A stretch of 64,000 nt of DNA, from contig CAYLYH010000007.1 of the NCBI GenBank assembly GCA_964388155.1, positions 5,679 to 69,678 on the forward strand, read 5' to 3'. This DNA comes from an uncultured bacterium (GTDB lineage Bacteria; Fidelibacterota; Marinisomatia; Marinisomatales; JACNKV01). A model generated the notes under the pieces. The model was not told the origin of the DNA. It did not search any database and saw only the letters and a list, made by a program, of their open reading frames with translations. The translations under genes and the position numbers were made by a program. Positions 1 through 64,000 of this stretch are shown in pieces. How positions within the stretch are numbered: position 1 is the first letter of the stretch; every line of letters begins with the position of its first letter.

Positions 1-74
1 CGAAGCGCTTTTGCAGCCTTTGTTCCTGTATTCTCCCGTTCAAAAACTTCTAGTTTTTCATACTGTTGTGCCAT
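1..74 (-). CDS. rplY: 50S ribosomal protein L25/Ctc, first 24 codons only (gene runs off the window)
   Basis: The reverse-strand ATG at 74..72 opens MAQQYEKLEVFERENTGTKAAKALR. This fits the L25/Ctc N-terminal pattern and the common prs-rplY gene order. The fragment is too short to be sure. Confidence 0.5.
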   Translation of the reverse strand, partial: MAQQYEKLEVFERENTGTKAAKAL

Positions 75-90
75 GATTAAATACTCCTTA

Positions 91-1068
91 TTAAAATTCG
101 AATAGGGCGCTTACTGAGTCGCCATTATGGATTCTTTTAATTGCTTCGCCGAACACGTTGGCCACCGAGACAATCTCCATATTGGGTAATTGTCTTTCTT
201 TTGAAAGATGTATTGTGTCCGTAAAAATGAAATTACCTATGGGGGCTTGTTTTAGTTTTGCAACAGCACCTCCGGATAACACCGCATGAGTGGCCGCAAC
301 CGAAACACTTTTTGCTCCCTCACTCACAGCTTTTTCTGCTGCATTTACGATGGTTCCTGCTGTGTCAATCATGTCATCAACGATTAACACATTTTTTCCA
401 TTTAAATCCCCAATTAAGTGGGCAACTTTTGCTTTGTTGGGAGCGTAACGCCGTTTGTCAATTAGTGCAAAGTGCAGCCCCAATAGTTTTGCGTATGCCT
501 GACTCATCCGTGCTGACCCCATATCAGGAGAAAGCACAGCTGTGTTCTCCGAAATAAGCCCCAAACTCTTAATTTTATCCAACAGTACCATCCTGCTGTA
601 CAAATGGTCAAACGGGATACTTGCAAATCCTTGGGTTTGAGTGGAATGCAAGTCCATGCTGATAATACGATCTGCACCCGTCGCCGTGAATAAATCCACC
701 ATCACTCGGGCAGAAATTGGGACCCTCGGTGTATCTTTTCTATCCTGACGACCGTAACCAAAATACGGAACAACTACCGTTACGCGATTAGCAGAAGCGC
801 GAACAGCAGCATCAATCATCAGTATAAGCTCAAGAATGTTCTCTGCGGGGCTATTGGTGGATTGAAGAATAAACACATCTTTCTCACGGATATTTTCTCC
901 GTATTTGACCCATAGCTCACCATCAGAAAAATTCTTAATATCAATCAACCCCAGGGGTTGGTTGATATATGTTGCTATTTTCTGTGCAAGGACAGGATTG
1001 CTCCGCCCCGCAAAAAGTGCTAATCTGTTAGGTTCTTTGTGCATGTATTTATTTTGAGTTATTATCAA
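91..1068 (-). CDS. prs: ribose-phosphate pyrophosphokinase
   Basis: LALFAGRSNPVLAQKIA, DGELWVKYGENIREKDVFILQST, PYFGYGRQDRKD and LIVDDMIDTAGT are classic PRPP synthetase motifs. The track start is a TTG; the ATG at 1044 (MHKEPN...) is the more likely start. Confidence 0.95.
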   Translation of the reverse strand: MIITQNKYMHKEPNRLALFAGRSNPVLAQKIATYINQPLGLIDIKNFSDGELWVKYGENIREKDVFILQSTNSPAENILELILMIDAAVRASANRVTVVVPYFGYGRQDRKDTPRVPISARVMVDLFTATGADRIISMDLHSTQTQGFASIPFDHLYSRMVLLDKIKSLGLISENTAVLSPDMGSARMSQAYAKLLGLHFALIDKRRYAPNKAKVAHLIGDLNGKNVLIVDDMIDTAGTIVNAAEKAVSEGAKSVSVAATHAVLSGGAVAKLKQAPIGNFIFTDTIHLSKERQLPNMEIVSVANVFGEAIKRIHNGDSVSALFEF

Positions 1069-1086
1069 TTAGCCCAAATTTGTCTG

Positions 1087-1157
1087 CTGGGGAGCAGGGA
1101 TTCGAACCCCAACTACCGAGACCAAAACCCGGTGTCCTACCCTTAGACGACTCCCCA
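1087..1157 (-). tRNA. tRNA-Gln (anticodon UUG)
   Basis: The reverse complement reads TGGGGAG-TC-GTCT-AAGGGTA-GGAC-A-CCGGG-TTTTGGT-CTCGG-TAGT-TGGGG-TTCGAAT-CCCTG-CTCCCCA-G. It folds into a cloverleaf with a 7-bp acceptor stem, a TTCGAAT T-loop and anticodon TTG. CCA is not encoded. Confidence 0.85.
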
Positions 1158-1185
1158 AGTAGTACCATAGTATAGACCAACAAGA

Positions 1186-2067
1186 TTATTGATTTGTGGG
1201 GTGGGCGATAAATGTACGATGTGAGGGGAAAACTGACTCCGCCCGTCTGGCGACGGTTTCTTCGTCAAATATTCCATACACAGCCGAGCCACTCCCCGAC
1301 AAACCGGCAAACGATGCTCCTGCATTTAACAACTGCAGTTTTATTTTGCCAATCTCTGGATATGCTGGAATCACTATCCGTTCAAAATCATTCTTAAAAA
1401 TCTTTAAAGAAAGGTTTCTCTCTCTTAAACAGAGGGCGAAGTTAATGTGTTCTGTTTTGTTCTCCAAATGCTTTTTTACTTCTTTGTATGCCCAGCCGGT
1501 GGAAATATGGATGGATGGAACAACCACTAAATATGTCCCGTGAATCACGCGGGGTGATTGTGCCAATTCCTCACCCACGCCATCTCCAATTTGCGTTCCA
1601 CCTTTGAGAAAGAACGGGACATCCGCTCCTAATGCTACGCCGATCGCTTTTAATTTCTTGTCGTCCAATGAGAGATTATACAACGTGTTCAACCCCTTTA
1701 ACACTGCTGCTGCGTTGGATGAACCACCGCCAAGTCCTGCACCTGCAGGGATGATCTTCTCCAAATGGATTGACACTCCCTGAATCTGTGGGTATGTTTT
1801 CTGAAGTACTAAGAATGCCTTAACGCAAAGATTGGACTCATCTGCAGGCACCCAATCAACATTGGAAGTGAAGTTCCAGCCATGAGCCTGTTTTTTGAGG
1901 GTGAGCGTATCGTGGAGCGAGATTTCTTGGAAAACGGTATGAATAGTATGATAACCATCCGGGCGTTTGTTCCGCACCTGAAGGCCAACATTTACCTTTG
2001 CGTGAGAAATTAAGTTAACTGGCTTATTCAAGGAGAAGAAAGCGTAGCAATTGCCTGCGTTGCCCAA
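1186..2067 (-). CDS. ispE: 4-diphosphocytidyl-2-C-methyl-D-erythritol kinase
   Basis: HAKVNVGLQVRNKRPDGYHTIHTVFQEISLHD and the GHMP-kinase loop PAGAGLGGGSSNAAAV are present. The N-terminus is uncertain: the track start overlaps ispF by 40 nt, whereas a TTG at 2031 would give a TTGA stop/start overlap. Confidence 0.9.
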   Translation of the reverse strand: MGNAGNCYAFFSLNKPVNLISHAKVNVGLQVRNKRPDGYHTIHTVFQEISLHDTLTLKKQAHGWNFTSNVDWVPADESNLCVKAFLVLQKTYPQIQGVSIHLEKIIPAGAGLGGGSSNAAAVLKGLNTLYNLSLDDKKLKAIGVALGADVPFFLKGGTQIGDGVGEELAQSPRVIHGTYLVVVPSIHISTGWAYKEVKKHLENKTEHINFALCLRERNLSLKIFKNDFERIVIPAYPEIGKIKLQLLNAGASFAGLSGSGSAVYGIFDEETVARRAESVFPSHRTFIAHPTNQ

Positions 2068-2504
2068 CCTTTGCCTTCACCAATATATCCAAGATAATCG
2101 GTTGTGGTCGCCTTAACTGACACGGCAGATTCATCAATCTGCAGTGTATAGGCGATTTGATAGTGCATTGCAGGGATGTGCTCGCTTAATTTTGGTGATT
2201 GAAGAATGACCACGCAATCTATATGCTGGATTTCGAACCCCGTTTCTCGTATTCGCGTAGCTGTTTCGGATAAAAAGTATTTACTGTCTGTGTCTTTCCA
2301 TTTTTCATCATCGCTGGGGAAATAGGTTCCGATGTCCCCTAAACTTGCCGCACCTAACAGAGCATCCACAATGGAGTGAATCAGAGCGTCGCCGTCAGAA
2401 TGCCCCACTGAACCAATCTTACCCGGGATAGAGACACCCCCAACAATAAGCGAATGTCCTTCAGCCAACTGGTGCGCATCATATCCGATGCCGACTTTAA
2501 TCAA
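2028..2504 (-). CDS. ispF: 2-C-methyl-D-erythritol 2,4-cyclodiphosphate synthase
   Basis: Contains GIGYDAHQL and GHSDGDALIHSIVDALLGA. At 158 aa the size is typical. Confidence 0.95.
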   Translation of the reverse strand: MIKVGIGYDAHQLAEGHSLIVGGVSIPGKIGSVGHSDGDALIHSIVDALLGAASLGDIGTYFPSDDEKWKDTDSKYFLSETATRIRETGFEIQHIDCVVILQSPKLSEHIPAMHYQIAYTLQIDESAVSVKATTTDYLGYIGEGKGWATQAIATLSSP

Positions 2505-3244
2505 TTGGAACCTCCTTCAATTTTATTTTCCGCGACTGTATTTCTATGAGACCAAATCGCTTCTGCAAATATCCAATCTTTCGGCGTGGTGATTTTGATA
2601 TTCATTGCAGATCCTTCTACCGTAACAATTTGGTATCCAAGGCGTTCTAATAACATCGATTCATCTGTGGCGGTTACGTTATCATTGATGGCGGAATTGA
2701 GTGCCTTTAGCAGGGGTTTTGTCCGAAAAGTTTGTGGGGTTTGTGCCAGCCAAACTGTCTCCCGTGAAATCGTTTTCAGGATTTTTTGTCCTTGGATATG
2801 CTTAATGGTGTCTTTAGCAGGGATTGCCAGTATTGCTCCGTCATTTTTTTCACATGCCCGAATAGTTTTAATGACTTCTTCCTGAGATAAAAAGGGGCGT
2901 ACCGCATCATGAACACAGATTAAATCACAGGTATCGCTTAGCGCTTGAACCCCAGCAAACACTGAATCCTGCCGGCGTTTACCGCCTGCAACAACCTGGG
3001 TGGGTTTGGTGGTGGACAATGACCGTAGCTCTCTGGCCACTTGCCGAACAACATCCCTGGGTGTTACAACAACTATTTCGCAAACATCAGCGATGGTAAG
3101 AAAGGGCTGGAGCGAATGATAGAATAGAGGACGTTTACCTAAAACTCTAAATTGTTTTTTTTCACCAAACCTAATTCCTGCTCCGGCGGCAGGTAGAACA
3201 ACGCCAACGCTCCCAGCTCTTGGCTTTCCACTTTTAACTTTCAA
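2501..3244 (-). CDS. ispD: 2-C-methyl-D-erythritol 4-phosphate cytidylyltransferase
   Basis: Contains VVLPAAGAGIRFG..KQF, HDAVRPF and the IspD fold length. It overlaps ispF by 4 nt. Confidence 0.9.
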   Translation of the reverse strand: MKVKSGKPRAGSVGVVLPAAGAGIRFGEKKQFRVLGKRPLFYHSLQPFLTIADVCEIVVVTPRDVVRQVARELRSLSTTKPTQVVAGGKRRQDSVFAGVQALSDTCDLICVHDAVRPFLSQEEVIKTIRACEKNDGAILAIPAKDTIKHIQGQKILKTISRETVWLAQTPQTFRTKPLLKALNSAINDNVTATDESMLLERLGYQIVTVEGSAMNIKITTPKDWIFAEAIWSHRNTVAENKIEGGSN

Positions 3245-3258
3245 CGTAGCAATTTCGA

Positions 3259-4314
3259 CTAAATCACCAACATTGCATCGCCATAGCTTAGGAAACGATA
3301 ATCATGTTTTTTGGCTTCACGATATGCTTTCATCATAAAATCTCGAGTTGAGAAGGCAGAGACCATCATCATTAACGTGCTTTTTGGTTGATGAAAGTTC
3401 GTAATTAATCCGTCGACCATCTTAAATTGATAGGGGGGGTAAATAAATTTATCTGTCCAGCCTCGCTTAGGTGTAACCTGAAAGCCAGATACCGTCACGG
3501 TTTCGATTGCCCGAACTGCAGACGTTCCAACAGCGACAACTTTTCTCCGTCTTTTCTTAGCTCTGTTAATAGCCATGGCTGTTGCCGGAGGAACCTCAAA
3601 ATATTCAGAATCCATTTGATGGCGATTTAAATCCTCAACTTGTACTGGACGAAATGTACCGAGTCCTATGTGAAGTGTTACATATTCTATTTTTACACCC
3701 TTAGCACGAAGTTTATTTAACAATCCTTCCGTAAAATGAAGCCCGGCAGTTGGGGCTGCGACGGCTCCTCTTTTCTCTGCATAGACCGTTTGGTACCGGG
3801 TTTTATCCTTTGCCTCGGCTTTCCGTTTTATATACGGAGGTAGCGGAGAATTTCCGACACGGTCTATGATGTCATATAATTCTTTTCCTTTATCATATTC
3901 AAACCTTACAACTCTTCCGCCGGAAATAGTGTTATCAATTACATCGCAATGAACATTTTTTGAAAAAACAAGCTTGTTCCCGATTCGCACTTTTCTTGCG
4001 GGTTTTACCATCACTTCCCAAAGGTCATTTCCCAACTCTCTAAGGAGAAATACTTCAACAATAGCGTCAGTTTTATCTTTTTCCGCAAAGAGTCTTGCCG
4101 GGTATACTTTTGTGTTATTCAGCAATAACACATCTCCTTTACGCATATAATCCGTGATGTTTAAGAATTTTCGGTGTTCTATTTTTTTGGCATCTCTGTG
4201 AATCACCATAAGTTTTGAAAGATCTCTGCGTTGGGCCGGATATTCCGCTATATATTTATCCGGTAGCGCGTAATCAAAATCTGCAAGTTTGTACTTTTTT
4301 TTCTTAGTTATCAT
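3259..4314 (-). CDS. queA: S-adenosylmethionine:tRNA ribosyltransferase-isomerase
   Basis: Contains [38 protein letters not shown] and GTSAVRAIE. It overlaps ruvB by 11 nt. Confidence 0.95.
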
Positions 4315-5335
4315 TGAATAATCCTTGTTGAAGTTGTGTCGGAGTTTTCCCCAACAGTTTATAGGCTTTTCTTTGTGCGATTCTTCCTCGGGATGTGCGT
4401 TGAATGAACCCCTCTTTTATAAGGTAAGGTTCATACACATCCTCCACGGTAGTGGTATCTTCACTGACCGCTACGGCAAGTGAGCCCACGCCGACAGGAC
4501 CTCCGTCAAAATTATCTATCAAAGCAGAAAGTATTTTGCGATCCATGCCATCCAGTCCGTGTGTGTCAATTCCCAATGTTTCCAGCGATGCAACAGCAAC
4601 CTCCTCTGTAATGGTTCCATTTGCTTTTACATCTGCATAATCCCTTGCCCGGCGTAGGATACGATTGGCGATTCGAGGAGTTCCCCGGGATCGGCGTGCG
4701 ATTTCCATCGCACCGTTATCGTTAACCTTTACGTCTAATATTTCCGCTGATCTGACGACAATATGAAAAATGTCCTTTGGGTCATAGTAATCCACACGCA
4801 AAACAATGCCGAACCGATCACGAAGTGGGGATGTTAAATTCCCCATCCGTGTGGTTGCCCCAATGAGTGTAAATGGCTCAATGTTGAGTTGAACACTTCG
4901 TGCGCTGGGCCCCTTATCAATCATAATATCGATGGTGTAATCCTCCATGGCAGAGTATAAATATTCCTCAACAACACTATTTAGCCGGTGAATTTCATCG
5001 ATGAAAAACACGTCCCTACCTTTTAAGTTGGTTAACATCCCTGCGAGGTCTCCGGCACGATCTACAACGGGTCCGGACGTCGGCTTAATGTTGGCCACCA
5101 ATTCCTTCGCAATAATATTTGCCAGGGTTGTTTTACCAAGTCCCGGAGGTCCAAACAAAAGAACATGATCCAAAGAATCTCCCCGCTGGTTAGCAGCTTT
5201 AATATATAACTTCAGGCTGTCAACCAACTCTTTTTGCCCGATAAAATCGTCAAAATGAGAAGGACGCAGTGATCGTTCTACAACGATGTCTTCTTCAAAA
5301 GGAGTTGGGTCTGTAATATGTATTTCTGTTGTCAT
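4304..5335 (-). CDS. ruvB: Holliday junction branch migration helicase RuvB
   Basis: Contains [12 protein letters not shown], the Walker A motif [19 protein letters not shown] and [12 protein letters not shown]. Confidence 0.97.
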
Positions 5336-5441
5336 TATCTGTGTAAATACGAAAAAACGCTGTATTCATAGGGTTGAAGATAAGAATCCGGCTTAGGGGT
5401 TTCCAAATGGTTAATGTGGCCAAATAAAATCAAGAGAGACA

Positions 5442-8270
5442 TTACTCCGTTAACAGCGGACGTAAAAACTGTCCGGTATAAGACATTTTATGTTTAACAA
5501 TATTTTCCGGCGTGCCTTCAAATAATACCTTTCCGCCGTCCTCTCCGCCCTCAGGTCCCAAATCGATAATCCAATCTGCGGTTTTAATCACATCAAGGTT
5601 GTGCTCAATAACAATCACTGTATGCCCTTTTTCCACGAGGCGCTGCAAGACGCTAAGGAGCATTCTGACGTCCTCAAAATGAAGTCCTGTCGTCGGTTCA
5701 TCCAAGATGTAGAGTGTTCTGTCATGGCTTTGTCTGGACAATTCAGACGCTAATTTCACTCGTTGAGCTTCACCGCCGGATAGTGTTGTTGCTTGCTGTC
5801 CCAAACGAATATATCCGAGACCGACCTTGTTTAGTGTTGTCAGTTTTTTCCATATTGACGGTATGTTTCTGAAAAAGTCCAGCGCATCTTCCACTGACAT
5901 ATTTAACACATCGGTAATCGTCTTGTCTTTGTATTTCACTTCCAGCGTTTCACGGTTATACCGTCCGCCTTTACACACTTCGCAGGTTACGTACACATCC
6001 GGAAGGAAATTCATTTCAATTTTGATAATTCCGTCTCCGCGGCATGCCTCACATCGTCCGCCTTTTACATTAAATGAAAACCGCCCGGGTTTGTATCCTC
6101 GAAGTTTGGATTCCGGCAGTTGAGAGAACAGATCCCGTATATGTGTGAAAACGCCCGTATATGTTGCAGGATTCGATCGCGGAGTTCGACCAATAGGTTT
6201 TTGGTCTATTTCCACTACTTTATCCAAATGCTCTAAACCATGAATCGTGTCATAACGGAGCGGATATTTTCTTGCTCTGTGAAGATCTCTGGCTAAAATC
6301 GGATATATGGTTTCATTCACTAATGTACTTTTTCCACTCCCGGAGACTCCTGTAACCACTGTAAATGTTCCCAATGGAATTTTAACATCAATCCCATTTA
6401 GATTGTTGCCCGCTGCGCCTTTTAACACCAAATCTTTTTTATGCCCCGACCTCCGAAATTCCGGCTGCTGAATTTTGCGTTTCCCTGACAGATATTTTCC
6501 AGTGATGGACAAATCATGATCAAGTAATTTGGTAGGGGGACCGGAAAAAACAACCTCACCGCCATGTTCCCCTGCTCCCGGGCCTAAATCAATAATATGG
6601 TCGGCCTCCATCATGGTCTCTCGATCATGTTCAACCACTAAAATGGAGTTTCCGAGGTCTCTTAAATGTTTCAAGGTATTCAACAGACGTGTGTTATCTC
6701 TGGGGTGCAAACCGATAGAAGGTTCATCTAAAATATATAACACACCCATTAGCTGAGACCCAATCTGTGTTGCAAGACGAATCCTTTGGGCTTCTCCTCC
6801 GGACAATGTCGTCGCGGAGCGATCCAAGGTCAAATATTCTAACCCTACATTGGCTAAAAACCCAAGTCTTTCTAAACTCTCTTTTAAAATTTGGTCCGCA
6901 ATGGCTGTTTCAGTTTTTGTCAGACTTAACGACGAAAAGAAACCCAACAATTCTTTGATAGAAAGTCTGGAAATATCCCCAAGACTTTTTTCTCCGATTG
7001 TGACAGCCAGACTCTCTTTTCTCAATCGTGCCCCATGACATTCAGGGCATGGACGCATACTCATATACTGTTCTATCCACTCACGAATCCCTGAGGATTT
7101 TGTTTGTTTGTATCGTCGCATCAGATTAGGAATCGCGCCCTCCCAACCGCCGGTGTACGTTCCGGACCAACGAGTGGACGTATAAGACATGGTGAGTTTT
7201 TCTTTTCCTGTTCCATAAAGGAGGATTTCTCTGACTTTAGGATCTAATTTTATCCATGGGGACGAAAAGGCAAATCCATAATGCCTCGCCATACTTTTCA
7301 AAATACTGCCGTACCAGTTTCCGCGGGGTTGTACACCAAGGGGAGTGATTGCGCCTTGGATAAGGGACTTGGTTTTGTCCGGGACCACCAATTCCGGGTC
7401 TACTTCCATGTGAGACCCAAGCCCGTCACATTTTTTACAGGCACCGTAAGGAGAATTAAACGAGAACATCCGCGGGGACAATTCCTCCATGGATACCTCA
7501 CAATGCGGACAGGCAAAGTGCTCACTAAAAAGATGGTCTGTACCCGGCAATTCGTGAACAATAATAAGTCCCGTGCCGATTTTTAAAGCTAACTCCACGG
7601 ATTCTGTCAACCGCTCCCGGGATTTTTTCTCTAAAACCAGGCGATCCACCACGACTTCTATCGTATGTTTTTTGTTTTTTGACAGGCGAATCTTATCATC
7701 GATTGAATAAATTTCACCATCCACGCGTGTGCGCAGAAATCCTTCTTTTTTTATTTCCTCAAAAACGCCCTTGTGCTCTCCCTTTCTTCCACGAACAACA
7801 GGCGCAAGGATGTAAATACGCGCTCCCTGTCCAAACCGTTTGACGGTATCCACAATTTGCTGAACGGTCTGCTTTTGGATTGGCCTCCCGCACTCCCAAC
7901 AATGCGGCCTTCCGATATGCGCATATAGAAGCCGTAGGTAATCATGGATTTCCGTCACAGTCCCCACCGTAGATCTTGGATTTCGGGCAGAGGATTTTTG
8001 TTCAATCGAGATCGCCGGAGACAACCCTTCAATATAATCCATATCAGGTTTTTCCATGAGTCCAAGAAATTGTCTGGCATAAGAAGAAAGAGATTCTACA
8101 TATCGACGCTGGCCTTCCGCGTAAATTGTATCAAAGGCTAACGAAGACTTCCCTGAGCCGGAAAGCCCGGTAATGACGACTAATTTATCTCTGGGAATAT
8201 CTATATCGATATTTTTCAGATTATGTTGGCGGGCTCCGCGAATACGTATTTTATCTATAGCTTTTTTCAT
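5442..8270 (-). CDS. uvrA: excinuclease ABC subunit A
   Basis: 942 aa with two ABC modules ([39 protein letters not shown]), LSGGEAQR twice, and CxxC zinc modules. Confidence 0.98.
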
Positions 8271-8425
8271 TTCTCACTTCGAGTCGAACCATAAAATTTA
8301 CCTCTTTTTTCCAACTGATTCAAAAAACGATTTACTTTTTTTGTAAAGATTTTTTAAGGAGACAAAATACTTGGACGCAGATTAGATGAATATATTTGAC
8401 TGGAACTAGTTAGTCGTATATAAAA

Positions 8426-8525
8426 AACCGTTAAAACGGTTCAAATTATTATTTGTTCGTAACCCACGACTTTAAAGTTGTGGGTTACTGAAAGGATAAT
8501 CATTAACCATTTCAATGGTTTTAAT
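8426..8525. repeat. three consecutive short stem-loops in the uvrA/yqgE divergent spacer
   Basis: AACCGTT-aa-AACGGTT lies at 8426-8441. GTAACCCACGAC-tttaaa-GTTGTGGGTTAC at 8459-8488 forms 12 bp including one G-U pair. ATTAACCATT-tc-AATGGTTTTAAT lies at about 8502-8525. Confidence 0.6.
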
Positions 8526-8631
8526 AGAATACGAATAACCCATGCAGGAGTAACATCATTCATAGTGAGAAGATGTTTTACATTTTCAACTTGAGTGTTT
8601 TATCTTTCAAAAAAATGCCGTACTTTTTCAC

Positions 8632-9189
8632 ATGGGTTCACTTAAAAATAATCTGATCGTTGCAATGCCGCATATGCAAGATCCCTTTTTTGCAAAAGCT
8701 GTTGTGTTAATTTGTGAGCACACAGAAGATGGCGCAATGGGGATTGTCATTAACCGTCCGTTTGAAGAACCGAATCTCAAGGGGTTGTTTTCGGAGATAT
8801 ACAAAGAAAATGAAAACATCCTTCAAGTTGTATCTACCATTTACTTTGGCGGTCCGGTAATGATCGAACGTGGAATCGTTCTGCATTCCTCGGATTATTC
8901 CTCTAAAGAAACCATCCCTATCTCGGACAGTTTCTCCCTCACAAGCCATAAAGAAATTCTCAAAGAAATACGTAAAAAAAGAGGTCCTTTGCATTATAAG
9001 TTGATGCTTGGACATGCCGGATGGGACAAAGGGCAGCTGGAACGAGAAATAAAAAACGGTGACTGGCTTCTCTTAGAAACAACGCCGGATTTGGTCTTTA
9101 ACACAGATGATACAATGATATGGAATCATGCAACTCATCAGTTTGATATGGGAAGCGCACATATTTCTGGGGTAGGAGGACAAGCCTAA
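8632..9189 (+). CDS. YqgE/AlgH family protein (UPF0301)
   Basis: LIVAMPHMQDPFFAKAVVLICEHTEDGAMGIVINRP and GPV..GIVLH..GHAGWDKGQLE match the family signature. Confidence 0.85.
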   Translation: MGSLKNNLIVAMPHMQDPFFAKAVVLICEHTEDGAMGIVINRPFEEPNLKGLFSEIYKENENILQVVSTIYFGGPVMIERGIVLHSSDYSSKETIPISDSFSLTSHKEILKEIRKKRGPLHYKLMLGHAGWDKGQLEREIKNGDWLLLETTPDLVFNTDDTMIWNHATHQFDMGSAHISGVGGQA

Positions 9190-9230
9190 AGCACCCACCC
9201 GCTTTTTCAAACGAAAACAAAGGGGCAACC

Positions 9231-11078
9231 ATGAAACATATAAAACTTTTATCCATTTTAGGATTGTTATGTTCACAAATCTACGGATGGTATCCTGATT
9301 ATACAATTCTTGCCACCGATTTTCAAGCCCGGCAGGATTATTTAGCATCCGCGCAAATACAATCCGTTGAACTAAAGGGATTGGGTAAGCATTTCCAATA
9401 TATTTACTCAAGTCCGCTTGACAATGTTTTTCAAAATCCGGCCTATCTTAGTTTCGGACCAGATAATTTTGTCTATCTTGATATCGCCAGCGAGGAATTT
9501 GAACCGCAATTTGTTGATCCTTACATTGTGCCAATGTATGGTTACAGAATAGAAACCGCCGCCAAAACAAGTGTATATTCCCCCGACCCGTATTATTGGT
9601 CTCCGTACAATACAACGAATACCATTCAGGGCAAAGATCCCATCTTTCGGGCGGTGTATTTTGGCAAGACACCGGCCCTACCACTGCGGTTCGGAATTTC
9701 TGCGGAGTACTTTTATAACGAAGAGGAATTTTATCGCCCGTCATGGTACTGGCGAGGCTGGTATATGGAAGATGCCATGGGTGCCACTTATGATGAGAAT
9801 CTCATCGACCCCTATCAAGACTATCGTTTAGTAGAAACAGGAACCAATATCGAAACCAACTCAGGTTACCGTTTGAACGGATTTTTAGCCATCCCGGTTT
9901 TTAACTGGCTCAGCCTAGGGTTGGGGGCAACGGTTCATCTTGAACAAGCAGACGGCACATACCGCGACATGGATCACCGTGATGACAGCGATTGGGCGGA
10001 TGAATATCTGCGCCATAATGATAACTATCGGCACCGTACACAAACTTTTGACCAAAATGAATTCCGCGCCGGAATTATTTGGTCTCCGAAAAAAACCACG
10101 AAATTTGGCATCGCTGCAGGATTTACTCCCGGGACTATCGACCGTTCATATATCGTAACCGATTCGTCCAATTATATATCAATTTATAATTTGAATCAGC
10201 CGGACTCCAGTGTGTATCACAGTCACGGCGGCTCTAATAATACCAAAGATTGGGACTACGACGGAAACGCGGTTTGGACAACATTTCACGGTGATATAAT
10301 GTTGTCTGACGGTTTGCTTCTCCGGTTTTCCGCTCATACGGAAAGTGCCGAAGCGGACCTGACCGAATTTGAAGATTTCTACCAAAGCGGTTATAATTAC
10401 CATACGTATTGGTCAACCTATAATGACACCAGTTACCGGCAAATATATGAGTCCGAAACGTGGGCATTGATGGATCGGATCGGAAAGGGAACCTTCGCTC
10501 GCGGTCACCAGAGGGTTTCTGTCGGTGTGGATTGGACAATCAGTCCGTCTTTGCGATTTGTGGGCGGATTAAGTTTTGAGCACCGGAATCTGAAACAAAA
10601 GGCCGAAGAACCCTTTAACGGTGAAAAATACGTGCATTATTTCAGAAATAGTCATTGGAGCGACTACACCGATAAAATCAGTACCGCGCTGGACGATAAA
10701 CAATTTACATGGTGGTACGAACGGGATCAAACGACACTTGCCGTCCCGATAGGTGTGTTTGTCGGAATAACAGACAATATCGAATTTCAGGTTGGGCTTA
10801 CAAAAGTCATGGAAAAGGTGGATGTGAATGAAAGCTATGATCTGGTTGTGTATCATGAATCATCAACCACAATTATTGACGGCGTTACCACCACCGAGGA
10901 AGACTCTGCTTATGTTGAGGGACATAAATTTCCGGGGGAACATTATTTCGCCAATAAATTCAATTTGAATGCCGGTGTGTCCATCAAACATAAAGACCTA
11001 TTCAAACTTACGGCCGTAATCACGGAATCCATTTTAGAACCGCGCTCACTTAAGATCGGGGCGCAAGTTATTTGGTAA
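9231..11078 (+). CDS. hypothetical secreted protein, outer-membrane beta-barrel-like
   Basis: It has a signal-peptide-like N-terminus (MKHIKLLSILGLLCSQIYG), a Tyr/Trp/Asp-rich composition with alternating patterns, and an aromatic C-terminus (GAQVIW). I recognise no family. Confidence 0.5.
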   Translation: MKHIKLLSILGLLCSQIYGWYPDYTILATDFQARQDYLASAQIQSVELKGLGKHFQYIYSSPLDNVFQNPAYLSFGPDNFVYLDIASEEFEPQFVDPYIVPMYGYRIETAAKTSVYSPDPYYWSPYNTTNTIQGKDPIFRAVYFGKTPALPLRFGISAEYFYNEEEFYRPSWYWRGWYMEDAMGATYDENLIDPYQDYRLVETGTNIETNSGYRLNGFLAIPVFNWLSLGLGATVHLEQADGTYRDMDHRDDSDWADEYLRHNDNYRHRTQTFDQNEFRAGIIWSPKKTTKFGIAAGFTPGTIDRSYIVTDSSNYISIYNLNQPDSSVYHSHGGSNNTKDWDYDGNAVWTTFHGDIMLSDGLLLRFSAHTESAEADLTEFEDFYQSGYNYHTYWSTYNDTSYRQIYESETWALMDRIGKGTFARGHQRVSVGVDWTISPSLRFVGGLSFEHRNLKQKAEEPFNGEKYVHYFRNSHWSDYTDKISTALDDKQFTWWYERDQTTLAVPIGVFVGITDNIEFQVGLTKVMEKVDVNESYDLVVYHESSTTIIDGVTTTEEDSAYVEGHKFPGEHYFANKFNLNAGVSIKHKDLFKLTAVITESILEPRSLKIGAQVIW

Positions 11079-11096
11079 GTGAGAATTTGAGTTGCC

Positions 11097-11618
11097 ATGA
11101 AGATTTTTCATTACCAAAATAAAATGAATTTACGAATTGCCGCATTACGTGATCTTGACTCTATTGTTGGTATTTATAACCAGGCTATTCAAGCCGGTAA
11201 TAAAACCGCCGATACTAAAATTATTTCTCCTGATGAACGAGTAGAATGGTTCAAAAGCCATACAAAAGAAAAATATCCGTTGTTTGTCGCTACTCTAAAG
11301 GATCAAATAGTGGGCTACTTAACAATTAGTGCGTATCGATCCGGGAGAACAGCTTTAGAAAAAACAGCTGAGGTCAGTTATTATGTTCATTTTGAACATC
11401 ATAATAATGGAGTTGGTTCAATTTTATTGAATCATGCAATCAGCATTTGCCCATCTCTGGGAATTAAAACGTTAATTGCAATTCTTTTGGAGTGTAATAC
11501 AAATAGTATTAAGCTGTTAGAAAAACATGGCTTTATACAATGGGGAAGCATGCTCAAAATTGCAGAAATAAACGGAAAACTTTTTGATCATTTATATTAT
11601 GGCCGCCATTTAACATAA
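11097..11618 (+). CDS. GNAT family N-acetyltransferase (phosphinothricin/YncA-like)
   Basis: IRIAALRDLDSIVGIYNQAI...RVEWF...PLFVA...VGYLTISAYRSGR.ALEKTAEVSYYV...GVGSILL follows the PAT-type GNAT layout. The likely true start is the ATG at 11124 (MNLRIA...). Confidence 0.8.
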   Translation: MKIFHYQNKMNLRIAALRDLDSIVGIYNQAIQAGNKTADTKIISPDERVEWFKSHTKEKYPLFVATLKDQIVGYLTISAYRSGRTALEKTAEVSYYVHFEHHNNGVGSILLNHAISICPSLGIKTLIAILLECNTNSIKLLEKHGFIQWGSMLKIAEINGKLFDHLYYGRHLT

Positions 11619-12065
11619 CAATCAATGAAATAAGAAAGTCTGCCATTACTCACAGAAAGAATATTTGCGTTCTGATTCGGGTATTGCGTAAACTTTCTTA
11701 GGCTGTTTGATTTAATTAAAAATACACAAGAAACCGAATATGATTGAATATTTTCAAATATGATTATTCTGCAAAAGTGGCGGGATATACAGTACCTGGT
11801 AAGCGGTATATACATTGATGAAGCTGGCCCAAAGTAATTATAATAAAAGAATCTCCATAGATTTATTAAATCTTCTAATGGATACACTTCCCATGCAATT
11901 ATCATTATTGAATAACGAGTCAAATAGTGAAATAAATATCCCTGTGTTTTTCCAAGTACTCAATAAAGGTCGTTTGATCACTGAGCTCACCGGAATAAGA
12001 AAAATCTTTATGACCGGTATTAACTATCGTAAACATTTTCCTAGGAATGGAAAAAACATATTTCT

Positions 12066-12300
12066 AACCCGTTGTGCATATTAGAAAAAGAGCAATTAAA
12101 ACAATGTTTATTTCACCCATTCACCGTGAAAATTATGCATAATGTATTCAGAATGTTAAGTATGGAGTGGATTGACCGTGTCAATCCAGTGCAGACATAG
12201 TCGGCACCTGTCCGATCCACAGGCGGGCAGTCCAAAACTATAAATATTGAGACATACTCAGGTCAATTTGTATAAAATCAATTAATATGCACAACGGGTT
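12066..12300. mobile_element. MITE-like non-autonomous element (18-nt perfect TIRs, 6-nt direct flank duplication)
   Basis: The TIRs are AACCCGTTGTGCATATTA (12066-12083) and TAATATGCACAACGGGTT (12283-12300). ATTTCT lies immediately outside both ends (12060-12065 and 12301-12306). The interior is non-coding and rich in hairpins. Confidence 0.7.
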
Positions 12301-12725
12301 ATTTCTATGATTTGGTAGTCGAGCATATATGTTTATCGATAATCCTAAAGACAGTATCTTTGGAAAGTATTATAAATGGGAAGTAAAGGATAGCTATAAA
12401 TCTATTTCTACTATAGAGCCAGAAATCGGTTATCGGTGGACATTAGGTAACAGAGTAGGATTTCATTGTTTGGATTGAACAATGGTGAGTACATAAAAAT
12501 GCTAAAACCAATAGGTCATATGACGATGGAATTGGGATATAAGTTTTGATTAGCAAACACCCAACAATGATCGACTACAGATGCCAAAGGCAGGCAAGTG
12601 ATTAAATTTGCTATTGAGTTTTTCAGTTAACCCACATCAATAGCTCACTCCCGGCTCTTTGCTCCCAGCTCTAAACACATAACTTTTTATGATTAACCGA
12701 TAGCGGAATTTCTGTAATTTCGGTT

Positions 12726-13640
12726 ATGAAAAAATACCTTCCCGCCCTGGCGATCATCTTCGCCGCCACACTCTGGAGTATAGATGGTTTCCTCCGCCAA
12801 GAACTTTATTCATTGCCGGCTTTTCTGATCGTGACATTGGAGCATGCCTTCGGTGCGGTTTTATTTTTTGTGTTTCTCATCCGCGGTCGAAAAGAGATCG
12901 CCGCAATGAATCAGCGCAGTTGGTCTTCAGTTCTGTGGATCTCTGTCTGCGGCGGTGTATTGGGAACCTTCTTTTACACTAAAGCGCTCAGCTATATTCA
13001 ATACATCGATCTTTCGGTCGTCGTCCTACTCCAGAAATTTCAACCGATTTTTGCCATCGCACTGGCTTCGGTCGTCCTTAAAGAGCGGCTTTCAAAACGG
13101 TTCATGATTTTGGCAGCAGCCGCACTGGTCGGGGGGTATTTAGTCACCTTTGGGGCAAATCCTATCGTCGACACGGATGATAAAACCCTCATCGCATCTC
13201 TGCTGGCATTTTTAGCGGCGTTTGCCTGGGGGAGTTCTACAGTCTTAGGAAAACATGCGTTGAAAAAATTATCCTTCCCGGTGGTTACAGCTCTGCGTCT
13301 GACCATTACAGCGGTCGTGGCATTGGCTGTTATCTTATCCACTCAGCAAGATTCTCTCACGTTAAGTTTATCTGCGAATCAATGGCTGGCAATACTGATG
13401 ATTGTACTCACCTCCGGTTCGATCGCATTGTTTATTTATTACTACGGATTGACTCACCTCCCCGCATCACACGCGACAATATACGAATTGTTCTGGCCTT
13501 TTTCTGCCGTGGCAATTGATTGGTTTATTCGAGGGAGGGTACTTTCTATCTCACAAATGTTGGGCGGTGTCATCCTGTTAACAGCCATCATATTTCTAAC
13601 ACGTGAAAACAAAGCGACGAATGTCCAAGCTGTCACCTAA
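12726..13640 (+). CDS. EamA/DMT family transporter
   Basis: 304 aa with about 10 hydrophobic spans in two similar halves, the typical drug/metabolite transporter layout. Confidence 0.85.
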   Translation: MKKYLPALAIIFAATLWSIDGFLRQELYSLPAFLIVTLEHAFGAVLFFVFLIRGRKEIAAMNQRSWSSVLWISVCGGVLGTFFYTKALSYIQYIDLSVVVLLQKFQPIFAIALASVVLKERLSKRFMILAAAALVGGYLVTFGANPIVDTDDKTLIASLLAFLAAFAWGSSTVLGKHALKKLSFPVVTALRLTITAVVALAVILSTQQDSLTLSLSANQWLAILMIVLTSGSIALFIYYYGLTHLPASHATIYELFWPFSAVAIDWFIRGRVLSISQMLGGVILLTAIIFLTRENKATNVQAVT

Positions 13641-14898
13641 AGACCTTCGACATAATTTACGTCTGAATTGCCTGCATGAATTCACCTGGGGTTTCGGGTT
13701 TGCTTTCCATACAGTTTACGCCATCGCACCGCTGTTTATGAAAAAACTGGGTGCGCCACCCGCGGTTGTTGCATCTCTGGCAGGATTATTTTACATTCTT
13801 ATTTCTATCCCGCAATTTTTTGCAGCAATTTTGGGGCGGAATATAAAAAATATAAAACTGGCAGCCATCGGTGTCCACGGATTGACCCTCCCGCCGATGT
13901 TCATTGCCGGATATACGTTTGCTTTTTTCTCCCCCACCGGGAGCAGTGCCTGGATTTTTTACTACATCTGTTTTATTCTTTACGGACTTTCTATCGGGTT
14001 TGTCATTCCAATTTGGGCAGGATTTTTACGCCATGCCACCAATGACGCTACCCGCGGATCATTTTTCGGGATCTCTTTTGCAGTCAACAGCGTCGGCGGA
14101 TTTATCGGTGGTATACTTGTAAAAATTCTCTTAAGTAGTTCCGTTCCGTTTCCGAACAATTTCGGGTGGGGATTTTTAATTCTAACTGCTTCAATGACTA
14201 TTGGCGCCGCATTATTTATTTGGTTTCGTTTAGACACACCCACAGAAATTCAGCCCCACCGAACGATTAAACATTTTATCCGTGAAGTCAAAACTATTTT
14301 CAAAACCCGTCTCAATTTCAAGCGCTATTTACTGGCAAGAATCTTCTTCACGTTTAACTATCCGGCTGTGAGTTTATACGCCGTTTACAGTCAGGATAAG
14401 TTCAGTTTTGACATCAGTGAGGCCGGAATTTTCACTGCTTTGACTGCAACCGCATTTGGTATGGCAAGTTTTTTTTCCGGTAAAATCGGAGATCGCTTCG
14501 GGCATAAGATATCCCTGACACTAGCGTTTACAGCACATTTATTTGCGATCATTACAGCTATTTCGGCACAATCTATGCTTTGGGTGTACGGAATCTTTAT
14601 CTTTCTGGGATTCGGACAGGGCGCTTTCATGCCCGCATCCATGAATTTGGTTTATGATTTCGCCGGAGAAAAAGGCGACAACAAACTCTTTATGGCAATG
14701 GTGGATACTACGCTGGCGCCCTTTACATTGGTTGCAATTATTTTCGCTGGGGTTCTGGCAGAAACCGTCTCCACCATTTGGATCTTTTCTATCATCGCAG
14801 GATTTTTGTTCATCGGAATTTTGCTGTTGATCTTTAGAGTGGATGACCCAAACCATAAACCTCATGAATCACCGGTTTATCTTGAGCCGAAAGTGTAA
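13603..14898 (+). CDS. MFS transporter
   Basis: 431 aa with about 12 transmembrane spans arranged 6+6 around a central loop. The start is uncertain because the ORF overlaps the EamA gene by 38 nt. Confidence 0.8.
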   Translation: MKTKRRMSKLSPKDLRHNLRLNCLHEFTWGFGFAFHTVYAIAPLFMKKLGAPPAVVASLAGLFYILISIPQFFAAILGRNIKNIKLAAIGVHGLTLPPMFIAGYTFAFFSPTGSSAWIFYYICFILYGLSIGFVIPIWAGFLRHATNDATRGSFFGISFAVNSVGGFIGGILVKILLSSSVPFPNNFGWGFLILTASMTIGAALFIWFRLDTPTEIQPHRTIKHFIREVKTIFKTRLNFKRYLLARIFFTFNYPAVSLYAVYSQDKFSFDISEAGIFTALTATAFGMASFFSGKIGDRFGHKISLTLAFTAHLFAIITAISAQSMLWVYGIFIFLGFGQGAFMPASMNLVYDFAGEKGDNKLFMAMVDTTLAPFTLVAIIFAGVLAETVSTIWIFSIIAGFLFIGILLLIFRVDDPNHKPHESPVYLEPKV

Positions 14899-15164
14899 AT
14901 AAGCCAAACCACAGATTACACAGAAAACCGGTAAAATTGAAGAGTCATTAACCCCTCTCTTTGTCCCCAACATTGTCTTGATTTTATTGAGGGTTAGAAT
15001 AATTTTCTACCTGCCATGCAAAAGCTTTAGCGTAGGCGGGCCTGAATCCCGATAAAGTATCGGGATGGAGAAAAGTGCAACTTATCCAAAACTAAAACGT
15101 CCTAAAATCAAATCTTTTACTTGCATTTAGACGGTAAAATGATGAAACTTCTACACAGCATCTA

Positions 15165-15551
15165 ATGAAAATCAGCAAACATATCCACCACCTTTTTCTC
15201 ATAATTCCGATGATCGTTTTCATCGTTGGGTGTAATGAGAATCCCGACCGACACCTTGAACTCGGCAAATGGTATGCGCAAAAAGGGCTGTGGAATGAAG
15301 CAGTTCTTGAGTTCCGCGAAGTGATTCGTCTTTCACCTGCAAATCATGAAGCCCTCACCCGTGAACAATTTCAAACTCTAAGCAATGCCCATTATCACAT
15401 GGCCATTGTCTATACGAAAAAAGGTTGGTGGGATGCGGCACTTAACGAAGCAAAAACCTGTTTTGATCTTCAGCCGACTCAAAACCACTACGAACTTCTG
15501 CAGCTTATTCAAAAACGAATAACACTGGATGCTCTCCCTGCCGAATCTTGA
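15165..15551 (+). CDS. TPR-repeat lipoprotein
   Basis: It has a lipobox (FIVGC) and TPR-like helices (GKWYAQKGLWNEAVLEFREVIRLSP; HYHMAIVYTKKGWWDAALNEAKTCFDLQP). Confidence 0.7.
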   Translation: MKISKHIHHLFLIIPMIVFIVGCNENPDRHLELGKWYAQKGLWNEAVLEFREVIRLSPANHEALTREQFQTLSNAHYHMAIVYTKKGWWDAALNEAKTCFDLQPTQNHYELLQLIQKRITLDALPAES

Positions 15552-15609
15552 TTTTTATCTTTTCTCCCGTACCCACCCCTTTAACACTTTAATACTTTTA
15601 CACCTGAAC

Positions 15610-16104
15610 ATGAAAAACAAACTACACTTACATTCGATGATTGTCCATGTGCCCAGCGCGACTGTTCCGCTTACGGCCGTCACGTACGCTCTTTATTGGT
15701 TCAACGGAAAACCGGTGTACAAAACCGCCGTGATGTTCTTGTTAGCGATTTCTCTGATCACGGTTCTATTTTCGATGGTGACCGGTATTCTCAAACGTCG
15801 AAAAAAACATGCAAACTGGTTTCCTTCGTTCAAACGAAAACTAATCCTCTCCATTTTATTGGTAATTAGTTTGGTCGCAACACTACCATCAATTTTTACT
15901 GCAACGCCATTTCCGGGAATTATTAATTTTACCATTTGGGTTGTTCAGCCTGCTTTAGCTGTTTGGATTATGGTCATTGGTTTAATTTCCAGTCAAGGAC
16001 GGTTCGGCGGGCGATTATCTTATGAAAACGACAAAGAGAACCAGGCAGACTATGACATTCTTTTTCAAACCATACAAACATTAAATGAGGTAGATGAAAC
16101 ATGA
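15610..16104 (+). CDS. DUF2231-like integral membrane protein
   Basis: Four predicted transmembrane spans, an N-terminal LHSMIVHVPSA motif (compare the DUF2231 pattern HP-x-hVHhP) and a C-terminal GRFGGRLSY. The ATG at 15610 is preferred over the track start at 15529. The stop overlaps the ACAD start (ATGA). Confidence 0.6.
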   Translation: MKNKLHLHSMIVHVPSATVPLTAVTYALYWFNGKPVYKTAVMFLLAISLITVLFSMVTGILKRRKKHANWFPSFKRKLILSILLVISLVATLPSIFTATPFPGIINFTIWVVQPALAVWIMVIGLISSQGRFGGRLSYENDKENQADYDILFQTIQTLNEVDET

Positions 16105-17234
16105 TTGATTTTAGCTTAACCGAAGCTCAGTTAGATTTACAGAAACGGGCACGCCAATTTGCCAAAGATGTTGTCGCTCCTGCGGCGGCTGAACACGACC
16201 GCACCGGAGAATTTCCCTTCGAGATTGCGAAACAAGCGTGGAAAGAAGGATTCTTGAATTCACACATCCCTAAAGAATACGGTGGACACGGGCGCGGAAG
16301 TTTGGATACCTGTATTATCGCGGAAGAAATTTCTGCCGCATGCAGTGGAATCGGTATTGCGCTGGATGCCAACTCCCTTGCGCAAGGACCTGTACTCATC
16401 GCCGGGAATGATGACCAAAAACGACGGTATCTCCAAGCGATGACCGAAAAACCGATGTTCGCTTCGTATGCCGTTACCGAACCGGATGCCGGATCCGATG
16501 TCTCCCGGCTATCGACTACAGCAAAAAAAATTAACGACGACACCTATGTCATCAACGGATTAAAATGGTGGATCACCGGTGGCGGTGTTGCCAGTTGGTA
16601 TTTCGTATTGGCAAGGACAGAAAATGGTCCTTCCGGGTTTATTGTGGATGCCGATTCACCGGGAATCATTCGCGGACCAAAGGAAGATAATTTGGGGCAA
16701 CATGCATCCAATACCGTCCGGGTGGCGTTTGAGGATGTACACGTCCCTGCTAAAAACCTTTTATGGAAAGAAGGGGACGGATTTAAAATTGCGATGAAAA
16801 CGTTTGATTATTCCCGTCCGCTGGTTGCAGCAGCGGCAGTTGGGGTTGCCCGTGCAGCCCTTCAGCATGCCACCGCGTATGCCCGGCGACGCAAATGTTT
16901 CAATAAAAAGATTATCAAATATCAAGGTGTCAGTTTTAAGCTGGTCGATATGGCAATGCATGTGGAAACCGCTCGACTGATTACATGGAAATCCGCTTGG
17001 CTTTATGATAACGGATTACCGAATACCAAAGAATCCGCGATGGCAAAAGCCTACGCCGCAGACTACTGCATGAAAGCCACCGTCGATGCCGTGCAAATTA
17101 TGGGCGGATATGGGTATTCGATGGAAGTCCCGATGGAAAAACTCATGCGCGATGCAAAAATCTTTCAGATTTATGAAGGAACCAGCGAAATCCAGCGAAC
17201 GATTATTGTGGCAAGTTTAATGAGGGGACGATGA
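16101..17234 (+). CDS. acyl-CoA dehydrogenase
   Basis: 377 aa containing [17 protein letters not shown] and [35 protein letters not shown], all canonical ACAD motifs. Confidence 0.93.
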
Positions 17235-17854
17235 ATAAACGTAAACTCAAAGCTCGGCAAAATCGGTTCGTCTGCCCCATTTGCCACTTGGAACTCCACA
17301 TGCACGATGTGGATGAAAATGGGCTGGTGGTTTGTCCTGTTTGCGGTGCAGTATTAGAAGTTGTCGAATCTAACGGTCATAAAATTCCGGTGGTGCATGA
17401 TGTGGAAATCAAACGTCCGCAGCCAATGTTTCGTCTGCACACGATTGCAACACATTTTTCCATCGGACTGATGCCTCTTGCACTTTTATCTCAGGTCATC
17501 GCTTTTATTCTTTACATTTACGATGGAGGTGCCTTTGTCCAAAAATCCGTAGAATTTGAATGGATCGGCTATTGGCTGCTCATGATATCTTTTATCGGCG
17601 GACTGGCAACCTTTCTTACCGGTTATGTGGATTGGAAACGAAAATACCGCGGTCGGACTTATACAATTATCACGAAGAAAATTCGTTTATCGATTGTGAT
17701 GTTTGTTTTCCTTGCTGTAGCACTTCTGTTAAGAACGATGGCTGAACCGGGGTTTTCATTGACCTATTCAATTTATTTTGTATCACAGGTTGTCTCTTTG
17801 GGACTCATCGCCACCATCGGTCATTACGGTGGTTTTTTAGTTTACGGGAAATAA
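17231..17854 (+). CDS. LysW-type zinc-ribbon fused to a DUF2231-like membrane domain
   Basis: The N-terminus reads CPICHLELHMHDVDENGLVVCPVCGAVLEV (two CxxC pairs). It is followed by LHTIATHFSIGLMP, four transmembrane spans and a terminal GHYGGFLVYGK. The ORF overlaps the ACAD stop by 4 nt. Confidence 0.6.
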   Translation: MNKRKLKARQNRFVCPICHLELHMHDVDENGLVVCPVCGAVLEVVESNGHKIPVVHDVEIKRPQPMFRLHTIATHFSIGLMPLALLSQVIAFILYIYDGGAFVQKSVEFEWIGYWLLMISFIGGLATFLTGYVDWKRKYRGRTYTIITKKIRLSIVMFVFLAVALLLRTMAEPGFSLTYSIYFVSQVVSLGLIATIGHYGGFLVYGK

Positions 17855-17913
17855 ACTATTTAACATTTTGTAGAAACGTTGCTCCGACATTACCGGGATG
17901 ACAAAAAGTCCAT

Positions 17914-17940
17914 GTCATTCCGAACGCAGTGAGGAATCTA
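17914..17940 (+). repeat. structured repeat family R2 (GTCATTCC-n11-GGAATCT)
   Basis: The sequence is GTCATTCCGAACGCAGTGAGGAATCTA. Related copies lie at 27886-27912(-), 45099-45125(-) and 27816-27854(+), with a variant at 18466-18501(+). Confidence 0.75.
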
Positions 17941-18044
17941 AGTCTTTAATGCCACGGAGTTTTGTTCAGTGTGCAGAAAAAGTTTTGTAAACACGGCCCG
18001 CCTGCATTCTTTGTCGGGCAGGCATGCGTACCGGGTATAATAAC

Positions 18045-18108
18045 GTAGATCCCTCAGTCATTCTTCTCCCGACACTTCGTGCCTGGGACTGTAAGCTTCG
18101 GGATGACA
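18045..18108 (+). repeat. structured repeat family R1, short form
   Basis: The sequence is GTAGATCCCTCAGTCATTCTTCTCCCGACACTTCGTGCCTGGGACTGTAAGCTTCGGGATGACA. It has internal complementarity (GTCAT/ATGAC, CCCGA/TCGGG). Copies lie at 18627-18737(+) and 44950-45039(-). Confidence 0.8.
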
Positions 18109-18137
18109 GGATATCTATTTTCATGCACAGTCAATAA

Positions 18138-18428
18138 TCACTCAAACCATTGTTCAGCTAAGTCCAGCCAACCTTTATTCTGTTCTTCTATTAAACGAAT
18201 TTTCTTTTCTCTCCGCCAACCTTTGATGCGTTTTTCATACTCTAATGTCTCCCATACATCGTTGGTTTCATCATAATATACCAGACGTGTAATATTATAT
18301 CGCTTAGTAAATCCATCAGCGATTTTTAATTTATGCTGCCAGACACGCCCTTCTAAATCGCTTGTAACTCCCGTATAAATTCGACGGTTTTGACTTGCCA
18401 TAATATAAACGTAATAAGTTTTTTCCAT
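18138..18428 (-). CDS. GIY-YIG nuclease family protein (UPF0213-like, 96 aa)
   Basis: YYVYIMASQNRRIYTGVTSDLEGRVWQHK...RLVYYDE...AL.YEKRIKGWRREKK is the GIY-YIG core. Confidence 0.9.
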   Translation of the reverse strand: MEKTYYVYIMASQNRRIYTGVTSDLEGRVWQHKLKIADGFTKRYNITRLVYYDETNDVWETLEYEKRIKGWRREKKIRLIEEQNKGWLDLAEQWFE

Positions 18429-18465
18429 GTTGTATTTTACACTATTTTACCCAAAACAACAAATT

Positions 18466-18501
18466 GTCATTTCGATCCGCCGGCTGGCGGAGAGAAATCT
18501 A
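18466..18501 (+). repeat. R2-variant repeat
   Basis: GTCATTTCGATCCGCCGGCTGGCGGAGAGAAATCTA forms an ATTTC/GAAAT outer stem and a CCGCC/GGCGG inner stem. A partial copy lies at 45192-45207(-). Confidence 0.65.
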
Positions 18502-18626
18502 CTTTGTTTTGGGCACGGACTTAGGCTTTGTAAACAAATCATAAGTACAGGGATTAAATATAGAATTTTTCATTTTGTGTATGGAAAAAATCTTGTGTAC
18601 AAATCATACATACCGAGTTTGATTAT

Positions 18627-18737
18627 GTAGATCCCTCAGTCGTTCCCCCGACACTTCGTGTTTCCATCTGGCGGGCTTGCCCGCCTCTGGAGGGGTCTGA
18701 GGACGTGTCCGGGGCTGTAAGCTCATTCGGGATGACA
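18627..18737 (+). repeat. structured repeat family R1, long form
   Basis: It has the same ends as 18045-18108, plus an internal insertion of about 45 nt (TTTCCATCTGGCGGGCTTGCCCGCCTCTGGAGGGGTCTGAGGACGTG). Confidence 0.8.
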
Positions 18738-18740
18738 TAC

Positions 18741-18779
18741 AAAAAAAAGCCCCGTACACGAAGTGCCGGGGCTTTTTTT
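18741..18779. terminator. bidirectional intrinsic terminator downstream of the TBDR gene
   Basis: The sequence AAAAAAAA-GCCCCG-tacacgaagtgc-CGGGGC-TTTTTTT lies 21 nt past the TBDR stop. Confidence 0.75.
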
Positions 18780-18799
18780 CTAAGCTAAATAATCAGCTT

Positions 18800-21589
18800 T
18801 TAGAATCTAACTGAAATACCTGCATTAAATGTACGCGGTAACCCAAAGAATACTTCAGCATCATCAGCTAAGTGTTCTTTTCCGTTACTCGTGTATGCGT
18901 TGTATTTACTGTTGTCGACTGCATCCTGAATATAGGTTTGGTCTGTCAGATTAAATACATGCACAAATGCCTGTAGTTTCGTTCCGATAAAGCTGAACGG
19001 AAGATCATAGGTTGCATGCAAGTCAACTTTATGATAATCCGGTGCCTGCCAACTTTGTCCGCGGTCTGCGGTGGCTTCTGTTCCGTCAAACTCACGACTC
19101 AGCGGATCCCAATCGGCAAAATGATTGGAATACACATTTAACACTGCTTGAATCGTCAACCCTTTCATTGGGAAGAGAGACCCGGCAAATGCATAACCAG
19201 TCTGGGGCATATCACCAATTTTGAGTCCCTTGATGGAGTACATATAGTAGTAGGTTGTATCATTGTCAATGTCTCTGTATTCTCCGTCAACATCTTCAAG
19301 ATATTCCCACTGCCCGACGCTGATAGAGGCGTCAAGACGAAGGATGGGTGCCGGCTGTACAGAAATTTCAAATTCAACTCCGCGATGAGATTGGTTCAAT
19401 CCCGTCAGGAAGAGAATGTCTGTGTCGCCACTGGAACCTTGTCCCGGTTCTACATTCATTGTTAATGTACGATCTTTCCACTGCATGTCGTAGAAATTCA
19501 GTTTAGCGGCGGCTTTACCATCACTTGAATAGATATTCAAGCCACCTTCATAAGCGGTGAATTTCTCATTCTCAGGGTCTTGTGAAACAATACCGTTATA
19601 GTCATCGATAACTGCATCTAAAATCGGAGGTTTGCCAATGTAGCCGAAGTTTCCGAATACGTCTATATTGTCGCTGATCTTGTACAGACCGCCACCTTTA
19701 ACTTGGTAAGAACCAATAGCATCGGTTTCAAGATAAAGTTCTTTCCCTGTCCCCGCACCTGCGTCATCAAGTACTTCTGTAAAGTGATCGGCATATGTGT
19801 AGGAAATGGTGGAGTATCCGGTCATACCATAAAGTGACAGAGCGTTCTTGGTATACTCAAACTGTCCGAAGAAGCCAAGCCAATCAACTGTATTGGTATT
19901 ATGGTAGGCGATGATGTCTCCAAGTCCCTTCTGTTGAGATTCCGGAGTTGTATCAAAGTCATTTCCGTCGTATACGTAATAGTCACCACCTAAAAGGTCA
20001 CGAACTTCTCGAGCATGTTCAATCTCTGCTGTACGCCAATCCAAACCGAATTGTGTTTTAAAGTTATCACTGATGTCATAATTCAGCTTTGAAATTGCGC
20101 CCAATGTCCACTGACGGTTAATGCTGTTTCTCAGAATACCAACTGACTCTTGATCTTCTTTGACCTTCGCACTTTTATCAACATAGAACGTACCGGCATC
20201 CGCTTGATTCATAGCAATCGTTGCATTCCAATCACGTGTCCACGGAGAGCGACCATAGTAGTATTTATAGTCATCATCACCAAGATTACCGTCGGCATCC
20301 ATGGTGTAAATTGAACCGTAAGTTCCTGTACCGCCACCCGATCCGCCGGACCAGTAAAAGATGGTTGATAATCTCATTTGGTCATTGAAGGTCTTGAACC
20401 AGTTTAGGTTTACAAGCGGTTTATGAAAGAAATTTTCTCTTTCATTTAGAAAATCAGGGTCATGACGCTCCATCGTTCGAGCACCATACATATACCAATA
20501 CTGCTTTCCTTTGTAATCGGAGCTGACCGGTGACCAGTTCTGATTGAAGTACCGTCCTACGTCCGCAAATTTACCGCCAATCGCTGCTGTATCATAAAAG
20601 TCTAGTGATTCGGCAAATTCAGGGTCGTATGCGGCAATATTCTGTTTGTACAGACTTTGTCCGTGGCGCTGAGGTGCACCAATGGCATAAAGCTCAAAAC
20701 GGTTCTTTGCATTTAATGCATAGCTAGCACCAAAGTAATATGCCCAGGCATCTGTCCATGTTTTATCAACAACACCGTCACCTGTTTTACGAACGATGGT
20801 TGCACTAAACGCCATTTTGTCTCCAATGAGACCGGTGTTGTAGTTAATTGTGGATTTCAAGAACCCTCCGGCTCCGATTTCTTGTTTGAACTTTCCGCCG
20901 CGTTTAAGGCCAGTCGGATCCGTGATGATGTTCATGGTTCCACCAATAGATGGCGTCGCCAGATTAACAGCACTGAGTCCGCGCTGAACCTGAATGGAAG
21001 ATGTTGCGTCACCGACTCCATCCCAGTTAGACCAGTAAACCCATCCGTTTTCCATATCATTCTGCGGAACACCATTAATCATAACAGCAACGTTGCGCTG
21101 GTTAAATCCACGAATATTGATTCGGGCATCACCGGCTCCGCCACCTTGTTGGGTCGCATAGACACTTGGGGTTACATTGAGCGCCATCGGAATATCCTGG
21201 GATCCCAGGCGTAGTTCCATGTCTTCTTTATCAATGTTTGAATACGCAACAGGTGTATTCCGCGTTGCCCGGGATGCCAGCACTTCTAAGGCAGTAAGTT
21301 CTATAGCTGTTGATTCCAGAGCAAAGGTCACTTTTCCTGATGCTGCCAGGGATTGTGAAGCGTACCCTATCATGGTAGCTGTTAGTGTAGATCCCTCCGG
21401 AACGCCTACGATTGTGAATGCACCATCGGTATCAGCGGCTGCTCCGAGTAATGTTCCTTCTACCACGACATTAGCACCCACGAGCGGGTCTCCTGTTCCG
21501 GCATCTGTAACGGTTCCCGTTACATTTATTTGTGCCATAAGGGTCAATGGTAAAGAAAGAACCATGAGGAATGTGATGACTCTTTTCAT
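18800..21589 (-). CDS. TonB-dependent receptor with N-terminal CarboxypepD_reg-like domain
   Basis: It has a signal peptide, then INVTGTVTDAGTGDPLVGANVVVEG...DGAFTIVGVPEGSTLTATMIGYASQ, a plug region (IRGFNQRNVAVMINGVP) and a long barrel ending in GISVRF. Confidence 0.9.
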   Translation of the reverse strand: MKRVITFLMVLSLPLTLMAQINVTGTVTDAGTGDPLVGANVVVEGTLLGAAADTDGAFTIVGVPEGSTLTATMIGYASQSLAASGKVTFALESTAIELTALEVLASRATRNTPVAYSNIDKEDMELRLGSQDIPMALNVTPSVYATQQGGGAGDARINIRGFNQRNVAVMINGVPQNDMENGWVYWSNWDGVGDATSSIQVQRGLSAVNLATPSIGGTMNIITDPTGLKRGGKFKQEIGAGGFLKSTINYNTGLIGDKMAFSATIVRKTGDGVVDKTWTDAWAYYFGASYALNAKNRFELYAIGAPQRHGQSLYKQNIAAYDPEFAESLDFYDTAAIGGKFADVGRYFNQNWSPVSSDYKGKQYWYMYGARTMERHDPDFLNERENFFHKPLVNLNWFKTFNDQMRLSTIFYWSGGSGGGTGTYGSIYTMDADGNLGDDDYKYYYGRSPWTRDWNATIAMNQADAGTFYVDKSAKVKEDQESVGILRNSINRQWTLGAISKLNYDISDNFKTQFGLDWRTAEIEHAREVRDLLGGDYYVYDGNDFDTTPESQQKGLGDIIAYHNTNTVDWLGFFGQFEYTKNALSLYGMTGYSTISYTYADHFTEVLDDAGAGTGKELYLETDAIGSYQVKGGGLYKISDNIDVFGNFGYIGKPPILDAVIDDYNGIVSQDPENEKFTAYEGGLNIYSSDGKAAAKLNFYDMQWKDRTLTMNVEPGQGSSGDTDILFLTGLNQSHRGVEFEISVQPAPILRLDASISVGQWEYLEDVDGEYRDIDNDTTYYYMYSIKGLKIGDMPQTGYAFAGSLFPMKGLTIQAVLNVYSNHFADWDPLSREFDGTEATADRGQSWQAPDYHKVDLHATYDLPFSFIGTKLQAFVHVFNLTDQTYIQDAVDNSKYNAYTSNGKEHLADDAEVFFGLPRTFNAGISVRF

Positions 21590-21925
21590 GAGTATCTCCT
21601 TGGTTGTTTGTGAATGAAATTCATGTCTTTTTTACATCCAAAAGAGTAATCAAAATTATCTTCTGATCTTTTTTAACTTCTTCATTGACGACTTTTTCTC
21701 TTGTCTGCCCTCAATGCCTCCTTGGAATATACCAGTGAAATTCGGTGAAAACATCCGTTTGGTGCAAGGAATATTTTATTAAATAAATGAGAGCGTGATA
21801 AGAGCTTTTTTATACATGATCTCGCCGTCAACTCCATTAATTATTTTCTTGATTATTGTTCCACTTTACGTGTAAAGTCCTGTGTGGTTAGATTGCAAAT
21901 AACATGTAAAAAAAGGAGAAAAGTT

Positions 21926-22585
21926 ATGAGAAAAGTATACATAGGTACAATCTTGGTGGTTTTAACCTTTGGGCTTGTCATGCTTTCTGCGCAAGATGTA
22001 CAGGACGAGGCCATTGAAGAAGAAGTCATCGAGGCTGAAGAAACCATTGTAGAAGAGGTTTTCGAAGAAGCAGAAGAATCCGTTAACCCCTTGGATGGTT
22101 TTGCAGTGGGATTAAATGTTGGTCTGCCTATTGTTAAAGGAGCCTATCTTGAAGGACAAAGCGGAATAAACTTTGGGCTACTTATCGGCACTCCTTACGG
22201 ATTGCCTTTAGGTCCATTAAACATTGGTGTTGGAGTAGAAGTTTTATCGTACAGCTTCCCTGATGCTGACTTTAATGGTATGGCTGTGCTTGGAACGTTC
22301 AATGTCGGGCTGAATGACTTGCTTGTCTTCCCTGCAACCTTACCGGTTCAGTTTTCTGCACAGGTTGGCGCAGGACTTTACGGCGGCGGCTTTGGAGCTA
22401 CCATCGGTGGGGCTGTGGATATCCCGCTGGAAAAATTCAACGTAAATTTACCACTGGCTGTCAAATTGTACGGTCGCGGAAATGTAATGTCTGATGCTGG
22501 TGAAGATTCCGGAATTGCCGGAGAGCCAACCGGTTGGGTTAACGCAGGCATGATGATTACATACGACGTTTCGACGTTGTTTTAA
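21926..22585 (+). CDS. small outer-membrane beta-barrel-like protein with acidic N-terminal linker
   Basis: The ATG at 21926 is preceded by AAGGAGA. There is a signal peptide (MRKVYIGTILVVLTFGLVMLSAQ), an EEEVIEAEE acidic tract, Gly-rich alternating strands and a C-terminal TYDVSTLF. Confidence 0.5.
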   Translation: MRKVYIGTILVVLTFGLVMLSAQDVQDEAIEEEVIEAEETIVEEVFEEAEESVNPLDGFAVGLNVGLPIVKGAYLEGQSGINFGLLIGTPYGLPLGPLNIGVGVEVLSYSFPDADFNGMAVLGTFNVGLNDLLVFPATLPVQFSAQVGAGLYGGGFGATIGGAVDIPLEKFNVNLPLAVKLYGRGNVMSDAGEDSGIAGEPTGWVNAGMMITYDVSTLF

Positions 22586-22724
22586 TATTTCAGATTAACA
22601 TACCATAATCAGTTAATAGAGAGAACAGTGCCCGAGTTGGGGTGCTGTTTTCTCTAGCCTTTCATCCGGGTGTTGTATTTTAGAGACTGAGTATAAAAAA
22701 CTATTATAAAGGATAGAAAATATA

Positions 22725-22850
22725 ATGGAGTTTATTATTCCAACCGTCATCGTTATAGGATTTCTATATTTCAAGAAGAAGACATGTTATGCATGTCGCA
22801 CTCGTCGCAGACTTTGGACAGAGCGTTGCCCAAAATGTGGAAGACGATAA
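22725..22850 (+). CDS. possible 41-aa membrane-anchored CxxC..CxxC micro-protein
   Basis: The peptide MEFIIPTVIVIGFLYFKKKTCYACRTRRRLWTERCPKCGRR is preceded by AAGGA. It is below the ORF-track cutoff and has no other support. Confidence 0.3.
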   Translation: MEFIIPTVIVIGFLYFKKKTCYACRTRRRLWTERCPKCGRR

Positions 22851-22939
22851 CCGAGTGTGTCATACAACAAGGTTCATCGTAATAACCCGTACCTGAAAGC
22901 CTACTAAGAATGGAGGGATGGATCTTTGGATGATAAATC

Positions 22940-22992
22940 TCAAAATCAAAATCTTCAAATAAAGTCTAAATTTCAAATTTCAAATCCGAAAC
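22940..22992. repeat. A-rich repeat family R4 (CAAAATCAAAATCTTCAAATAAAG...)
   Basis: It resembles both arms of the 59657-59830 element (core CAAATYTYCAAATAAR). Confidence 0.55.
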
Positions 22993-23227
22993 CGTCGTGT
23001 TTGTAATTTTGATATTTTCCGCAAATACCTCGAATCCATATTCCCTGTCCGATAGGCGGTCTCCCTTTCTCTATACTCTTGTTCTCCTTTTTCCATATTC
23101 CCCTAATTGCCCAATTTGTACAGTTTGTTGATTCGGGGCGCAATACTGTGATAAGCAAAAAAATAAACTGTTTTCATACTTCATAATAATGTAAGAATTT
23201 CTCCCGGTTAATCATCGGAGAATATTT

Positions 23228-24784
23228 ATGAAACCTGTTGTTCTTATTGTTATGGACGGCGTCGGCGTGAATCCAAATCCAAAAGGGAATGCCGTTTTGG
23301 CTGCTGACACTCCAAATCTGGATTATTTTAGAAGCAATTATCCGCACACGCTATTGAAAGCATCGGGTGAGGCGGTTGGGTTGCCCGCTGGATTTCAGGG
23401 GTCCAGCGAAGTTGGTCATCTCAGTATGGGTGCCGGTAGAGTTGTCGAACAGGAGCTGAAGCGCATCAATGACCAGTTAGAGAATGGCAGTCTGTTTCAA
23501 TGTGCAAGCTGGAAACAGCTCATGGCGAACTGGAAAGCCAACCAATCCAATTTTCATTTGTTCGGACTACTCCAGGATGAGGGCGTTCATGCTCATCAAG
23601 ACCATCTGTACAAATTTATGGCACAGTCGCGAAAGGAAAACCCGACAGGAAAGCTCGTCATTCATCCTTTTCTCGACGGCAGGGATACACCACCACGCAG
23701 TACATTAGAATTTTTCTATACACTCCAAAACCACATAAAAGAGGTCGGAAATTGTACAATCGGAACAATCATGGGGCGTTATTACGGAATGGATCGTGTC
23801 CGAAGCTGGAAACTTACCGATTTGGCATACAACTGTATTGTAAATGCGGAAGGCAGGCACGTGAACAATCCTGAGAACGCTATTCGCGCATCCTATGAGC
23901 AGGATAAAACGCCGACAGATACAGAAATGTTTGATGAATACATTCCGCCCCACGTCATCGGAGATTTTTCCGGCGTCCAAGACGGAGACTGTATTTTACA
24001 CACCAATTACCGGCAAGACCGCGCGATCCAGTTATCGATGGCATTTGTTGACGACAGTTATCCAGGGAACCTCAAGCGAAAACCAAATGTTACTTTTGTC
24101 GGACTCACCCGTTATTATGATGAATTTAAATCGTTCTTACTGGGGGGATTTGATGGTGGATCGGTGTCTTTGGGAAACCTTACAGGAGAAATTATTTCTA
24201 AAGCAGGATTAAAGCAATTGCGACTGGCCGAAACACAGAAATTCCGCCACGTCACCAGTTTTTTTAACGGTAAATCCACTACGCCATTCCCAAATGAAGA
24301 TCAGGTAGAAATTCCAAGCAGATTCGATCCATCCAGCTTTGCCAATCACCCGGAAATGGAAGCCTACCATGTTGCCGAAGAATTATTGAAGCGGCTGGAT
24401 GATAATTCGTATGCATTTATTTTAGTGAATTTTGCCAACGGCGATATGGTCGGACATACCGGCGATTTTGATGCGGCAAAAAATGCCGTCGAAATTGTGG
24501 ATGAATGCGTCGGTGACGTAACAAAAAGGGTGCTGGAACTTGGCGGTAAAATCATAATCACTGCCGATCATGGAAACTCCGATCAAATGATTGATTATGA
24601 AACCGGGCAGCCGCGAACCAGCCATTCATTAAATCCGGTGGAATTTATTTATATCGCTGAAAATGCTTCAAATAAAACTCTGAAGAAATCAGGTGTGCTT
24701 TCTGATATCGGTCCAACCATCCTGAAACTTATGAATTTGCCCATCCCAAATGAGATGATAGCGGATGTACTAGTGATGGATTAG
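23228..24784 (+). CDS. gpmI: 2,3-bisphosphoglycerate-independent phosphoglycerate mutase
   Basis: Contains VVLIVMDGVGV, SEVGHLSMGAGR, GDMVGHTG and ITADHGN. Confidence 0.95.
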   Translation: MKPVVLIVMDGVGVNPNPKGNAVLAADTPNLDYFRSNYPHTLLKASGEAVGLPAGFQGSSEVGHLSMGAGRVVEQELKRINDQLENGSLFQCASWKQLMANWKANQSNFHLFGLLQDEGVHAHQDHLYKFMAQSRKENPTGKLVIHPFLDGRDTPPRSTLEFFYTLQNHIKEVGNCTIGTIMGRYYGMDRVRSWKLTDLAYNCIVNAEGRHVNNPENAIRASYEQDKTPTDTEMFDEYIPPHVIGDFSGVQDGDCILHTNYRQDRAIQLSMAFVDDSYPGNLKRKPNVTFVGLTRYYDEFKSFLLGGFDGGSVSLGNLTGEIISKAGLKQLRLAETQKFRHVTSFFNGKSTTPFPNEDQVEIPSRFDPSSFANHPEMEAYHVAEELLKRLDDNSYAFILVNFANGDMVGHTGDFDAAKNAVEIVDECVGDVTKRVLELGGKIIITADHGNSDQMIDYETGQPRTSHSLNPVEFIYIAENASNKTLKKSGVLSDIGPTILKLMNLPIPNEMIADVLVMD

Positions 24785-24840
24785 GAGACATGGAGAAACG
24801 GTACGTGGGAGAACTGTGTTTTACCCATCTACCCTTCAAC

Positions 24841-25620
24841 TTATTTCAACTGAGCTTTTGGCGTAAATAACTGCCGGTAAACCAGCGCCAGCACCAAAAT
24901 ATCCGCCAAGGCAGTTGTAGTAACCCACATATACATTATCATTATTTGATACCGGACTGCAACCAGAGGATCAACTCCGGAAAGGATTTGTCCTGACATA
25001 ATTCCCGGTAAAAACACAATCCCGACGGTCATCATCGAATTGATAGTCGGAATCAATGCCGCCTGAACGGATTCCCGTATCGAATCTTGAACGGCTGCCC
25101 TCACCGGAGATCCCAGCGACAGCATCATTTCAATTTCCCCGCTGCGATGCTGAAGTTCACTCATAAATCGGTTCGTGGCTAATGTGGTGGAGTTCATTGC
25201 ATTCCCGATGATCATGCCACCGATCGGGATTATAGCATAAGGATAATACCACGGTTTTACATCCAATATAAATGCCAAAATGACTCCCAGCACAATCACA
25301 AGCGTTGCAAATAATGATCCAGTTAAAATAAGAAAATAATTCGGTATCGGTGTTTTTTTCTGTCGACGTGCGCCTTCAAATCCAGCGATGAGCGTCATTA
25401 CAACAATGAGCCCTATCATGAAACTCCAATGGCGCTGTTCAAAGAAAAATGTTAGCACATATCCCATGAAAGTGAGTTGGACGAATGACCGTATCGTTCC
25501 GATAATCAATGTTTTTTCCAATCCGATTTTCCACCAGCGAATTAACACTAACGTAAGTCCGACTAAAACCAGTGAAACAAATACATCTGTCCATGTGATA
25601 TGGTAAAAAACCTGTATCAT
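24841..25620 (-). CDS. FetB/YbbM-like (UPF0014) ABC exporter permease
   Basis: About 7 transmembrane spans with the family layout. The ATG at 25620 (MIQVFYHITW) is preferred over the TTG at 25644. Confidence 0.75.
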   Translation of the reverse strand: MIQVFYHITWTDVFVSLVLVGLTLVLIRWWKIGLEKTLIIGTIRSFVQLTFMGYVLTFFFEQRHWSFMIGLIVVMTLIAGFEGARRQKKTPIPNYFLILTGSLFATLVIVLGVILAFILDVKPWYYPYAIIPIGGMIIGNAMNSTTLATNRFMSELQHRSGEIEMMLSLGSPVRAAVQDSIRESVQAALIPTINSMMTVGIVFLPGIMSGQILSGVDPLVAVRYQIMIMYMWVTTTALADILVLALVYRQLFTPKAQLK

Positions 25621-25650
25621 AGTGTTTTCACGCAAAGTTTGCAAAGGAAA

Positions 25651-25795
25651 ACGCAGAGGCCGCAGAAGATATTACAGGTTATTAACAATTCTGTTTATTC
25701 CGTTTTTACTAATTTTTCGTTGAAGTTAATTAATAATGCTAAACGCAGATCAGAAATCTTTAAATATGTTGTGGTGTCATTGCGTTCTCTGCGTG
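25651..25795. repeat. R3-type inverted half-sites inside the fetA-fetB spacer
   Basis: ACGCAGAGGCCGCAGAAG (25651-25668) faces TGCGTTCTCTGCGTG (25781-25795). Together they occupy a 184-nt gap between two genes that would normally be adjacent. Confidence 0.55.
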
Positions 25796-25804
25796 AATTT
25801 TTCA

Positions 25805-26527
25805 CTATTTTTCATCCAATAAAAAATGCTGTACTTCTTTTGTTTTGGGATTAGAAAGAACATCAACATTACCTTCTTCAATAATTTTCCCGTCAATCAG
25901 AACGACGACTCTGTTCACAAATTTTTCAATCAGCGAATGATTGTGCGATGAAATCAAGACTGTAAGTCCTAGTTCCTTTTGCAGATCTGAAAACAATTTG
26001 ATAATGGATTTTGCCAATTTCGGATCGAGATTTGCCGTTGGTTCATCCAGAAGTAATACTCTCGGTTCATTCAATAGTACACGTGCCAATGCTACACGCT
26101 GTTTCTCACCGCCGGACAGTGATTGGGCATCCTTGCTTAGAAATCTTTGATCCAAACCAACATGTTCCATCACCGTGATCAGTTTATCTGCGGAAAATAT
26201 ATTGCCACTCCACCGTTCTGTGATGCGTAAATTTTCTTCCACCGATCCTTTCATCATCACCGGAGATTGAAACACCATCCCGACGTTTTTTCTCAGTTCG
26301 AGAGCCGGATGATCTTCCAGCGGTTGGTTGTCAAAAATAATGCTCCCGGAGGTTGGTGAATCCATGCCGTTCAGCAACCGAAGCAACGATGTCTTCCCCG
26401 CCCCCGACGGACCCAATACCGCTAGAGTATCTCCGCGATTGACGGTAAATGAAAGGTCGTTGAGAATGGTTACAGCCTCCCGACGAAGAACTATATGGTT
26501 TAAATCAAATAATGGTTGTTCGTTCAC
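25805..26527 (-). CDS. ABC transporter ATP-binding protein (FetA/YbbL-like)
   Basis: Contains Walker A (GPSGAGKTS), the signature LSGGEKQR and Walker B (LLLDEPT). Confidence 0.85.
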   Translation of the reverse strand: MNEQPLFDLNHIVLRREAVTILNDLSFTVNRGDTLAVLGPSGAGKTSLLRLLNGMDSPTSGSIIFDNQPLEDHPALELRKNVGMVFQSPVMMKGSVEENLRITERWSGNIFSADKLITVMEHVGLDQRFLSKDAQSLSGGEKQRVALARVLLNEPRVLLLDEPTANLDPKLAKSIIKLFSDLQKELGLTVLISSHNHSLIEKFVNRVVVLIDGKIIEEGNVDVLSNPKTKEVQHFLLDEK

Positions 26528-26602
26528 ATCATGAAATTACGGACAGAACAGAATGTGATAAAGGGTTAATGTGTTAGCGAGTTCGTGTGTTAATGTGCTT
26601 AT

Positions 26603-26950
26603 TTATAACGTAATCACTTTATCCGCTTTTTGTTGTGCTGTCAGTATGTCGGGCATGTGGCTTTGTATGCCAATTCGCACGTTTTCTGCAATTTCGTAAT
26701 GATTTAAACACGTGCTGCAGATGAAGAGTAAAACGCCCTTGTCCGATAATGTCTGAAGCTCCTCCAGTACAGGAGAACCATCCACTGTAAGTTTGACACC
26801 CTCCGCGTAAAAAGTAATTACATCTGGCAGTTCTTTACTTTCAATCAATAGTTTTAGATAACTTTTTATCAATTTATGCTGCAGTAATTTGTCTGCATTT
26901 CCCATCCCATTTTTTGTAATTTGAATAACAGTTGATTTTATTGAACTCAC
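26603..26950 (-). CDS. DsrE-like protein resembling the C-terminal domain of selenium-metabolism protein YedF
   Basis: ITKNGMGNADKLLQHKLIKSYLKLL....PDVITFYAEGVKLTVDGSPVLEELQTLSDKGVLLFICSTCLNHY follows the pattern I remember for the YedF C-terminal half. No SirA-like N-terminal domain is present. Confidence 0.55.
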   Translation of the reverse strand: MSSIKSTVIQITKNGMGNADKLLQHKLIKSYLKLLIESKELPDVITFYAEGVKLTVDGSPVLEELQTLSDKGVLLFICSTCLNHYEIAENVRIGIQSHMPDILTAQQKADKVITL

Positions 26951-26960
26951 TTTTTTTCTC

Positions 26961-27776
26961 CTATCTTTTGTTTAAAGTTAAACTGGTTAAGGAAAACATC
27001 ACCAACAAAACTCCGAATGTTACAACGATTGCAGCTCCTGTCGGGATATCCAACATCAATGATGCTAACATGCCGAAAAAACTCCCGACAACACCAAACG
27101 TCCATCCGAAGATCAAACGGTTGCGATTTCCATTTACAAACAGAAGTGCCGCAACAGCCGGAATGATTAAAAAAGAAAACACAAGCAGTACGCCGGCAAT
27201 CTTTACCGAACTCGTTACAACAAATCCAAATGTTACATAGAACAGAAAATCCCAGATTCTGGTGTGCGGTAATTCTCGTTCGCCACGATTTTTCGAAGCT
27301 TCTAAAAACTCTTTTCTGAAAAACCAGTGGAAAACTCCAATAACCGCATACAGTAAAAACGTGATACCGACGATCTTAGGGGTTACAAACAAGATGGAAC
27401 CGACCAGCAAGTGATTGATATGCTCGGCTCCTTCTGCGGATTTACTGAAGAGCAAAATCATAAGTGCCGCCGTAACGACGTAGGTGATTCCGATGGTGGC
27501 TTCCTGCGGGACTTTGTCATTCCGTGTACGTGTAATCGCAAACAGAGTTGCGCCAAGAAACGTAAATCCAAGAGCAATGAAATAGGTGATTGTAGAGTCG
27601 TGTTCCCAACCCAGTAGGATGCCAACAGCCGTACCCAGCGCGGCGACCTGCGCCAATGCAAGGTCAACAAAAATAACACCACGAGTGACGACATGGAGTC
27701 CCAGGTAAACGTGGATTCCAGTTAAAACAAGTGTCGCCAAAAACGGCCAGATTAAGAGGTCTAATGCTTCAAACAT
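26961..27776 (-). CDS. metal ABC transporter permease (ZnuB/TroC-type, ABC-3 family)
   Basis: 271 aa with 8-9 transmembrane spans in the ABC-3 layout. It sits next to a ZnuA-type binding protein. Confidence 0.88.
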   Translation of the reverse strand: MFEALDLLIWPFLATLVLTGIHVYLGLHVVTRGVIFVDLALAQVAALGTAVGILLGWEHDSTITYFIALGFTFLGATLFAITRTRNDKVPQEATIGITYVVTAALMILLFSKSAEGAEHINHLLVGSILFVTPKIVGITFLLYAVIGVFHWFFRKEFLEASKNRGERELPHTRIWDFLFYVTFGFVVTSSVKIAGVLLVFSFLIIPAVAALLFVNGNRNRLIFGWTFGVVGSFFGMLASLMLDIPTGAAIVVTFGVLLVMFSLTSLTLNKR

Positions 27777-27815
27777 AGTGTTGTCCTTTTTTGTTTAATA
27801 ACCTTCTTGGTTATT

Positions 27816-27912
27816 GTCATCACTTGAGTGTAGTGGAACGAAACGAAGGATCTCTAATCAATCCTTTGTCTTACATCACTGTTTGAGATTCTTCGCTCCG
27901 CTCCAGAATGAC
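27816..27912. repeat. inverted pair of R2-like units between znuA and znuB
   Basis: GTCATCACTTGAGTGTAGTGGAACGAAACGAAGGATCTC (27816-27854, +) is paired with AGATTCTTCGCTCCGCTCCAGAATGAC (27886-27912, i.e. R2 on the minus strand). Confidence 0.6.
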
Positions 27913-27936
27913 ATACTCTATTGTATAAATTGTTGT

Positions 27937-28812
27937 TTATTTATTGAGATGCTTCTTTAACGTTTCCAAATTGTAGCGGAACATATTCAAATACGAATCC
28001 GCTTCTTTCACTGCCCCGACGGACTGTGCCAGTTTAGCAACCTTGATTCCGGTTTTCTGATGTAGGTATTCTGGTGCCTGATTGCTAAAATACGGTTCCA
28101 TCGCTATTAAACTGATATCATCGTTTCTTATGATATGTAATAACCTTTCCAAATGAGCAGGGCTGGGTGTAATCCCCGGTTTTGGTTCAAGAAAAGCCAC
28201 CGCGTTCAACTCAAACCGTTCTGTGAAATACGGCCAGGAATTGTGATAGAAAAACAGATTCATTCCCTTCAGATCTGCGTAGGTTTCCAGCCACGCCTTC
28301 AATGCAGAATCAACATTTTTCAGGAATTGAGCTAAGTTGGATTCATACACCTCCCTGCCGGCAGGATCTGCGTTAATAAGCGCAACAGTGATCGCTGAAG
28401 CAATGATTTTTCCATTGTTCGGATCTAGCCAGTAATGCGGATTTCCGTACTTATGGATGTCTCCCAAACGAGCATCCACTTTATTGGTCGGGACTTCCAG
28501 TCGATGAATTCCCTGCGAGCAATCCACAATTTGAAGATCACGGTTTCGTGAACCGTCGATGATCTGCTGCGCCCAAAGATCCAATTCCATTCCGACCTGT
28601 AGATAAATATCTGCCCGTTTCACTTTCATCATATACGAAGGCAGAACCTCTACATAATGCGGGTCTTGATTCCCACGGGCAATGCTGGTGACTTTCACCC
28701 GCTTACCACCGATTGTTTTAGCGATATCCGCCAGATCGGTAATTGATGTTACAACGGTGACCTTACCGAAAACAATTCCGGTTAGCAAGATCGTGATGAG
28801 TAACTTTTTCAT
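27937..28812 (-). CDS. metal ABC transporter substrate-binding protein (ZnuA/TroA family)
   Basis: Contains KVTVVTSITDLADIAKTIGG, DPHYVEVLPS, NPHYWLDP and the family layout. The ATG at 28812 (MKKLLITILL, signal peptide) is preferred over the GTG at 28833. Confidence 0.9.
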   Translation of the reverse strand: MKKLLITILLTGIVFGKVTVVTSITDLADIAKTIGGKRVKVTSIARGNQDPHYVEVLPSYMMKVKRADIYLQVGMELDLWAQQIIDGSRNRDLQIVDCSQGIHRLEVPTNKVDARLGDIHKYGNPHYWLDPNNGKIIASAITVALINADPAGREVYESNLAQFLKNVDSALKAWLETYADLKGMNLFFYHNSWPYFTERFELNAVAFLEPKPGITPSPAHLERLLHIIRNDDISLIAMEPYFSNQAPEYLHQKTGIKVAKLAQSVGAVKEADSYLNMFRYNLETLKKHLNK

Positions 28813-28828
28813 AATTATTTTCCTTTCT

Positions 28829-28888
28829 GCCACAGAGTCACAGAGAAAAACACAAAAAGTATCTCCGTGTCCTCTGAGTCTCAGTGGC
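28829..28888. repeat. R3 (CACAGAG-type) imperfect palindrome
   Basis: GCCACAGAGTCACAGAG (28829-28845) faces CCTCTGAGTCTCAGTGGC (28871-28888). The element lies between the outer-membrane barrel gene and znuA. Confidence 0.7.
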
Positions 28889-28894
28889 TTAATT

Positions 28895-29914
28895 TTAAAA
28901 TTGGTGAGGTTTATGTGGACCTAACGCCCAAATAATTTGCCCCTTAACACCGAAATGAGTTTCTTCATCGCCATGCTGTTCTTGCGAAACAACAAGCCTA
29001 AATACAGATGATTCCTCCGCAGGACTGAAACCGGCAAACGCACCATACGATTTAAAAGAGTCTTCATCAATGTCAGAGGAAAAATCAGCAACAACGCCAA
29101 CGTTCCATTGTTTATTGAATTGGTAATTCATCCAGGTATATCCGGCTATTTTGTATTTGTTTTCTGGGTTTTCAATCGGACTTTTTCTGAAGACCTCTCC
29201 CTGCCACGTAAAAGATCGGTACGTGTTCGGTCTCCACTTAAATTTGAAATCCAGTTCAAAAACCTGATGTAAATGCGGTAGTTCATGGTTTTCGATATCA
29301 CGATAATAGCCACTGCCGATTTCCAAATGGGTTACATCATTCAAATCCACAAAATGAGAAAGGCGGGCAGACATTGCCGTCGTCTTTTCGGTGTCCCCGT
29401 TGTGGGTAAGTTCTTCAACTTCTTCCTCCCCATGATCGCAACTCTCTCCCATCGCTTTGGTAAAATATCCGACGGAAAGTTTAGCATACCACGGTAACGG
29501 CAACAGCCAGTTTGGTTCTACTCCAAACGTTCCCCACATTTCATCGCCCAGCAAGTTTTTCATGGATGTTGGTGCATCAATGAAAAATAAAGTATGAGCA
29601 TGTTCTTTATTGATCTTGCCGATGTCAGGGCGAAACTTTCCTGTTCTTAGGCCCATGTTGAAGGGTAACCCGCGCTCGAAGGAAATCACGGCTTCTTCAA
29701 GATGGATGGCATTGTGGTCCGCATGTTTGTGCAGAAACACATCCGCTCTGGCAAACGGATTCACATATCCCTGGACGGCAACTTCCACTCCGGATGACGA
29801 GATGTTGCCCTCTTGGTCTGTTATCAAATCCCCGATAACGCTGATATCGGGATTTACCGTCGTTTGGGAAAACGCGACGGTAAACAATAGCGTAAGTAAA
29901 ATTGGTTTTTTCAC
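28895..29914 (-). CDS. putative outer-membrane beta-barrel protein with His/acidic loop, linked to the Znu genes
   Basis: The GTG at 29914 is preceded by AAGGAG. There is a signal peptide (KKPILLTLLFTVAFSQ), a CDHGEEEVEELTHNGD loop, many His residues and a C-terminal ALGPHKPHQF. Confidence 0.5.
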   Translation of the reverse strand: MKKPILLTLLFTVAFSQTTVNPDISVIGDLITDQEGNISSSGVEVAVQGYVNPFARADVFLHKHADHNAIHLEEAVISFERGLPFNMGLRTGKFRPDIGKINKEHAHTLFFIDAPTSMKNLLGDEMWGTFGVEPNWLLPLPWYAKLSVGYFTKAMGESCDHGEEEVEELTHNGDTEKTTAMSARLSHFVDLNDVTHLEIGSGYYRDIENHELPHLHQVFELDFKFKWRPNTYRSFTWQGEVFRKSPIENPENKYKIAGYTWMNYQFNKQWNVGVVADFSSDIDEDSFKSYGAFAGFSPAEESSVFRLVVSQEQHGDEETHFGVKGQIIWALGPHKPHQF

Positions 29915-29971
29915 AAAAAACTCCTTTTCAGTTATGATAAACAATCCTGCCAAGCAGGATGAAACAATGAA

Positions 29972-30307
29972 TTAAAGGAGGTCTTGCGGCGGGGAGCGGG
30001 AATTCCTGTCTGGGATTAATACGGATGTATACTCTTCCGTTTCAAAATAAAACTTAGCTATAACAAAGTTTAGTGTAAAAGTTTCTGTGTCTTGACTTTC
30101 ACCAACGGTGGATATCTGAGCAACTGCCCAAATACAATCCATACGATCATGGTGGTGGCTGTCGTCCTTGCATTCCACAGAACAGAAACTAACACCGGGT
30201 TTGGCGCCCAGATGATGCACATGCCCCAAATGACTTGTGCTGATGATGGAAAAAGCACTGAACCAAATGGTTAATAGGAATGAAAGTCCGGAACGAATAA
30301 ACTTCAT
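29972..30307 (-). CDS. small secreted His/Cys-rich protein (putative metal binding)
   Basis: A signal peptide is followed by HLGHVHHLG, CSVECKDDSHHHDRMDC. Confidence 0.45.
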   Translation of the reverse strand: MKFIRSGLSFLLTIWFSAFSIISTSHLGHVHHLGAKPGVSFCSVECKDDSHHHDRMDCIWAVAQISTVGESQDTETFTLNFVIAKFYFETEEYTSVLIPDRNSRSPPQDLL

Positions 30308-30321
30308 TTCATTTTGGCGAA

Positions 30322-30687
30322 CTACTCGCCCAGCTCTTTCAATAATTTAAATGTAAAAATTCCGGCATCATGCCGATCTTTCCATGACGGTTTAAGTCCG
30401 TATCGCCCGACATCTTCAATTTGGTTTAGCGTGTAGCTTTTATCTGTTTTTAGTTGAGGAATGCCTTTGTACACAGTTCCAAACACATCGGTTTCACCAC
30501 TGCAGTTTGCGCAAGGACATTCATCCCGCAGTTTTTTCAACGGAATAAAACTTTCCTTACCGCCATCCCACTTTATCAGTAAAATATTGTTGACGATCTC
30601 ATAGTCCATAATTTGTATTTTTAAATCAGCGCTCATCAGTGTTTGATTCCGTTCATAACAACCTGTAAATTTGCAGGTATTTTTCAA
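30322..30687 (-). CDS. DUF971 domain protein
   Basis: LLIKWDGGKESFIPLKKLRDECPCANCSGE...Y.L...W.D.HD.GIFTF matches the DUF971 pattern. The likely start is the ATG at 30636 (MSADLK). Confidence 0.7.
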   Translation of the reverse strand: MKNTCKFTGCYERNQTLMSADLKIQIMDYEIVNNILLIKWDGGKESFIPLKKLRDECPCANCSGETDVFGTVYKGIPQLKTDKSYTLNQIEDVGRYGLKPSWKDRHDAGIFTFKLLKELGE

Positions 30688-30854
30688 TGCATTGCAAACG
30701 GATTAGGTGCTTAACTTCCTTATCGATTCTTACATTGATACAAACAGATTATTTTGAGCGATTGGCTTCCACCTTCATTCCGACTAATCGGAATTACGGC
30801 GGACAGGCAGCTGGTAAAATCAGCTTCGCACATAAAAAATGTTTCTTTAAAATT

Positions 30855-30928
30855 GGGCGATTAGCTCAGCTGGTTAGAGCGCTACGTTCACATCGTAGAA
30901 GTCGGGGGTTCGAATCCCTCATCGCCCA
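30855..30928 (+). tRNA. tRNA-Val (anticodon CAC)
   Basis: GGGCGAT-TA-GCTC-AGCTGGTTA-GAGC-G-CTACG-TTCACAT-CGTAG-AAGTC-GGGGG-TTCGAAT-CCCTC-ATCGCCC-A gives a 74-nt cloverleaf. CCA is not encoded. Confidence 0.9.
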
Positions 30929-30975
30929 CACTCAAAACGGATTGAGCCCGTTCATCATTGATACACCACGATTTT

Positions 30976-32355
30976 TTACTCCACCGGATTTAAATTCTCA
31001 TCCAGCTGATTTGATAGACGGTAGCGGACGATCCTCCTCATGGGCGTATCAACAACATAAACGATTCCCCTATTATCCACCGTAACCGCCCGAGGCTCTT
31101 CCAAAAGTCCTTTAACTTCTCGTGTATAAAATGTATCCACCGTTGTGGTATCTGTTCCACTGATAACGGTCATTGTCGTATCAACAATAATGTCTTGTAC
31201 CCCGACTTTACGAAAGAATTGTCCACCGGAATCAAATACCTGAATTTCTTGAGCATCCGTATTCGCAACATAAATCATTTGGTTGGCATCTACCGCAACA
31301 TCTTGCGGATGATTATACCGATCTAAATCCATAATATTATTGACACCCGGCTGAAAAACAGACGGATATTGTCCATTGTCCGGTTTGAGTTTATGCACCC
31401 CAAAAAACTCACCTGATTGCGTATAATATATTTGTCCGGCATAATCTACATCAATTCCTGTAGGTTGGTTTACTGTTCCTGCACCCGTTCCATAATCTTC
31501 GACAATATGATCAAAAACCCCATCATGCACCCATATTTCTTCACCCGTATTTAATCGTATCCTGTCAGTTCGCAGCCATCGAATTCGAAGGATGCGATTA
31601 TGATATTTATCCGTTACGTAAAATCCGTCTGCAGGTCCCTCAATAACCGATAAACCTGAAAACTCAGATTCTTCGCTCGCATAGTAAACATCTGAATAAT
31701 TATAGCGGGCAAGTGCTCCGTCATAAATCAGATGCAACGCCAATAAGGAATCTATTTGAAGCCCTGAAGAATCCCATACTGTTTCTGTCAAGCTCCAACT
31801 TGACCCATTCGCAAATTGACGCCAAGTCTCTGTATTCTGTTCCACGCTAGAATCGCCATACGCTTCATTAAAAAAGACGCCTGAAAGAGCAATCGCTTGA
31901 ATTCCGACATGGTTCCACAACTGATTCCAGCAAAATATTTGCTGTGACCCATCAATAAAAAGCACATTCATCTTATTGTCAATGTCCACATCAATGGGAG
32001 CGATATATGTTTCATTATACGTCAACTCTCTCAGCGATGAAAATCCATCGGGGATATCTCCATCTTGTTCAAGGACAAAAATACTATGACCGGCTGAGTC
32101 TGCAATAAAAACATATCCATCCTGCCCAATGGAAATCCCCACCGGAGACTGAAATCCGTATTCTTCCCCCCAAACCGGATTCACTCGTAAATAGGTGGTA
32201 TCTCCTGCAGAAAAACCGATATCAGAGCCCAGTCCCGAGGGCAATGCCATTTTATCAATACACGCAGCAAAAACAATTATTGCTCCGACACAGATTAATC
32301 CGAACCGACGTAGAAACAACATTAAATTAAACTGTTTAACACTTACTTTTTTCAT
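30976..32355 (-). CDS. NHL-repeat / six-bladed beta-propeller lipoprotein
   Basis: It has a lipobox (VFAAC) and repeated blades of the form P.G[IV].VD..G.IYV.D..n.RI. Its start overlaps the stop of the upstream gene by 4 nt. Confidence 0.7.
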   Translation of the reverse strand: MKKVSVKQFNLMLFLRRFGLICVGAIIVFAACIDKMALPSGLGSDIGFSAGDTTYLRVNPVWGEEYGFQSPVGISIGQDGYVFIADSAGHSIFVLEQDGDIPDGFSSLRELTYNETYIAPIDVDIDNKMNVLFIDGSQQIFCWNQLWNHVGIQAIALSGVFFNEAYGDSSVEQNTETWRQFANGSSWSLTETVWDSSGLQIDSLLALHLIYDGALARYNYSDVYYASEESEFSGLSVIEGPADGFYVTDKYHNRILRIRWLRTDRIRLNTGEEIWVHDGVFDHIVEDYGTGAGTVNQPTGIDVDYAGQIYYTQSGEFFGVHKLKPDNGQYPSVFQPGVNNIMDLDRYNHPQDVAVDANQMIYVANTDAQEIQVFDSGGQFFRKVGVQDIIVDTTMTVISGTDTTTVDTFYTREVKGLLEEPRAVTVDNRGIVYVVDTPMRRIVRYRLSNQLDENLNPVE

Positions 32356-33371
32356 TTCATTGATAATCCAATTGTGAATCTATTTGGATCTGTTAAGTGA
32401 ATAAAATTTGTATAGGCATAATCAACGGTTAGATTGAACAGCCCCAATGGAATATTCAATCCGACTCCAAAAGAATATTTCTTTTCAAACTCGTCTGATT
32501 CATTCAGATTAAATCCACCCCGTAAAAAAATCATGTCAATAACCGAATATTCAATTCCTGCCGATATATTTTCAGCATTGTCCACAGGGTGATTCAACTG
32601 AATCGTCGCTGTTATAGTTTGCACCTTTGTCTCAAAAACATTCATAGCAACACCAACACGAAATACTGTCGGAGGAGAAAATGGCTCAAATTCTGTTTCA
32701 ATAATACTCTCTTCCCCTGTATCCGGGTTCAACGTTCTTTTTTCATAAGTTCCGTCGGGCTTGGCTTGCCCACCAAAATGTGATAGTGATGCTGAAAATC
32801 GCAAGGACTTAAAACCCGTCCAATAAAATGTTCCCATATCCAATAACGCTACCTGCATTATGTTGCCGGCAAGGTTCTCACTGACTAACTTCCCCGTAAT
32901 ACCAAAGCTAAATCTGTCTGTCATTTTCACTCCATAGACTAACCCGATAACGGTATTTTGAAATACAAAATATTTGCCGGTTCCATGAGGAAGATATTCT
33001 GTGGTCTCCTGCATGGGTGCCATGTGAAGAATTCCGGCAGTAACACCAAGATAATGGCGCTGGTACACCTTTTTAGACACCGCAAAGAAATCATAATAAA
33101 TGTCCGCCGGCCACCTGACATGAGATGCTGTCATTTCCATTGGGCCAAGTTGAGCAATTATTCCAGGATTATAATACATAGATGCCGCATTCTGCTCTAA
33201 CGCCACAACAGATTCTCCCATACCGACCGCACTCGCACTCACACCAATATTCAAAAATGTAAGCACAGACGTACCTGCACGCTGTCCTCCTAACACCGGA
33301 AAGATGTTCTGTCCCCCAACTTCAGATAAAAGACTGAGGATACTCATGATGATTAACATCCGAATATTCAT
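32352..33371 (-). CDS. PorV/PorQ-like outer-membrane beta-barrel (T9SS-associated family)
   Basis: After a signal peptide comes AGTSVLTFLNIGVSASAVGMGESVVALEQNAASMYYNPGIIAQL, which matches the PorV/PorQ N-terminal signature (FL.I..sAR..gMG...va...da.s...NPA). The start shares 1 nt with the TBDR stop. Confidence 0.7.
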   Translation of the reverse strand: MNIRMLIIMSILSLLSEVGGQNIFPVLGGQRAGTSVLTFLNIGVSASAVGMGESVVALEQNAASMYYNPGIIAQLGPMEMTASHVRWPADIYYDFFAVSKKVYQRHYLGVTAGILHMAPMQETTEYLPHGTGKYFVFQNTVIGLVYGVKMTDRFSFGITGKLVSENLAGNIMQVALLDMGTFYWTGFKSLRFSASLSHFGGQAKPDGTYEKRTLNPDTGEESIIETEFEPFSPPTVFRVGVAMNVFETKVQTITATIQLNHPVDNAENISAGIEYSVIDMIFLRGGFNLNESDEFEKKYSFGVGLNIPLGLFNLTVDYAYTNFIHLTDPNRFTIGLSMK

Positions 33372-36193
33372 CAGAAATACACCTGGACACCTAATTCAGC
33401 CGTAAATGGTTTTCCTGTTCGAGATGGGTCATAGTTTGGATTTGGAGCATCTATCATAGAATACGGGATAATTTCTCCGGGATCATATCCGCGCCCCGTG
33501 AACGAGTTAATCCGTCTGGGGACGTTTTCATTGAATATATTTTCAAACTCAATAAATATTTTCATTTTTATTTGACTAAAATGAAACGTCTTGAAACATT
33601 TTATATCAACCATGGAATATCCTTTGATATTGTCCAACCCCAACATCTGAAAAAGTTTTGGTGAATACTCACTAAAATAGTCATAAGGATTATCATTTTC
33701 ATACGTTCCGATATAATATGTTTCACCATTGATTTCAATCAATCCATCTGGATATTCATGTGTCCCCGGAATAGAGCGGGTATAACGTCGATTCGAGGCA
33801 AATTCAAATCGTGAAGACACTCCCCATCCTGAGGTGTGGTTATAATACAAATTACTAGAGAATTGGAAAGGTTTATCCCATCTCATAAAATTTTCACCCA
33901 AAGGTTTTTCATGTAACTCACCGGACTGAACCAAAAGATTATCCAAAACAGATGAACTTTTCCCGGTTACAATGGAATAATTAAAATTCAAATCGGCGTA
34001 CCAGTGTTTGAATAGACGGCTTTTTAAAATAACCTCTATCCCGCGTGCGCGTGCATAGTCTGCATTGAAGTACATATTAAATTTTAAATGAGAGTATTTC
34101 GGATTTGAAGGCGTTATCGTCTGAGAAGTCTCATAGTCAAACATGTCTTTCCAATAAGCTTTAACCTCCAGAACCTGATCGGGATTGAAGCGATGTTTTA
34201 CACCCAACTCGTATTGCACCGTGGTTTTGGGATTAAGGTTCGGATTCCCGAAAATTTGGTATGTCGATTGTGCTCTGGAATTTAATTTCGCATACACATA
34301 CTGAAATGTTGGCAACTGAGAAAAATGCCCATAATAAAAATACAGCACATCGTTATCTGTTACAGGATGAGAAATTCCGATTCTGGGGCTAAGCCTGCCT
34401 TTTCCTCTGTAACCGAACATATTAAATGTTTCATCTATAAATTTATCTCTTGCGACATCGGTAATAATGACTGCATTTGTATCGTTAATTGCATTTTCGA
34501 CATACTTACCGGGGAACCAATAATCATATCTCAGACCAAGGTTTGCCGTCATCCCCTCAAACGTGATTTGATCTTGTAGATACATCGCTCCAAAAACTGT
34601 CCGCGCAGAATAGATATCATAATTCGCTCCTAATCCGGTTCCTCCGTTCCAAGGTTCATCTATATCAAGAACCTGAATATCCGTAACCGTGTTTTCGACT
34701 CCGGTTTTGATTTTATGACGAGTCGCCGTATGATACGTCCAGTCCCAGTCAAAACGATAATTATCACTCACAACGTCATACCATTCCGGAGCAAATCCCG
34801 TGTCATAAAACTCATCTCCGTAGGTAATTCGTGTGTGACCGTCGTCATCATAAACAATGTAATGAGTCGGATCCAGATCCAACCGCTCTCTATACTCTGT
34901 CCAATGCAGATCCTGCACAGCACTGTGTTCCATGGTTAAGAAGCGTCCAAGGGTCATTTCATAAAACGAACGGGTGTTGAGTGTGTGAACCCAATGGAAG
35001 TTCAACAACCGGGTTTCCCGGGTAATGGTGTTGTAATTATCCAATATTTTTTCATAACTATATGGATAATATGTGGATGAAAAAGCTCGGGACATAAAAT
35101 ATCCCTGATTAATATTGAACGAAAGATCATAAGATAAACTGAGTTTCTTTTTTTTTGCAATGTCCCATGTTAATTTATAAAGAAAATGCCAATCATTATT
35201 TTCTCTGGGAGCAAGGGATTGCATGATCTGATCGGCTGCCCTGTCCGTCATGCCCGGTAGTGTTGACCAATTTCTGTGTGGATATAATTGTGTAGCGACA
35301 GGGAGATGACTGTCGAAACTTTTTCCGTAACCATTCAAAAACACGGAAAATGAACCGGGGAGATCTATCCCGAATTTCTTCAACAGAACTTCTGCTACAG
35401 GAGCAGGTCCACCGAGGGTAAATTCAAGTCGATCAGACATATCCAATGCATTGATCTGTTTAGACAGCCCCCAATGATCACTCATATATTTTATTGTTCC
35501 TTCAAAATGATCCATGCCGCGCTTAAGTTTGATATTGACAACCCCGGACATAGCTTGCCCATACTCAGCATTATATCCTCCGGTAATTATTTCCAGATTC
35601 TCTATGGCATCCGCATTCACAAATAAATTTCCTGAATACCCAGACAGCGGATCTTTGATCGACAATCCGTCCACAATAAATAAACTTTCATCAATCCTGC
35701 CGCCACGAATGTGGATTTCATTATCCTGCTTAGTAACCCCCACTTGTTCTGCCAAGATATCTTCCACACTTGATACGGATTTATTACTGATTTCGTCGCT
35801 GGTAATTCTGGAAATCGAAGAAGTTTCATTTGCATCAAACAATGGTTTATCCCCAATAACAACAACTTCTTCGCCAATCGTCAGTACCGTTTCTTCCATT
35901 GTGAAAGCCAAAGATGTCGTCGTTCCGGGGGTAACACGAATACCTGTTTGCAGAAGAACTTTATAACCCATCATGGTTGCTTCAACGTCATACGTTCCGG
36001 GATTTACATTCTCGATTCGATAATGTCCATCCAATCCGGTAGCTGCACCATAGTATGTCCCGCGAATCATAACATTAACACCAATCAGCGGTTCTCCCGT
36101 CTTGCCATTGATTGTATTTCCTGCGATTCGTCCTTTTTCCTGTCCAAAGACAAGGCACGGCAAGAGGAATATAGCGACAAGGTTTAATTTCAT
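33371..36193 (-). CDS. TonB-dependent receptor with CarboxypepD_reg-like domain
   Basis: Contains GRIAGNTINGKTGEPLIGVNVMIRGTYYGAATGLDGHYRIENVNPGTYDVEATMMGYK, a plug (IHIRGGRIDESLFIVDGL) and a barrel ending in LGVQVYF. The start overlaps the upstream stop (ATGA). Confidence 0.9.
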   Translation of the reverse strand: MKLNLVAIFLLPCLVFGQEKGRIAGNTINGKTGEPLIGVNVMIRGTYYGAATGLDGHYRIENVNPGTYDVEATMMGYKVLLQTGIRVTPGTTTSLAFTMEETVLTIGEEVVVIGDKPLFDANETSSISRITSDEISNKSVSSVEDILAEQVGVTKQDNEIHIRGGRIDESLFIVDGLSIKDPLSGYSGNLFVNADAIENLEIITGGYNAEYGQAMSGVVNIKLKRGMDHFEGTIKYMSDHWGLSKQINALDMSDRLEFTLGGPAPVAEVLLKKFGIDLPGSFSVFLNGYGKSFDSHLPVATQLYPHRNWSTLPGMTDRAADQIMQSLAPRENNDWHFLYKLTWDIAKKKKLSLSYDLSFNINQGYFMSRAFSSTYYPYSYEKILDNYNTITRETRLLNFHWVHTLNTRSFYEMTLGRFLTMEHSAVQDLHWTEYRERLDLDPTHYIVYDDDGHTRITYGDEFYDTGFAPEWYDVVSDNYRFDWDWTYHTATRHKIKTGVENTVTDIQVLDIDEPWNGGTGLGANYDIYSARTVFGAMYLQDQITFEGMTANLGLRYDYWFPGKYVENAINDTNAVIITDVARDKFIDETFNMFGYRGKGRLSPRIGISHPVTDNDVLYFYYGHFSQLPTFQYVYAKLNSRAQSTYQIFGNPNLNPKTTVQYELGVKHRFNPDQVLEVKAYWKDMFDYETSQTITPSNPKYSHLKFNMYFNADYARARGIEVILKSRLFKHWYADLNFNYSIVTGKSSSVLDNLLVQSGELHEKPLGENFMRWDKPFQFSSNLYYNHTSGWGVSSRFEFASNRRYTRSIPGTHEYPDGLIEINGETYYIGTYENDNPYDYFSEYSPKLFQMLGLDNIKGYSMVDIKCFKTFHFSQIKMKIFIEFENIFNENVPRRINSFTGRGYDPGEIIPYSMIDAPNPNYDPSRTGKPFTAELGVQVYF

Positions 36194-37773
36194 TCTGAAA
36201 ACACGCCGTTTAAAAGATAATCAATAAATTTTGAAGCAGAACCATTCCCTTCTAAAAGAGGTGTGTTCCCATTATGCAGCGGAATTGTTAACAAGACGAT
36301 ATCACCGGACATTTCTGAAGATGAAAGCCATTGAAACTGGCCACGGCTGCAAACATTGGGGGTTCCTGTCCACGTGTCTATACTTCCTTCCGGTTCTTGC
36401 AGCCAATATAAATCCTCTGCTGTAAAACGCATGGAATTATCGATGGTGTCCCCATTCGCCGGCTCAAACCCTTTTACGCGAATTGCAATTAGCCGTGAGG
36501 TTTCTAAGTCCATGTCCTCATACATATCGGTCGAATCTTGAAACATCAATGTTCGCCCGGAGATTAACCGTCCGTTTGTATTCAGGACAAAGGTTGAATC
36601 CAAAGGGAAAAACGGATAGGTAGTGTCCTTTAGTTCTATTGCATTTAAAAATAGGTTTCCGCCGGCTAAAACATAATTTAAAATATGTGCACCGGCATTT
36701 GGGAATGTTTCAATTCCTGTATATGCCGTAAACCAAATCACATGATTAAAATAGTTTAAATTTGCAGAAATATCGACAGAGGAATACGGAAGCTTATCCC
36801 CAATTTCCCAAACAGAACATTGGTTTTCACCCAAAATATCATCCACCACTCCCTTATACCAATTCAAAGCATTGTTTTGGCTGTCTTGTGTAAAGTCATC
36901 CACGATCAAGACCTCTCCGTTTACAGGCATCACTCTCCAATAATTCGGTTCGTTCTCATTTAAAATATCTGGGAACCGGGCAATGTCGCTCTCTGCTCCG
37001 GCTATATCTCTGGCTTTAATATAAAATGTATGAAAACCCGGATCTATATCTGTTAACGTAATACTGGAATACGACGCAGCCTCTAACTGTGTCCAATTTG
37101 AATCACTTGTGTCATCCAACGCATAAAATAAATCGATGATGGTTTCTACTCCGTCCAAATCTTGAATATCCCAAACGAACGTACGCGTCGGGAATGTAAA
37201 ACTAGTGTCAGTCGGGATATCTGCAAGCAAGGGATTGCTTTGATACCGAAACTCAATTAGTGGCGACGAGTTGTGGATGGGCAACACAATTTTTGCCGGA
37301 GTAACATCTATTAAGCTGTCACTGTCAACAGCTCTGACTTCAAATGTAAACACATCTATTTCTTTACGAATGGGCACAAAAAAGATTCCGGATTCTTCAG
37401 ATGTAAACGTCCAAACCGAATCCACATTCCAGCGATACCAATACCCAATGATATCTCCGTCACTATCCTCACCCCACCAGCTTAACGTTTGTTTACTGGT
37501 TGTTACCGTTGAAAAGGCATGGGTCAGCGTATCCAGTACGATATCGTTTCCCGGCACGTTCTCAAGATAATAAATCCATTCACCGGTTACGGAATCTTGC
37601 GAGGCGTAAATTGTATCCGTTGCAACCAAAGAAAGAAATGTCTCCGGTGCTTGGTTTTCCACCGGCATAGATGGATCGTCGTAATCCCACAATGAGCAGG
37701 ACACAATGAATAGTATGGCTAAAATAAATATGTATTTTCGGGTAAACATAGATAAGCATATTGCGGGGGACAA
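36190..37773 (-). CDS. hypothetical lipoprotein
   Basis: It has a lipobox (FIVSC). The N-terminal half looks like two Ig-like modules (WWGEDSDGDIIGYWYRW...; FVWDIQDLDG...FHTFYIKARD). The C-terminal half is unassigned. The alternative ATG at 37749 is equally plausible. Confidence 0.55.
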   Translation of the reverse strand: MSPAICLSMFTRKYIFILAILFIVSCSLWDYDDPSMPVENQAPETFLSLVATDTIYASQDSVTGEWIYYLENVPGNDIVLDTLTHAFSTVTTSKQTLSWWGEDSDGDIIGYWYRWNVDSVWTFTSEESGIFFVPIRKEIDVFTFEVRAVDSDSLIDVTPAKIVLPIHNSSPLIEFRYQSNPLLADIPTDTSFTFPTRTFVWDIQDLDGVETIIDLFYALDDTSDSNWTQLEAASYSSITLTDIDPGFHTFYIKARDIAGAESDIARFPDILNENEPNYWRVMPVNGEVLIVDDFTQDSQNNALNWYKGVVDDILGENQCSVWEIGDKLPYSSVDISANLNYFNHVIWFTAYTGIETFPNAGAHILNYVLAGGNLFLNAIELKDTTYPFFPLDSTFVLNTNGRLISGRTLMFQDSTDMYEDMDLETSRLIAIRVKGFEPANGDTIDNSMRFTAEDLYWLQEPEGSIDTWTGTPNVCSRGQFQWLSSSEMSGDIVLLTIPLHNGNTPLLEGNGSASKFIDYLLNGVFSE

Positions 37774-37798
37774 AACGCCCCCCGCATTTTATCGACTC

Positions 37799-40700
37799 CT
37801 ATCGAATCAGCATCATTTTTTTATAATCAACAAAGTTTCCGGCTTTGATTCGGTAAAAATATGCACCGGATCCAACCATTTGATGTTTATCATTCTTTCC
37901 ATCCCATGTCAGGATGTGTGTTCCACTCGTAAACTCATTATTTACAAGTGTACGAACTTGTCTGCCAAGAACATCGTAAATCACCAATCGAACCGGACTA
38001 TCCGTCCTCAAGCTAAACCGAATTTGTGTCTCCGGGTTAAAAGGATTGGGATAATTGTGGTACAATGCAAATTCATTGGGTGTCGCTCCGTTGTCATCAA
38101 TACTCACCTGCGTATACACAATATCTGATGCATAGAGCGGACATAGTTTATAGGCAGTGGAATCTGCATAACTCCCAAAGTGATGATACACCCACCCGCG
38201 AATGGAATCAACCTGTGTGTCCACGGGCGGCGGGCCTACAGCTTCAAAATAAACTTCTACACTATCGGAGTCATCATCTATCAACGCAGCACCCGACCCG
38301 TCATCAACTGCAAAGACTTCATAGAGTAAATCATTGTTGGTCACAATACCGTCTTTGATTTTTACCATGACTGTTCCCCATTGTTCGGCTTCAGTCGGCC
38401 AGCGTAAATCACCGGTGGCCACAACAGGTTCTGCAGGCATATTTAATCCCATATCAACAAGATCAACGGGTTCCGTAATGAATAACTCTGTCATGTTAGA
38501 CCCCGCAGTTGCATACTCAGAAATGAACCCTGTAGCCAGAATGAGATCACCTTCAAATAAAACAGGGAAGGCACTGCTGTCGGGATCGTAGGACAAAATA
38601 CCGCTCCAGGGACCGCCGTGCGAATCTGCAAAAATGAACTTTACACCATCTCCGGCATAACTTAATCCTGTGGGCATTGTAACTATTCCGACAATGGTAA
38701 CAGTATCCCCCGCAAAGTAAGACATATCAGACTCTGAATCCGTTGCTGTTTTCAGTAAATCACTATACAACACCTGTTGGATATACTGAATGCGCACGGC
38801 TCCGTCTTCTTTCACATCTCGGGCAAGACGCGGTTGAATCTTGGTATTGCTATAACCATAATCAAGGACACCGACGACTTCAGCTAAGGCTTGTCCTGCC
38901 TCAGGCCAATAGTAATAATCCCAATTATCGTCCACGCGTACAGAGTTACTGCCGTCGGATACAGACCATTCGCCATATCCAAGGTCTGCTTCGTCTACGG
39001 TTACGTCTGTCAGTTTAACCAAAACACCTTCATAAGCTTCTGCACCGGTACCGTCTGACATAATTTGATCAGGCGCAACGTCCAAAGGATGGATTACTCC
39101 TCCTGCAGGACCGTACACCACCACATCTGTGACATTAGTGATTTCGGTTTTTCCGTAGTATTCAACCACTTCACCAATGACAACGACACTGTCACCTTCG
39201 GCTAAAGAGGTTACAACGTCCCCGAGTGCATTATGCAGTTCGAAGTTATCCCAACCACCGTATTCGAAAACAACAATTCCGCAGTAGGGCGCTTCGTCAT
39301 CCTGAACATAAAAATTCCGATTATCGGATCCACCCCAGAATTCAGCAGTGACAATCCCTCCGACGGTCACTATTTGCCCAACCAAAGGGGAATCCCCTGA
39401 TGGATCATCCGTGTACTGGATATCATATATCGCGGTGAGAGACTCGGGCGCATGAACCACATAAATGTAATTCTCTGAAAAAACCGTGTCATTCACTCCG
39501 TCATCTGCCTGGATGTAAAACGTAACTAACGCAGCATCCGTCTGTGCCGGAATGTCTCCTGTAAATGTCATTCCGTCATCACTTGTCATCTCAACAGGAA
39601 TCAAATCACCATCATCAACCGTGTAAACGAGTGATGCCGTCAAAGAACCATCGTCCACTATTTCAGCAGTAATGGTCACAATATCATCCGGCGTGGGATT
39701 CTCCGGAGCATACACCACATTCGTAATCACAGGTGTTATATCTCCCAGCACAACAATGTCGGAATAGAATCGTGGCAGAATTTGATACCCGGAATCATAC
39801 GGGTCACTCGAATCATACTGACCAGAAATTCCGGTCAATTCGAATGTTCCTTGTGGTTCCATTCCTTCATCAACATCTGTATCTTTATCCACCCGCATCG
39901 TTACGGTGGTATCACTAATATCTGTAATTGTCAGATTCGCATCGCTACCGGAATTTGGCCATGTTCCATCAAATATTGTCGCTGTCATGATTCGAAGTAT
40001 TTCCGATTCATACGATTCCGGGTTTGCCAGAAATTCCGCTATCGTTACTTCCTGAGCGGCTGGAAGCAGATTTCCCTGACTTATGATTGTAATATCCGCT
40101 ACATCAGCGGGGACAATTTCTGCTTTACCATTGTAATTCTCAATCACGCCGGTTACGACAATAAAATCACCAATTTGCAGATCCATCGTTTCGCCATATT
40201 TAAACAACGCTATCCCGCCTGTGGCATCCTGTAAACCGTAATCAATTCGGTTAGATCCCCAGACAGGAGTCGTAATAAATCCCTGCGTTGAAACGACGGT
40301 CCCTTCGGCGGCATTGCGGGCATCGTATATTGATACCATGTTTTCGTCAGGTGTTTCTATGTCGGTTTGATACCGAGGAATAATCTGGTAGCCCTCATCC
40401 TGGGGTTCAGAATAATCATACTGACCTACTGTTCCCTTAAGATGGAAAAACCCAACCGGTGCCGGTCCGTCATCCACATCCGAATGCCGGTCAACGCGAA
40501 GTGTCAATGCTGTAATTCCACCATCGTCAGAAATAGTCACGTTAGCATTATTGCCTGAGTCCGGCCAGTCTCCGGAAATGATTTCAACATTGAATACCTG
40601 CACAAGTTCAGATTCCAGTGACTCAGGAGCCGTTAACAATCCTGATAACGTCATGGATTGGAATTCCGGTAAATCATTCCCCTGGCTTTCTACAATCACA

Positions 40701-40999
40701 TCTCCGACAGCCTCGGGGACAACCTCAAGTTTACCGTTATAATTCTGAATTTCTCCTGTAACCGTCACAAGGTCACCCGGGAGTAATCCGGCGTCAAACT
40801 GGTTTGTGTAAATAATGATGGCAGCTGTTTCATCCTGAATGGTAAAATCACTTTCACCAGAACTACCCAGGTTGGGTGTGGTTACTATTCCGCTGGTGGT
40901 TACCGTATTCCCAAGCTCCAACCTTGCTTCCGCAACGGTCAGAGTTTGCGCCAGAGAAACCGACACACCAACCATCAATATGATGAGCATTTTCTTCAT
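37799..40999 (-). CDS. large T9SS cargo protein with four OB-fold-like repeat modules and a C-terminal sorting domain
   Basis: The ATG at 40999 is preceded by AAGGAGA, and a signal peptide (MKKMLIILMVGVSVSLAQ) follows. The repeated core is G.VTTP...f.iQD..ggI......gD.v.VtG.i..YnGK.Ei.P. The C-terminus YHNYPNPFNPETQIRFSL...GAYFYRIKAG...MMLIR is a classic Por secretion tail. Confidence 0.8.
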   Translation of the reverse strand: MKKMLIILMVGVSVSLAQTLTVAEARLELGNTVTTSGIVTTPNLGSSGESDFTIQDETAAIIIYTNQFDAGLLPGDLVTVTGEIQNYNGKLEVVPEAVGDVIVESQGNDLPEFQSMTLSGLLTAPESLESELVQVFNVEIISGDWPDSGNNANVTISDDGGITALTLRVDRHSDVDDGPAPVGFFHLKGTVGQYDYSEPQDEGYQIIPRYQTDIETPDENMVSIYDARNAAEGTVVSTQGFITTPVWGSNRIDYGLQDATGGIALFKYGETMDLQIGDFIVVTGVIENYNGKAEIVPADVADITIISQGNLLPAAQEVTIAEFLANPESYESEILRIMTATIFDGTWPNSGSDANLTITDISDTTVTMRVDKDTDVDEGMEPQGTFELTGISGQYDSSDPYDSGYQILPRFYSDIVVLGDITPVITNVVYAPENPTPDDIVTITAEIVDDGSLTASLVYTVDDGDLIPVEMTSDDGMTFTGDIPAQTDAALVTFYIQADDGVNDTVFSENYIYVVHAPESLTAIYDIQYTDDPSGDSPLVGQIVTVGGIVTAEFWGGSDNRNFYVQDDEAPYCGIVVFEYGGWDNFELHNALGDVVTSLAEGDSVVVIGEVVEYYGKTEITNVTDVVVYGPAGGVIHPLDVAPDQIMSDGTGAEAYEGVLVKLTDVTVDEADLGYGEWSVSDGSNSVRVDDNWDYYYWPEAGQALAEVVGVLDYGYSNTKIQPRLARDVKEDGAVRIQYIQQVLYSDLLKTATDSESDMSYFAGDTVTIVGIVTMPTGLSYAGDGVKFIFADSHGGPWSGILSYDPDSSAFPVLFEGDLILATGFISEYATAGSNMTELFITEPVDLVDMGLNMPAEPVVATGDLRWPTEAEQWGTVMVKIKDGIVTNNDLLYEVFAVDDGSGAALIDDDSDSVEVYFEAVGPPPVDTQVDSIRGWVYHHFGSYADSTAYKLCPLYASDIVYTQVSIDDNGATPNEFALYHNYPNPFNPETQIRFSLRTDSPVRLVIYDVLGRQVRTLVNNEFTSGTHILTWDGKNDKHQMVGSGAYFYRIKAGNFVDYKKMMLIR

Positions 41000-41084
41000 A
41001 CCTATCTCCTTCTTAGTTATGTCTTTCATCAAACAATCCATCTCCCGTACGAATGATCTTTTGTCGGATTGTTATTGTCAGACA

Positions 41085-43235
41085 CTATTTAATGATCAGA
41101 AATTTACCCTCCTTAACTTTTCCATAGGATAAGCTTTCATGATCCAAATTTTCTACGGTAAATAAATACAGCCCGGAAGCCGTCGCCTGATCGTATCGTG
41201 TGATCATATCCCACGCATGCTCTCCTCCGCTGAACTGTGGATATTTGTTCTCGTCAATGTTTTTGACATCCCCCCCCGCATAGGTTATATCATGATGTAA
41301 AATATCTACCAAATCACCTGCTAAGGTAAAAATTCTTATTTCTGCTTTTTGGGGGAGATGATTGAACCAAATGATTTTTTCACGGCTGCTATATCCGTCC
41401 CACAGTGCTTGTCCCCGATAAGGGTTTGGATAGACGGACGGTGAATCTGTCCATGCTCCTGTTTGAGGTTTTACCCCGGGGTAAACAAATTGCCGGTTAG
41501 CATAAAGCGAACTTTCTAAGCTCAATAGATTTGCCTCCGGATCGCCGCGGTCAAACGCTGTAACTGCATAATAATTCAACCAGCCATTTTTCACGCCATC
41601 ATTAACAAAACGGTAATGATAATATTCTCCATCAATTTCGATACTGTCCGGCTCACCATAGATATTCGCAATGCGCACCGGACTAAATCCTGAGTTATAT
41701 CCTACATTTCCTGATTCACCGTCCACTTTGTCAAATTCTCCAAGCAGTGAGAATTCAATATCAGTATCTGTGGAGGTTTTCCGCGCGCCGTATATTCGAT
41801 AGCCTTCAAAATCTTTCTCTCTGCTAATTGGATCTATAAAGGATTCTGCATTATTCTGCCAATAAATTGCGACAGATTTGTCGCTGACATCAATGGCAAC
41901 ATTCGGGACAGGTGGAGGCTCAGGTAAAATATATCGGTCAATGATTCCATTTTCATTCAGGTCTTCGTTGATGTCTAATATATTATTTCGGTTTTTATCC
42001 TCTCCGTCATACGCTTTTTGTGCCCAATCTGCATTCACATAAAGATTGGTACGGCGTTCGGGAGAATCCTCAGTAGAGCCATCCCATCGCGCCGCAACCA
42101 CTGCCATCACAATATTACAGGAGGAATCCGGAGGAAGCTGCCAATCCGCGGAATCTGCGGAGGTCGGCTCGCTGCCAAAGGGACCGGCAGACACTAAAAA
42201 CAACCAGCTGTTGGTATTGTTTGGATATCCGTCTGAATTATACAACTCAGGGTCTGTGCCGAGCGGAACATCCGATGTCATTTTTTCGTATCGTTCCGCG
42301 TCTGTCAATGGCATATTGTATGCAGGGTAATCTGCGTTATTTGAATTTGTCCACACCCATTGATTGTAATGCGTTTGAAGATAGGATTTCGGGACGGTAC
42401 TTCCCAACATTGTTATCCCGATATAAGATTCCGCCCAACCATCATCACCATCTGCATCGTATTGATATGCAATATCTCTCGTAAATCCGGATTCATCAAC
42501 CGAACGATCAAACCCATCAAGATTGTCATACCATGAAAATCCGCCTCCCGGTGTGTATGTATCTGTATAATTCATGTTTGCAACGGAAGCATCTGTCCAT
42601 ATTCCGGCGTAGAGATTATTAATCATTTCATTTGAACGATTGGTAATTGTGTAGTTTAAAACCACAAAGGCATCTGCAAATGAAAAATTCCAAGCATACG
42701 ACTCCAATTGGATATCAATACCTAATGGCGTGTGTTCGGTGATATTGTTATTATCACCCGGAGTTAAGCCATAATCCCGAAAATGAGTTAGAAAGTCCTG
42801 ATGAGAAACAGCATAAGGAGAAAAATATTGCGCCATCGAATCTTGTGACGTCGATGAGATGGATGATCGTATCTGAAGGTCTGATTCGGCAAACAATTCA
42901 AATCCTTCATCGCCGGAATCAAATACACCATCCACAATGGCGGTAGATACGCGCCGTTCCTCGTTGACAACACCACCAATCCAAAGTCCTGCAAATGAAA
43001 AATGTTCTACTTGCTCCCGCTGAATTTCTGTGTGTTGTTTATATTGACAGGAGGGTAGGATTTTTCCGTTGATTTTATTCCATCCGTTTCCAAGTATCCC
43101 AAAATTTGTTACCGTCAGCCCCAATTGACCAACGGATGTATATTGATCAAAAATATCCTCCGCATATTGGGCATGCAATGCCAGGGGAAGACAAACGGAT
43201 AGCACTAATTGAAGTATGAGAATCTGATTCTTCAT
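41085..43235 (-). CDS. hypothetical secreted protein with FN3-like module and T9SS-type C-terminal domain
   Basis: The ATG at 43235 opens MKNQILILQLVLSVCLPLALHAQ. A Ca-binding-like DKNRNNILDINEDLNENGIID loop is present. AIDVSDKSVAIYWQ...FEGYRIYG looks like FN3. The C-terminus is VYPNPYRG...IRIFTLAGDLV...SGLYLFTV...GKFLIIK. Confidence 0.65.
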   Translation of the reverse strand: MKNQILILQLVLSVCLPLALHAQYAEDIFDQYTSVGQLGLTVTNFGILGNGWNKINGKILPSCQYKQHTEIQREQVEHFSFAGLWIGGVVNEERRVSTAIVDGVFDSGDEGFELFAESDLQIRSSISSTSQDSMAQYFSPYAVSHQDFLTHFRDYGLTPGDNNNITEHTPLGIDIQLESYAWNFSFADAFVVLNYTITNRSNEMINNLYAGIWTDASVANMNYTDTYTPGGGFSWYDNLDGFDRSVDESGFTRDIAYQYDADGDDGWAESYIGITMLGSTVPKSYLQTHYNQWVWTNSNNADYPAYNMPLTDAERYEKMTSDVPLGTDPELYNSDGYPNNTNSWLFLVSAGPFGSEPTSADSADWQLPPDSSCNIVMAVVAARWDGSTEDSPERRTNLYVNADWAQKAYDGEDKNRNNILDINEDLNENGIIDRYILPEPPPVPNVAIDVSDKSVAIYWQNNAESFIDPISREKDFEGYRIYGARKTSTDTDIEFSLLGEFDKVDGESGNVGYNSGFSPVRIANIYGEPDSIEIDGEYYHYRFVNDGVKNGWLNYYAVTAFDRGDPEANLLSLESSLYANRQFVYPGVKPQTGAWTDSPSVYPNPYRGQALWDGYSSREKIIWFNHLPQKAEIRIFTLAGDLVDILHHDITYAGGDVKNIDENKYPQFSGGEHAWDMITRYDQATASGLYLFTVENLDHESLSYGKVKEGKFLIIK

Positions 43236-43565
43236 TGATGAAGCAATGCAAACTATATCCCAGCAGAATTCTAATAAAATACTGGGGGACAAATTACAGC
43301 TTTGGAGTACGGGAGTCAATCAATACCGACACAAATCCTCATTAGTTTGGGCAATGATAAACCGCCTGTTTAAAGGTAGCGGACAGGGAATATTAGAACC
43401 TGTAATTTATCCGGAAGACATTACTGTTAAGGAAATAATTTTCAGGGTGAATAAGTATAATAAAAATAGTGTTAATCGCTATTTTTCTAATATGCACAGT
43501 GGTTAATTGTTCTTATTTTCTATCGTGTTTTTCTTCTCTTATCCACACAATAAACAAGGACATTT

Positions 43566-44753
43566 ATGGGACATCTTCTCGATTCAAATCACACATTAGT
43601 TCCGCTCATCGATCGGCTGAATAAATATCCGATCGGCGTGGTAGACAGTGAAATCCTCAGAGAATTATTATCACTGCTGTTTTCAGAGGAAGAAGCCTTC
43701 GTTGCTTCAAAATTCCCCTTAACAGAAGCCACACTAAAAGAACTCTCCATAGCAACAAAGATGGAGGAGGGAGACCTCTTGCCGGTGTTAGAATCCATGG
43801 CGGATAAAGGGATTATCATGGATTTACCCTATAACGGAGGAGTGTTTTATTTGCTCATGCCCGGGACTATCGGGTTTTTTGAATTCACGTTTATGAAAAA
43901 CCGCACGGACCTTCCGCTTGAAAAAGTGGCAAAACTGATGGATGAGTATTTTACCGACAGAGAAAAAGGGCACGGTCAGGAATTTTTCGGGAGCAAAACA
44001 CCTCTGACACGCTCACTCCCCTACCAGGAACATATTCCGGTAACCAGTGTCATTACAGATTATGAAAGTGCCCGCAACATTATTAAAAATGCAAAGTTTG
44101 GTGCGGTAAGTATGTGTTATTGCCGCCATCAAAAAGAGCATACCGGCGGTACCTGTAAAAAAGGGGCGCCAGTGGAAGGAATTTGTATCTCCCTGGGGAC
44201 AGGAGCAACCTTTTTAGCCCGGCGAGGATTTGCAGAAGAAAAAACTAAAGATGAACTTTTGAAGATCATTGAAAAAGCTCACCAATTAAATCTGACGCAT
44301 ATCACGGATAATGTTCGCAATAAACCGACGTTTATCTGCAATTGCTGCGGGTGCTGCTGCCATATTATGGAAGGAATCCAAGCCGGGTATATCAACGGTG
44401 TGGGGAAAACCAACTATCTGGCAACGATTAATCCCGAATTGTGCGACTATTGCGGAGAATGTTTTACCGCATGCAATCCTCATGCAATCGGTTTGGATAA
44501 ATCCAAAGATTATAAAAACAGAGCCGACAGAAAGAGTCGGGTAAATACGGACATATGTTTAGGATGCGGAGCCTGTATTTCATCCTGTAAACACGGAGCG
44601 ATCTCCCTGATCCCGCGCGAAAACCCACCAAAATTAATTGAAAGAAAACGGGATTTGTTTAAAACCATCCTCCGCGAAAAAGGGCGATTAAACCCGTTTA
44701 TCATTGAGGGAATAAAGAAAAAAGTTAAACGAACGTTTCGAATACAGGGATAA
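43566..44753 (+). CDS. 4Fe-4S dicluster protein with additional Cys-dense motif
   Basis: It has two ferredoxin motifs (CDYCGECFTACNPHAI; CLGCGACISSCKHGAI), plus CYCRHQKEHTGGTC and CNCCGCCCH. The N-terminal 130 aa are unassigned. Confidence 0.75.
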   Translation: MGHLLDSNHTLVPLIDRLNKYPIGVVDSEILRELLSLLFSEEEAFVASKFPLTEATLKELSIATKMEEGDLLPVLESMADKGIIMDLPYNGGVFYLLMPGTIGFFEFTFMKNRTDLPLEKVAKLMDEYFTDREKGHGQEFFGSKTPLTRSLPYQEHIPVTSVITDYESARNIIKNAKFGAVSMCYCRHQKEHTGGTCKKGAPVEGICISLGTGATFLARRGFAEEKTKDELLKIIEKAHQLNLTHITDNVRNKPTFICNCCGCCCHIMEGIQAGYINGVGKTNYLATINPELCDYCGECFTACNPHAIGLDKSKDYKNRADRKSRVNTDICLGCGACISSCKHGAISLIPRENPPKLIERKRDLFKTILREKGRLNPFIIEGIKKKVKRTFRIQG

Positions 44754-44949
44754 AACAATAGGCTAAGTTCCCTGATATACAACACATGGTTGGATGTGCG
44801 GTAATTAATCTTCATTCACTCTACGCTTCTCTATGAATGATAAATTCATTACGATTGACAAGGTGGTGAGTGGTTTTTACCGTCATGCTCTGATCACCAT
44901 ATTTCCTTTTTCCTAAGAGAATGATTGGTCAAAAAAACAAACCACTATA

Positions 44950-45039
44950 TCATCCCGAAGCTTACAGTCCCGGGCACGTCTTCAGATTCCGCCTTAGGGT
45001 AACACGAAGTGTCGTGAGAAGAATGACTGAGGGATCTAC
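44950..45039 (-). repeat. R1 repeat, third copy (reverse orientation)
   Basis: The reverse complement reads GTAGATCCCTCAGTCATTCTTCTCACGACACTTCGTG...CCCGGGACTGTAAGCTTCGGGATGA, with a 28-nt internal insertion related to the one in the 18627-18737 copy. Confidence 0.8.
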
Positions 45040-45098
45040 GTAATTAAACCTGATACAATTGAATAAAACACAAAACTTAACTCTGCATACAAAAAATG

Positions 45099-45125
45099 TA
45101 GATTCTTCACTCCGTTCAGAATGAC
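45099..45125 (-). repeat. R2 repeat copy (reverse orientation)
   Basis: TAGATTCTTCACTCCGTTCAGAATGAC is the reverse complement of GTCATTCTGAACGGAGTGAAGAATCTA. Confidence 0.75.
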
Positions 45126-45318
45126 AGTGTTTTTTTTGATCATTATAAAACCCTAAAGGGAGCAGACGGACCCGCCGCTATGCTCTCGGCAGGCGGATCG
45201 AAATGACAGCGACAGGTGAATAGTAGAATTGGTTGATTAGATACACAATGCTGTGATGAACCTTAAATAAGAATATTTATAATTAAGGGATACACTGCAT
45301 AACTTAATTATATATTAT

Positions 45319-45368
45319 TATATTTAAGATACATATTGCTTTACTTAAATATAAAATGTTATATTTAA
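45319..45368 (+). promoter_or_regulatory. operator-like triple TATATTTAA motif directly upstream of the Fic gene
   Basis: TATATTTAAG (45319-45328) has an exact inverse, CTTAAATATA (45344-45353). A third direct copy, TATATTTAA (45360-45368), ends 3 nt before the GTG start. Confidence 0.4.
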
Positions 45369-45371
45369 AGT

Positions 45372-46502
45372 GTGGATACATTTAAATCAGGCACATTTCA
45401 AAGGCAGGGTGGCTACAAATCTTTTTCCCCGGAAAAGATCAATAAGCAATGGATTATATCTAATCCTGAAATACAAGATCTATTGGGACAAGCAAACAGG
45501 GAATTAGGGCGGTTGGATATGTTCAGTGAATATGTCCCTGACATTGATTTGTTTATCTATTTACACACCGTAAAAGAGGCCACGCAATCATCAAAGATTG
45601 AAGGGACACAAACGCGTGCCGAAGACTTGTTTGTAGATGATGTCAATCAAACTCCTGAAAAGCGTTTGGATAAAATCGAAGTTTTAAATTATATAACAGC
45701 ATTAAATGATGGAATTGAAAAACTTTCGCAACTTCCACTATCAACGCGTTTAATTAAAAAATTGCATTTTACACTCATGCAGGGGGTTAGGGGAAAGGAT
45801 AAAACACCGGGCGAGTATCGAAGGAGTCAAAATTGGATAGGAGGTGCCACCTTAAAAGATGCCGGTTTTATACCGCCACACCATTTGGACGTGAATCCGC
45901 TAATAGGAGATTTGGAAAAGTTTATCCATAACATTGAAATCCATGTACCCCATTTAATTAAAATAGCTATTGTCCACTACCAATTCGAAACTATCCATCC
46001 ATTTTTGGATGGCAACGGGAGGGTGGGGCGATTAATGATACCATTATATCTTGCAGAAAATAAATTACTCAAAAAGCCCGTTTTATATTTATCAGATTAT
46101 TTAGAAAAACATCGTCAACTTTATTATGACCATTTAATGAACACACGTCTAAAATCGGACTTAACCCCGTGGTTGAAGTTTTTTTTAGTTGGTATCATTG
46201 AAACGGCTAAAAATAGTATTAAAACTTTCGATGCCATATTAAAACTGCAAAACACATTAGATAAAAAGATCGCTGCTTTTGGCAGAAGAAGTATTCATGT
46301 TAAAAAATTAATTGAACGCTTGTATGAAAACCCGGTTATAAACAGCACCGCCACCGTTAAATTATTACAAGTATCAAATCCCACAGGCATAAAACTATTG
46401 GCGGATTTAGAAAAAGCAGGAATTCTTGTGGAAATCACCGGGCAAGCACGAAATCGCTCCTATTTGTTTGAAGAATATATGAGATGTTTTTTCAATGAAT
46501 AA
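45372..46502 (+). CDS. Fic family protein (class II, N-terminal inhibitory helix, C-terminal wHTH-like domain)
   Basis: The Fic motif HPFLDGNGRVGRL and the inhibitory motif SSKIEG ([ST]xxxE[GN]) upstream of the core are both present. The start codon is GTG. Confidence 0.92.
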   Translation: MDTFKSGTFQRQGGYKSFSPEKINKQWIISNPEIQDLLGQANRELGRLDMFSEYVPDIDLFIYLHTVKEATQSSKIEGTQTRAEDLFVDDVNQTPEKRLDKIEVLNYITALNDGIEKLSQLPLSTRLIKKLHFTLMQGVRGKDKTPGEYRRSQNWIGGATLKDAGFIPPHHLDVNPLIGDLEKFIHNIEIHVPHLIKIAIVHYQFETIHPFLDGNGRVGRLMIPLYLAENKLLKKPVLYLSDYLEKHRQLYYDHLMNTRLKSDLTPWLKFFLVGIIETAKNSIKTFDAILKLQNTLDKKIAAFGRRSIHVKKLIERLYENPVINSTATVKLLQVSNPTGIKLLADLEKAGILVEITGQARNRSYLFEEYMRCFFNE

Positions 46503-46699
46503 GCCAACGCACCCTTTCCCCAACCACTGGCAGGAAACCCTACTCCCTTCTCCAATCCGGGGGGTTCAATGAGACCTAACTGGAAAAAACCGCTTTATGC
46601 TATAAATTCATAAACAACATAAAATAAATTGTCATAAATTCCGACAGTTTAAGACCGTGATTTAAACCGACTTGCAGCGGTCAAAAAGAACAAGCTAAG

Positions 46700-46733
46700 C
46701 CGGGGACAGAAGAGTCCTGCCGGGCTCTTTTTT
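46700..46733 (+). terminator. intrinsic terminator candidate downstream of fic
   Basis: CCGGGGAC-agaaga-GTCC-tg-CCGG is followed by GCTC and TTTTTT. Confidence 0.5.
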
Positions 46734-46858
46734 GATTCCGGGCTATTTGAAAAAAACAGCATCAAGAACACCCATAAATATGGGTTGCCAACCGAGTCCT
46801 TTGAGGATCACGGTGGTTATTCCGATAAACGGAAGATGTGCGGTCAGCCGAAAAATAC

Positions 46859-46883
46859 AAACCTGCTTTTCGGCGGGTTTTTT
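46859..46883 (+). terminator. intrinsic terminator candidate (orphan)
   Basis: AAACCTGC-ttttcg-GCGGGTTT is followed by a T-run. No ORF I would call lies between this terminator and the previous one. Confidence 0.5.
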
Positions 46884-46935
46884 ATTTTTATGACCTCTTG
46901 ATGTGATCGAAACCCAACATGAAAGGAAACAGATC

Positions 46936-47241
46936 ATGAATAAAGAGACAAAAACAGCAGCCCTTCACCTAAAATATCCGCTGCTCATACACTGCAATGA
47001 ATGCGGGGAATATAAAGGCGTCATTCATTCCCGGGAGATCGAACCGGAAAAACACCGGCGCTTCTCTGATAAGAACAACCCGATCATTATCACATGCCTC
47101 TGTGAAGGCCTTAGCTGTGAGCACTGCAGAAAACTCAGCCACAAACCCATCAGCAACTACTATGATGAAGCAAAAGACAGAACGATTCATGTGCCGTATT
47201 TTGCCGGAATGGCGTGCAGACAGTGCGGTAAAAACCAGTAA
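46936..47241 (+). CDS. Cys-rich small protein (putative zinc-binding), unknown family
   Basis: Starting at the ATG at 46936, it contains CNECGEYKG, CLCEGLSCEHCRK and CRQCGK (ten Cys in about 100 aa). Confidence 0.5.
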   Translation: MNKETKTAALHLKYPLLIHCNECGEYKGVIHSREIEPEKHRRFSDKNNPIIITCLCEGLSCEHCRKLSHKPISNYYDEAKDRTIHVPYFAGMACRQCGKNQ

Positions 47242-47335
47242 ACAAGCGACACAGAACATAAAATAAGGAGATAGCGGGGGTGTTATTGTTGGCTGTTAGT
47301 GCCCTCCCCGCTGTTTAGAATGTATTATTCAGATT

Positions 47336-49300
47336 TTATTTTAGAGGTGTAATTCCGCAATCAAGTAAATACTTATATACTCCATCGTAATATTCTGAAA
47401 ATCTTGTTAGATCATTATTGTCTCCCAAAGGTACCCAAATTACCATTCCTTCTCTTGCCCTTGTCAAAATTACTCTGTATTTATTTTTAATAAATTGTTT
47501 TTTTGATTCTTTGTGTATTTTTTGCCATTTTGTTCCTACAAACCGATGGTAGAACCAATTTCCATTAATATTTCTAAAATCAGCTCCCCAGCAAACAAGT
47601 GACCAATCTATTTCTAATCCCTGAATTCCAAATTCAGTAATAGGAAGCTCCAAGAATGAAGATGACCTTATATCATTATTTGAATTTAGAAACCACGCTG
47701 AAACATCAATTTTCAATGTTACATCTAACCCTTCTGGCCTTAGTCTTCTTGCTCCTGAGCTAGCAACAAGACCACATCTTCTCAAACCGCGAGTTTGCGA
47801 TGTGATATGTTCTTTTGATTTTTTTAGTGAACGCGAAACATAAATTGGAAAGTCCTGTAAGTAATTATTATAAAGGTCTTTAGCTATATGTATGTCATTC
47901 TCTAAAATTGTATCAACCCAGTTTGAAACTTTTTCAGCTCTATACGATCGAATATCAATATCTAAATGTAGCTCTGGTATATTGTTGATTTCTATAGATT
48001 TTGGTGCTTCCTTTGTGAATAATTTATATTTACCAACATCAATCATGTTGGGTGATATAAAAATATTCCAGTGTGAAAAGTTTTCAGTTAAAGCCCTACC
48101 CCACTCGGACAACCCGGCTTCACCATCGTTAATTTCTTGCCCATTTCCAATTAACCCAACAAGGACTGCCCAATCATGTCTGTCTAATATTTTTAGTATT
48201 AATTCTGGTTCGGAGACATCTCTTTGGAATTTTCTGTATGACTGTTTTCTATCCCAAGCTCTTTGCGCTTCATCAAAAATGATGATTTTATCTGGCGGGC
48301 AATCTTCATTGCCATAATAAACATCAATGAACAAATGAATATTTTGAATAAATGTTTTTACTTTCCTTCTGGATTCTGCGAGTGTTGTGTCGTTATTTTC
48401 TTTGTAATCTCTAGCTAATGCTTCTTGTAATACGGTTACTAAAGGACCGTTTCCTGACAAAAATACTCCCAACTCGTTTTGATGAATCCCCTTGTTATGT
48501 ACAATGTTTAGACCACACAGTGTTTTACCTGAACCAGGAATGCCTGTAATAAAACAAACTATTTTCTTTTTGTGTTTTTGTGCTTCCTCTACCGCTTTCA
48601 ATACTGCGTCTGTTGTTTTGGTTAAGTTTTTAATTCCGGCATGAGAGCGGGATATTTCTTTTACGTTTTGTCCGGCATAAAGCACTTGGGCGGCTTCAAT
48701 TATTGTCGGAGTTGGGTTATAAAGTGAATCGTTCCATTCAATATAATTAATCTGTTCGCTTGTTTTGTAGATTGTTATTGAGTTTATAATGATTGAAATG
48801 ACATTATTGGGATTTGCTATCTGAACCTTGTTAACATGGCCCTGATAATTCCAATCGTTGTTTGGTGAAATATTCTCATTATCAAGCGTGAAAATGATTG
48901 GTACAATAAATTTATTTATTGATCCTAGGTGAAAATCTCTGATGTCTAAAGCATAATCTTCTACTTGATCAATATCTTGTTTCGTAGGCCTATAATAACG
49001 TTGTTTGTACTCTATAAGAAAAATGACTCCGCCATAAATCAACACTACATCAACTCTTTTGCCCCGACGAGGAATCGTAAATTCTAAAATTACACCAGCT
49101 TTAAGAAATTTGATTTCATGTTTAGAATATTCAGAAAACACATTTTTTAATACGATGATTTCTTCCTGCCAAACCCTTGTTTGTAGTTGAAGTTGTTGAT
49201 AAAACCCTGCTTTTTGCGCTCCAATTGTTAACAAACCCACAATTTTTTCTGTTGAATCGTTTATAAAATTTTCAACAGAATTTTTATAAAAGCTAGGCAT
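47336..49300 (-). CDS. PD-(D/E)xK nuclease-like N-terminal domain fused to DUF2075/SF1-helicase-like P-loop ATPase
   Basis: The N-terminus GKRVDVVLIYGGVIFLIEYK gives D84...E97-x-K99. Walker A is ITGIPGSGKT (aa 251-260), Walker B is IIIFDEAQRAW (about aa 340-349), and the C-terminal VILTRAREGMVIWVP resembles helicase motif VI. Confidence 0.8.
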   Translation of the reverse strand: MPSFYKNSVENFINDSTEKIVGLLTIGAQKAGFYQQLQLQTRVWQEEIIVLKNVFSEYSKHEIKFLKAGVILEFTIPRRGKRVDVVLIYGGVIFLIEYKQRYYRPTKQDIDQVEDYALDIRDFHLGSINKFIVPIIFTLDNENISPNNDWNYQGHVNKVQIANPNNVISIIINSITIYKTSEQINYIEWNDSLYNPTPTIIEAAQVLYAGQNVKEISRSHAGIKNLTKTTDAVLKAVEEAQKHKKKIVCFITGIPGSGKTLCGLNIVHNKGIHQNELGVFLSGNGPLVTVLQEALARDYKENNDTTLAESRRKVKTFIQNIHLFIDVYYGNEDCPPDKIIIFDEAQRAWDRKQSYRKFQRDVSEPELILKILDRHDWAVLVGLIGNGQEINDGEAGLSEWGRALTENFSHWNIFISPNMIDVGKYKLFTKEAPKSIEINNIPELHLDIDIRSYRAEKVSNWVDTILENDIHIAKDLYNNYLQDFPIYVSRSLKKSKEHITSQTRGLRRCGLVASSGARRLRPEGLDVTLKIDVSAWFLNSNNDIRSSSFLELPITEFGIQGLEIDWSLVCWGADFRNINGNWFYHRFVGTKWQKIHKESKKQFIKNKYRVILTRAREGMVIWVPLGDNNDLTRFSEYYDGVYKYLLDCGITPLK

Positions 49301-49317
49301 CCACTTACCTTACAGCT

Positions 49318-49512
49318 TTATAATAAGAAGAAATCAGAAAGAGGAATCTCTAGTGCCTTAACTATTTTTTCAAGAGTGTCAATAGTAGGTGATTTTTCAT
49401 CTCTTTCTAGTGCACCAATATATGTTCTATGAAGATTACATCTCTCAGCAAGTTGTTCTTGAGATAATTTTTTGTTTTTCCTTAATGTCCGGATGTTCTT
49501 GCCAATCTTCAT
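49318..49512 (-). CDS. XRE-family helix-turn-helix transcriptional regulator (64 aa)
   Basis: IRTLRKNKKLSQEQLAERCNLHRTYIGALERDEKSPTIDTLEKIVKAL is a canonical HTH_XRE. It lies 17 nt upstream of the DUF2075 gene on the same strand. Confidence 0.9.
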   Translation of the reverse strand: MKIGKNIRTLRKNKKLSQEQLAERCNLHRTYIGALERDEKSPTIDTLEKIVKALEIPLSDFFLL

Positions 49513-49652
49513 AATATGATGACTAAAAATAGCATAGTTCTATAAACCAAACTACAGCCTAAAGATAGCATTATCCCAGTTTTATGTGTTCTTAATAAAC
49601 TTTACAATTTACTCTGATTTTTTCTCTGTGAGCTCTGTGGCAAATAAAAAAA

Positions 49653-50849
49653 CTAATCTGCGTTTCGTATTTTTTTATTCAGCAGTCCGATCACACCGCA
49701 AAGCGCTGCACCGATACCTATCCAGAAAAAGACAATTCTCACATCGACGGAATTTGCGATAATCCCGACCAAAGCGGATGAAAGGGCGGTCATCCCCACC
49801 ACGGCGATATGCACCATTGAGAACAGCCGTCCGTGCACGGCATTCGGAGTGTGCCGCTGAATGATGGCTGTCCGTGACACCGTGATCATCGGTATCCCGA
49901 TGGCATGAATAGTGATAAAAACCATTACAAACAGTACTGAATCAGCCAGATAAAAGATCGAATACGTTACGCCGTCCAGGATCATCCCGATCAGCAGCAA
50001 CCGTCCCGGGTTGATCTTTCCGCACAAACGATAGACAAAGAACGACCCTATCAGCATTCCCAGCGCCAGACAGGCTTCCACAAAAGCAAAGTCGGAAGCG
50101 GACCCGCTCAGCACCTCTTTAACCAGGATGGGCGTTCCGACAATAGCCGGCCCCATGATAAATAGATTGTTGATTACGGTCAGTCCGATAAAATAACCGA
50201 TAAATGGATGTTCCACCAGATACCGAATTCCTTCTGTCAGATCTTTTACGGAGCTGTGGTCGGTCGGTTTTGGTTTTTGCTCCGGATGCCGAACCAGTAG
50301 CAACAGAACCGTGGCTAAGACAAAAGAAAGCCCATCAAGAATAAAAAGTGCTTTCAGGGAGATAAATCCCAGCAAAATTCCGGCTAATGCGGGACCGATT
50401 AACCAAGCGAACTGCTGGGATGTTGCCATCACGGAATTGATACGCACCAGTGAATCACGGTTGGTGATCGTCGGAATAAAGGCGTTCAACGCTGGCGGGA
50501 AGAGCGTACCGAAAGCCGCTCGGACGAACGCCAGTATCCCGATCATTAGGGTAGCTTCATGCCCAAGGTAAAGCATAATCGGAATAATAATGACCGTAAA
50601 CGCCTGCGCCAGATTTGAGAAGATCATCAGTCCGATACGGTGAAGCCGATCGGAGAGGACACCGGCATAGAGGCTGAACAGCATCGCCGGCAGATAGGTG
50701 CCCATGGCGACCAGCCCCGTCACTGCGGGAGAGCCGGTAATGTCCAGGATCAGCCAGATGAGTGCCAGGTGGTAAATAGCATCCCCGGCGGTGGAAATCA
50801 TCTGCGCGGACCATAGCAGCGGGATATTCTTATCTTTGGACTGAAACAT
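49653..50849 (-). CDS. MFS transporter (EntS/MFS_3-like)
   Basis: 398 aa with 12 transmembrane spans. Contains GVLSDRLHR in loop 2-3. Confidence 0.85.
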   Translation of the reverse strand: MFQSKDKNIPLLWSAQMISTAGDAIYHLALIWLILDITGSPAVTGLVAMGTYLPAMLFSLYAGVLSDRLHRIGLMIFSNLAQAFTVIIIPIMLYLGHEATLMIGILAFVRAAFGTLFPPALNAFIPTITNRDSLVRINSVMATSQQFAWLIGPALAGILLGFISLKALFILDGLSFVLATVLLLLVRHPEQKPKPTDHSSVKDLTEGIRYLVEHPFIGYFIGLTVINNLFIMGPAIVGTPILVKEVLSGSASDFAFVEACLALGMLIGSFFVYRLCGKINPGRLLLIGMILDGVTYSIFYLADSVLFVMVFITIHAIGIPMITVSRTAIIQRHTPNAVHGRLFSMVHIAVVGMTALSSALVGIIANSVDVRIVFFWIGIGAALCGVIGLLNKKIRNAD

Positions 50850-50940
50850 GACCGGTGAAAATACGCAAAATATTTTATTAGAAAAGATAGATGAGTTTTG
50901 AAGTAAATTTTATGAGATTAATTACGGAATCAAACACATT

Positions 50941-51408
50941 ATGACCAAAACAGTTACCGGCGTCATCGATAGTTACGTCTTTAGACGAACAGTTGACGGA
51001 CTTCGCTTTTTAATGCTGAAGCGAGCAAAAACAAAGATGTATGAACACCTTTGGCAGGGCGTTGCCGGTAAGATTGAACCGGGTGAAACTGCTTGGCAAA
51101 CTGCTGTCAGAGAATTAAAAGAAGAAACAGGACTCACGTCCAAACGGATGTTCACTGCCGATTATGTCAGCCGGTTTTATGAAGCGCACAAAGATCGGAT
51201 CAACCTTGTACCGGTTTTCGGGATTGAAGTCGATGATGAAAATATTACATTATCAGAAGAACATTGTGAATTTCGCTGGATTACCGCCGCAGAAGCAGAA
51301 TCTTTACTCGTATGGAGAGGACAAAAAGAGGGCTTACGGACAGTTAATGAAATGGTATTAAAAAACGATGACCGAATGCGGTGGTCAGAAATAAAAACGG
51401 AGGAATAA
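50941..51408 (+). CDS. NUDIX hydrolase
   Basis: The Nudix box GKIEPGETAWQTAVRELKEETGL is present. Confidence 0.88.
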   Translation: MTKTVTGVIDSYVFRRTVDGLRFLMLKRAKTKMYEHLWQGVAGKIEPGETAWQTAVRELKEETGLTSKRMFTADYVSRFYEAHKDRINLVPVFGIEVDDENITLSEEHCEFRWITAAEAESLLVWRGQKEGLRTVNEMVLKNDDRMRWSEIKTEE

Positions 51409-51411
51409 ATT

Positions 51412-51867
51412 ATGTTAGAAATCGGCACACAGGCACCGGCGTTCAGTCTGCCGGATGCAAACGAAAATACGGTATCACTACAAGATTATAAGGGACAAAA
51501 ATTCGTTCTGTGGTTTTTCCCAAAAGCCAGCACCCCCGGATGAACATCCGAAGGAAAGGGATTCCGGGATGAATACCAATCATTTGAGAAAAAGAATATC
51601 GCGATTATCGGGATGAGCGCTGACACGCCAAAACGTCAAAAGAAATTTGCGGAAAAACACGGGTTCCCGTTTCCGCTTCTTTGTGATGAATCCAAAGAAG
51701 TGCTAAAAGCCTACCACGCTTGGGGACCAAAAAAATTCTACGGACGGGAATACGAAGGTATTTATCGAATTACGTATATCATCGATGAAAAGGGTGTGAT
51801 TGAAAAAGCCTATCCGAAAGTGAAAACAAAAACCCACGCCACGGACATTCTCAGCGACTTGGGTTAG
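51412..51867 (+). CDS. bcp: thioredoxin-dependent peroxiredoxin Bcp/PrxQ with in-frame UGA (putative selenocysteine U44) at the peroxidatic position
   Basis: The ATG at 51412 opens MLEIGTQAPAFSLPDANENTVSLQDYKGQKFVLWFFPKASTPG-TGA-TSEGKGFRDEY.... This continues in frame into the track ORF 51613-51867. It aligns by eye to E. coli Bcp (...YFYPKAMTPGCTVQACGLRD...), with the TGA at 51541-51543 exactly on the catalytic Cys. Confidence 0.8.
51545..51571 (+). promoter_or_regulatory. candidate bacterial SECIS hairpin
   Basis: Starting 2 nt after the UGA, CATCC-gaa-GGAA-aggga-TTCC-g-GGATG forms 5-bp and 4-bp stems with a G-rich apical loop. Confidence 0.45.
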
Positions 51868-51919
51868 TCAGTTGGCACCGGCTTTATTACTACAAAACTC
51901 CATTTATCCAATACTCCAA

Positions 51920-52855
51920 TCAAACCATCACCCCTTTTTCTGTGAACGCCGATTCATTCTGTGTTTCATCCAGATATCCCATCATAACAGAATGCCCGGT
52001 AACAGTAAAGGCTTTATCCGTGTTTTCGATTTTCGTCATGTGATTTGGTTCTTCACCAATCGTTAAAACTGCCGTGTTCTCCGGCCGAATGAAAACCGGA
52101 GCGGGATATCCGTCTTTTATTTCACTCCAATCAAAATATAATTCGTAATCAGGATTTGGAAATTGATCCGGTAAGCCGATTTTCATATCAGGATTCTCCG
52201 TCGTCAGAACAGCGCCGGTGTAGAACGGCAGAACAACCTGAAACACCGCCCACGCAGTAGACATCGGCGGCAGATCAATGTGAAACGATTTTGTTTCATT
52301 CAGCCCGGAAGATAAATAAAATCCGTTCGCATTCACCAATAAATTATAATGGCTGAGTTTTATTCCACGTTTCTTGCTCCAAAAGACCATCGCTTCATCC
52401 GGTAGCAAACGGTTAATTTTGTGAACGTATTCCGTTGGGTACTCCAGTAGGCATTCGGGATAATCCCACTCATTGCCATCCAAAATGAAATCTGGTTTAA
52501 CACCGCCAATCGCAGAGGTGATTTTTTCGTCTGTGATGACTAAAGAGGCTCCGACAGACCAAATCCCAAATGACATCAACTCAGCATACGGGAAGTCAAA
52601 TCCATAAATGAGCACCCGATGTTCATGCGTTAGTCCAAGTGATTCCAGCCAGTTCGCGGTTTGATTGACCAAATCTAAGATATGCTTGTTGGTCAAGTCG
52701 ACATCTTTGTACGCAAAATGATTAGCATATTTGACATTCTGCCCGGTAATCAGCCCCCGCAAATTAGGATACGGAACCATATACTCAATCGGCTCAACAT
52801 TCCCATAGCATTGAGCATTGTAGATTAATTTTGAAGTACTTGTGTCGGTTTTCAC
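51920..52855 (-). CDS. ANL (acyl/aryl-CoA synthetase)-superfamily-like protein, truncated and with degenerate P-loop
   Basis: AMVFWSKKRGIKLSHYNLL occupies the position of the ..YTSGTTGxPKGVxxSHxNL motif. FTVTGHSVMMGYLDETQNESAFTEKG corresponds to the GE..vrG..vm.GY....T...f motif. The ORF stops just before the expected GW.hTGD motif, and the C-terminal subdomain is absent. Confidence 0.5.
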   Translation of the reverse strand: MKTDTSTSKLIYNAQCYGNVEPIEYMVPYPNLRGLITGQNVKYANHFAYKDVDLTNKHILDLVNQTANWLESLGLTHEHRVLIYGFDFPYAELMSFGIWSVGASLVITDEKITSAIGGVKPDFILDGNEWDYPECLLEYPTEYVHKINRLLPDEAMVFWSKKRGIKLSHYNLLVNANGFYLSSGLNETKSFHIDLPPMSTAWAVFQVVLPFYTGAVLTTENPDMKIGLPDQFPNPDYELYFDWSEIKDGYPAPVFIRPENTAVLTIGEEPNHMTKIENTDKAFTVTGHSVMMGYLDETQNESAFTEKGVMV

Positions 52856-52876
52856 GAATTTGTCATTCCTGAATTA

Positions 52877-54289
<1,413 letters not shown>

Positions 54290-54398
54290 CTATAAAACAT
54301 CGGCGGACAGGCAGATTTCTCAGATTGCACAGATTGCACAGATATATTTATTGTGATTTCAATTAAGTCCGTGATGTTTGTAATGTTTTCTACAATAA

Positions 54399-55817
54399 TC
54401 AATAATCAATGTTAAAGATTACTACTTTCGGTTCGGTCATTTCTTGCAGGGCAAATTTAATTCCTTCACGCCCAATTCCGCTGTTTTTTACACCGCCAAA
54501 CGGCATTTGGTCCAACCGGTAATCGGTTGAATCGTTTATAATCACACTTCCAACTTCCAACTCATCAATGGCTTTATGTGCCTGGTTTATATCCTTGGTA
54601 AAGATGGCACCGTGCAAGCCGTAGTTCACACTGTTTGCTATTTCAATCGCTTCGTCAAGCGTAGTTATCTTTTTCAATAAAACCACCGGTCCAAATACTT
54701 CTTCGTATGTCAAAATTGCATCGTCAGATACATTCGTCAGCACTGTCGGCTCCAGCCGCGAACCATCTCTGTTTCCGCCGCATTCAAGCGTTGCCCCTAT
54801 ATCTGTGGCGTCTTTTACCCATTTTTCAACACGTTTTGCCTCATCAATGGTAATCATAGGTCCGATATCTGTGGACTCATCAAGCTGCCGGCCAACTTTG
54901 AGGATCTTGGTTTTTTCAACGAATATTTTAGTGAATGTATCGAATACATCACTTTGAATCAAAATCCGTTGCACGCCGATGCAATTTTGTCCGACTGCCC
55001 AAAATGCACCGGACACACAGGATTCAACCGCCCAATTAATATTGGCATCGTCCATCACGATGACCGGCGAATTGCTGCCAAGTTCCATTCCGATTTTTTT
55101 TAGGCCGACTTTGCTCATTACGTTTTCGCCTGCATCGACACCGCCGGTAAAACTCACCATTCTGACACGGGGATCAGTCACAAGAGCATCAGCGTTTTCG
55201 GAGGCATAACCTGTAACCACATTCAAGACATGCGCCGGAAGTCCAGCTTCCATAAAAGCTTCGGCAAGTTTCAGTGCCGAAAGCGGTGTAACAGTTGCCG
55301 GTTTAAGCACAATGCTGTTTCCGCCCGCAATGGCAGGGCCTAATTTATGTGCAACTAAATTCAGCGGATCGTTAAATGGTGTGATTGCACCGATAATCCC
55401 AATTGGAACACGCTTGTAATAGCCGGTTTTGTTTTCTGCCCCTGCGACGGAATCAAACGGGAGTGTTTCCCCTAAAATCCGACGTGATTCTTCCGCAGAC
55501 ACCATTAACGTATTCACGCATCGTGATGCTTCACCGCGTGCCTCTTTGATGGTTTTTGAACCTTCACTCGCAATTGTACGTGCAAATTCCTCTTGATTAT
55601 TTTTGACAATCTCAGCAGTTTTATATAAAATATCCATCCGTTGGTGAACAGGCATCTTCCGGGCAATTTTAGCACCAATTTCGGCACTGTCGATTGCTTT
55701 TTTCATATCGTCCACTGTTCCGCGCGGAACAGTATCTACGACCGTTTGGTCATAAGGGTTTTCTATGTTTATCGTTTCATTTTTGGTGATCCATTCACCG
55801 GCAAGTAACATCTTCAT
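54399..55817 (-). CDS. NAD(P)-dependent aldehyde dehydrogenase
   Basis: 472 aa containing GAITPFNDPLNL, MELGSNSP, the catalytic GQNCIGVQR and EEVFGPV. Confidence 0.92.
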   Translation of the reverse strand: MKMLLAGEWITKNETINIENPYDQTVVDTVPRGTVDDMKKAIDSAEIGAKIARKMPVHQRMDILYKTAEIVKNNQEEFARTIASEGSKTIKEARGEASRCVNTLMVSAEESRRILGETLPFDSVAGAENKTGYYKRVPIGIIGAITPFNDPLNLVAHKLGPAIAGGNSIVLKPATVTPLSALKLAEAFMEAGLPAHVLNVVTGYASENADALVTDPRVRMVSFTGGVDAGENVMSKVGLKKIGMELGSNSPVIVMDDANINWAVESCVSGAFWAVGQNCIGVQRILIQSDVFDTFTKIFVEKTKILKVGRQLDESTDIGPMITIDEAKRVEKWVKDATDIGATLECGGNRDGSRLEPTVLTNVSDDAILTYEEVFGPVVLLKKITTLDEAIEIANSVNYGLHGAIFTKDINQAHKAIDELEVGSVIINDSTDYRLDQMPFGGVKNSGIGREGIKFALQEMTEPKVVIFNIDY

Positions 55818-55826
55818 TATTTCCTC

Positions 55827-57023
55827 CTAACTAACCACAGATTTCACGCTTTTCAATGCTTTTTCAAGGTCTTCGATCAAATCTTCAACATCTTCGCATC
55901 CGACGGAGAGACGAACCAGTCCATTGGTAATACCGGACTTTATTCGGCACTCTTTACTCATTCCAGCATGTGTCATGGAAGCAGGGTGTTGGATAAGGGT
56001 TTCATATCCGCCCAGAGATACCGCCAATGTCGCGACAGTTACATTGTCCATGAGTTTTTTACCGGCACCCAGTCCGCCTTTGACTTCAAAACTCATCATC
56101 GAACCGGAACCGCTCATCTGTTGTTTTGCCAAATCGTGTTGGGGGTGGGATGTTAATCCCGGGTACCGCACCCATTCAATGTTTGGATGGTTCTCTAAAA
56201 ATTTGGCAATTTGAATAGCATTTTGCTGTGCTTTTTCAACACGCAAAGAAATCGTACGCAATCCGCGGAGAACCAGCCATGCCTGATGCGGATCCATGGT
56301 TCCGCCCATTGAAAGCAATACTTTCTTCGTTTTTTGCAGTAAAGTGTTTTCCTTAAAAACTAAAATTCCTCCGACGACATCCGTATGTCCGTTGATGAAT
56401 TTTGTCATACTGTGCATCACAATATCTGCTCCTAATGCCAGCGGATTTTGCAGCATTGGGCTCATAAATGTATTATCCACAGCTAGGGAAATATTGTGTT
56501 CATGTGCAAGGTCGGCACAGGCCTGGATATCGGTAATATTGATGGTCGGGTTCGCCGGGGTTTCGATAAAAATTAACGCAGTCTCAGGGCAGATTGCTCT
56601 CCGGATATTTTCAATCTTGGTTGTATCCACGAAATCATATTTCACGCCAAATCGTGAAAATTCTTTTTCAACAACACCACGTGTCGGACCGTACATCGCA
56701 TCCGTGCCGATAATATGTTTTCCCGAGCCGAGTAGCGCCATAAATAACGTGGAACTTGCCGCCATCCCGGAGGCGGTTGCTAACGCGCCAATTCCGCCTT
56801 CCAATGATGCAACTGCATCTTGCAATGCATCTGTGGTCGGATTTCCGATTCGCGTGTAAATGTAGCCGTCTTCTTTGCCGGAAAACCGTGCACCGCCCTG
56901 ATCCGCGGATTCAAACGCAAATGTGGATGTTTGATAAATAGGCGGGGACACACTGCCAAGGGGGTCTTTTATATGTCCCGCATGGGTGACAACTGTATCA
57001 CGTTTTATATTTTTTAAACTCAT
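55827..57023 (-). CDS. Cys/Met-metabolism PLP enzyme (methionine gamma-lyase / cystathionine gamma-synthase family)
   Basis: Contains YTRIGNPTTDALQDAVASLEGG, DNTFMSP and the PLP-Lys region HSMTKFINGHTDVVGG. Confidence 0.9.
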   Translation of the reverse strand: MSLKNIKRDTVVTHAGHIKDPLGSVSPPIYQTSTFAFESADQGGARFSGKEDGYIYTRIGNPTTDALQDAVASLEGGIGALATASGMAASSTLFMALLGSGKHIIGTDAMYGPTRGVVEKEFSRFGVKYDFVDTTKIENIRRAICPETALIFIETPANPTINITDIQACADLAHEHNISLAVDNTFMSPMLQNPLALGADIVMHSMTKFINGHTDVVGGILVFKENTLLQKTKKVLLSMGGTMDPHQAWLVLRGLRTISLRVEKAQQNAIQIAKFLENHPNIEWVRYPGLTSHPQHDLAKQQMSGSGSMMSFEVKGGLGAGKKLMDNVTVATLAVSLGGYETLIQHPASMTHAGMSKECRIKSGITNGLVRLSVGCEDVEDLIEDLEKALKSVKSVVS

Positions 57024-57060
57024 AACTTCCTCTCTTTTTTAGCCACAGATTAAATCGTGG

Positions 57061-58095
57061 TTAATTAATTGCCAGCAAATCGGTAAGAATTGAAAATCCG
57101 GTTTCTATTTTACCGGCACCGGCACCGACAATCGTAACGTCGCCCATTAAATCGGTTGAAAATGTCAATGCATTTGTCGCACCCATGATTCCTGCCAGCG
57201 GATGGGTCATCGGCACCATTTCCGGTTTTACGGAGGCAATGATTGTTCCGTCTATAATTTCTGTTGAGCCAAGTAATTTCCAACGAGCATTTTGAGCTTT
57301 TGCGTTAACAATATCTTCTGATGTGATTTTCGTAATTCCTTCACATGACACATCATTAATTCCAAAACTTTGCCCCATAACAACATTGGTCAATATCGCA
57401 ACTTTTGCACGTGCATCATAACCTTCCACATCGCCGGTCGGATCGGCTTCGGCGTACCCGAGTTCCTGGGCTTTTGCGAGTGCATCATCGTAACTCATCC
57501 CGTTTTCCATTTCTGAAAGAATGTAGTTTGTCGTTCCGTTCAAAATCCCTTTTACAGATGTGATGGTGTTTCCGGCTAATGAACCTTCTGCCAAATTCAA
57601 AATGGGCGTTCCGCTTGCAACCGTCCCTTCAATTTTGAACTCAACATTGTTGTCCTGCGCCAGTTTCAGCATCTCCTGATACGCTAATGCCGCAGGACCT
57701 TTATTACTGGTTACAATATGCTTCCCGGATTCAAACGCAGCCTTACAATGTGAGATTGCCGGCTCTCCGGTTTGCAGGTCGGTAAAAGCTAATTCACAAA
57801 TAACATCCGCATTGGATTCTTTAATGGTTCGTAATGCATCCCACCCTGTTTCCAATGATGACTTCTTACATTTGCAATCATATTTGTTGAGTGATTTTCC
57901 GCTTTCGGCAAATTCCAATAATTTGTCAACATTTAATCCTTCGTTGCAGTAAACCGATCCTTTCATGACATCAGAAACAGCCACAATTTTCCAATCGTAG
58001 TCGTGTTTTTGTTTCAGTTCATTTTTTTTGTCACGCAAGATTTCACATAAACCCTGTCCGACAGTTCCAAATCCTATGAGTGCTATTTTTTGCAT
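57061..58095 (-). CDS. hom: homoserine dehydrogenase (no ACT domain)
   Basis: Contains MQKIALIGFGTVGQG, VTSNKGPAA, GILNGTTNYIL and AQELGYAEADPTGDVEGYDA. Confidence 0.9.
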   Translation of the reverse strand: MQKIALIGFGTVGQGLCEILRDKKNELKQKHDYDWKIVAVSDVMKGSVYCNEGLNVDKLLEFAESGKSLNKYDCKCKKSSLETGWDALRTIKESNADVICELAFTDLQTGEPAISHCKAAFESGKHIVTSNKGPAALAYQEMLKLAQDNNVEFKIEGTVASGTPILNLAEGSLAGNTITSVKGILNGTTNYILSEMENGMSYDDALAKAQELGYAEADPTGDVEGYDARAKVAILTNVVMGQSFGINDVSCEGITKITSEDIVNAKAQNARWKLLGSTEIIDGTIIASVKPEMVPMTHPLAGIMGATNALTFSTDLMGDVTIVGAGAGKIETGFSILTDLLAIN

Positions 58096-58107
58096 TTTTT
58101 CTCCTTT

Positions 58108-58200
58108 GCCACTGAGTCACGTAGGACACAGAGACTATCTAATTATGTGTCATGAGTAAATATCTTAATATTTTCTCGGTGTTCTCTGCGTCTCTGTGGC
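58108..58200. repeat. R3 (CACAGAG-type) imperfect palindrome
   Basis: GCCACTGAGTCACGTAGGACACAGAGA (58108-58134) faces TCTCGGTGTTCTCTGCGTCTCTGTGGC (58174-58200). About 19 of 27 positions are complementary, around a 39-nt AT-rich spacer. The element lies between the metY-like gene and hom. Confidence 0.7.
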
Positions 58201-58203
58201 AGT

Positions 58204-59583
58204 TCAGATTGTGTTTAGAGCCTTTTCGAGATCTGCAATGATATCGTCTGCATGTTCGATTCCAACAGCAATCCGCACGGCATTGGGTTTGATGGATGCC
58301 AACTTTCGCCCTTCTTCGCCCTGCTGTTGGTGAGTGGAAATGGCATTTAATGTTGCAACCGTCTTTACCCGACCTAAATCCGTGGCACGCCAAATCATAT
58401 CCAAATTGTCATAAAACCGACGGGTATTCACGGTATCTCCACCCTGCTTTTCTGTGATCTCAGCCAACAACATATACCCGTACATATTTTCTGAACTGTC
58501 CACCAGCTTCATATATTTTTTTGCCAAATCGTATGCTTCATAATTTTCAAGCCCGGGATAATAAACACGGCCCACTTTTGGATGAGAAGATAGATATTTT
58601 GAGACCTTTAATGCCGTATCGCTCATTTGGGCAATCCGCATTCTGAGTGACCGCATATCGTTCAGCGTCATAATTGCCGCCATCGGATGTAACGCCGGTC
58701 CGTTATCCCGATAGGGCCATAGCTTTGCCCAGATTGCAAAATCTGCTTTCATCTCGTCTGTTCCGATCTTGCTCGTGATGTTTTTTCTGGCTGTCAATAA
58801 TCCGACAATGGATGTTCCGCTTGCAGAAAGCACCTTTGATGCGGACTGCACGACAATATCCGCCCCAAATTCGATTGGCCGTGTCAGCGCCGGAGAGGCA
58901 CAGGTTGAATCCACAATCAGCGGAATATTATGTGCATGTGCAATCTCTGTAACTTTCTCAATGTCGAATAATGCCACGGATGGGTTCGACGGAAATTCCC
59001 CATACACAAATCGAGTGCCTTCATCTATTTTTGATTCCCATTCGTTTAAGTCCAGCGGATTGGTCACCCACCGGACTTCAATCCCCTGTTCTTTTCTTCG
59101 GCGAATCCAAAATTGCTGAAATGAACCGCCGTATACTCTTGCGGATGCTACAAAATTAGGTGGGGGCAGCGAATCATCCTTGACTAAAAACGGGTCTGTC
59201 GCTGTGCGAATTGCACTCATTCCGCTGGAAGTAGCCACACAAGACGCTTCCACTCCAGATTGATAGGCTTCCAATAAGGCTGTTGTTTCCTCGAGGAAGA
59301 ACGTGGATGGGTTGGCAATACGTGAATAACACCAAGTTGGCATTTGATAGGCTAAGGCAGCTTCCATTTCTCCGCTGTCGTGATAAGCTTGTGCCGGACT
59401 CATATATACGGGTTCCATGATCGAACCGTTATTAGAATTGAGAGCTTCCGTCAAATCATAAAGACCGTGGGTGGCAATTGTATCGAACTTCCAATGTTTT
59501 GTTCTGTCAATTCGCCGCTGGCGTTCAGCGGTCATTTGCTTCCCCTTTTCTATCCAATAATTAGCATCTTTTCCTTTATTCAT
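58204..59583 (-). CDS. O-acetylhomoserine sulfhydrylase-like PLP enzyme (divergent trans-sulfuration family member)
   Basis: Contains YSRIANPST, SSGMSAI, GADIVVQSASKVLSASGTSIVG (PLP-Lys) and ISTHQQ. The ATG at 59583 has AAGGAGA 6 nt upstream, so it is preferred over the GTG at 59610. Confidence 0.8.
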   Translation of the reverse strand: MNKGKDANYWIEKGKQMTAERQRRIDRTKHWKFDTIATHGLYDLTEALNSNNGSIMEPVYMSPAQAYHDSGEMEAALAYQMPTWCYSRIANPSTFFLEETTALLEAYQSGVEASCVATSSGMSAIRTATDPFLVKDDSLPPPNFVASARVYGGSFQQFWIRRRKEQGIEVRWVTNPLDLNEWESKIDEGTRFVYGEFPSNPSVALFDIEKVTEIAHAHNIPLIVDSTCASPALTRPIEFGADIVVQSASKVLSASGTSIVGLLTARKNITSKIGTDEMKADFAIWAKLWPYRDNGPALHPMAAIMTLNDMRSLRMRIAQMSDTALKVSKYLSSHPKVGRVYYPGLENYEAYDLAKKYMKLVDSSENMYGYMLLAEITEKQGGDTVNTRRFYDNLDMIWRATDLGRVKTVATLNAISTHQQQGEEGRKLASIKPNAVRIAVGIEHADDIIADLEKALNTI

Positions 59584-59656
59584 GATGTTTCTCCTTTGTA
59601 ATAGTATCACATTCGCTACAGGTGTATTTTAAAATCATCCGTAATCTTTTTGAAAA

Positions 59657-59830
59657 TAACAAAACACAAAATCCAAATCTCAAATAAATGACAAATTCGA
59701 AATACCAATTCTTAAAACAAACACAAAAAAACAACTCTTTATTTCATCAATCAAACAATCTGTGTTTTTGAAATTTGGTGTTTTGGTCATTGGGTCTTAT
59801 TTGGAATTTGTGATTTGATGTTTGTTGTTT
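59657..59830. repeat. R4 long imperfect palindrome in the lrp / metY-like spacer
   Basis: The left arm (...ACAAAACACAAAATCCAAATCTCAAATAAATGACAAATTCGAAATACCAAT...) faces the right arm (...ATTGGGTCTTATTTGGAATTTGTGATTTGATGTTTGTTGTT). The reverse complement of the right arm carries the same CAAATYYCAAATAAR core. Confidence 0.6.
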
Positions 59831-59866
59831 AATCTGGTTTTGCCATAAGGCTCAGAGATTGAATCA

Positions 59867-60364
59867 TTAAGTAACCTTTTTCTCCGTGGCTTTGTGACTT
59901 TCATTAATGGAAATTTTTGTTTCTTGCTTGAGCGTGGATAGCACCACCAACGTTTTTAAATGCTGCACATCTTCAAGAGCTGTTAATTTGTGAATGATAA
60001 AATCTTCATATTTCGGAATATCTTTTGTCGCAACCTTGAGTAAGAAGTCAGCTTCTCCGGTAATGTGATGACATTCCATGACTTCTTCCAATTTTATGAT
60101 GGAGCTTGTAAAGCGCTTAACAGGATCTTTTCCGTGGCGCTTAAGTGTTACTTCCACATACGTAAAGCAGGTTACGCCCACTTTATGAGGGTCTACCAGC
60201 GCAACATATTGTCTGATAAATCCTCGTTTCTCTAACTTTTTTACTCGCTCCAATGTCGGAGATGCTGAGATGTTTATTTGTTTGGCAAGTTCAGAGTTTG
60301 TTATCCTTCCGTTTTGCTGAAGGATTTCAAGAATTTTTTTGTCTGTTTTATCTAAGTTGATCAT
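59867..60364 (-). CDS. Lrp/AsnC family transcriptional regulator
   Basis: LDKTDKKILEILQQNGRITNSELAKQINISASPTLERVKKLEKRGFI is followed by a RAM domain. The ATG at 60364 is preferred over the TTG at 60445. Confidence 0.92.
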   Translation of the reverse strand: MINLDKTDKKILEILQQNGRITNSELAKQINISASPTLERVKKLEKRGFIRQYVALVDPHKVGVTCFTYVEVTLKRHGKDPVKRFTSSIIKLEEVMECHHITGEADFLLKVATKDIPKYEDFIIHKLTALEDVQHLKTLVVLSTLKQETKISINESHKATEKKVT

Positions 60365-60544
60365 TATGTTCTGTATTCTTATTATTTTACGGGAGAACAT
60401 ACTGTAAATTATCAATATGACGGTATAATTATCTATAATGACCAAATATATTGATTTAACTATTTATAAAAGAAATCTATTAAATTCTCGCTCAACAATA
60501 GAGATAAAAACAGGCAAGTCATAATCAAAACTAATTACATAAAA

Positions 60545-62185
60545 TTGTTCCTTTTATGCGTAGTGCATCTTCTGATTCTATCCTGCGCAGCAATTCAGTC
60601 ACCGCCCGGAGGGCCGGAAGATACGACTCCTCCGTATCTTGTAACTGTCTCTCCTGCAAACGAAACGGTTGAATTTTCCGGGGGAGAGATTTTTCTTCAG
60701 TTCTCTGAATACATGGATGAAAACAGTGTTAAGAAAAGCCTACGAGTTTTCCCGATTCTCGGACAACCACTTGATATTAAATTCCGCGGGGAAGGTATTC
60801 TCTTGCGATTGCCAAACACGCTTTCTCCAAACCAAACCTACGTCATTACAGTAAGTCGGGATTTAAAAGATGAACACGGCGTTTCACTTGCAGAGCCAAT
60901 TCATCTTGCCTACAGCACCGGAACCCAAATTGATCACGGGCAAATCTCCGGTGTGGTTTCAGGTGGAGAAAACGCCTCTGTCCATTTGTGGAAATACTCA
61001 ACGAATACTCAACCGGATTCTTTGTATTTTACCGAACCGGATTATATCACCAACGTCACCGATGCGGGCACCTACCTATTTCAATACCTCTCTCCGGGGA
61101 CATATCACATACTGGCGATTGGTAATGAAGGAGCAGGAAGAGCGCTGGATCCGACACGAATGCGTTACGGTATGTTTTGGGAAAAGTCTGTTATTGTCTC
61201 CGAAAAAGATTCTGTGTCGCATGTAAACATGATTCTTCATAAAGACGTATCCAAGCAACGCTTATTGCGAGGAGAATGGCTGGAAAGTAATTGGGGCAAG
61301 CTGATATTTAGTAATGCTGTCACCGAAACAAACATAAAGCCCGGCGGGATTATCGAAAGGGAATCTGGTGAAAACCTTGATTTTTCGTGGTTTATAAATT
61401 CATTGGATTCCACGCAAGTAATATTGATGTCCGATTCTTTGTTAACGCCCGGGGAAAAATTACGTATCCTCATCAACATAGCTGACGAAAACCAAACAAA
61501 GGCAGCAGACACATCCGCTATAACGGTTATCGTCCCCGAAGAACCGGATACAACCGGGCTGGATTTACTTTCACCGAAGCAAACATTGAAACTCTCCCCT
61601 GATAAAACAGAGACACCGAGTGTGTCGTTGGTCTTCTCTAAACCTGTGGAGAAATCACGTTCTCCATTTGGGCTGGCGCTCACCAAAGAGGATAGTGTAA
61701 CTATTGCCGTTATTGAAGAATGGGTGAATCCGATGTGTCTAAACGTATATCCCGTTGACGGCTGGGAACCGAATACCACTTATCAGGTGACGTTAACGCA
61801 AGACAGCACGGCGATGGCTACGCGAGCGACCTTAAAAGATTCATTGACAACCATCGTGATTAAAACGACCGATCCTATTGGCTATGGAGTTCTGCGGGGG
61901 CAAACAGATATCCCGTGGTGTAAAAATTGCCGGGCAAACCTTACATCAGCGGATAATTCAACTTTTACATTGTCAGAATGTGTAAATTCATCGACGGTTT
62001 TTGAATTTAATCATGTACCTGAAGGAACATATTTCCTAATGATCTACAACGATCAAGATCAAAATAATTCCTATACGTTTGGGGATGCAATCCAAAACGT
62101 GGTGTCAGAACAATTCTGGCAAATTCCGGATACGGTTGATATCCGTGCAAACTGGGATATGGAACTTGATCTGAGACCCAAGTAG
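60545..62185 (+). CDS. Ig-like (SbsA/Big_5-type) domain lipoprotein
   Basis: TTG start with a lipobox (LILSC). PPGGPEDTTPPYLVTVSPANETVEF..IFLQFSEYMDENSV is the usual N-terminal Ig-like module. Confidence 0.6.
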   Translation: MFLLCVVHLLILSCAAIQSPPGGPEDTTPPYLVTVSPANETVEFSGGEIFLQFSEYMDENSVKKSLRVFPILGQPLDIKFRGEGILLRLPNTLSPNQTYVITVSRDLKDEHGVSLAEPIHLAYSTGTQIDHGQISGVVSGGENASVHLWKYSTNTQPDSLYFTEPDYITNVTDAGTYLFQYLSPGTYHILAIGNEGAGRALDPTRMRYGMFWEKSVIVSEKDSVSHVNMILHKDVSKQRLLRGEWLESNWGKLIFSNAVTETNIKPGGIIERESGENLDFSWFINSLDSTQVILMSDSLLTPGEKLRILINIADENQTKAADTSAITVIVPEEPDTTGLDLLSPKQTLKLSPDKTETPSVSLVFSKPVEKSRSPFGLALTKEDSVTIAVIEEWVNPMCLNVYPVDGWEPNTTYQVTLTQDSTAMATRATLKDSLTTIVIKTTDPIGYGVLRGQTDIPWCKNCRANLTSADNSTFTLSECVNSSTVFEFNHVPEGTYFLMIYNDQDQNNSYTFGDAIQNVVSEQFWQIPDTVDIRANWDMELDLRPK

Positions 62186-62198
62186 GAGGCATATCAAA

Positions 62199-63260
62199 AT
62201 GATAGCTGTTATAATGGCAGGAGGAAGCGGAACCCGGTTCTGGCCGTACAGTCGCCATACCCGCCCAAAACAAATGTTGAACATTGTCGGGGAGCAAACC
62301 ATGCTCCAAATGACCGTTGATCGGTTGAAAAAAATCAACCTGGTCAAAGATATTTATATTGTCACCCGCGAAGACCTTGCTAAGTCCGTTCAGAAAGAAA
62401 TTCACAATATCAGCAAGGAGAATATCATTGTAGAGCCCAGCGGAAAAAACACCGCTCCCTGCATTGGTTTAGCGGCGTTACATGTTGCAAAAAAATACCC
62501 AAAAGAAGTGATGGGGATTTTCCCCGCTGATCATCTGATTGTCGGGCATAAAGAATTTGCAAAAGCCATCGGCACCGCCAATCACCTTGCCCGGAAAAAC
62601 GAATCCATCGTTACCTTAGGAATTCCGCCGGCATTTCCCTCCACCGCCTACGGCTACATTCAATACGACCAAAAAAGCGATGAAGACCATTTAGGTGCGT
62701 ATCGGTTAAAAACATTTGCGGAAAAACCGCATCTCAGGTTGGCCAATAAATTTCTTAAAAGCGGCGATTTCCTCTGGAATGCAGGAATCTTTATTTGGAA
62801 AACCAATACGTTAATGTCCAAACTAAAAACGTGTATCCCGGATCTTTATGAGCACCTTGAGCGCATCCAGCTCCGGATAGATAATTCTGAGTCCTTTGAG
62901 GATATTTGGAATGAGGTTCATCCAATTTCTATCGACTATGGATTGATGGAAAAAGTTGTCGATGACACGTATGTTGTTCGTGCCGGATTTAGTTGGAATG
63001 ATCTTGGGTCGTGGAATTCCGTTTATAATGTATCGCCCAAAACAAACACTAATAATGTGATAAAAGGCGACGGCGTTATTTTGAAAGGATCAAATAACTA
63101 TATACAGTCCAACGGGCATTTCACCGCTGTTCTCGGACTGGATAATATTGTGGTCATTAATACGGACGATGCGACGCTTGTGGTTCAAAAAGATAAAGTA
63201 GAAGACGTAAAAGAACTGGTGGGCTGGCTGAAACATAATGAGAGGACAGAACTACTTTAG
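62199..63260 (+). CDS. manC: mannose-1-phosphate guanylyltransferase (no PMI/cupin extension)
   Basis: Contains AVIMAGGSGTRFWPYSR...PKQ, EPSGKNTAP, FPADH and WNAGIFIW. Confidence 0.9.
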   Translation: MIAVIMAGGSGTRFWPYSRHTRPKQMLNIVGEQTMLQMTVDRLKKINLVKDIYIVTREDLAKSVQKEIHNISKENIIVEPSGKNTAPCIGLAALHVAKKYPKEVMGIFPADHLIVGHKEFAKAIGTANHLARKNESIVTLGIPPAFPSTAYGYIQYDQKSDEDHLGAYRLKTFAEKPHLRLANKFLKSGDFLWNAGIFIWKTNTLMSKLKTCIPDLYEHLERIQLRIDNSESFEDIWNEVHPISIDYGLMEKVVDDTYVVRAGFSWNDLGSWNSVYNVSPKTNTNNVIKGDGVILKGSNNYIQSNGHFTAVLGLDNIVVINTDDATLVVQKDKVEDVKELVGWLKHNERTELL

Positions 63261-63335
63261 TGAAAAGTTGAAAGCAGTGGAAGTAAGCAGCATCAGTTGG
63301 CACTTTAATACTCAAACACCCTAACACTCCAAATA

Positions 63336-63623
63336 ATGAAGCCCGAAACACTCATGACACACTTCGAGAATCTCGCTGAGAGGGTTGGTGTTAAAATCAT
63401 ACGGGGAAAGGGAGATTTTCACGGTGGAAGCTGCCTCGTTCAAAAAAAAGATATCATTGTTCTTAATACGGTAAAACCCATTGAACAACGTCTGAGAGTA
63501 TTGGCGCAGGATTTTATCCAAAGGGACCTTTCAGATGTATACCTTGTCCCCGCACTCAGAGCATATATTGAGGAAATGCAGGATACGCTGTTCTCCTATG
63601 AGACAACAAAAGTGATTGATTGA
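63336..63623 (+). CDS. hypothetical small protein
   Basis: A 95-aa ORF with ordinary composition and no strong rival on the other strand. I recognise no family. Confidence 0.4.
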   Translation: MKPETLMTHFENLAERVGVKIIRGKGDFHGGSCLVQKKDIIVLNTVKPIEQRLRVLAQDFIQRDLSDVYLVPALRAYIEEMQDTLFSYETTKVID

Positions 63624-63832
63624 TAAAATGTATACTGACAGTGCTTTTACAAAACGAAGCAAGAACGGGGAATAAACAATTGCAACATCTATTGTAAAAT
63701 TCCTTGATTTCAATTTTCCAAGCGAGGTACACTCACAACTGTTTTTAATGCAAATAAACTTAATTCTGCAATGAATTCTTCCTGCTGATTTGTAGGAAAT
63801 GAGTTCATTTAACTGACAAAGAGGAATAAATA

Positions 63833-64000
63833 ATGAAAGAGTTTCAAGGAAAAGATATTCGAAATTTTGTAATCGTAGGACATGGCGGATGCGGTAAGAC
63901 CATGTTAAGTGAAAGCATGATGATGAATGATGGCGAGCTCACCCGCATGGGGACGATTGAAGCGGGAAACACCCTGTCCGATTATCATCAGGGTGAACAG
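63833..64000 (+). CDS. elongation factor G paralogue, N-terminal 56 codons (runs off the window)
   Basis: MKEFQGKDIRNFVIVGHGGCGKTMLSESMMMNDGELTRMGTIEAGNTLSDYHQGEQ is a translational-GTPase G1 region with the non-canonical GHGGCGKT seen in EF-G-like paralogues. GAGGAA lies upstream of the ATG. Confidence 0.8.
   Translation, partial: MKEFQGKDIRNFVIVGHGGCGKTMLSESMMMNDGELTRMGTIEAGNTLSDYHQGEQ

Follow-up and report, generated by a model that had tools for sequence, protein, structure and literature searches.

The window analysed here, a stretch of 64,000 nucleotides from an uncultured bacterium of the Marinimicrobia, contains a small gene encoding a GIY-YIG nuclease (ssn-type gene) that is embedded between two direct copies of a composite repeat, units A and B (Table 1). 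The two copies are 197 to 273 nt long, and each composite unit consists of two hairpins, R2 and R1, separated by a spacer. R1_A begins 29 nt past the stop codon of the ssn-type gene and R2_B is located 37 nt upstream of its ATG. The gene carries two hairpins on each side, all of them within 310 nt. The gene-proximal hairpins direct their tags toward the gene and the outer pair directs them outward. Beyond unit B, a terminator-like GC hairpin separates the cassette from a convergent TonB-dependent receptor gene. A third complete composite unit (unit C) is found elsewhere in the window without a nuclease gene. Units A, B, and C share 86-89% identity over the aligned columns (89% for C vs. A), and the differences in length are due to long indels that affect the spacer and the loop of R1, the spacers of the composite copies being alignable in part only. 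A preliminary description of this DNA had already noticed both the 96-aa GIY-YIG ORF between the composite units and the gene-less third unit in the opposite orientation; our analysis has confirmed these observations, with the refined bounds given in Table 1.

Table 1. Genes and repeat elements of the cassette region and related repeats in the window.
Feature	Position	Strand	Description
DUF2231-type gene	17231-17854		Left of the cassette; orthologues in three congeners
Cassette region	17893-18780		Gene plus repeats
R1 remnant	17893-17903	plus	CCGGGATGACA; what remains of another R1 at its 3' end, to the left of unit A
Unit A	17913-18109	plus	Composite repeat
R2_A	17913-17940	plus	Short SRM-like hairpin TGTCATTCCGAACGCAGTGAGGAATCTA; outer hairpin downstream of the gene, tag pointing away from it
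Spacer of unit A	17941-18044	plus	Contains TTTGTAAACA, a GC hairpin and TATAAT
R1_A	18045-18108	minus	Hairpin TGTCATCCCGA...GAGGGATCTAC with a 41-nt loop insert
ssn-type gene	18138-18428	minus	96-aa single-domain GIY-YIG nuclease; ORF call, Pfam, homologue comparison
Unit B	18465-18737	plus	Composite repeat
R2_B	18465-18501	plus	Hairpin with GC-rich apical stem TGTCATTTCGA-TCCGCCGGCTGGCGGA-GAGAAATCTA
Spacer of unit B	18502-18626	plus	
R1_B	18627-18737	minus	Outer hairpin on the upstream side of the gene; inverted, its loop holding a structured insert of 88 nt
GC hairpin	18747-18774		Between A and T runs; bidirectional terminator-like; terminator-like alignments obtained
Sister-subtype pair	27815-27913	plus (27815-27854), minus (27884-27913)	Inverted hairpin pair (TGTCAT...GGATCTC / GAGATTCT...ATGACA)
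Unit C	44948-45126	minus	Complete composite unit without nuclease gene
R1_C	44948-45040		Within unit C; degenerate TATCAT tag
R2_C	45098-45126	minus	Within unit C
Extra hairpin	45167-45208	minus	TGTCATTTCGA hairpin adjoining unit C; start resembles R2_B

The sole Pfam match of the 96-aa protein is the GIY-YIG domain (PF01541, E = 5e-12, residues 5-76). In 15 homologues belonging to several phyla, residues Y8, Y18, G20, R28, H32, E65, and N84 show no variation; Y8, Y18, R28, H32, E65, and N84 are catalytic-type residues. A search against NCBIfam returned no family, and the structures of UPF0213 matched the protein weakly (E = 8.6e-4). The Ssn family (CDD cd10448) comprises proteins of about 94 aa, with GIY-YIG as the single domain, that bind an oriented hairpin repeat, named NTS in Neisseria (CGTCATTCCCGCGMAVGCGGGAATCYRG) and SRM in general, and that cleave single-stranded DNA just upstream of the hairpin, leaving double-stranded DNA, RNA, and the other strand uncut (Chenal et al., 2025, Nat Commun 16:2388, PMC11893778). 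SRMs are located near 71% of the Ssn homologues and on both sides of 42% of them (PMC11893778). The features expected for an Ssn protein, i.e., a single GIY-YIG domain, a length of about 94-100 aa, the conserved tyrosines of the GIY and YIG motifs, and the metal-site residue, are all found in the protein of the window.

R1 and R2 had been described preliminarily as two distinct elements. When R1 is read on the minus strand it corresponds to TGTCATCCCGA...CTGAGGGATCTAC, and R2 on the plus strand corresponds to TGTCATTCCGA...GAGGAATCTA(A/C). Since these termini are identical, the distinction has to be abandoned: judged by their sequences, R1 and R2 are a single hairpin family in opposite orientations, TGTCAT-stem...stem'-ATCT(A/C), and thus, the composite unit is an inverted hairpin pair whose TGTCAT tags point outward. 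R1 differs from R2 by an insert of 40-90 nt at its apex or loop. The hairpin is composed of an unpaired 5' tag TGTC, an AT-first stem, internal conserved G-A steps, a variable apex, and a tail CT(A/C), and its stem is arranged as 5 bp, a tandem G-A, 2 bp, and a GNA-type loop. The stem variants ATTCC/GGAAT, ATTTC/GAAAT, ATTCT/AGAAT, and ATCCC/GGGAT have been identified. In this genus, the hairpins occur as such outward-tagged inverted pairs; the paired hairpins are separated by about 100-125 nt in the composite units and by about 30-125 nt when all the pairs are considered. The repeats reported before as isolated R2 units (27816-27912) do exist, but they are not isolated, since together they constitute an inverted pair belonging to a sister subtype, in which the tails read ATCTC.

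When the hairpins were folded as naked single-stranded DNA using nearest-neighbour rules, the short ones appeared barely stable (-1.7 kcal/mol, z about 0). Only R2_B (-9.7 kcal/mol, z = -3.2) and R1_B (-19.5 kcal/mol, z = -1.9) stood apart from the shuffled sequences, and therefore thermodynamics alone gives no support for the short hairpins. A different signal was obtained from the comparison of 98 loci, where the arms are complementary in 293 of the 971 GTCAT-NNN...NNN-ATC candidates (15 expected). At least 10 stem types are represented, and hence the stem is kept by covariation, the structure being preserved rather than the sequence. It is this comparative signal, and not thermodynamics, that carries the case for the short hairpins.

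The R1 element, together with its upstream spacer, might alternatively be a small-RNA gene or a terminator/regulatory RNA, beside which the nuclease cassette landed and which it then duplicated. The TATAAT-like boxes placed 5 nt before R1 in unit A, the T runs that follow R1 in units B and C and in the copy of contig C55, and a T-G wobble in the copy of contig C8 that favours the plus strand are in agreement with this proposal, as is the fact that other small nuclease cassettes of the same genome, linked to tRNA genes (see below), are flanked by a duplicated target, the 3' half of the tRNA. Nevertheless, the tag and tail of R1 are the same as those of R2 on the opposite strand, its interior varies by large indels, and the pairs found in relatives are two short hairpins without a conserved interior. 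In addition, the repeats did not match any Rfam family at gathering or at permissive thresholds. We therefore regard an RNA role of R1 as improbable, and its interpretation as a tRNA-like or sRNA gene was considered and rejected as the main reading.

The genome comprises 2.33 Mb in 70 contigs. The pattern GTCATTYYGA-N3-14-GARRAATC, which covers one stem subtype only, occurs 7 times in the genome, and its reversed control was absent from all 41 genomes searched. A scan based on a 5-nt stem plus tag and tail is workable, but for long loops it is noisy genome-wide (27 matches vs. 12-18 in simulated genomes). By manual tally, the genome carries about 18-20 recognisable hairpins, including complete units outside the window on contigs C8 and C55 and incomplete ones on contigs C3 and C29. 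The composite units are 87-96% identical at unlinked sites and also in the related genome G001. Of these hairpins, 4 are within 310 nt of the ssn-type gene vs. about 0.01 expected, which is far more than chance would give. Conversely, two relatives (G017 and G031) contain 7-8 hairpins of the subtype of the window and no detectable Ssn-type gene.

The relationship with the Ssn family was analyzed using NTS-flanked genes. Of 401 Burkholderiales genomes, 76 carry the exact NTS pattern and none carries its control. In three NTS-rich genomes, the protein of the window found its best match (44-50% identity, E = 1e-20 to 1e-22) in the product, about 95 aa long, of a gene bordered by exact NTS copies, and the reverse search from these NTS-flanked proteins retrieved the gene of the window with E values of 1e-19 to 1e-21, while the other paralogues of the genome appeared at 5e-7 or weaker. 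Hence, the protein of the window is the reciprocal best hit of the NTS-flanked Burkholderiales genes in the three genomes. In an IQ-TREE phylogeny, the NTS-flanked proteins and the protein of the window are grouped in one clade (support 97/87), apart from a clade of tRNA-linked nucleases (99/95). Moreover, R2 and the published NTS have GTCATTCC...GGAATC in common, and the GTCAT tag, the AT-first stem, and the ATC tail are common to the hairpins of the window and the published SRMs. On the basis of these comparisons, in which NTS-flanked genes act as proxies in place of cd10448 or SsnA, the gene of the window is likely a member of the Ssn family and the surrounding repeats its cognate hairpins (SRMs), which would belong to the CGTC/TGTC-tagged REP superfamily.

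The association between gene and hairpins was further surveyed in 80 species with named genomes from about 20 phyla, whose homologues are 45-69% identical. A tagged hairpin is present within 400 nt of the gene in 71 of the 80 homologues (89%), and on both sides in 52. The hairpin density is 3.79 per kb near the gene and 0.27 per kb farther out, i.e., a 14-fold enrichment. The commonest layout has the tags outward (25/52); in the window, the outer pair is so arranged and the inner pair faces the gene. In some homologues, the tail of the ORF extends into a hairpin. The pairing of hairpin and gene is also observed in the relatives of the order. A generic GIY-YIG gene lying by coincidence in a repeat-rich intergenic region might be argued from the gene-less repeats (at 44948-45208 and 27815-27913 and on other contigs), but this hardly deserves consideration, given that it is contradicted by the hairpin enrichment across 80 species and by the stem covariation; the concentration around the gene of 4 of the roughly 20 genomic hairpins, and the recurrence of the same pairing, with co-varying stems, across the order, also stand against it. 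Together with the reciprocal best hits and the tree, the enrichment and the covariation tie the nuclease to Ssn and support the earlier suggestion that the dispersed hairpin repeats around the small GIY-YIG gene have its nuclease as their cognate enzyme, in a layout resembling REP/RAYT but with a nuclease of another type, a relationship that is now published for the family.

It is worth mentioning that the published degenerate SRM pattern, HGTCWYN(0-2)YYVSBRHN(0-5)WNVSBRGN(0-2)RNCYNB, matches NTS and does not match R2_A, R2_B, or R2_C. Its 4 matches in the genome are all outside this repeat family. The pattern misses the hairpins because their stem consists of 5 bp, G-A, and 2 bp, vs. the GC-rich 9-bp stem of NTS. 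It was made by hand from 29 genomes, and we have treated it as a search aid and not as a definition of the family.

In comparison with the characterized Ssn/SRM systems, the cassette of the window has the same basic organization, that is, a gene for a 94-96-aa single-domain protein flanked on both sides by oriented (C/T)GTCAT...ATC hairpins, with the repeats also dispersed without the gene. Nonetheless, some differences are evident. The cassette belongs to a member of the Marinimicrobia that has about 20 hairpins rather than hundreds. The stem of 5 bp, tandem G-A, and 2 bp with a GNA-type loop contrasts with the 9-bp GC stem of NTS, one partner of each pair in the window carries a loop insert of 40-90 nt, and the gene-proximal tags face the gene.

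The hairpins also resemble the CGTC-tagged REPs, whose tag is often TGTC, whose stems are AT-first, and which are mostly arranged as dimers in inverted orientation, with spacers of 20-100 bp (Di Nocera et al., 2013, BMC Genomics 14:522, PMC3733652). The Neisseria dRS3 element belongs to this group, for which no transposase is known (PMC3733652). The unit of the window can be written as TGTC|AT-NNN...N'N'N'-AT|CTA, and inverted dimers are formed by units A, B, and C, by the copies on contigs C8 and C55, and by the 27815-27913 pair, as well as in relatives. Thus, both groups of repeats share the TGTC tag, the AT-first stem, the short unpaired tail, and the arrangement in inverted dimers; in both, the spacers of the dimers can be conserved and structured, and no HUH transposase is associated. 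They differ in that the stem of the window has 5 bp vs. 8-9 bp in the four families described, its loops are longer and variable, and its tail is CTA/CTC instead of the CCA of the REPs. The Marinimicrobia were outside the phyla surveyed in that study, which named no partner enzyme for these REPs (PMC3733652).

A small nuclease gene placed within its own hairpin repeats, recognized as single-stranded DNA and arranged as inverted dimers, is also reminiscent of REPtrons and of the IS200/IS605 elements, and the NTS-ssnA-NTS arrangement has itself been likened to an insertion sequence, to IS200/IS605, and to REP/BIME (PMC11893778). However, in a REPtron the flanked gene encodes a RAYT of the HUH/Y1 transposase type between GTAG-tagged REPs, whereas the gene flanked in the window encodes a GIY-YIG nuclease and the mobility of the cassette is putative. 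The GTAG observed at the start of R1 is merely part of the CTAC tail and is exclusive to this genus, the relatives having GAGAT. Neither does the cassette correspond to a classical MITE or IS, since no direct duplication was found at the ends of the five full units, and the only gene is the GIY-YIG nuclease.

The genome encodes four other small GIY-YIG genes in addition to UvrC. Each of the four lies immediately downstream of a tRNA gene and in the same orientation (tRNA-Leu on contig C47, tRNA-Met on C14, tRNA-Gly on C25, and tRNA-Ala on C29). The C29 copy is truncated by the end of its contig. In the three others, which are fully assembled, the far side of the gene carries a degenerate copy of the 3' part of the tRNA, with a foreign hairpin replacing the T-loop. 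TGTCAT hairpins are absent around these four paralogues. According to the preliminary description, paralogues devoid of flanking R1/R2 would speak against the association of nuclease and repeats. Such paralogues have indeed been found, but they have no bearing on the Ssn-type gene because they form a separate tRNA-linked clade. The same division was observed in 40 relatives, in which the proteins 30-39% identical to the query adjoin tRNA genes, often in tandem, and the proteins 40-93% identical have no tRNA nearby and are almost all flanked on both sides by TGTCAT-type hairpins. In the tRNA-linked cassettes, four of which occur in the same genome, direct copies of a structured sequence enclose a nuclease gene (about 80-100 aa), as in the cassette of the window. 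They differ from it in their clade (99/95), in their 30-39% identity to the protein of the window, in their adjacency to tRNA genes, and in the lack of TGTCAT hairpins. Our literature search found no publication describing such tRNA-linked small GIY-YIG cassettes.

The comparison with related genomes provides some information about the history of the cassette. In the genome of the window (G000), the cassette follows the DUF2231 gene and its far side is the TonB-dependent receptor gene. In the congeners G002 and G003, only 14-20 nt separate the DUF2231 gene from a convergent SDR-like gene, that is, the site is empty. In G000, this SDR-like gene is found on contig C16, adjoining hairpin remnants. 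The sister genome G001 has a 97% identical flank whose contig ends 27 nt past the DUF2231 gene, and its nuclease gene, 93% identical, lies on a short contig that terminates, at the opposite side, in the 3' end of that SDR-like gene. Thus, the breakpoints of the rearrangements coincide with the repeats. The closest cassette copy of G002 is at a different, variable locus. A second empty-site comparison at this G002 locus was rejected: the homologous interval of G000 holds a different gene, and therefore the region is variable rather than cleanly filled or empty. This leaves one clean empty-site comparison, in which the direction (gain vs. loss) is unrooted.

Within the order, the copy number ranges from 0 to about 5 per genome, with multiple copies in G011 and G002, and the ssn-type gene is missing from many relatives, including a congener whose genome is 96% complete. 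The filled and empty sites and the differing loci indicate that the cassette behaves as an accessory unit. From this distribution, we infer that the hairpins and the gene constitute a patchy accessory unit that has been gained and lost, unlike a conserved host gene. The context observed in G000 was recovered in 24 of 24 independent metagenome contigs, with no population variant. This recurrence argues that the G000 arrangement is not a chimera, and the identity of the locus in the 24 contigs gives no sign of ongoing movement.

By homology with four enzymes characterized in vitro, the protein of the window is likely to bind these hairpins and to cut 5' of the tag. It would bind the strand reading TGTCAT...ATCT when this is single-stranded, as during replication, repair, and uptake or in transcription bubbles, and would cut a few nucleotides 5' of the tag, leaving duplex DNA, RNA, and the complementary strand uncut.

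What this activity might be used for can be envisaged in several ways. The hairpin pair-gene-hairpin pair arrangement could be an autonomous mobile element in which the nuclease acts as a transposase or homing enzyme and the gene-less units are miniature derivatives, in line with the REPtron-like reading of the preliminary description; an IS-like mobile element has also been raised for such cassettes by Chenal et al. (2025; PMC11893778). The fact that the IS-like tags-outward layout is the commonest one among the homologues flanked on both sides, the empty site in two congeners, the different locus in G002, the presence of several copies in some genomes, the high identity of the composite units at unlinked places and in G001, and the homologue ORFs whose tails run into hairpins are all consistent with this idea. 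However, the ends of the units show neither a target-site duplication nor a conserved insertion site, and the inverted hairpins would place the two cuts on opposite strands, unlike in IS200/IS605. Within the population sampled, moreover, the locus is fixed, and G017 and G031 have hairpins but no detectable Ssn-type gene. Furthermore, the spread could be equally explained by recombination between repeats. GIY-YIG enzymes are not known to have strand-transfer activity, which also counts against a transposase-like role. We consider an autonomous element of this type unlikely. We are similarly doubtful about its mechanistic version, a self-mobilising cassette whose nuclease would cut the hairpins exposed in single-stranded DNA or in cruciforms, so that repair or recombination would copy the cassette and the gene-less units between hairpin-marked sites.

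A domesticated host nuclease, as proposed for Neisseria, that cuts incoming or exposed single-stranded DNA bearing the hairpins and thereby modulates recombination or transformation near the marked loci, does not seem a probable explanation either. The SsnA protein of N. meningitidis lowers the integration of transforming DNA flanked by NTS (PMC11893778). Nevertheless, this genome has about 20 hairpins only vs. hundreds in Neisseria, the gene is missing from many relatives, and its location is not conserved, all of which fits poorly with a maintained host function. Otherwise, the cassette would be a selfish passenger that spreads via recombination between repeats.

Whatever its mode of spread, the cassette is an example from marine Marinimicrobia of the kind described in 2025 (PMC11893778), with repeats of the kind described in 2013 (PMC3733652), and it extends the Ssn/SRM pairing to the Marinimicrobia. 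The hairpin variant found here, with a short stem, a tandem G-A, and a variable apical insert, escapes the published SRM pattern, and therefore the published counts of SRM-associated homologues may be underestimates. The single clean filled/empty site adds modest comparative support for the view that such cassettes are acquired and lost as a whole. If the cassette were truly self-mobilising, it would represent a mode of transposition or homing with a new class of enzyme, and the filled and empty sites of the congeners would be its trace. The tRNA-linked sister clade offers a natural contrast, with the same fold and size and a different structured target. Finally, each nuclease-hairpin pair is a candidate for a new cleavage specificity on single-stranded DNA, a practical use that was already named by the discoverers of Ssn (PMC11893778).

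The genome to which the window belongs (G000) also carries small GIY-YIG genes that form a clade separate from the Ssn-type gene, and each of them (n=4) starts 7-80 nt past the 3' end of a tRNA gene.

Small tRNA-linked GIY-YIG genes in the genome of the window, G000 (L037 is an extracted locus on contig C14)
Linked tRNA	Coordinates of the GIY-YIG gene	Orientation	Remark
tRNA-Met	L037:1498-1851 (contig C14:30397-30762)	same strand as tRNA	
tRNA-Leu	C47:5607-5938	same strand as tRNA	
tRNA-Gly	C25:11737-12108	same strand as tRNA	
tRNA-Ala	C29:1-177	same strand as tRNA	truncated by contig end

Beyond the GIY-YIG gene, a degenerate copy of the 3' part of the tRNA was found in 3/3 fully assembled loci, its T-loop being swapped for a foreign hairpin; the tRNA-Ala locus is outside this count, since the contig end truncates the gene. 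The same arrangement occurs in relatives, where it is frequently tandem. Contig C47 contains an apparent second tRNA-Leu-linked cassette, also in tandem, that is interrupted by a run of N (C47:5407-5507, outside the window) standing for sequence either withheld or not assembled, and about 100 nt on each side of this run repeat the sequence of the intact cassette.

Immediately past the 5' end of tRNA-Ala there is a pseudo-tRNA copy (C29:178-290, outside the window), in which a TCCCGA-loop-TCGGGA mini-hairpin takes the place of the anticodon arm and another one that of the D arm. In relatives, numerous TGTCAT-type hairpins (e.g., at the extracted loci L015, L017, and L020) likewise have this mini-hairpin as their apex, and its presence in both contexts suggests a small element that lodges in the loops of hairpins.

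Within the window, a 64-nt inverted match (84%) joins two distant intergenic sites, 12073-12136 and 43435-43498; it overlaps the MITE-like element of the preliminary description (12060-12306) and has no relation to the TGTCAT hairpins. The Rfam scan of the window yielded a SAM-I/IV riboswitch match at 46754-46866, whose 46.3 bits exceed the gathering score.

In the NTS-rich Burkholderiales genome G160, two NTS copies that precede the NTS-flanked ssn gene on its upstream side enclose a short in-frame fragment (L130:1318-1480), which repeats the 5' part of this gene (...DRNGTLYVGVISNLVK). The nuclease gene is partially duplicated here, beside its own repeat.

Concerning the site of the Ssn cassette, an SDR-like gene is the convergent neighbor of the DUF2231 gene in the congeners G002 and G003. 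The SDR-like gene of G000 is found not at window 17855-18800 but on another contig (C16:38700-39050), adjoined by decayed TGTCAT hairpins, and this location suggests a rearrangement with breakpoints inside the repeat cluster.

Follow-up and report, generated by a model that had tools for sequence, protein, structure and literature searches.

A conserved six-gene outer-membrane locus of Marinimicrobia with a possible role in capture and import of extracellular nucleic acid

What is captured, and to what end, by an outer-membrane locus that encodes its own surface proteins, its own importer and its own PorV/PorQ-like barrel? Six such genes (g1 to g6) lie together in the window, which is the whole 64-kb stretch of DNA analysed, from an organism belonging to Marinimicrobia (Fidelibacterota). 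The sequence-only reading described them as a self-contained operon for surface capture and import and offered nucleic acid as one hypothesis for the ligand. We consider it somewhat more probable than its negation (about 0.55) that the cluster is an outer-membrane machine, partly delivered by the T9SS, for catching extracellular nucleic acid and taking it up, whole or as fragments, via a TonB-dependent receptor (TBDR).

The six co-directional minus-strand ORFs, spanning 12.3 kb, were found as first described (Table 1), and the composition claimed for them was recovered: two T9SS cargo proteins (g1 a probable one), a lipoprotein, a TBDR, an extra PorV/PorQ paralogue and an NHL lipoprotein are encoded together. 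Junction sequences confirm the three start/stop overlaps, ATGA between g3 and g4 (36190-36193), TGATG between g4 and g5 (33371) and ATGA between g5 and g6 (32352-32355). The proposed start corrections also stand, with a standard signal peptide from ATG 43235 in g1 (716 aa) and from ATG 40999 in g2 (1066 aa); g3 most likely begins at ATG 37749, which makes it a 519-aa protein carrying a lipobox Cys. A GC-rich hairpin lies after the g2 stop and ahead of the g3 start; it sets g1-g2, the pair of cargo genes, apart from the tightly overlapping genes g3-g6, and might act in attenuation or mRNA stability. Homologue searches returned more than 1000 homologues for g1 and 299 for g3, with g3 relatives in 274 species-representative genomes; these are real genes.

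Table 1. Positions of the cluster, its genes and their main features in the window
Feature	Position	Strand	Basis or remark
Six co-directional genes g1-g6	30976-43235	minus	uncorrected ORFs span 30976-43319
g1, 716-aa secreted protein	41085..43235	minus	ORF and signal peptide
g1 C-terminal domain (aa ~598-716)	41085..41444	minus	probable divergent T9SS CTD, two insertions
g2, 1066-aa T9SS type-A cargo	37799..40999	minus	signal peptide, four modules, Ig-like domain, CTD
g2 modules A1 (aa 19-218) and A2 (aa 219-418)	39746..40945	minus	DUF5689-type
g2 modules B1 (aa 519-730) and B2 (aa 731-965)	38105..39445	minus	ExeM/NucH-N-terminal type
g2 type-A T9SS C-terminal sorting domain	37799..38104	minus	TIGR04183
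GC-rich hairpin GCGGGGGGCGTTTTGTCCCCCGC	37763..37785	minus	stem detected
g3, 519-aa lipoprotein	36190..37749	minus	lipobox, invariant Cys
g4, 940-aa TBDR	33371..36193	minus	CarboxypepD_reg and Plug
g4 carboxypeptidase-regulatory-like N-domain	35861-36127	minus	PF13620 and PF13715, above cut-offs
g4 plug	35540-35827	minus	PF07715, 48 bits (cut-off 23.9)
g5, 339-aa PorV/PorQ-family outer-membrane barrel	32352..33371	minus	NF033709
g6, 459-aa NHL-repeat beta-propeller lipoprotein	30976..32355	minus	PF01436, 62.6 bits; lipobox

The g2 protein carries four homologous DUF5689/tandem-OB modules of ~200 aa each, plus one Ig-like domain. Modules A1 and A2 share 46% identity (E 1e-58), B1 and B2 match each other at E 4e-14, and A modules match B modules at E 1e-10 to 1e-4. 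Against DUF5689 (PF18942), the family of DdbD and RA0C_RS04920, g2 scores 44.3 bits (cut-off 28.6) in two stretches that together span model positions 17-217 of 217 and residues 38-228 of the 1080-aa ORF, and it scores 48.4 bits (cut-off 27) against the OB family tRNA_anti-codon. The ExeM/NucH model NF033681 is matched at 61.6 bits in model positions 41-116 only; with a cut-off of 300 for that model and no EEP domain in the protein, g2 was rejected as an ExeM/NucH extracellular endonuclease. Its orthologue in lineage L001 matches the ExeM/NucH N-terminal region at 95 bits in three stretches. A profile built from 26 diverse g2-type modules aligns to residues 3-176, corresponding to OB3-OB4, of SpnA (PDB 9sf8, a chain that comprises OB3, OB4 and the nuclease domain) at E 8.7e-9, and its next matches, with sub-significant E-values, are the OB folds of RPA32, STN1 and YhaM. 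The resemblance to nuclease OB regions that had been noticed from the letters alone is therefore one of homology, to the ExeM/NucH N-terminus and to SpnA OB3-OB4. The authors of the SpnA structure conclude from the data of Chang et al. that OB2-4 are needed for DNA binding during catalysis (PMC13601614).

OB modules are constant in the protein at the g2 position across all lineages examined (238 modules in 77 ORFs), and a lamin-tail domain is also present in the g2 of relatives. The modules are extremely acidic, with ~34 D+E versus 6 K+R per 200 aa, which is unusual for a polyanion binder. The nuclease that accompanies the cluster in relatives is as acidic as the g2 modules, suggesting that acidity may be a lineage trait, and polyanion binding could be cation-bridged.

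Both of the largest products had been assigned T9SS-type C-terminal domains; the assignment holds for g2 and is probable for g1. The g2 domain exceeds the TIGR04183 cut-off of 23 (38.2 bits for the whole protein, 43.9 for the isolated domain) and stays under that of PF18962 (25.3, cut-off 27). In g1, single HMMs remain below cut-off (TIGR04183, 13 bits, E 0.07; PF18962, 13 bits; PorZ CTD, E 6.5e-5, also below threshold), and it is profile-profile comparison with type-A CTDs (hhalign, 97% probability, E 8.5e-11, two insertions) that identifies the domain as a probable divergent T9SS CTD. Ahead of it are an N-terminal beta-supersandwich, predicted with low confidence, an acidic Ca-binding-like linker and an FN3-like region. 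The protein has no Pfam, NCBIfam or PDB sequence matches; its identity is 63-96% over more than 100 clusters within Marinimicrobia, against 34-45% in distant lineages. The AF2 model has a pLDDT of 55, and its sole Foldseek matches are the N-terminal beta-sandwich domains of GH116, GH63 and GH65, at a TM of about 0.2. Both cargo proteins lie outside the characterised enzyme and adhesin families.

In g4, a plug is followed by a barrel, as in TBDRs; TBDR subfamily models match residues 318-803, and orthologues carry the barrel families PF14905 or PF00593. An assignment to SusC/RagA was rejected (TIGR04056, 64.4 bits versus a cut-off of 368, at the N-terminus only). A representative search found 27477 relatives of g4, the nearest full-length ones being from uncultured lineages; of the best 150 representative matches, the 20 whose clusters were looked up all come from uncultured MAGs, with no DdbC accession among them. 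The barrel encoded right after the TBDR is indeed a member of the PorV/PorQ family, as had been proposed: g5 scores 164.5 bits against the PorV_fam model NF033709 (cut-off 90), over the full model (positions 1-326 of 326). As a paralogue, it stands apart from canonical PorV (NF033710, 45.8 bits versus 250; PorV2, 52.9 versus 325) and canonical PorQ (NF033711, 63.5 bits versus 220). The lipoprotein g3 consists of two FN3/Ig-like domains and an alpha/beta C-terminal domain (AF2 pLDDT 82.6); it has no Pfam or PDB sequence matches, and Foldseek returns FN3 tandems only. The PDB matches of g6 are the NHL propellers of TRIM71, TRIM2 and Brat, at the repeat level only. Pfam/NCBIfam-type family searches of the six proteins found no glycoside hydrolase, peptidase, nuclease or SusD family, in agreement with the first description.

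Gene order, which might have been peculiar to one genome, is conserved throughout the phylum and beyond it. Of the 45 complete loci (species-level genomes with all six genes), 44 agree in order and strand, and the same cluster order is found in at least five distant lineages (L083, L085, L087, L089 and L092), with g4 identities of 30-40%. The gene of a T9SS-secreted EEP+LTD+CTD nuclease is the immediate upstream neighbour of g1 in 27 of the 43 Marinimicrobia loci that have sufficient flank; in 5 of 51 it follows g6 immediately on the downstream side, and it adjoins the cluster in 23 of the 32 loci with both flanks. Its catalytic motifs are intact, and its catalytic part matches that of ExeM/NucH at E 8e-6. 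A PhoD phosphatase gene directly follows the cluster in L092, and an additional LTD+DUF5689+CTD gene follows it in L087. No nuclease or phosphatase was found anywhere in the window, nor beside the cluster in the nearest relatives (L003-L005). The claim of a self-contained operon with no enzyme therefore holds for the subclade of the source genome only, since most relatives have the adjoining secreted nuclease gene. In L088, a related pair of TBDR and PorV-like genes occurs with an alpha-amylase, a CBM20+CTD protein and a 1091-aa protein that bears the g1-type CTD, and this starch-type arrangement suggests that the architecture is an uptake platform defined by its cargo. In the window no T9SS gene (SprA etc.) was detected; on related Marinimicrobia contigs, SprA and PorZ-, PorV- and PorQ-like genes lie near the cluster, with sprA only a few genes away in many relatives.

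Together, the pairing of a DUF5689 protein with a CarboxypepD_reg TBDR, known from the ddb locus and from Riemerella, and the adjoining EEP nuclease or PhoD lend support to the nucleic-acid hypothesis, with function argued by homology and analogy. In Bacteroides thetaiotaomicron, DdbC (a TBDR) and DdbD (DUF5689) of the ddbABCDEF locus form a predicted DNA transporter (Sharan et al., PNAS 2025; PMC12478041), and DNA depletion depends on the locus (PMC12478041). Their homologues in R. anatipestifer, RA0C_RS04915 (a carboxypeptidase-regulatory-like outer-membrane protein) and RA0C_RS04920 (DUF5689), are essential for natural transformation (PMC8459023). A Marinisomatota lineage was present in DNA-supplemented cultures (PMC8630151).

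We infer the following sequence of events. The T9SS would export g1 and g2 via their C-terminal domains, and the four tandem-OB modules of g2 (about eight OB folds) would bind the polymer, presumably DNA and possibly RNA, on the cell surface. In the attachment complex of the T9SS, PorU is held by PorV, and PorZ by PorQ. By this model the g5 barrel may tether g1, g2 or both to the membrane beside the receptor, the best candidate for a retained anchor being g1, with its PorZ-like, insertion-bearing CTD. The lipoproteins g3 (FN3-FN3-alpha/beta) and g6 (NHL propeller) would be accessory subunits of the receptor complex. In most relatives the co-located EEP nuclease would cleave the captured polymer, and the source genome would depend on a nuclease encoded elsewhere or import ready-made fragments. 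The product would be moved by g4 into the periplasm with TonB energy, and the process most likely serves nutrition, as a source of phosphorus, nitrogen and carbon. No partner of the cluster was identified in the periplasm or the inner membrane.

Evidence against a nucleic-acid ligand includes the missing nuclease in the window, the strong acidity of the g2 modules and the fold match of the low-confidence g1 model to the N-terminal beta-sandwiches of carbohydrate enzymes. All three would suit a T9SS-linked, SusD-less uptake locus for some other ligand, for instance a polysaccharide, peptide or glycoprotein, all from sinking particles, or another polyanion, with OB modules that bind oligosaccharide or something else. 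OB folds do bind oligosaccharides besides nucleic acids, and the related TBDR and PorV-like pair of L088 sits in an evident starch locus. We nevertheless consider another polymer unlikely: neither the six proteins nor their orthologues from six lineages contain a CAZyme, peptidase or CBM family, the sequences to which the g2 modules are specifically related are nuclease OB domains and DUF5689, and the enzymes adjoining the cluster are phosphoesterases rather than glycosidases or peptidases.

The same hardware could also handle the same ligand, DNA, for natural transformation, with g2 and g4 taking long DNA through the outer membrane so that ComEA/ComEC-type uptake and recombination can follow, a route already proposed for R. 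anatipestifer. The only genetic evidence for an outer-membrane pair of DUF5689 and CarboxypepD_reg proteins is that transformation is lost in R. anatipestifer, the authors of the ddb study regard the ddb and Riemerella systems as evolutionarily related, and a cluster without a nuclease, as in the window, fits import of intact DNA. However, a secreted nuclease of non-specific type beside the cluster in most relatives, and PhoD in one, fit degradation and phosphorus scavenging better; ComEC, DprA and ComEA were not seen in the window, and even for Riemerella it is unproven that long DNA can cross a plugged 22-strand barrel, so that we hold this purpose to be quite improbable. It is very doubtful that the cluster imports nothing, being instead a surface structure or adhesin for eDNA-rich particles or matrix, or an accessory or sorting module of the T9SS, with the TBDR-like barrel as an anchor or Oar-like exporter. 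The two CTD proteins with a PorV/PorQ paralogue, the closeness of the g1 CTD to that of the T9SS component PorZ and the short distance to sprA in many relatives would agree with this, as would the Oar-type TBDR of Myxococcus, which is reported to be needed for protein secretion. Yet relatives already possess PorZ-, PorV- and PorQ-like genes that are separate and lie next to SprA, no T9SS gene is near the cluster in the window, g4 has a normal plug, typical of importers, and the association with nuclease and PhoD genes points to processing of a substrate.

Capture and import of nucleic acid, the reading that we prefer, can be set against several known systems. The cluster resembles the PorU-PorV/PorZ-PorQ attachment complex in that it combines CTD-bearing proteins with a barrel of the PorV/PorQ family, and in that the probable CTD of g1 has its closest counterpart in the retained one of PorZ. 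It differs in that g5 fits neither the PorV nor the PorQ equivalogs, genes of the canonical type being separate, by SprA, in relatives, and g5 is translationally coupled to a TBDR instead of to secretion components. With SusC/SusD PULs it shares its logic: surface binders are co-transcribed with a TonB-dependent importer, frequently along with a surface enzyme, and the receptor carries a carboxypeptidase-regulatory-like domain at its N-terminus. Unlike these, it lacks SusD, its receptor falls outside the SusC/RagA model, T9SS cargo takes the place of lipoproteins as its binding proteins, and the PorV-like barrel is an integral conserved member. The surface-anchored OB-nuclease family, comprising ExeM/NucH (Shewanella), SpnA (S. 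pyogenes, PDB 9SF8) and YhcR (Bacillus), has an OB region preceding the EEP catalytic domain to which the g2 modules are homologous, and the lamin-tail domain typical of ExeM/NucH recurs in the g2 of relatives; g2 itself, however, lacks the catalytic EEP domain and is linked with a transporter, and separate T9SS cargo genes encode the OB array and the EEP nuclease.

As in Riemerella, a carboxypeptidase-regulatory-like outer-membrane protein is encoded with a DUF5689 surface protein, and a nuclease gene is a neighbour there and in many relatives of the cluster. The role in transformation is demonstrated for the Riemerella pair and would be hypothetical for the cluster; RA0C_RS04920 combines DUF5689 with DUF5017 and has no reported T9SS CTD, and neither a PorV-like barrel nor an NHL lipoprotein is reported with the pair. 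The ddb locus, like the cluster, is a SusD-less, six-gene outer-membrane locus of PUL-like logic, with a TonB-dependent transporter and a DUF5689 protein whose tandem OB folds are predicted to bind DNA. The CarboxypepD_reg+TBDR architecture of g4 is also shared, and it is in architecture that g4 resembles DdbC (WP_008762511.1) and RA0C_RS04915. Secreted nuclease genes are part of the ddb locus; they adjoin the cluster in most Marinimicrobia relatives and are absent from the window. DdbD, a single DUF5689 protein, has a predicted docking site on DdbC, whereas g2 is a four-module T9SS type-A cargo protein, and g1, g3, the PorV/PorQ-like barrel and the NHL lipoprotein are extra conserved parts for which no ddb counterpart was identified. 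The cluster, which belongs to another phylum, is most likely a new form of a DNA-uptake system only recently described in Bacteroidota, borne by an operon that is conserved across the marine phylum Marinimicrobia and in several other uncultured lineages.

The cluster consists of six long minus-strand ORFs, g1 to g6 in order of transcription, at 30976-43235, in agreement with the six co-directional genes described in the sequence-only reading. The start/stop overlaps described there match exactly when read from the sequence (ATGA between g3 and g4, TGATG between g4 and g5, and ATGA between g5 and g6), and short spacers lie between g1 and g2 and between g2 and g3. A GC-rich hairpin in the g2/g3 spacer might give the cargo pair g1-g2 and the membrane block g3-g6 different levels. 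The cluster is bounded downstream by a tRNA-Val gene on the opposite strand and upstream by a divergent 4Fe-4S gene. Matches to the sigma-70 promoter were not above those in shuffled sequence (36 against 37.3 expected, in a scan that does not cover FCB promoters), terminator-like matches were roughly double the number expected from shuffling (20 against 9.8), and the scan yielded no site assignable to the operon ends. Past the tRNA-Val, on the strand of the cluster, the window carries at 25805-30687 a DUF971/GBBH-like_N protein, two unclassified ORFs (111 and 352 aa) and a ZnuA/ZnuB/ZnuC-type metal ABC importer. A functional link between the cluster and ZnuABC was rejected because the opposite-strand tRNA-Val intervenes and the relatives do not show the link.

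Features of the six-gene cluster and of the region upstream of g1
Feature	Position	Strand	Remarks
g1	41085-43235	minus	716 aa, from the ATG giving a signal peptide
g2	37799-40999	minus	1066 aa
g3	36190-37749	minus	519 aa, lipobox Cys
g4	33371-36193	minus	940 aa
g5	32352-33371	minus	339 aa
g6	30976-32355	minus	459 aa, lipobox Cys
GC-rich hairpin	37763-37785		after g2 stop, 14 nt upstream of likely g3 start
4Fe-4S dicluster protein	43566-44753		divergent, upstream of g1
Fic/DOC protein	45372-46502		upstream of g1
Schlafen-group-3-type DNA/RNA helicase	47336-49300		upstream of g1

Named homologues of the cluster proteins are from Marinimicrobia (= Neomarinimicrobiota, Fidelibacterota), and a scan of one genome per species identified relatives of g3 in 274 genomes. 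The six proteins were searched by tblastn against 80 of these 274 g3-bearing loci. Of the 80, 45 carry the complete set, with identical order and strand in all but one (44/45), the exception being locus L081, where g3-g6 and g1-g2 are kept as blocks. A search with g4 followed by context look-ups found the same architecture in the distant loci L083/L084 (from a MAG labelled Bacteroidota), L085, L087, L089 and L092, where identity is 30-40% for g4, 34-45% for g1 and 32-40% for g5, and g3 and g6 are weakly similar. The six-gene order is therefore conserved in Marinimicrobia and in five or more distant lineages, which answers the check proposed in the sequence-only reading. Reduced forms also exist, with g3-g4-g5-g6 alone in locus L086 and a TonB-dependent receptor (TBDR) plus NHL protein in locus L093, and so the unit is composed of two sub-modules: the T9SS cargo pair g1-g2 and a translationally coupled outer-membrane block g3-g6.

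In many Marinimicrobia, as in L001 (1-9901) and L002 (1-9849), a conserved gene run stands just upstream of the cluster, encoding SprA, an M28 peptidase, an unknown protein, PorZ-like (553 aa), PorV-family (314 aa) and PorQ-like (287 aa) proteins, Polysacc_deac_2, Asparaginase_II and an EEP nuclease (EEP being the nuclease catalytic domain). This run looks like a compact operon for the T9SS translocon and attachment complex. In the window, this sprA-type context is replaced by other genes, and the stretch at 43566-49300 could be an inserted defence or mobile island where relatives have the nuclease and SprA genes. Elsewhere in the window, a 615-aa ORF at 9231-11078 matches no Pfam family at E <= 1e-4.

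The second cargo protein, g2, passes the models for the T9SS type-A sorting domain, DUF5689 and a nucleic-acid-binding OB family; the ExeM/NucH nuclease model is matched too, in its N-terminal part. It is built of four homologous modules of about 200 aa, an Ig-like domain and a T9SS C-terminal domain (CTD); modules A1 and A2 are 46% identical, B1 and B2 27%, and A and B match each other at E 1e-10 to 1e-4. A profile of 26 diverse g2-type modules matches Streptococcus pyogenes nuclease A (SpnA, PDB 9sf8/9sf9) over residues 3-176 at E 8.7e-9, with sub-significant matches to the OB folds of RPA32, STN1, RPA and YhaM. The likeness to the N-termini of ExeM-type nucleases noticed from the sequence alone is thus borne out by both the ExeM/NucH and the SpnA matches. 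The 9sf8 chain covers OB3 and OB4 together with the nuclease domain, and the SpnA structure paper, from the data of Chang et al., states that DNA binding during catalysis needs OB2-4 (PMC13601614); each g2 module is therefore, judging from sequence, most likely a tandem-OB unit like those that deliver DNA to EEP nucleases. OB modules are constant in the protein at the g2 position in every lineage examined (2-4 per protein, 238 modules in 77 ORFs). The g2 modules are strongly acidic, which is probably a lineage trait because the EEP nuclease of relatives is equally so. A homologue search with the DUF5689 module of L087, aimed at named Bacteroidota DdbD-like proteins, returned no matches, and tblastn of g2 modules against plasmids gave unrelated contexts only.

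The receptor g4 is a TBDR with an N-terminal carboxypeptidase-regulatory-like domain and a plug, and falls outside the SusC/RagA model. Twenty distant g4 relatives that were looked up are from MAGs only, none of them Bacteroides or Riemerella. A second, stand-alone CarboxypepD_reg+Plug TBDR (18800-21589, 929 aa) lies in the window without partner genes, its likeness to g4 being limited to the N-terminus (24% identity). g5 belongs over its full length to the PorV/PorQ family (164.5 bits, cut-off 90) and fails the specific PorV, PorQ and PorV2 models.

Neither g1 nor g3 has Pfam, NCBIfam or PDB sequence relatives, even when divergent orthologues are included, and searches of the PDB by sequence and by profile found no match for g1, g3, g4 or g5. 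Across its best 120 clusters g1 keeps 63-96% identity, and many of its acidic, aromatic and histidine residues are invariant. Its last 120 residues are below threshold on single HMMs, where the best match is the PorZ CTD; in profile-profile comparison the C-terminal region matches type-A CTDs (97%, E 8.5e-11) with two insertions. The AF2 model of g1 from 36 homologues is poor (pLDDT 55), and its Foldseek likeness to a beta-supersandwich, as in the non-catalytic N-domains of GH116/GH63/GH65, is too weak for function (TM ~0.2). A glycosidase reading of g1 was rejected because the (alpha/alpha)6 catalytic domain is absent. The model of g3 (pLDDT 82.6) has two FN3/Ig domains and a C-terminal alpha/beta domain; with this model Foldseek found generic FN3 tandems only. 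g6 is an NHL-repeat propeller lipoprotein; among solved structures it best matches the NHL propellers of TRIM71, TRIM2 and Brat, which are RNA-binding domains, though this likeness is at the level of repeats and may mean nothing. Family searches detected no enzyme family in any of g1-g6, so the earlier description of an operon with no recognisable enzyme stands for all six proteins.

Enzymes do adjoin the cluster in relatives. A protein of about 580 aa with EEP, lamin-tail (LTD) and type-A CTD domains, intact EEP motifs and a match to the catalytic part of ExeM/NucH (E 8e-6) is found directly upstream of g1 in 27 of the 43 loci with enough flank and directly downstream of g6 in 5 of 51; where both flanks are available it is present in 23/32. 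Directly after the cluster, L092 encodes a PhoD-family phosphatase (15165-16568) and L087 an extra protein with LTD, two DUF5689 and CTD domains (15453-18338). No nuclease is found near the cluster in the window or in its closest relatives.

Among the matches listed, the DUF5689 literature is DNA-related. For natural transformation, R. anatipestifer requires both RA0C_RS04920, a DUF5689 protein, and its neighbour RA0C_RS04915, a carboxypeptidase-regulatory-like outer-membrane protein (PMC8459023). Their homologues in B. thetaiotaomicron, DdbD and DdbC, are predicted to form the DNA transporter encoded by ddbABCDEF, a locus required for depletion of exogenous DNA, and the model of DdbD looks like the HIN domain of p202, a tandem-OB domain (PMC12478041). 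A Marinisomatota lineage has been found in DNA-supplemented cultures (PMC8630151).

Our preferred reading, to which we give a probability of roughly 0.55, is that the cluster encodes a T9SS-assembled surface complex that captures extracellular nucleic acid and imports it via a TonB-dependent receptor. g1 and g2 would be exported by the T9SS, and the array of about eight OB folds in g2 would capture nucleic acid. As PorV does with PorU and PorQ with PorZ, g5, whose gene is translationally coupled to that of the receptor, may hold the CTD proteins at the receptor, with g1, whose PorZ-like CTD bears insertions, the best candidate for a retained anchor; for this tethering and anchoring, which we infer, the support is co-occurrence, including that in L088. 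g3 and g6 would be accessory lipoproteins, the polymer would be cut up by the secreted EEP nuclease that most relatives encode next to the cluster, and g4 would import the products. Nucleic-acid capture with TBDR uptake had been proposed from the sequence alone, and is supported by the OB/DUF5689 homology, the ddb and Riemerella precedents, and the adjoining nuclease and PhoD in relatives. Counting against it are the strong acidity of the g2 modules and the lack of a nuclease near the cluster in the window and in its closest relatives. The same machine could serve transformation, as the Riemerella pair does, but we consider this improbable, as the association with nuclease and PhoD favours nutrition as the purpose. 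The PorZ-like CTD of g1 also raised the reading that the cluster is the general T9SS attachment complex of the genome, which was rejected as the leading interpretation since relatives carry distinct PorZ/V/Q-like genes beside SprA.

Beyond nucleic-acid capture and import, a broader and distinctly more tentative proposal is that the cluster may belong to a new class of TonB-dependent uptake systems, found in the FCB superphylum, in which a dedicated PorV/PorQ-like barrel keeps T9SS-cargo binding subunits at the receptor via a retained PorZ-like CTD, so that this CTD-barrel link takes the place of a SusD or lipoprotein partner. In Marinimicrobia the six-gene OB-array form would serve as a core, phylum-wide DNA/RNA harvester, and sister loci such as L088 would handle other polymers. 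L088 (8051-19551, from a MAG labelled Bacteroidota) is a SusD-less starch-type locus. Besides an alpha-amylase and a CBM20+T9SS-CTD protein it encodes a TBDR with 27% identity to g4, a 340-aa PorV-like barrel with 25% identity to g5, and a 1091-aa protein whose CTD is of the g1 type. This locus suggests that the combination of TBDR, PorV-like barrel and CTD cargo is a general platform.

Marinimicrobia (SAR406) rank with the most abundant bacteria in deep and oxygen-poor ocean waters, where DNA, dissolved or bound to particles, makes up a large pool of organic phosphorus and nitrogen; they are almost wholly uncultured and their feeding mode is largely inferred. The cluster is real, phylum-wide and mechanistically unusual, and its function is a proposed one. 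The observation in the sequence-only reading is confirmed and its interpretation supported. If true, it would supply a concrete mechanism for oceanic nucleic-acid turnover and a marker gene set, extend the DUF5689/TBDR principle of DNA uptake beyond Bacteroidota, and represent a new build of TonB-dependent complex, with T9SS-delivered binders and a PorV-like barrel instead of SusD-type lipoproteins. Under the new-class proposal, a phylum-wide DNA/RNA harvester would therefore be a major route of dark-ocean dissolved DNA turnover. Testable roles are also offered for two large families without Pfam/NCBIfam assignment, g1 and g3.

Our literature search found no publication describing the six-gene cluster. 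It is not a SusC/D PUL, because the SusC/RagA and SusD features are absent on testing, nor an ExeM/NucH nuclease, because it has no EEP domain. Neither is it a canonical T9SS attachment complex, since g5 fails the equivalog models and relatives carry their own PorZ/V/Q-like genes by SprA. Among described systems, the ddb DNA-utilization loci and the Riemerella DNA-uptake pair come closest; the cluster shares the DUF5689 family and the receptor architecture with them. However, g2 is a multi-module T9SS cargo, whereas ddb has a single DdbD-type DUF5689 protein; and unlike both ddb and the Riemerella pair, the cluster is found in other phyla, its nuclease is separable from it, and g1, g3, the PorV-like barrel and the NHL lipoprotein are conserved without known counterpart.

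Follow-up and report, generated by a model that had tools for sequence, protein, structure and literature searches.

The 654-amino-acid (aa) gene at positions 47336 to 49300 (minus strand) of the window, by which we mean the whole 64,000-nucleotide stretch of DNA that was analyzed, probably belongs to the Nhi-like family (PADLOC PDC-S41) and encodes an anti-phage nuclease-helicase in one polypeptide; a C-type regulator gene has been added upstream as an optional component. The large protein matched the PADLOC profile PDC-S41 (PDLC05014) with an E value of 4.9e-241, residues 2 to 653 aligning with profile positions 3 to 653 of 657. The same profile recognized a Bacillus cereus plasmid protein, L082 (E 7.6e-113); over the 399 aa available, L082 and the verified Nhi-like protein SG141 (Millman et al. 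2022) are 97% identical. The window protein and L082 share 30% identity over 612 aa that include both domains (E 2e-60), and direct comparison of the window protein with the verified SG141 sequence gave an E value of 1e-40 over aa 40 to 405. The taxa in which related loci were found overlap those in the Nhi-like family list of Millman et al., where the mark "Verified" stands at the B. cereus member only (10.1101/2022.05.11.491447). No NCBIfam model matched the large protein, and when the PDB was searched by sequence, with either the protein or a 20-sequence profile as the query, only P-loop noise came back.

The original prediction had proposed a defense role but could assign the locus to no named system. 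The role agrees with the predicted membership in the PDC-S41/Nhi-like family, and the second statement no longer holds, as the large gene matches an already characterized system. Across the island, PADLOC labeled the large gene PDC-S41, the small gene upstream of it Control_protein, and the neighboring Fic gene SoFic. Judged by homology, the large gene is a real and essentially already known kind of defense gene, its family having been validated through the B. cereus member; at ∼30% identity to that member, specificity and trigger could differ. PDC-S41, which PADLOC carries as an untested candidate and whose name was not found in any paper text in a literature search, and the verified Nhi-like protein of Millman et al. 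represent two names for one family. A PDC-S41 match in a genome survey can therefore be taken as Nhi-like.

Active sites and predicted action of the large protein

The N-terminal nuclease motif D84...E97-x-K99, which had been read from the sequence, is present (RVDVVLIYGGVIFLIEYK; 49004 to 49057, minus strand; D84 to K99 span 49004 to 49051), and its residues are conserved: E73, D84, E97, K99, and Q112 were invariant across 65 homologs (∼50% identity). In the AF2 model, the nuclease core (aa 38 to 138; 48887 to 49189, minus strand) has the canonical alpha-beta-beta-beta-alpha-beta order of the PD-(D/E)xK fold, with helices at residues 38 to 61 and 107 to 123 and strands at 69 to 76, 81 to 89, 92 to 99, and 131 to 138. 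Foldseek matches of the full-length model (RecD, SLFN11/14, and Upf1) were dominated by the helicase, and the nuclease domain was modeled separately. Searched alone, this domain retrieved Cdn1, McrC, Can2, Card1, Bax1, Hjc, and restriction endonucleases (REases), every neighbor being a PD-(D/E)xK protein, at marginal E values (2e-3 to 0.1) and probabilities of up to 0.98; Pfam gave a weak HSDR_N_2 match to the same part. The predicted PD-(D/E)xK active site, E73/D84/E97xK99/Q112, is intact.

The remainder of the protein is a DUF2075/Schlafen group-3-type SF1B helicase domain (aa 246 to 624; 47429 to 48565, minus strand) that matched PF09848 (SLFN-g3_helicase/DUF2075) with an E value of 1.5e-70, so the nuclease-ATPase fusion that had been proposed is upheld in both halves. 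All three helicase motifs named at the outset were found on the minus strand: Walker A, GIPGSGKT (aa 253 to 260; 48521 to 48544), with G253, G256, G258, K259, and T260 invariant in the 65 homologs; Walker B/motif II, FDEAQ (48263 to 48277), with D343, E344, A345, and Q346 invariant (DEAQ, aa 343 to 346; 48263 to 48274); and the SF1 motif VI-like TRAREG (aa 613 to 618; 47447 to 47464), with T613, R614, R616, and G618 invariant. By these signatures, the SF1B motif set is complete. Between the domains lies a highly conserved linker (aa 189 to 229; 48614 to 48736, minus strand) with the pattern W..Y.PTPTIIEAAQ.LYAG..V.EISRSHAG..NLT.T, in which W189, Y194, P196 to T199, A204, L207, I216, N225, L226, and T229 are among the many columns invariant in the 65 homologs; its pLDDT in the AF2 model was 50 to 78.

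Under the mechanism that we propose, the ATP-driven SF1B motor would load onto invading phage DNA and translocate along it, and the N-terminal nuclease would cut that DNA, which would keep it from accumulating. By analogy with two studied proteins of the same architecture, self would be distinguished from nonself through a feature of the phage DNA rather than through a partner methyltransferase. That feature may be phage-specific methylation, as for the B. cereus Nhi-like protein, from which phages escape through loss of function of a phage DNA methylase (10.1101/2022.08.27.505566), or replication intermediates, on which the Nhi protein of Staphylococcus epidermidis, with nuclease and helicase activities, is reported to act (10.1101/776245).

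A narrower form of this discrimination, which contrasts with the targeting of replication intermediates in the manner of Nhi, would make the large protein a modification-dependent (type IV-like) restriction enzyme that recognizes phage DNA carrying methylation or another modification and, after ATP-driven translocation, cleaves it; the C protein would do no more than tune its level. The B. cereus escapers point in this direction, as do the structural similarity to McrC, the nuclease of the modification-dependent McrBC, and the weak HSDR_N_2 similarity. The lack of methyltransferases is also consistent with it: no DNA methyltransferase Pfam family recurred among 122 neighbors of the loci with an XRE gene, and neither the open reading frame (ORF) list nor Pfam revealed a methyltransferase in the islet that holds the gene. 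However, no modification-reading domain (SRA, PUA, YTH, or DUF3427) was found by Pfam, the specificity of the B. cereus protein may not carry over at 30% identity, and S. epidermidis Nhi, of the same architecture, reportedly acts on replication intermediates. We consider this version rather unlikely, though it deserves weight.

The controller-type gene upstream

As originally described, a 64-aa helix-turn-helix (HTH) gene (49318 to 49512, minus strand) lies 17 nucleotides (nt) upstream of the large gene on the same strand, and the intergenic spacer (agctgtaaggtaagtgg; 49301 to 49317, minus strand) contains AAGG. Cotranscription of the two genes is likely because the spacer is without a promoter-like or terminator-like site; the scan for sigma-70 promoters and intrinsic terminators that found none there gave fewer matches overall than shuffled sequences and was uninformative, and the organism probably uses Bacteroidota-type promoters. 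The 64-aa protein matched Pfam HTH_3 (E 8e-18) over residues 7 to 61 and PADLOC Control_protein (E 1e-17). Its best match in the PDB was C.BclI (E 1.3e-11), followed by C.Esp1396I and C.AhdI, and its recognition helix carries the signature H28-R29-T30-Y31 (49420 to 49431, minus strand) of the HRTY subset of C.PvuII-family C proteins (PMC2175313). The early reading of this gene as a C-protein-like regulator is thereby strengthened; by sequence, it is a homolog of restriction-modification (R-M) controller proteins of the C.PvuII/C.BclI type.

The two-gene module that had been suggested as a candidate is not obligate. At 12/80 related loci, a small HTH gene directly preceded the Nhi-like gene in the same orientation (gaps of -43 to +21 nt), and the verified B. 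cereus member was cloned as one gene on its own (10.1101/2022.05.11.491447). An obligate two-gene system was accordingly ruled out, and the C-type regulator is an optional add-on of ∼15% of family loci. Where such genes occur upstream of family members, they comprise at least two C-type subtypes (HRTY and DRTY) and two other HTH types.

These data also bear on a possible type II toxin-antitoxin or abortive-infection role for the pair, in which the large protein would be a cell-killing toxin and the XRE protein its proteinaceous antitoxin. XRE-type HTH proteins are antitoxins in many toxin-antitoxin pairs, the 64-aa protein has weak, subthreshold likeness to the NCBIfam antitoxins HipB, PezA, and Y4mF, and the members of the pair lie closely linked on a mobile islet. 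Against this, the HTH occupies residues 7 to 61 of 64, leaving no space for a toxin-neutralizing domain, and the closest solved relatives of the protein are R-M controllers, not antitoxins. Because ∼85% of family loci (68/80) have no small HTH partner and the B. cereus gene was cloned by itself, the large protein is tolerated without an antitoxin. A module of either kind is very improbable.

The region upstream of the HTH gene contains candidate operators. The two ATAGCAT copies reported there proved to lie within a longer direct repeat of 13 nt (ATGCTATyTTTAG on the minus strand), whose distal copy (ATGCTATCTTTAG; 49559 to 49571, minus strand) and proximal copy (ATGCTATTTTTAG; 49523 to 49535, minus strand) differ by one mismatch and are spaced 36 nt apart. 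The proximal copy is 11 nt before the ATG and overlaps the likely promoter. When the 140-nt upstream region was shuffled (first-order Markov), 9/500 shuffles reached a repeat of this length, which places the repeat mildly above chance. HTH dimers usually bind inverted repeats, and the 13-nt repeat is direct. No canonical C-box was found upstream in the window, where the best score of 9/16 was reached by 437/1000 shuffles. In related loci, C-boxes of the pattern GACT-N3-AGTC-N4-GACT-N3-AGTC were located at -48, scoring 15/16 in L005 and 13/16 in L039, and 0/1000 shuffles reached either score. It is plausible that the 13-nt repeats are operators of the 64-aa protein, although they are not canonical C-boxes.

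We infer that the C protein would be cotranscribed with the nuclease-helicase gene, bind the repeats in its own promoter, and autoregulate the operon, which would keep a potentially self-damaging enzyme low and buffered, including just after horizontal transfer. C.PvuII-type circuits have so far been seen as timers that give a methyltransferase a head start over its restriction enzyme. We suggest, tentatively and with the balance slightly against it, that such circuits were co-opted to control an Nhi-like nuclease-helicase that has no methyltransferase, the window copy having a diverged, direct-repeat operator. If so, C proteins would be general dosage or establishment governors of self-damaging defense nucleases beyond R-M. 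The subset of Nhi-like loci with an R-M-type controller and without a methyltransferase offers a testable clue to how hosts are protected from stand-alone nuclease-helicases.

Accessory islet and distribution of the family

Both genes lie in a 4.9-kb segment (44728 to 49646) that also holds a SoFic-like Fic gene and a SAM-riboswitch ORF. In a close relative, L084, the site is empty: positions 36001 to 44727 of the window align at 94% identity to L084 positions 2467 to 11162, positions 49647 to 55855 align at 89% identity to 11353 to 17570, and the two aligned blocks are ∼190 nt apart in L084. The segment is therefore interpreted as an accessory islet, an insertion-deletion difference between the two genomes. 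The GC content is 0.33 to 0.37 across 44.5 to 49.5 kb versus 0.43 to 0.49 in the flanks, and that of the large gene is ∼10 points under that of the genome, in keeping with the AT-rich island beside a Fic-type gene that had been pointed out. The Fic gene (45372 to 46502, plus strand) has the Pfam domains Fic_N and Fic and matched PADLOC SoFic with an E value of 6e-117 over positions 5 to 358 of 361; against the NCBIfam SoFic equivalog it scored 171 bits, the cutoff being 550. It is a candidate for a second single-gene defense system of the islet. No tRNA was found near the islet, no direct repeats were found flanking it, and no integrase or transposase ORF was found. A hairpin after the stop codon of the large gene (47270 to 47310) folded no better than shuffled sequences did (z = -1.1). 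The locus, whose site is empty in a close relative and whose islet carries two systems (SoFic-like and Nhi-like), is a clean natural study case.

Homologs of the large protein are distributed patchily across many phyla and include one from a thaumarchaeote. Spread on plasmids was considered and set aside, with 48 records, 44 of them Bacillus megaplasmids. A phage origin was likewise rejected, with a single, unverified phage-bin match among 50,697 records. The nearest neighbors of family members elsewhere include Upx, PD-Lambda-1, AbiU, AbiEi, DruB, MkoC, DRT, and Vsr, as annotated by PADLOC. Enrichment of homologs near defense genes was tested with concatenated neighbor sets, in which PADLOC named ∼14 distinct defense systems adjoining the gene versus ∼6 at a distance of 7 to 10 kb, a comparison that is suggestive only, being based on summary output without per-protein counts and on a distal control that itself holds defense genes (e.g., Gabija and ShosTA). 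The neighbors of the XRE-linked loci are mostly housekeeping genes. Although that setting, and the presence of RecD and Upf1 among the structural neighbors of the motor, would suit a helicase-nuclease with a housekeeping function in DNA repair or recombination (RecD/Dna2/AddAB-like) and an ordinary local HTH regulator, such a role is the least credible of all, given that the gene is missing from a close relative with 89 to 94% identical flanks, has a GC content 10 points under that of the genome, is sporadically distributed across phyla, has a verified anti-phage relative in its family, and adjoins a SoFic-like gene.

Comparison with known systems

The closest known system is Nhi-like SG141 of B. 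cereus FSL H8-0482 (10.1101/2022.05.11.491447), with which the window protein shares nuclease and helicase homology, the PADLOC model PDC-S41, the ExK/D nuclease residues, the Walker A and B motifs, and TR(A/G)R; both are single-polypeptide systems without a methyltransferase. They differ in length (611 aa for SG141 versus 654 aa), and their identity is only ∼30%. The window gene has an upstream C-type regulator, whereas none was reported for the cloned B. cereus construct, and it comes from a marine or sediment bacterium of the FCB group (T9SS-bearing) rather than from a Firmicute.

The Nhi protein (SERP2475) of S. epidermidis, described by Bari et al. 2022 (10.1101/776245), has the same combination of an N-terminal PD-(D/E)xK domain and a C-terminal DUF2075 SF1 helicase and is likewise a stand-alone defense protein with the same presumed logic. 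The PADLOC Nhi model, however, matched the window protein only in the P-loop region (aa 248 to 351; E 0.014, 12 bits), and at the level of sequence the two belong to different families. The C-terminal motor falls in the same Pfam family (PF09848) as those of the Schlafen group III proteins, human SLFN11 and SLFN14 being top structural matches. The N-terminal effectors differ: that of Schlafen proteins is an AlbA_2 tRNA/rRNA ribonuclease core, whereas that of the window protein is predicted to be of the PD-(D/E)xK DNase type.

The 64-aa protein resembles C.PvuII, C.BclI, C.AhdI, and C.Esp1396I in its PDB match and HRTY helix, and its gene, like those of type II R-M C proteins, is located directly upstream of a co-oriented nuclease gene. 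In the type II R-M systems, the C protein has a methyltransferase partner and a type II REase as its target; in the window, there is no methyltransferase and the putative target is a nuclease-helicase. The C-box is near canonical in some related loci, while the promoter in the window carries the 13-nt direct repeat instead.

Family membership of the nuclease-helicase

The original prediction placed genes of 654 and 64 aa at 47336..49300 (−) and 49318..49512 (−), separated by a 17-nt spacer with AAGG. These positions were exact, and the peptide RVDVVLIYGGVIFLIEYK and the motifs GIPGSGKT (Walker A), IIIFDEAQ, and VILTRAREG were each found in the large protein. Pfam assigned residues 247 to 624 to the Schlafen group-3 helicase domain (PF09848, formerly DUF2075) and returned no above-threshold domain for residues 1 to 246, with HSDR_N_2 as a subthreshold match at aa 74 to 117. 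In an alignment of 65 full-length homologs (∼50% identity), the proposed nuclease residues D84, E97, and K99 were invariant, as were E73, R78, R79, Q112, D115, Y116, D119, D122, and F123. AlphaFold2 modeled the full-length protein with a pLDDT of 88.8 and a pTM of 0.87, and residues 1 to 245 alone with a pLDDT of 84. The N-terminal model contains a canonical alpha-beta-beta-beta-alpha-beta core, with E73 on strand 1, D84 on strand 2, E97-x-K99 on strand 3, and Q112 in the next helix. Its Foldseek matches were exclusively PD-(D/E)xK nucleases (Cdn1, McrC, VC1899, Can2/Card1, Bax1, Hjc, AF1548, and type II REases), at marginal E values (from 2e-3) and probabilities up to 0.98. The full-length model matched RecD, SLFN11/SLFN14, and Upf1, which identifies the motor as an SF1B-type helicase, and the Walker A, DEAQ, and TRAREG motifs are invariant across homologs. 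The proposed nuclease and helicase domains are therefore correct, and both are intact. The linker between them (aa 189 to 229; 48614-48736, −), W..Y.PTPTIIEAAQ.LYAG..V.EISRSHAG..NLT.T, is among the most conserved stretches in the homolog alignment, is modeled with low confidence (pLDDT 50 to 78), and has no known-domain match; its role may lie in sensing, DNA contact, or regulation.

The gene pair is real and its predicted function was largely right, but the large gene does not belong to an unnamed two-gene system, being a member of a described, experimentally verified family. The protein matches the PADLOC profile PDC-S41 end to end (E = 4.9e-241). The PDC set comprises 145 “phage defence candidates,” as yet untested, which were derived through guilt-by-embedding in loci of BREX, DISARM, and type I R-M systems (bioRxiv 10.1101/2024.01.29.577857); the name PDC-S41 was absent from paper texts in a literature search. 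The nuclease-DUF2075 architecture is known from Nhi of S. epidermidis (10.1101/776245) and from a second protein, Nhi-like (Millman et al. 2022; 10.1101/2022.05.11.491447). Plasmids searched by tblastn yielded homologs ∼29% identical over residues 40 to 624 on Bacillus cereus-group megaplasmids. One megaplasmid protein of this group, L082 (WP_071714952.1), is itself a PDC-S41 protein (E = 7.6e-113), is 30% identical to the window protein across 612 residues (E = 2e-60), and is 97% identical to the verified Nhi-like sequence (SG141, B. cereus FSL H8-0482, 611 aa; Table S2 of 10.1101/2022.05.11.491447), which aligns directly with the window protein at an E value of 1e-40. The genera and phyla in Table S17 of Millman et al. 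overlap those of the homologs found here, Algoriphagus, Acinetobacter, Asticcacaulis, and Acidobacteria among them. Because L082 matches the profile, the window protein, and the verified sequence, and the taxon lists agree, PDC-S41 and Nhi-like are, on sequence grounds, one family that includes the window gene.

The family occupies at least 597 loci in species-representative genomes, distributed sporadically over many bacterial phyla and one thaumarchaeote, and is nearly absent from phage genomes. The single-cell genome of the Marine Group I thaumarchaeote SCGC AAA799-D11 (L016) encodes a full-length homolog (9992-11956; 45% identity), which indicates transfer of the family between domains. 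The four nearest genes at 40 loci included Upx, PD-Lambda-1, AbiU, AbiEi, DruB, MkoC, a DRT reverse transcriptase, MTase_II, Vsr, and several PDCs, compared with fewer defense kinds (GajA, ShosA/PsyrA, and PbeC) in a control set 7 to 10 kb away; this richer variety is suggestive only.

C-type and other HTH genes upstream of Nhi-like genes

The 64-aa protein, encoded in operon position upstream of the nuclease-helicase, is an HTH_3 protein (Pfam; residues 7 to 61). Its best PDB-wide matches are the R-M controllers C.BclI (E = 1.3e-11), C.Esp1396I, and C.AhdI, in that order, and PADLOC Control_protein models match it at an E value of 1e-17. The recognition helix reads H28-R29-T30-Y31; HRTY or DR(T/S)Y helices mark the C.PvuII group, whose C-boxes follow GACT-N3-AGTC-N4-GACT-N3-AGTC with the spacer TGTA (HRTY) or CGTG (DR(T/S)Y) (Mruk et al. 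2007, PMC2175313). No canonical C-box was found in the window upstream region, where the best match (9/16) is at chance level. Both ATAGCAT copies noted originally exist. They fall within a direct repeat of 13 nt that has one mismatch (49523-49535 and 49559-49571); the proximal copy stops 11 nt short of the ATG, and the distal copy lies 36 nt upstream. A repeat of this length was reached in 9/500 Markov shuffles of the upstream region, and it is the sole candidate operator in the window.

Of 80 related loci in reference genomes, 12 have a small HTH gene directly against the Nhi-like start and in the same orientation. DRTY-type proteins lie upstream in six Bacteroidota loci. Locus L005 carries the C-box CACT-CAT-AGTC-CGTT-GACT-CAT-AGTC (15/16 match) and L039 one matching at 13/16, both at a fixed position about −48 from the start codon and each with a score reached in 0/1000 shuffles; weaker versions, likewise with the CGTT spacer, occur in L011, L047, and L048. 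HRTY-type proteins, as in the window, are found in L027 and L053, which have the upstream sequence ATACTTATTGTATGT in common, whereas L010/L040 and L043/L061 carry two additional HTH subtypes. The presence of several HTH types at the same upstream position suggests that the regulators were recruited repeatedly and independently. No DNA methyltransferase family recurred among 122 neighbors of the 12 XRE-linked loci. Counted over L010, L040, L043, L061, and L071, the small HTH types other than the C-protein subtypes HRTY and DRTY number at least two, one longer (“SIDRAG”) and one from Firmicutes (“SGVSPSTVYSIL”), and L071 has a tandem pair of HTH genes.

The accessory islet

The AT-rich island beside a Fic gene was borne out, with a GC content of 0.33 to 0.37 over 44.5 to 49.5 kb versus 0.43 to 0.49 on either flank, and a Fic_N plus Fic protein (Pfam) encoded at 45372..46502 that matches PADLOC SoFic (E = 6e-117). 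In a close relative represented by a metagenomic contig (L084), the sequences matching 36001-44727 (94% identity) and 49647-55855 (89% identity) form two blocks only ∼190 nt apart, and the 4Fe-4S gene there is immediately followed by the MFS transporter gene. Because these blocks nearly abut, the intervening 4.9 kb (44728-49646) is an indel, and this accessory islet carries, besides the Nhi-like and C genes, the Fic gene and a small ORF behind a riboswitch, with no DNA methyltransferase among its ORFs. Several metagenomes contain the same islet, on at least 24 contigs in all. Searches for an integrase, a tRNA, or terminal repeats were negative, and Por_Secre_tail (T9SS) genes nearby suggest a host of the FCB group or one resembling Bacteroidota. 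AT-rich nested inverted repeats (45256-45368) just upstream of the Fic start resemble ∼40 nt at the empty site of L084 (11232-11272), where nothing else of the islet remains, and may represent a deletion scar or recombination site. In one metagenome (L167 6401-8303; JGI 3300009105, Ga0117905_1000823), the islet differs only in its Nhi-like gene, which is called in two pieces of 449 and 108 aa; this is either a frameshifted or inactivated population allele or an assembly error. Outside the islet, a peroxiredoxin gene (AhpC-TSA/Redoxin, Bcp-like) appears split into ORFs of 43 and 84 aa (51412-51543 and 51613-51867, +); since independent contigs L164 and L165 show the same two calls, the split probably reflects a true frameshift or pseudogene rather than faulty assembly.

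Within the islet, tandem SAM aptamers of two different classes (46644-46715 and 46754-46866, +), each with a terminator-like GC stem and U-run behind it, lead an ORF (46936-47241, +) for an orphan 101-aa Cys-rich, zinc-ribbon-like protein with only 4 homolog clusters among 5.8 billion proteins. The SAM-I/IV aptamer scored 46.3 and 49.5 bits, above the Rfam gathering threshold of 41.1, and the SAM-II-like (SAM_alpha) aptamer just upstream of it scored 29.9 and 27.3 bits, below the threshold of 36. The unit is conserved in an unrelated gene context (L170 to L173; leader ∼90% and protein 71% identical), with the L170 aptamers at 1329-1402 and 1437-1550. Downstream of the L170 ORF lie three ORFs lacking annotation (171, 171, and 219 aa), and its divergent neighbor (3-1070, −) matches PF05183, a cellular-type RNA-dependent RNA polymerase (E = 1.2e-7; 31.3 bits, cutoff 23.8). 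A speculative role would be that of an OFF-type SAM switch that induces the ORF at falling SAM levels, such as those caused by a phage SAM lyase.

Proposed mode of action and comparison with known systems

The motor would translocate along phage DNA and the nuclease degrade it, which is the reported action of S. epidermidis Nhi (10.1101/776245). The C protein would autoregulate the bicistronic operon and so keep an enzyme that could damage its own host at a buffered level. Since escape from the B. cereus Nhi-like protein has been mapped to the loss of a phage methylase, methylation of phage DNA may be the basis of discrimination. A modification-dependent (type IV-like) mode is a plausible refinement of this mechanism rather than an alternative to it. 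Discrimination could instead use replication intermediates, as for Nhi. A toxin-antitoxin pair is unlikely, since the 64-aa protein is almost wholly HTH, which disfavors an antitoxin role, and it is very unlikely that the large protein is a housekeeping repair enzyme.

Two aspects are modestly new: the identification of PDC-S41 with Nhi-like, and the recurrence of R-M-type controllers, some with canonical C-boxes, before a methyltransferase-less nuclease-helicase. True Nhi, in contrast, is a different family at the sequence level, its PADLOC profile matching the window protein at an E value of 0.014 and over the P-loop only.

Follow-up and report, generated by a model that had tools for sequence, protein, structure and literature searches.

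Why does a peroxiredoxin gene carry an in-frame TGA at exactly the codon that should specify its catalytic cysteine? The question is raised by a locus within a stretch of 64,000 nucleotides of DNA from an uncultured bacterium (hereafter the window, meaning the whole stretch that was analysed), in which gene callers cut the gene of interest, prx, into fragments of 43 and 84 amino acids. A preliminary description of this DNA had judged the track of open reading frames (ORFs) to be incomplete at this point, and had placed the start of the gene at the ATG that lies 3 nt past the stop codon of a NUDIX hydrolase gene. Indeed, a mechanical ORF list gives a 43-codon and an 84-codon piece, and the start codon is confirmed from the sequence (Table 1). 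When nucleotides 51412-51870 are translated in frame, the product reads MLEIGTQAPAFSLPDANENTVSLQDYKGQKFVLWFFPKASTPG up to the TGA at codon 44 and TSEGKGFRDEY...DILSDLG from there to the terminal stop, and this TGA is the sole internal stop. Written in protein form, the same frame comprises 151 codons, with MLEIGTQAPAFSLPD...FFPKASTPG preceding the TGA and TSEGKGFRDEY...DILSDLG following it. Judged from the comparative evidence presented below, this is very probably a functional selenocysteine (Sec) PrxQ/Bcp gene of Marinimicrobia, whose TGA codon is recoded by way of a SECIS hairpin.

Table 1. Features of the prx locus, in window coordinates.
Feature	Position	Strand	Remarks
NUDIX hydrolase gene	50941..51408	+	directly 5' of prx; stop TAA 51406-51408
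Shine-Dalgarno-like GGAGG	51399..51403	+	8 nt upstream of the prx ATG; read from sequence
Sec-PrxQ/Bcp gene (predicted)	51412..51867	+	151 codons and TAG stop, TGA read through
UGA, Sec codon 44 (predicted)	51541..51543	+	peroxidatic (CP) column of PxxxTxxU
Lys49 codon	51556..51558	+	usual +5 resolving-Cys position (E. coli-type Bcp)
H2 optional outer pair	51558/51577	+	
Probable SECIS hairpin H2	51559..51576	+	stem 51559-51564 with 51571-51576; RNAalifold consensus
H2 loop CGGGAU	51565-51570	+	Arg52 and Asp53 codons; 21 nt past UGA
Ala80 codon	51649..51651	+	+36, the helix-alpha3 resolving-Cys position of X. campestris PrxQ
Cys91 codon	51682..51684	+	+47; sole Cys of the window protein

The gene upstream of prx yields Nudix matches in NCBIfam, every one of them under its equivalog cut-off, and other assemblies contain a gene of identical sequence for which the Pfam NUDIX domain is recorded. 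Its pairing with prx recurs in several of the related loci (L001, L026 and L112-L116), and a strict NUDIX-box motif is present within 520 nt upstream of prx in 47 of 85 loci. With a gap of 3 nt between them, the two genes are probably co-transcribed and would form a small oxidative-damage operon.

The prx product is predicted to be a peroxide reductase with a thioredoxin fold and to belong to the Bcp/PrxQ subfamily. Specifically, when a cysteine is placed at codon 44, the protein matches the Pfam AhpC-TSA model (PF00578) with E=8e-40 and 136 bits against a threshold of 26, and it passes the cut-off of the NCBIfam equivalog for Bcp-type thioredoxin-dependent thiol peroxidases (NF006960; 166 bits, cut-off 140). 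Its best structural relatives are PrxQ/BCP of X. campestris (3GKK, 5IIZ) and BCP of Burkholderia (5ENU), found with E-values of 4e-32 to 6e-25. The peroxidatic Cys (CP), the Thr and the Arg of these proteins align with the window protein over its full length, and in a HMMER alignment to the X. campestris and Burkholderia structures the TGA coincides with the peroxidatic Cys of PKDSTPGC. Whereas the solved proteins have Cys at the CP position, the window protein is predicted to have Sec in its place, within the active-site motif P37-K-A-S-T41-P-G-U44, the last position of which is located in this subfamily at the N-terminus of helix alpha2; R119 is invariant across the family alignment. Pfam, NCBIfam and the solved PrxQ structures all agree with the preliminary description, which had identified the protein as Bcp/PrxQ and had put the TGA exactly on the catalytic Cys.

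Two other kinds of selenoprotein were considered and ruled out. The window motif, T-P-G-U-T-S-E, is of the TxxU form and has no Cys at +3, which excludes a Prx-like UxxC thiol:disulfide oxidoreductase. Similarly, the model for PrxU-type Sec-peroxiredoxins (NF040737) gives the window protein 38 bits against a cut-off of 270. PrxU of Eubacterium acidaminophilum, which is also a peroxiredoxin with a catalytic Sec and has been characterised biochemically, provides an experimental precedent, but it belongs to a different Prx subfamily.

That selenoproteins exist in the peroxiredoxin family had been pointed out in the preliminary description, and they have been known from marine metagenome surveys since 2005. 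Sec-peroxiredoxins with a TxxU motif (COG1225) were represented by 43 genes from the Sargasso Sea (Zhang et al. 2005, PMC1088965) and by 253 in GOS (Zhang and Gladyshev 2008, PMC2398784), and they occur in 78 sequenced bacteria (Peng et al. 2016, PMC5029168). A 2026 review places Prx (PF00578, TxxU) among the established selenoproteins. The window gene almost certainly belongs to the class so catalogued (COG1225/PF00578), with which it shares the fold, the PxxxTxxU motif with Sec at the peroxidatic site, the marine habitat and a Cys/Sec pairing in which the Cys homologues are very abundant. It differs from the surveyed genes in that these were not assigned to Marinimicrobia, and in that the surveys do not describe the hairpin H2 or the loss or relocation of the resolving Cys that are reported here.

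A scan that used one genome per species produced 25 related loci, and a metagenome scan contributed 80 further marine loci. The best relative in the former, the Candidatus Neomarinimicrobiota MAG NIOZ-UU68, is 91% identical and fully syntenic, and for this reason we assign the window, by sequence relationship, to a deep-ocean bacterium of the Marinimicrobia (SAR406, Candidatus Neomarinimicrobiota). Besides the window, TGA is found at this column in 11 species-level genomes of Marinimicrobia (65-91% identity), and one further Marinimicrobia locus (L007, 68% identity) has TGT. Homologues from Cryomorphaceae, Gemmatimonadota, Desulfobacca and Phycisphaeraceae have TGC or TGT, and TGA is encountered again in Desulfacinum and in a Verrucomicrobiaceae MAG. 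Overall, the motif was found and the Sec column could be read in 101 of 108 loci, with TGA in 90, TGC in 7 and TGT in 4. The orthologues therefore hold either TGA (90) or a Cys codon (11) at this column, which is the pattern that the preliminary description had expected of a Sec codon. Every one of the 86 TGA genes of checkable length contains exactly one in-frame stop across 148 codons. Pairwise dN/dS has a median of 0.17 in codons 2-43 and of 0.19 in codons 59-148, and both halves of the gene are therefore under strong purifying selection.

Immediately downstream of the TGA, the RNA itself is constrained. Among 12 Marinimicrobia genes, synonymous differences between pairs average 0.49 for the gene as a whole and 0.12-0.16 for codons 46-58. 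An alignment of 81 distinct TGA-form sequences reveals a conserved hairpin in this region, H2, whose six core pairs are formed in 78-81 of the sequences (96-100%). One of these pairs occurs as AU in 42 sequences, GC in 28 and GU in 11, and another as UA in 76, CG in 3 and UG in 2, with no unpaired case for either. Across the alignment, 92% of cells are paired, compared with at most 64% in controls for which the 3' partner was slid. The covariation score of H2 exceeds those of all 500 shuffles, and the incompatible A27/C40 combination is absent from the 81 sequences (Fisher p=4e-13), although both figures overstate independence because the sequences are phylogenetically related. Some compensatory changes are made at the cost of an amino acid replacement, Phe55 to Leu (UUC to CUC), which is accompanied by a synonymous change of GGA to GGG. 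Of the 81 sequences, 71 have CGUGAU or CGGGAU as their loop. Folding z-scores for single sequences are not significant (-0.6, 0.18 and -0.14), and we therefore relied on the comparative analysis; searches of Rfam at gathering and permissive thresholds gave no SECIS-like match. On this comparative evidence, H2 is the best-supported candidate and the likely SECIS.

How well does H2 conform to known bacterial elements? [quoted passage not shown] H2 fits this model in its loop (6 nt, CG(G/U)GAU), in its stem (6-7 bp) and in its spacing (21 nt). Like the consensus used by bSECISearch, which is of the E. coli fdhF type, it is a hairpin located 3' of the UGA within coding sequence, with a loop of 6 nt that has G and then G/U at positions 2-3. 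It differs from this type in that it is shorter, is weaker than the energy threshold in most members and shows no sequence similarity to fdhF. In energy H2 is borderline: the minimal 24-nt hairpin has a family median energy of -6.0 kcal/mol (range -3.1 to -10.3), and 14 of the 81 sequences reach -7.5 kcal/mol, a threshold that may refer to a longer element.

The hairpin of the window is weakened, though still inside this range. Its 24-nt form has an energy of -3.6 kcal/mol, compared with -7.4 kcal/mol for the 91%-identical relative (L001) and -8.7 kcal/mol for L096. It is weak because codon 55 (51574-51576) is UAC for Tyr rather than UUC, which turns the G.U pair 51560/51575 into a G.A mismatch; in 73 of the 81 relatives the middle base of this codon is U. 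Recoding efficiency may be lower in the window species as a consequence.

The preliminary description had drawn attention to another hairpin, at 51545-51571. This is indeed the local minimum-energy fold of the window sequence (-9.0 kcal/mol), in part owing to the weakening of H2 by Tyr55 in this sequence, but the conserved structure is H2. As a SECIS candidate the hairpin at 51545-51571 was rejected: it is 67% paired in the 81 homologues, 252 of 500 shuffles score as high, and its loop is located only 13 nt from the UGA, under the bSECIS minimum. A further alternative, H1 (51547-51552 with 51562-51567), is 77% paired and only weakly above shuffles, and was likewise set aside.

Cys forms provide a natural control for the same region. 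Two older ones (L115 and L116) encode a nearly identical peptide, GFRDDF, with the codons GGT TTC CGT GAT GAT TTT, and the hairpin is lost (-0.4 kcal/mol). In a third Cys form (L114:1084-1539, from ENA ERZ14208665 NODE_1560), TGT AGA AAT replaces TGA ACA ATT and the hairpin is intact (GGGUUC-CGUGAU-GAAUUC). A TGT codon with the hairpin retained suggests a very recent Sec-to-Cys switch, or else a variant or an error. In the Sec forms of Desulfacinum the hairpin is stronger (-17.8 kcal/mol), and its loop, CGUGC, follows the UGA at a distance of 17 nt.

If gene callers deliver just two fragments, of 43 and 84 amino acids, might prx simply be a pseudogene that has suffered a nonsense mutation at its catalytic codon? 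We regard this as highly improbable, given that TGA occupies this codon in 90 loci that represent many species, that 86 genes are free of other stops and frameshifts, that dN/dS is low on both sides of the TGA, and that synonymous-site constraint and a covarying hairpin are found exactly downstream of it. These same observations favor recoding over a chance nonsense mutation, as the preliminary description had proposed, and they speak against the possibility it had raised that the gene is decaying. It had also entertained a sequencing or assembly error, in which TGA would stand for a true TGC or TGT. The probability of such an error is negligible, because two independent assemblies of the same species from different projects (L112 from JGI 3300007508 and L113 from ENA ERZ23499077) match the window nucleotide for nucleotide throughout prx, TGA included. 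Moreover, the adjacent NUDIX protein is found in identical form on at least 24 contigs, and 11 independent MAG species as well as about 75 metagenome contigs share the TGA codon.

A different impression is gained from protein databases, where 108 of the best 120 relatives in the protein collection are full-length entries with Trp at the catalytic column (TPGWT), as though TGA had been reassigned genome-wide to Trp or Gly (code 4 or 25). These Trp-form entries comprise P0001, P0002, P0013 and about 105 others from ENA, JGI and NCBI sources (loci L026-L028). The three entries that were checked at the DNA level all have TGA, and none of the three DNA sequences translates to its entry under table 11; the Trp is therefore a product of metagenomic gene calling with genetic code 4. 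Within the window, 13 of 51 long ORFs terminate at TGA and no other gene requires TGA read-through, so TGA is an ordinary stop here, and an enzyme with Trp as its peroxidatic residue would be catalytically inactive. Reassignment is thus so improbable that it can be set beside sequencing error. Once the Trp entries are read as TGA, predicted Sec forms dominate the prx clade in public data, and code-4 Trp calls may hide many other selenoproteins as 'W' variants in public catalogues. A search for a second TGA-interrupted gene, in the window and, by way of conservation through the TGA, across all loci, gave no credible selenoprotein, its output being mostly off-frame shadows.

Sec and Cys forms also differ in their additional cysteines. 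A Cys at +5 (CxxxxC) is present in all 11 Cys forms versus 2 of 91 TGA forms, a contrast that could reflect the chemistry of the Se-S bond or constraints that the SECIS imposes on codons. A Cys at +36 is found in 58 of the 91 TGA-form loci and in 103 of the 108 database Sec forms (among the best 120 matches). Finally, 47 of the 91 TGA forms have a Cys at +47; because this residue is found in some Cys forms as well, it is not specific to Sec. In 12 of the 91 TGA forms, none of the three positions is occupied by Cys.

The window protein has lysine at the +5 position, flanked by Gly48 and Gly50; the preliminary description had mistakenly read a Gly there. At +36, as placed by HMMER alignment to 5IIZ and 3GKK (NFCAKQGF versus KFAEKHGF), it has Ala80 where X. 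campestris PrxQ has its resolving Cys, C84. A Cys at +5 or +36 defines the atypical 2-Cys subgroups and not the whole family, and because Lys49 and Ala80 occupy these positions, the window protein is grouped with BCPs of the 1-Cys type.

From the gene, its conserved TGA, the selection on either side of this codon and a hairpin that is conserved and covaries, all of which are observed directly, we infer SelB binding and Sec insertion itself. During translation, UGA44 would be recoded by SelB carrying Sec-tRNA(Sec), and SelB would be recruited by the coding-sequence hairpin 15 nt downstream of UGA44, with its stem of 6-7 bp and its loop of C-G-(G/U)-G-A-U. Genes for tRNA-Sec, SelA, SelB and SelD were not found when ARAGORN and tblastn with approximate E. 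coli SelA, SelB and SelD queries were applied to the 64-kb window, about 10 kb past its right edge and about 800 kb of related loci, and the only weak SelB-like match is an EF-G paralogue in L106. This absence says little, because the sequences, all of which surround prx, constitute a small and non-random part of the genome and because the E. coli queries are approximate. SelD has been reported in three SAR406 single-cell genomes (PMC5029168), which were classified as 'orphan SelD' since SelA, SelB and selenoprotein genes went undetected in them (Peng et al. 2016, PMC5029168). Incompleteness of the single-cell genomes, together with gene calls split at TGA, could explain this listing. In the searchable literature on Marinimicrobia, SAR406 or Marinisomatota, the orphan-SelD listing is the only entry that bears on the matter, and no report of Sec decoding was found.

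Alternatively, UGA44 might be recoded by means of the same hairpin with a residue other than Sec inserted, so that the product would be an ordinary Cys peroxiredoxin with an unusual encoding. On bioinformatic grounds, SECIS-dependent systems for Cys insertion have been suggested for a few bacteria, and the routes that can be envisaged include Cys delivery by a UGA-reading tRNA with a SelB-like factor, or near-cognate read-through. Such routes would accord with the absence of Sec machinery from the sequences searched and with the orphan-SelD status reported for SAR406 single-cell genomes. Yet SelD is present in SAR406 genomes, and the window gene matches the well-documented TxxU Sec-Prx class that is abundant in the same marine habitats. 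Furthermore, the sharp difference in +5 Cys between TGA and Cys forms would be unexpected if both carried Cys at the catalytic position. We consider non-Sec recoding, by these routes or in general, to be improbable.

If UGA44 specifies Sec, as we favor, then the selenolate of U44, in a PxxxTxxU pocket with the conserved Arg119, would attack the peroxide and be converted to a selenenic acid. This intermediate would be reduced directly by an external thiol reductase of the thioredoxin or glutaredoxin type, in a 1-Cys-like or '1-Sec' cycle. Direct external reduction is most likely the recycling route, because no Cys is present at either of the known resolving positions (+5 and +36), and participation of Cys91 in the cycle is less likely. 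BCPs that lack a resolving Cys and depend on direct reduction of the Trx/Grx type are known.

Annotation in split fragments thus conceals what is predicted to be an intact and strongly conserved antioxidant selenoenzyme in a very abundant dark-ocean lineage. Its recognition would place Sec use in a phylum for which the searchable literature holds only orphan SelD, and a minimal SECIS supported by covariation could improve selenoprotein finders. The new elements are modest, namely the phylum, the minimal SECIS, the coupling between Sec/Cys identity and the resolving Cys, and the code-4 'Trp' artefact. Sec biology is understood no differently as a result, since both the enzyme class and its abundance in the sea became known two decades ago. 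More tentatively, we can propose a broader scenario, possible but open to considerable doubt, in which Marinimicrobia have a working Sec-decoding trait with PrxQ as its flagship product and an unusually small, lineage-typical SECIS formed at Arg-Asp codons. In the same scenario, switching between Sec and Cys would be coupled to the resolving Cys, and the part of the clade that includes the window gene would run a '1-Sec' cycle.

Several other features of the window deserve mention. Two of its proteins recur with identical sequence in several metagenome projects, each on at least 24 contigs, and in the loci L109-L113 (JGI 3300009311, 3300007510 and 3300007508; ENA ERZ23499077), which were read individually, the gene order is as in the window. 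The identical proteins and the matching gene order indicate a widespread and highly clonal population. Adjoining prx is a gene for a 311-amino acid protein (51920-52855) that has a weak AMP-binding match only. Beyond it, and convergent with prx, lies a cluster for amino acid catabolism (52877-57023, minus strand) that includes a tyrosine phenol-lyase (TIGR02618, 763 bits, cut-off 720.7), an aldehyde dehydrogenase and a methionine gamma-lyase-like PLP enzyme.

On the other side of prx, a low-GC stretch at 45372-49512 (GC 0.386 over 44-48 kb) contains three genes and may be a defence or mobile islet. These genes encode a Fic-family adenylyltransferase-like protein (45372-46502, plus strand), a 654-amino acid protein with a Schlafen group-3-like helicase domain (47336-49300, minus strand), for whose identical gene PF09848 is recorded, and a small HTH/XRE regulator (49318-49512, minus strand). 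A SAM-I/IV riboswitch is located at 46754-46866 on the plus strand (Rfam RF01725, 46.3 bits, gathering score 41.1). Downstream of it is a Cys-rich ORF of about 100 amino acids (approximately 46936 to 47241, plus strand) with several CxxC motifs (…HCNECGEY…CLCEGLSCEHCRK…CRQCGKNQ), and such a cargo is unusual for a riboswitch of the SAM type.
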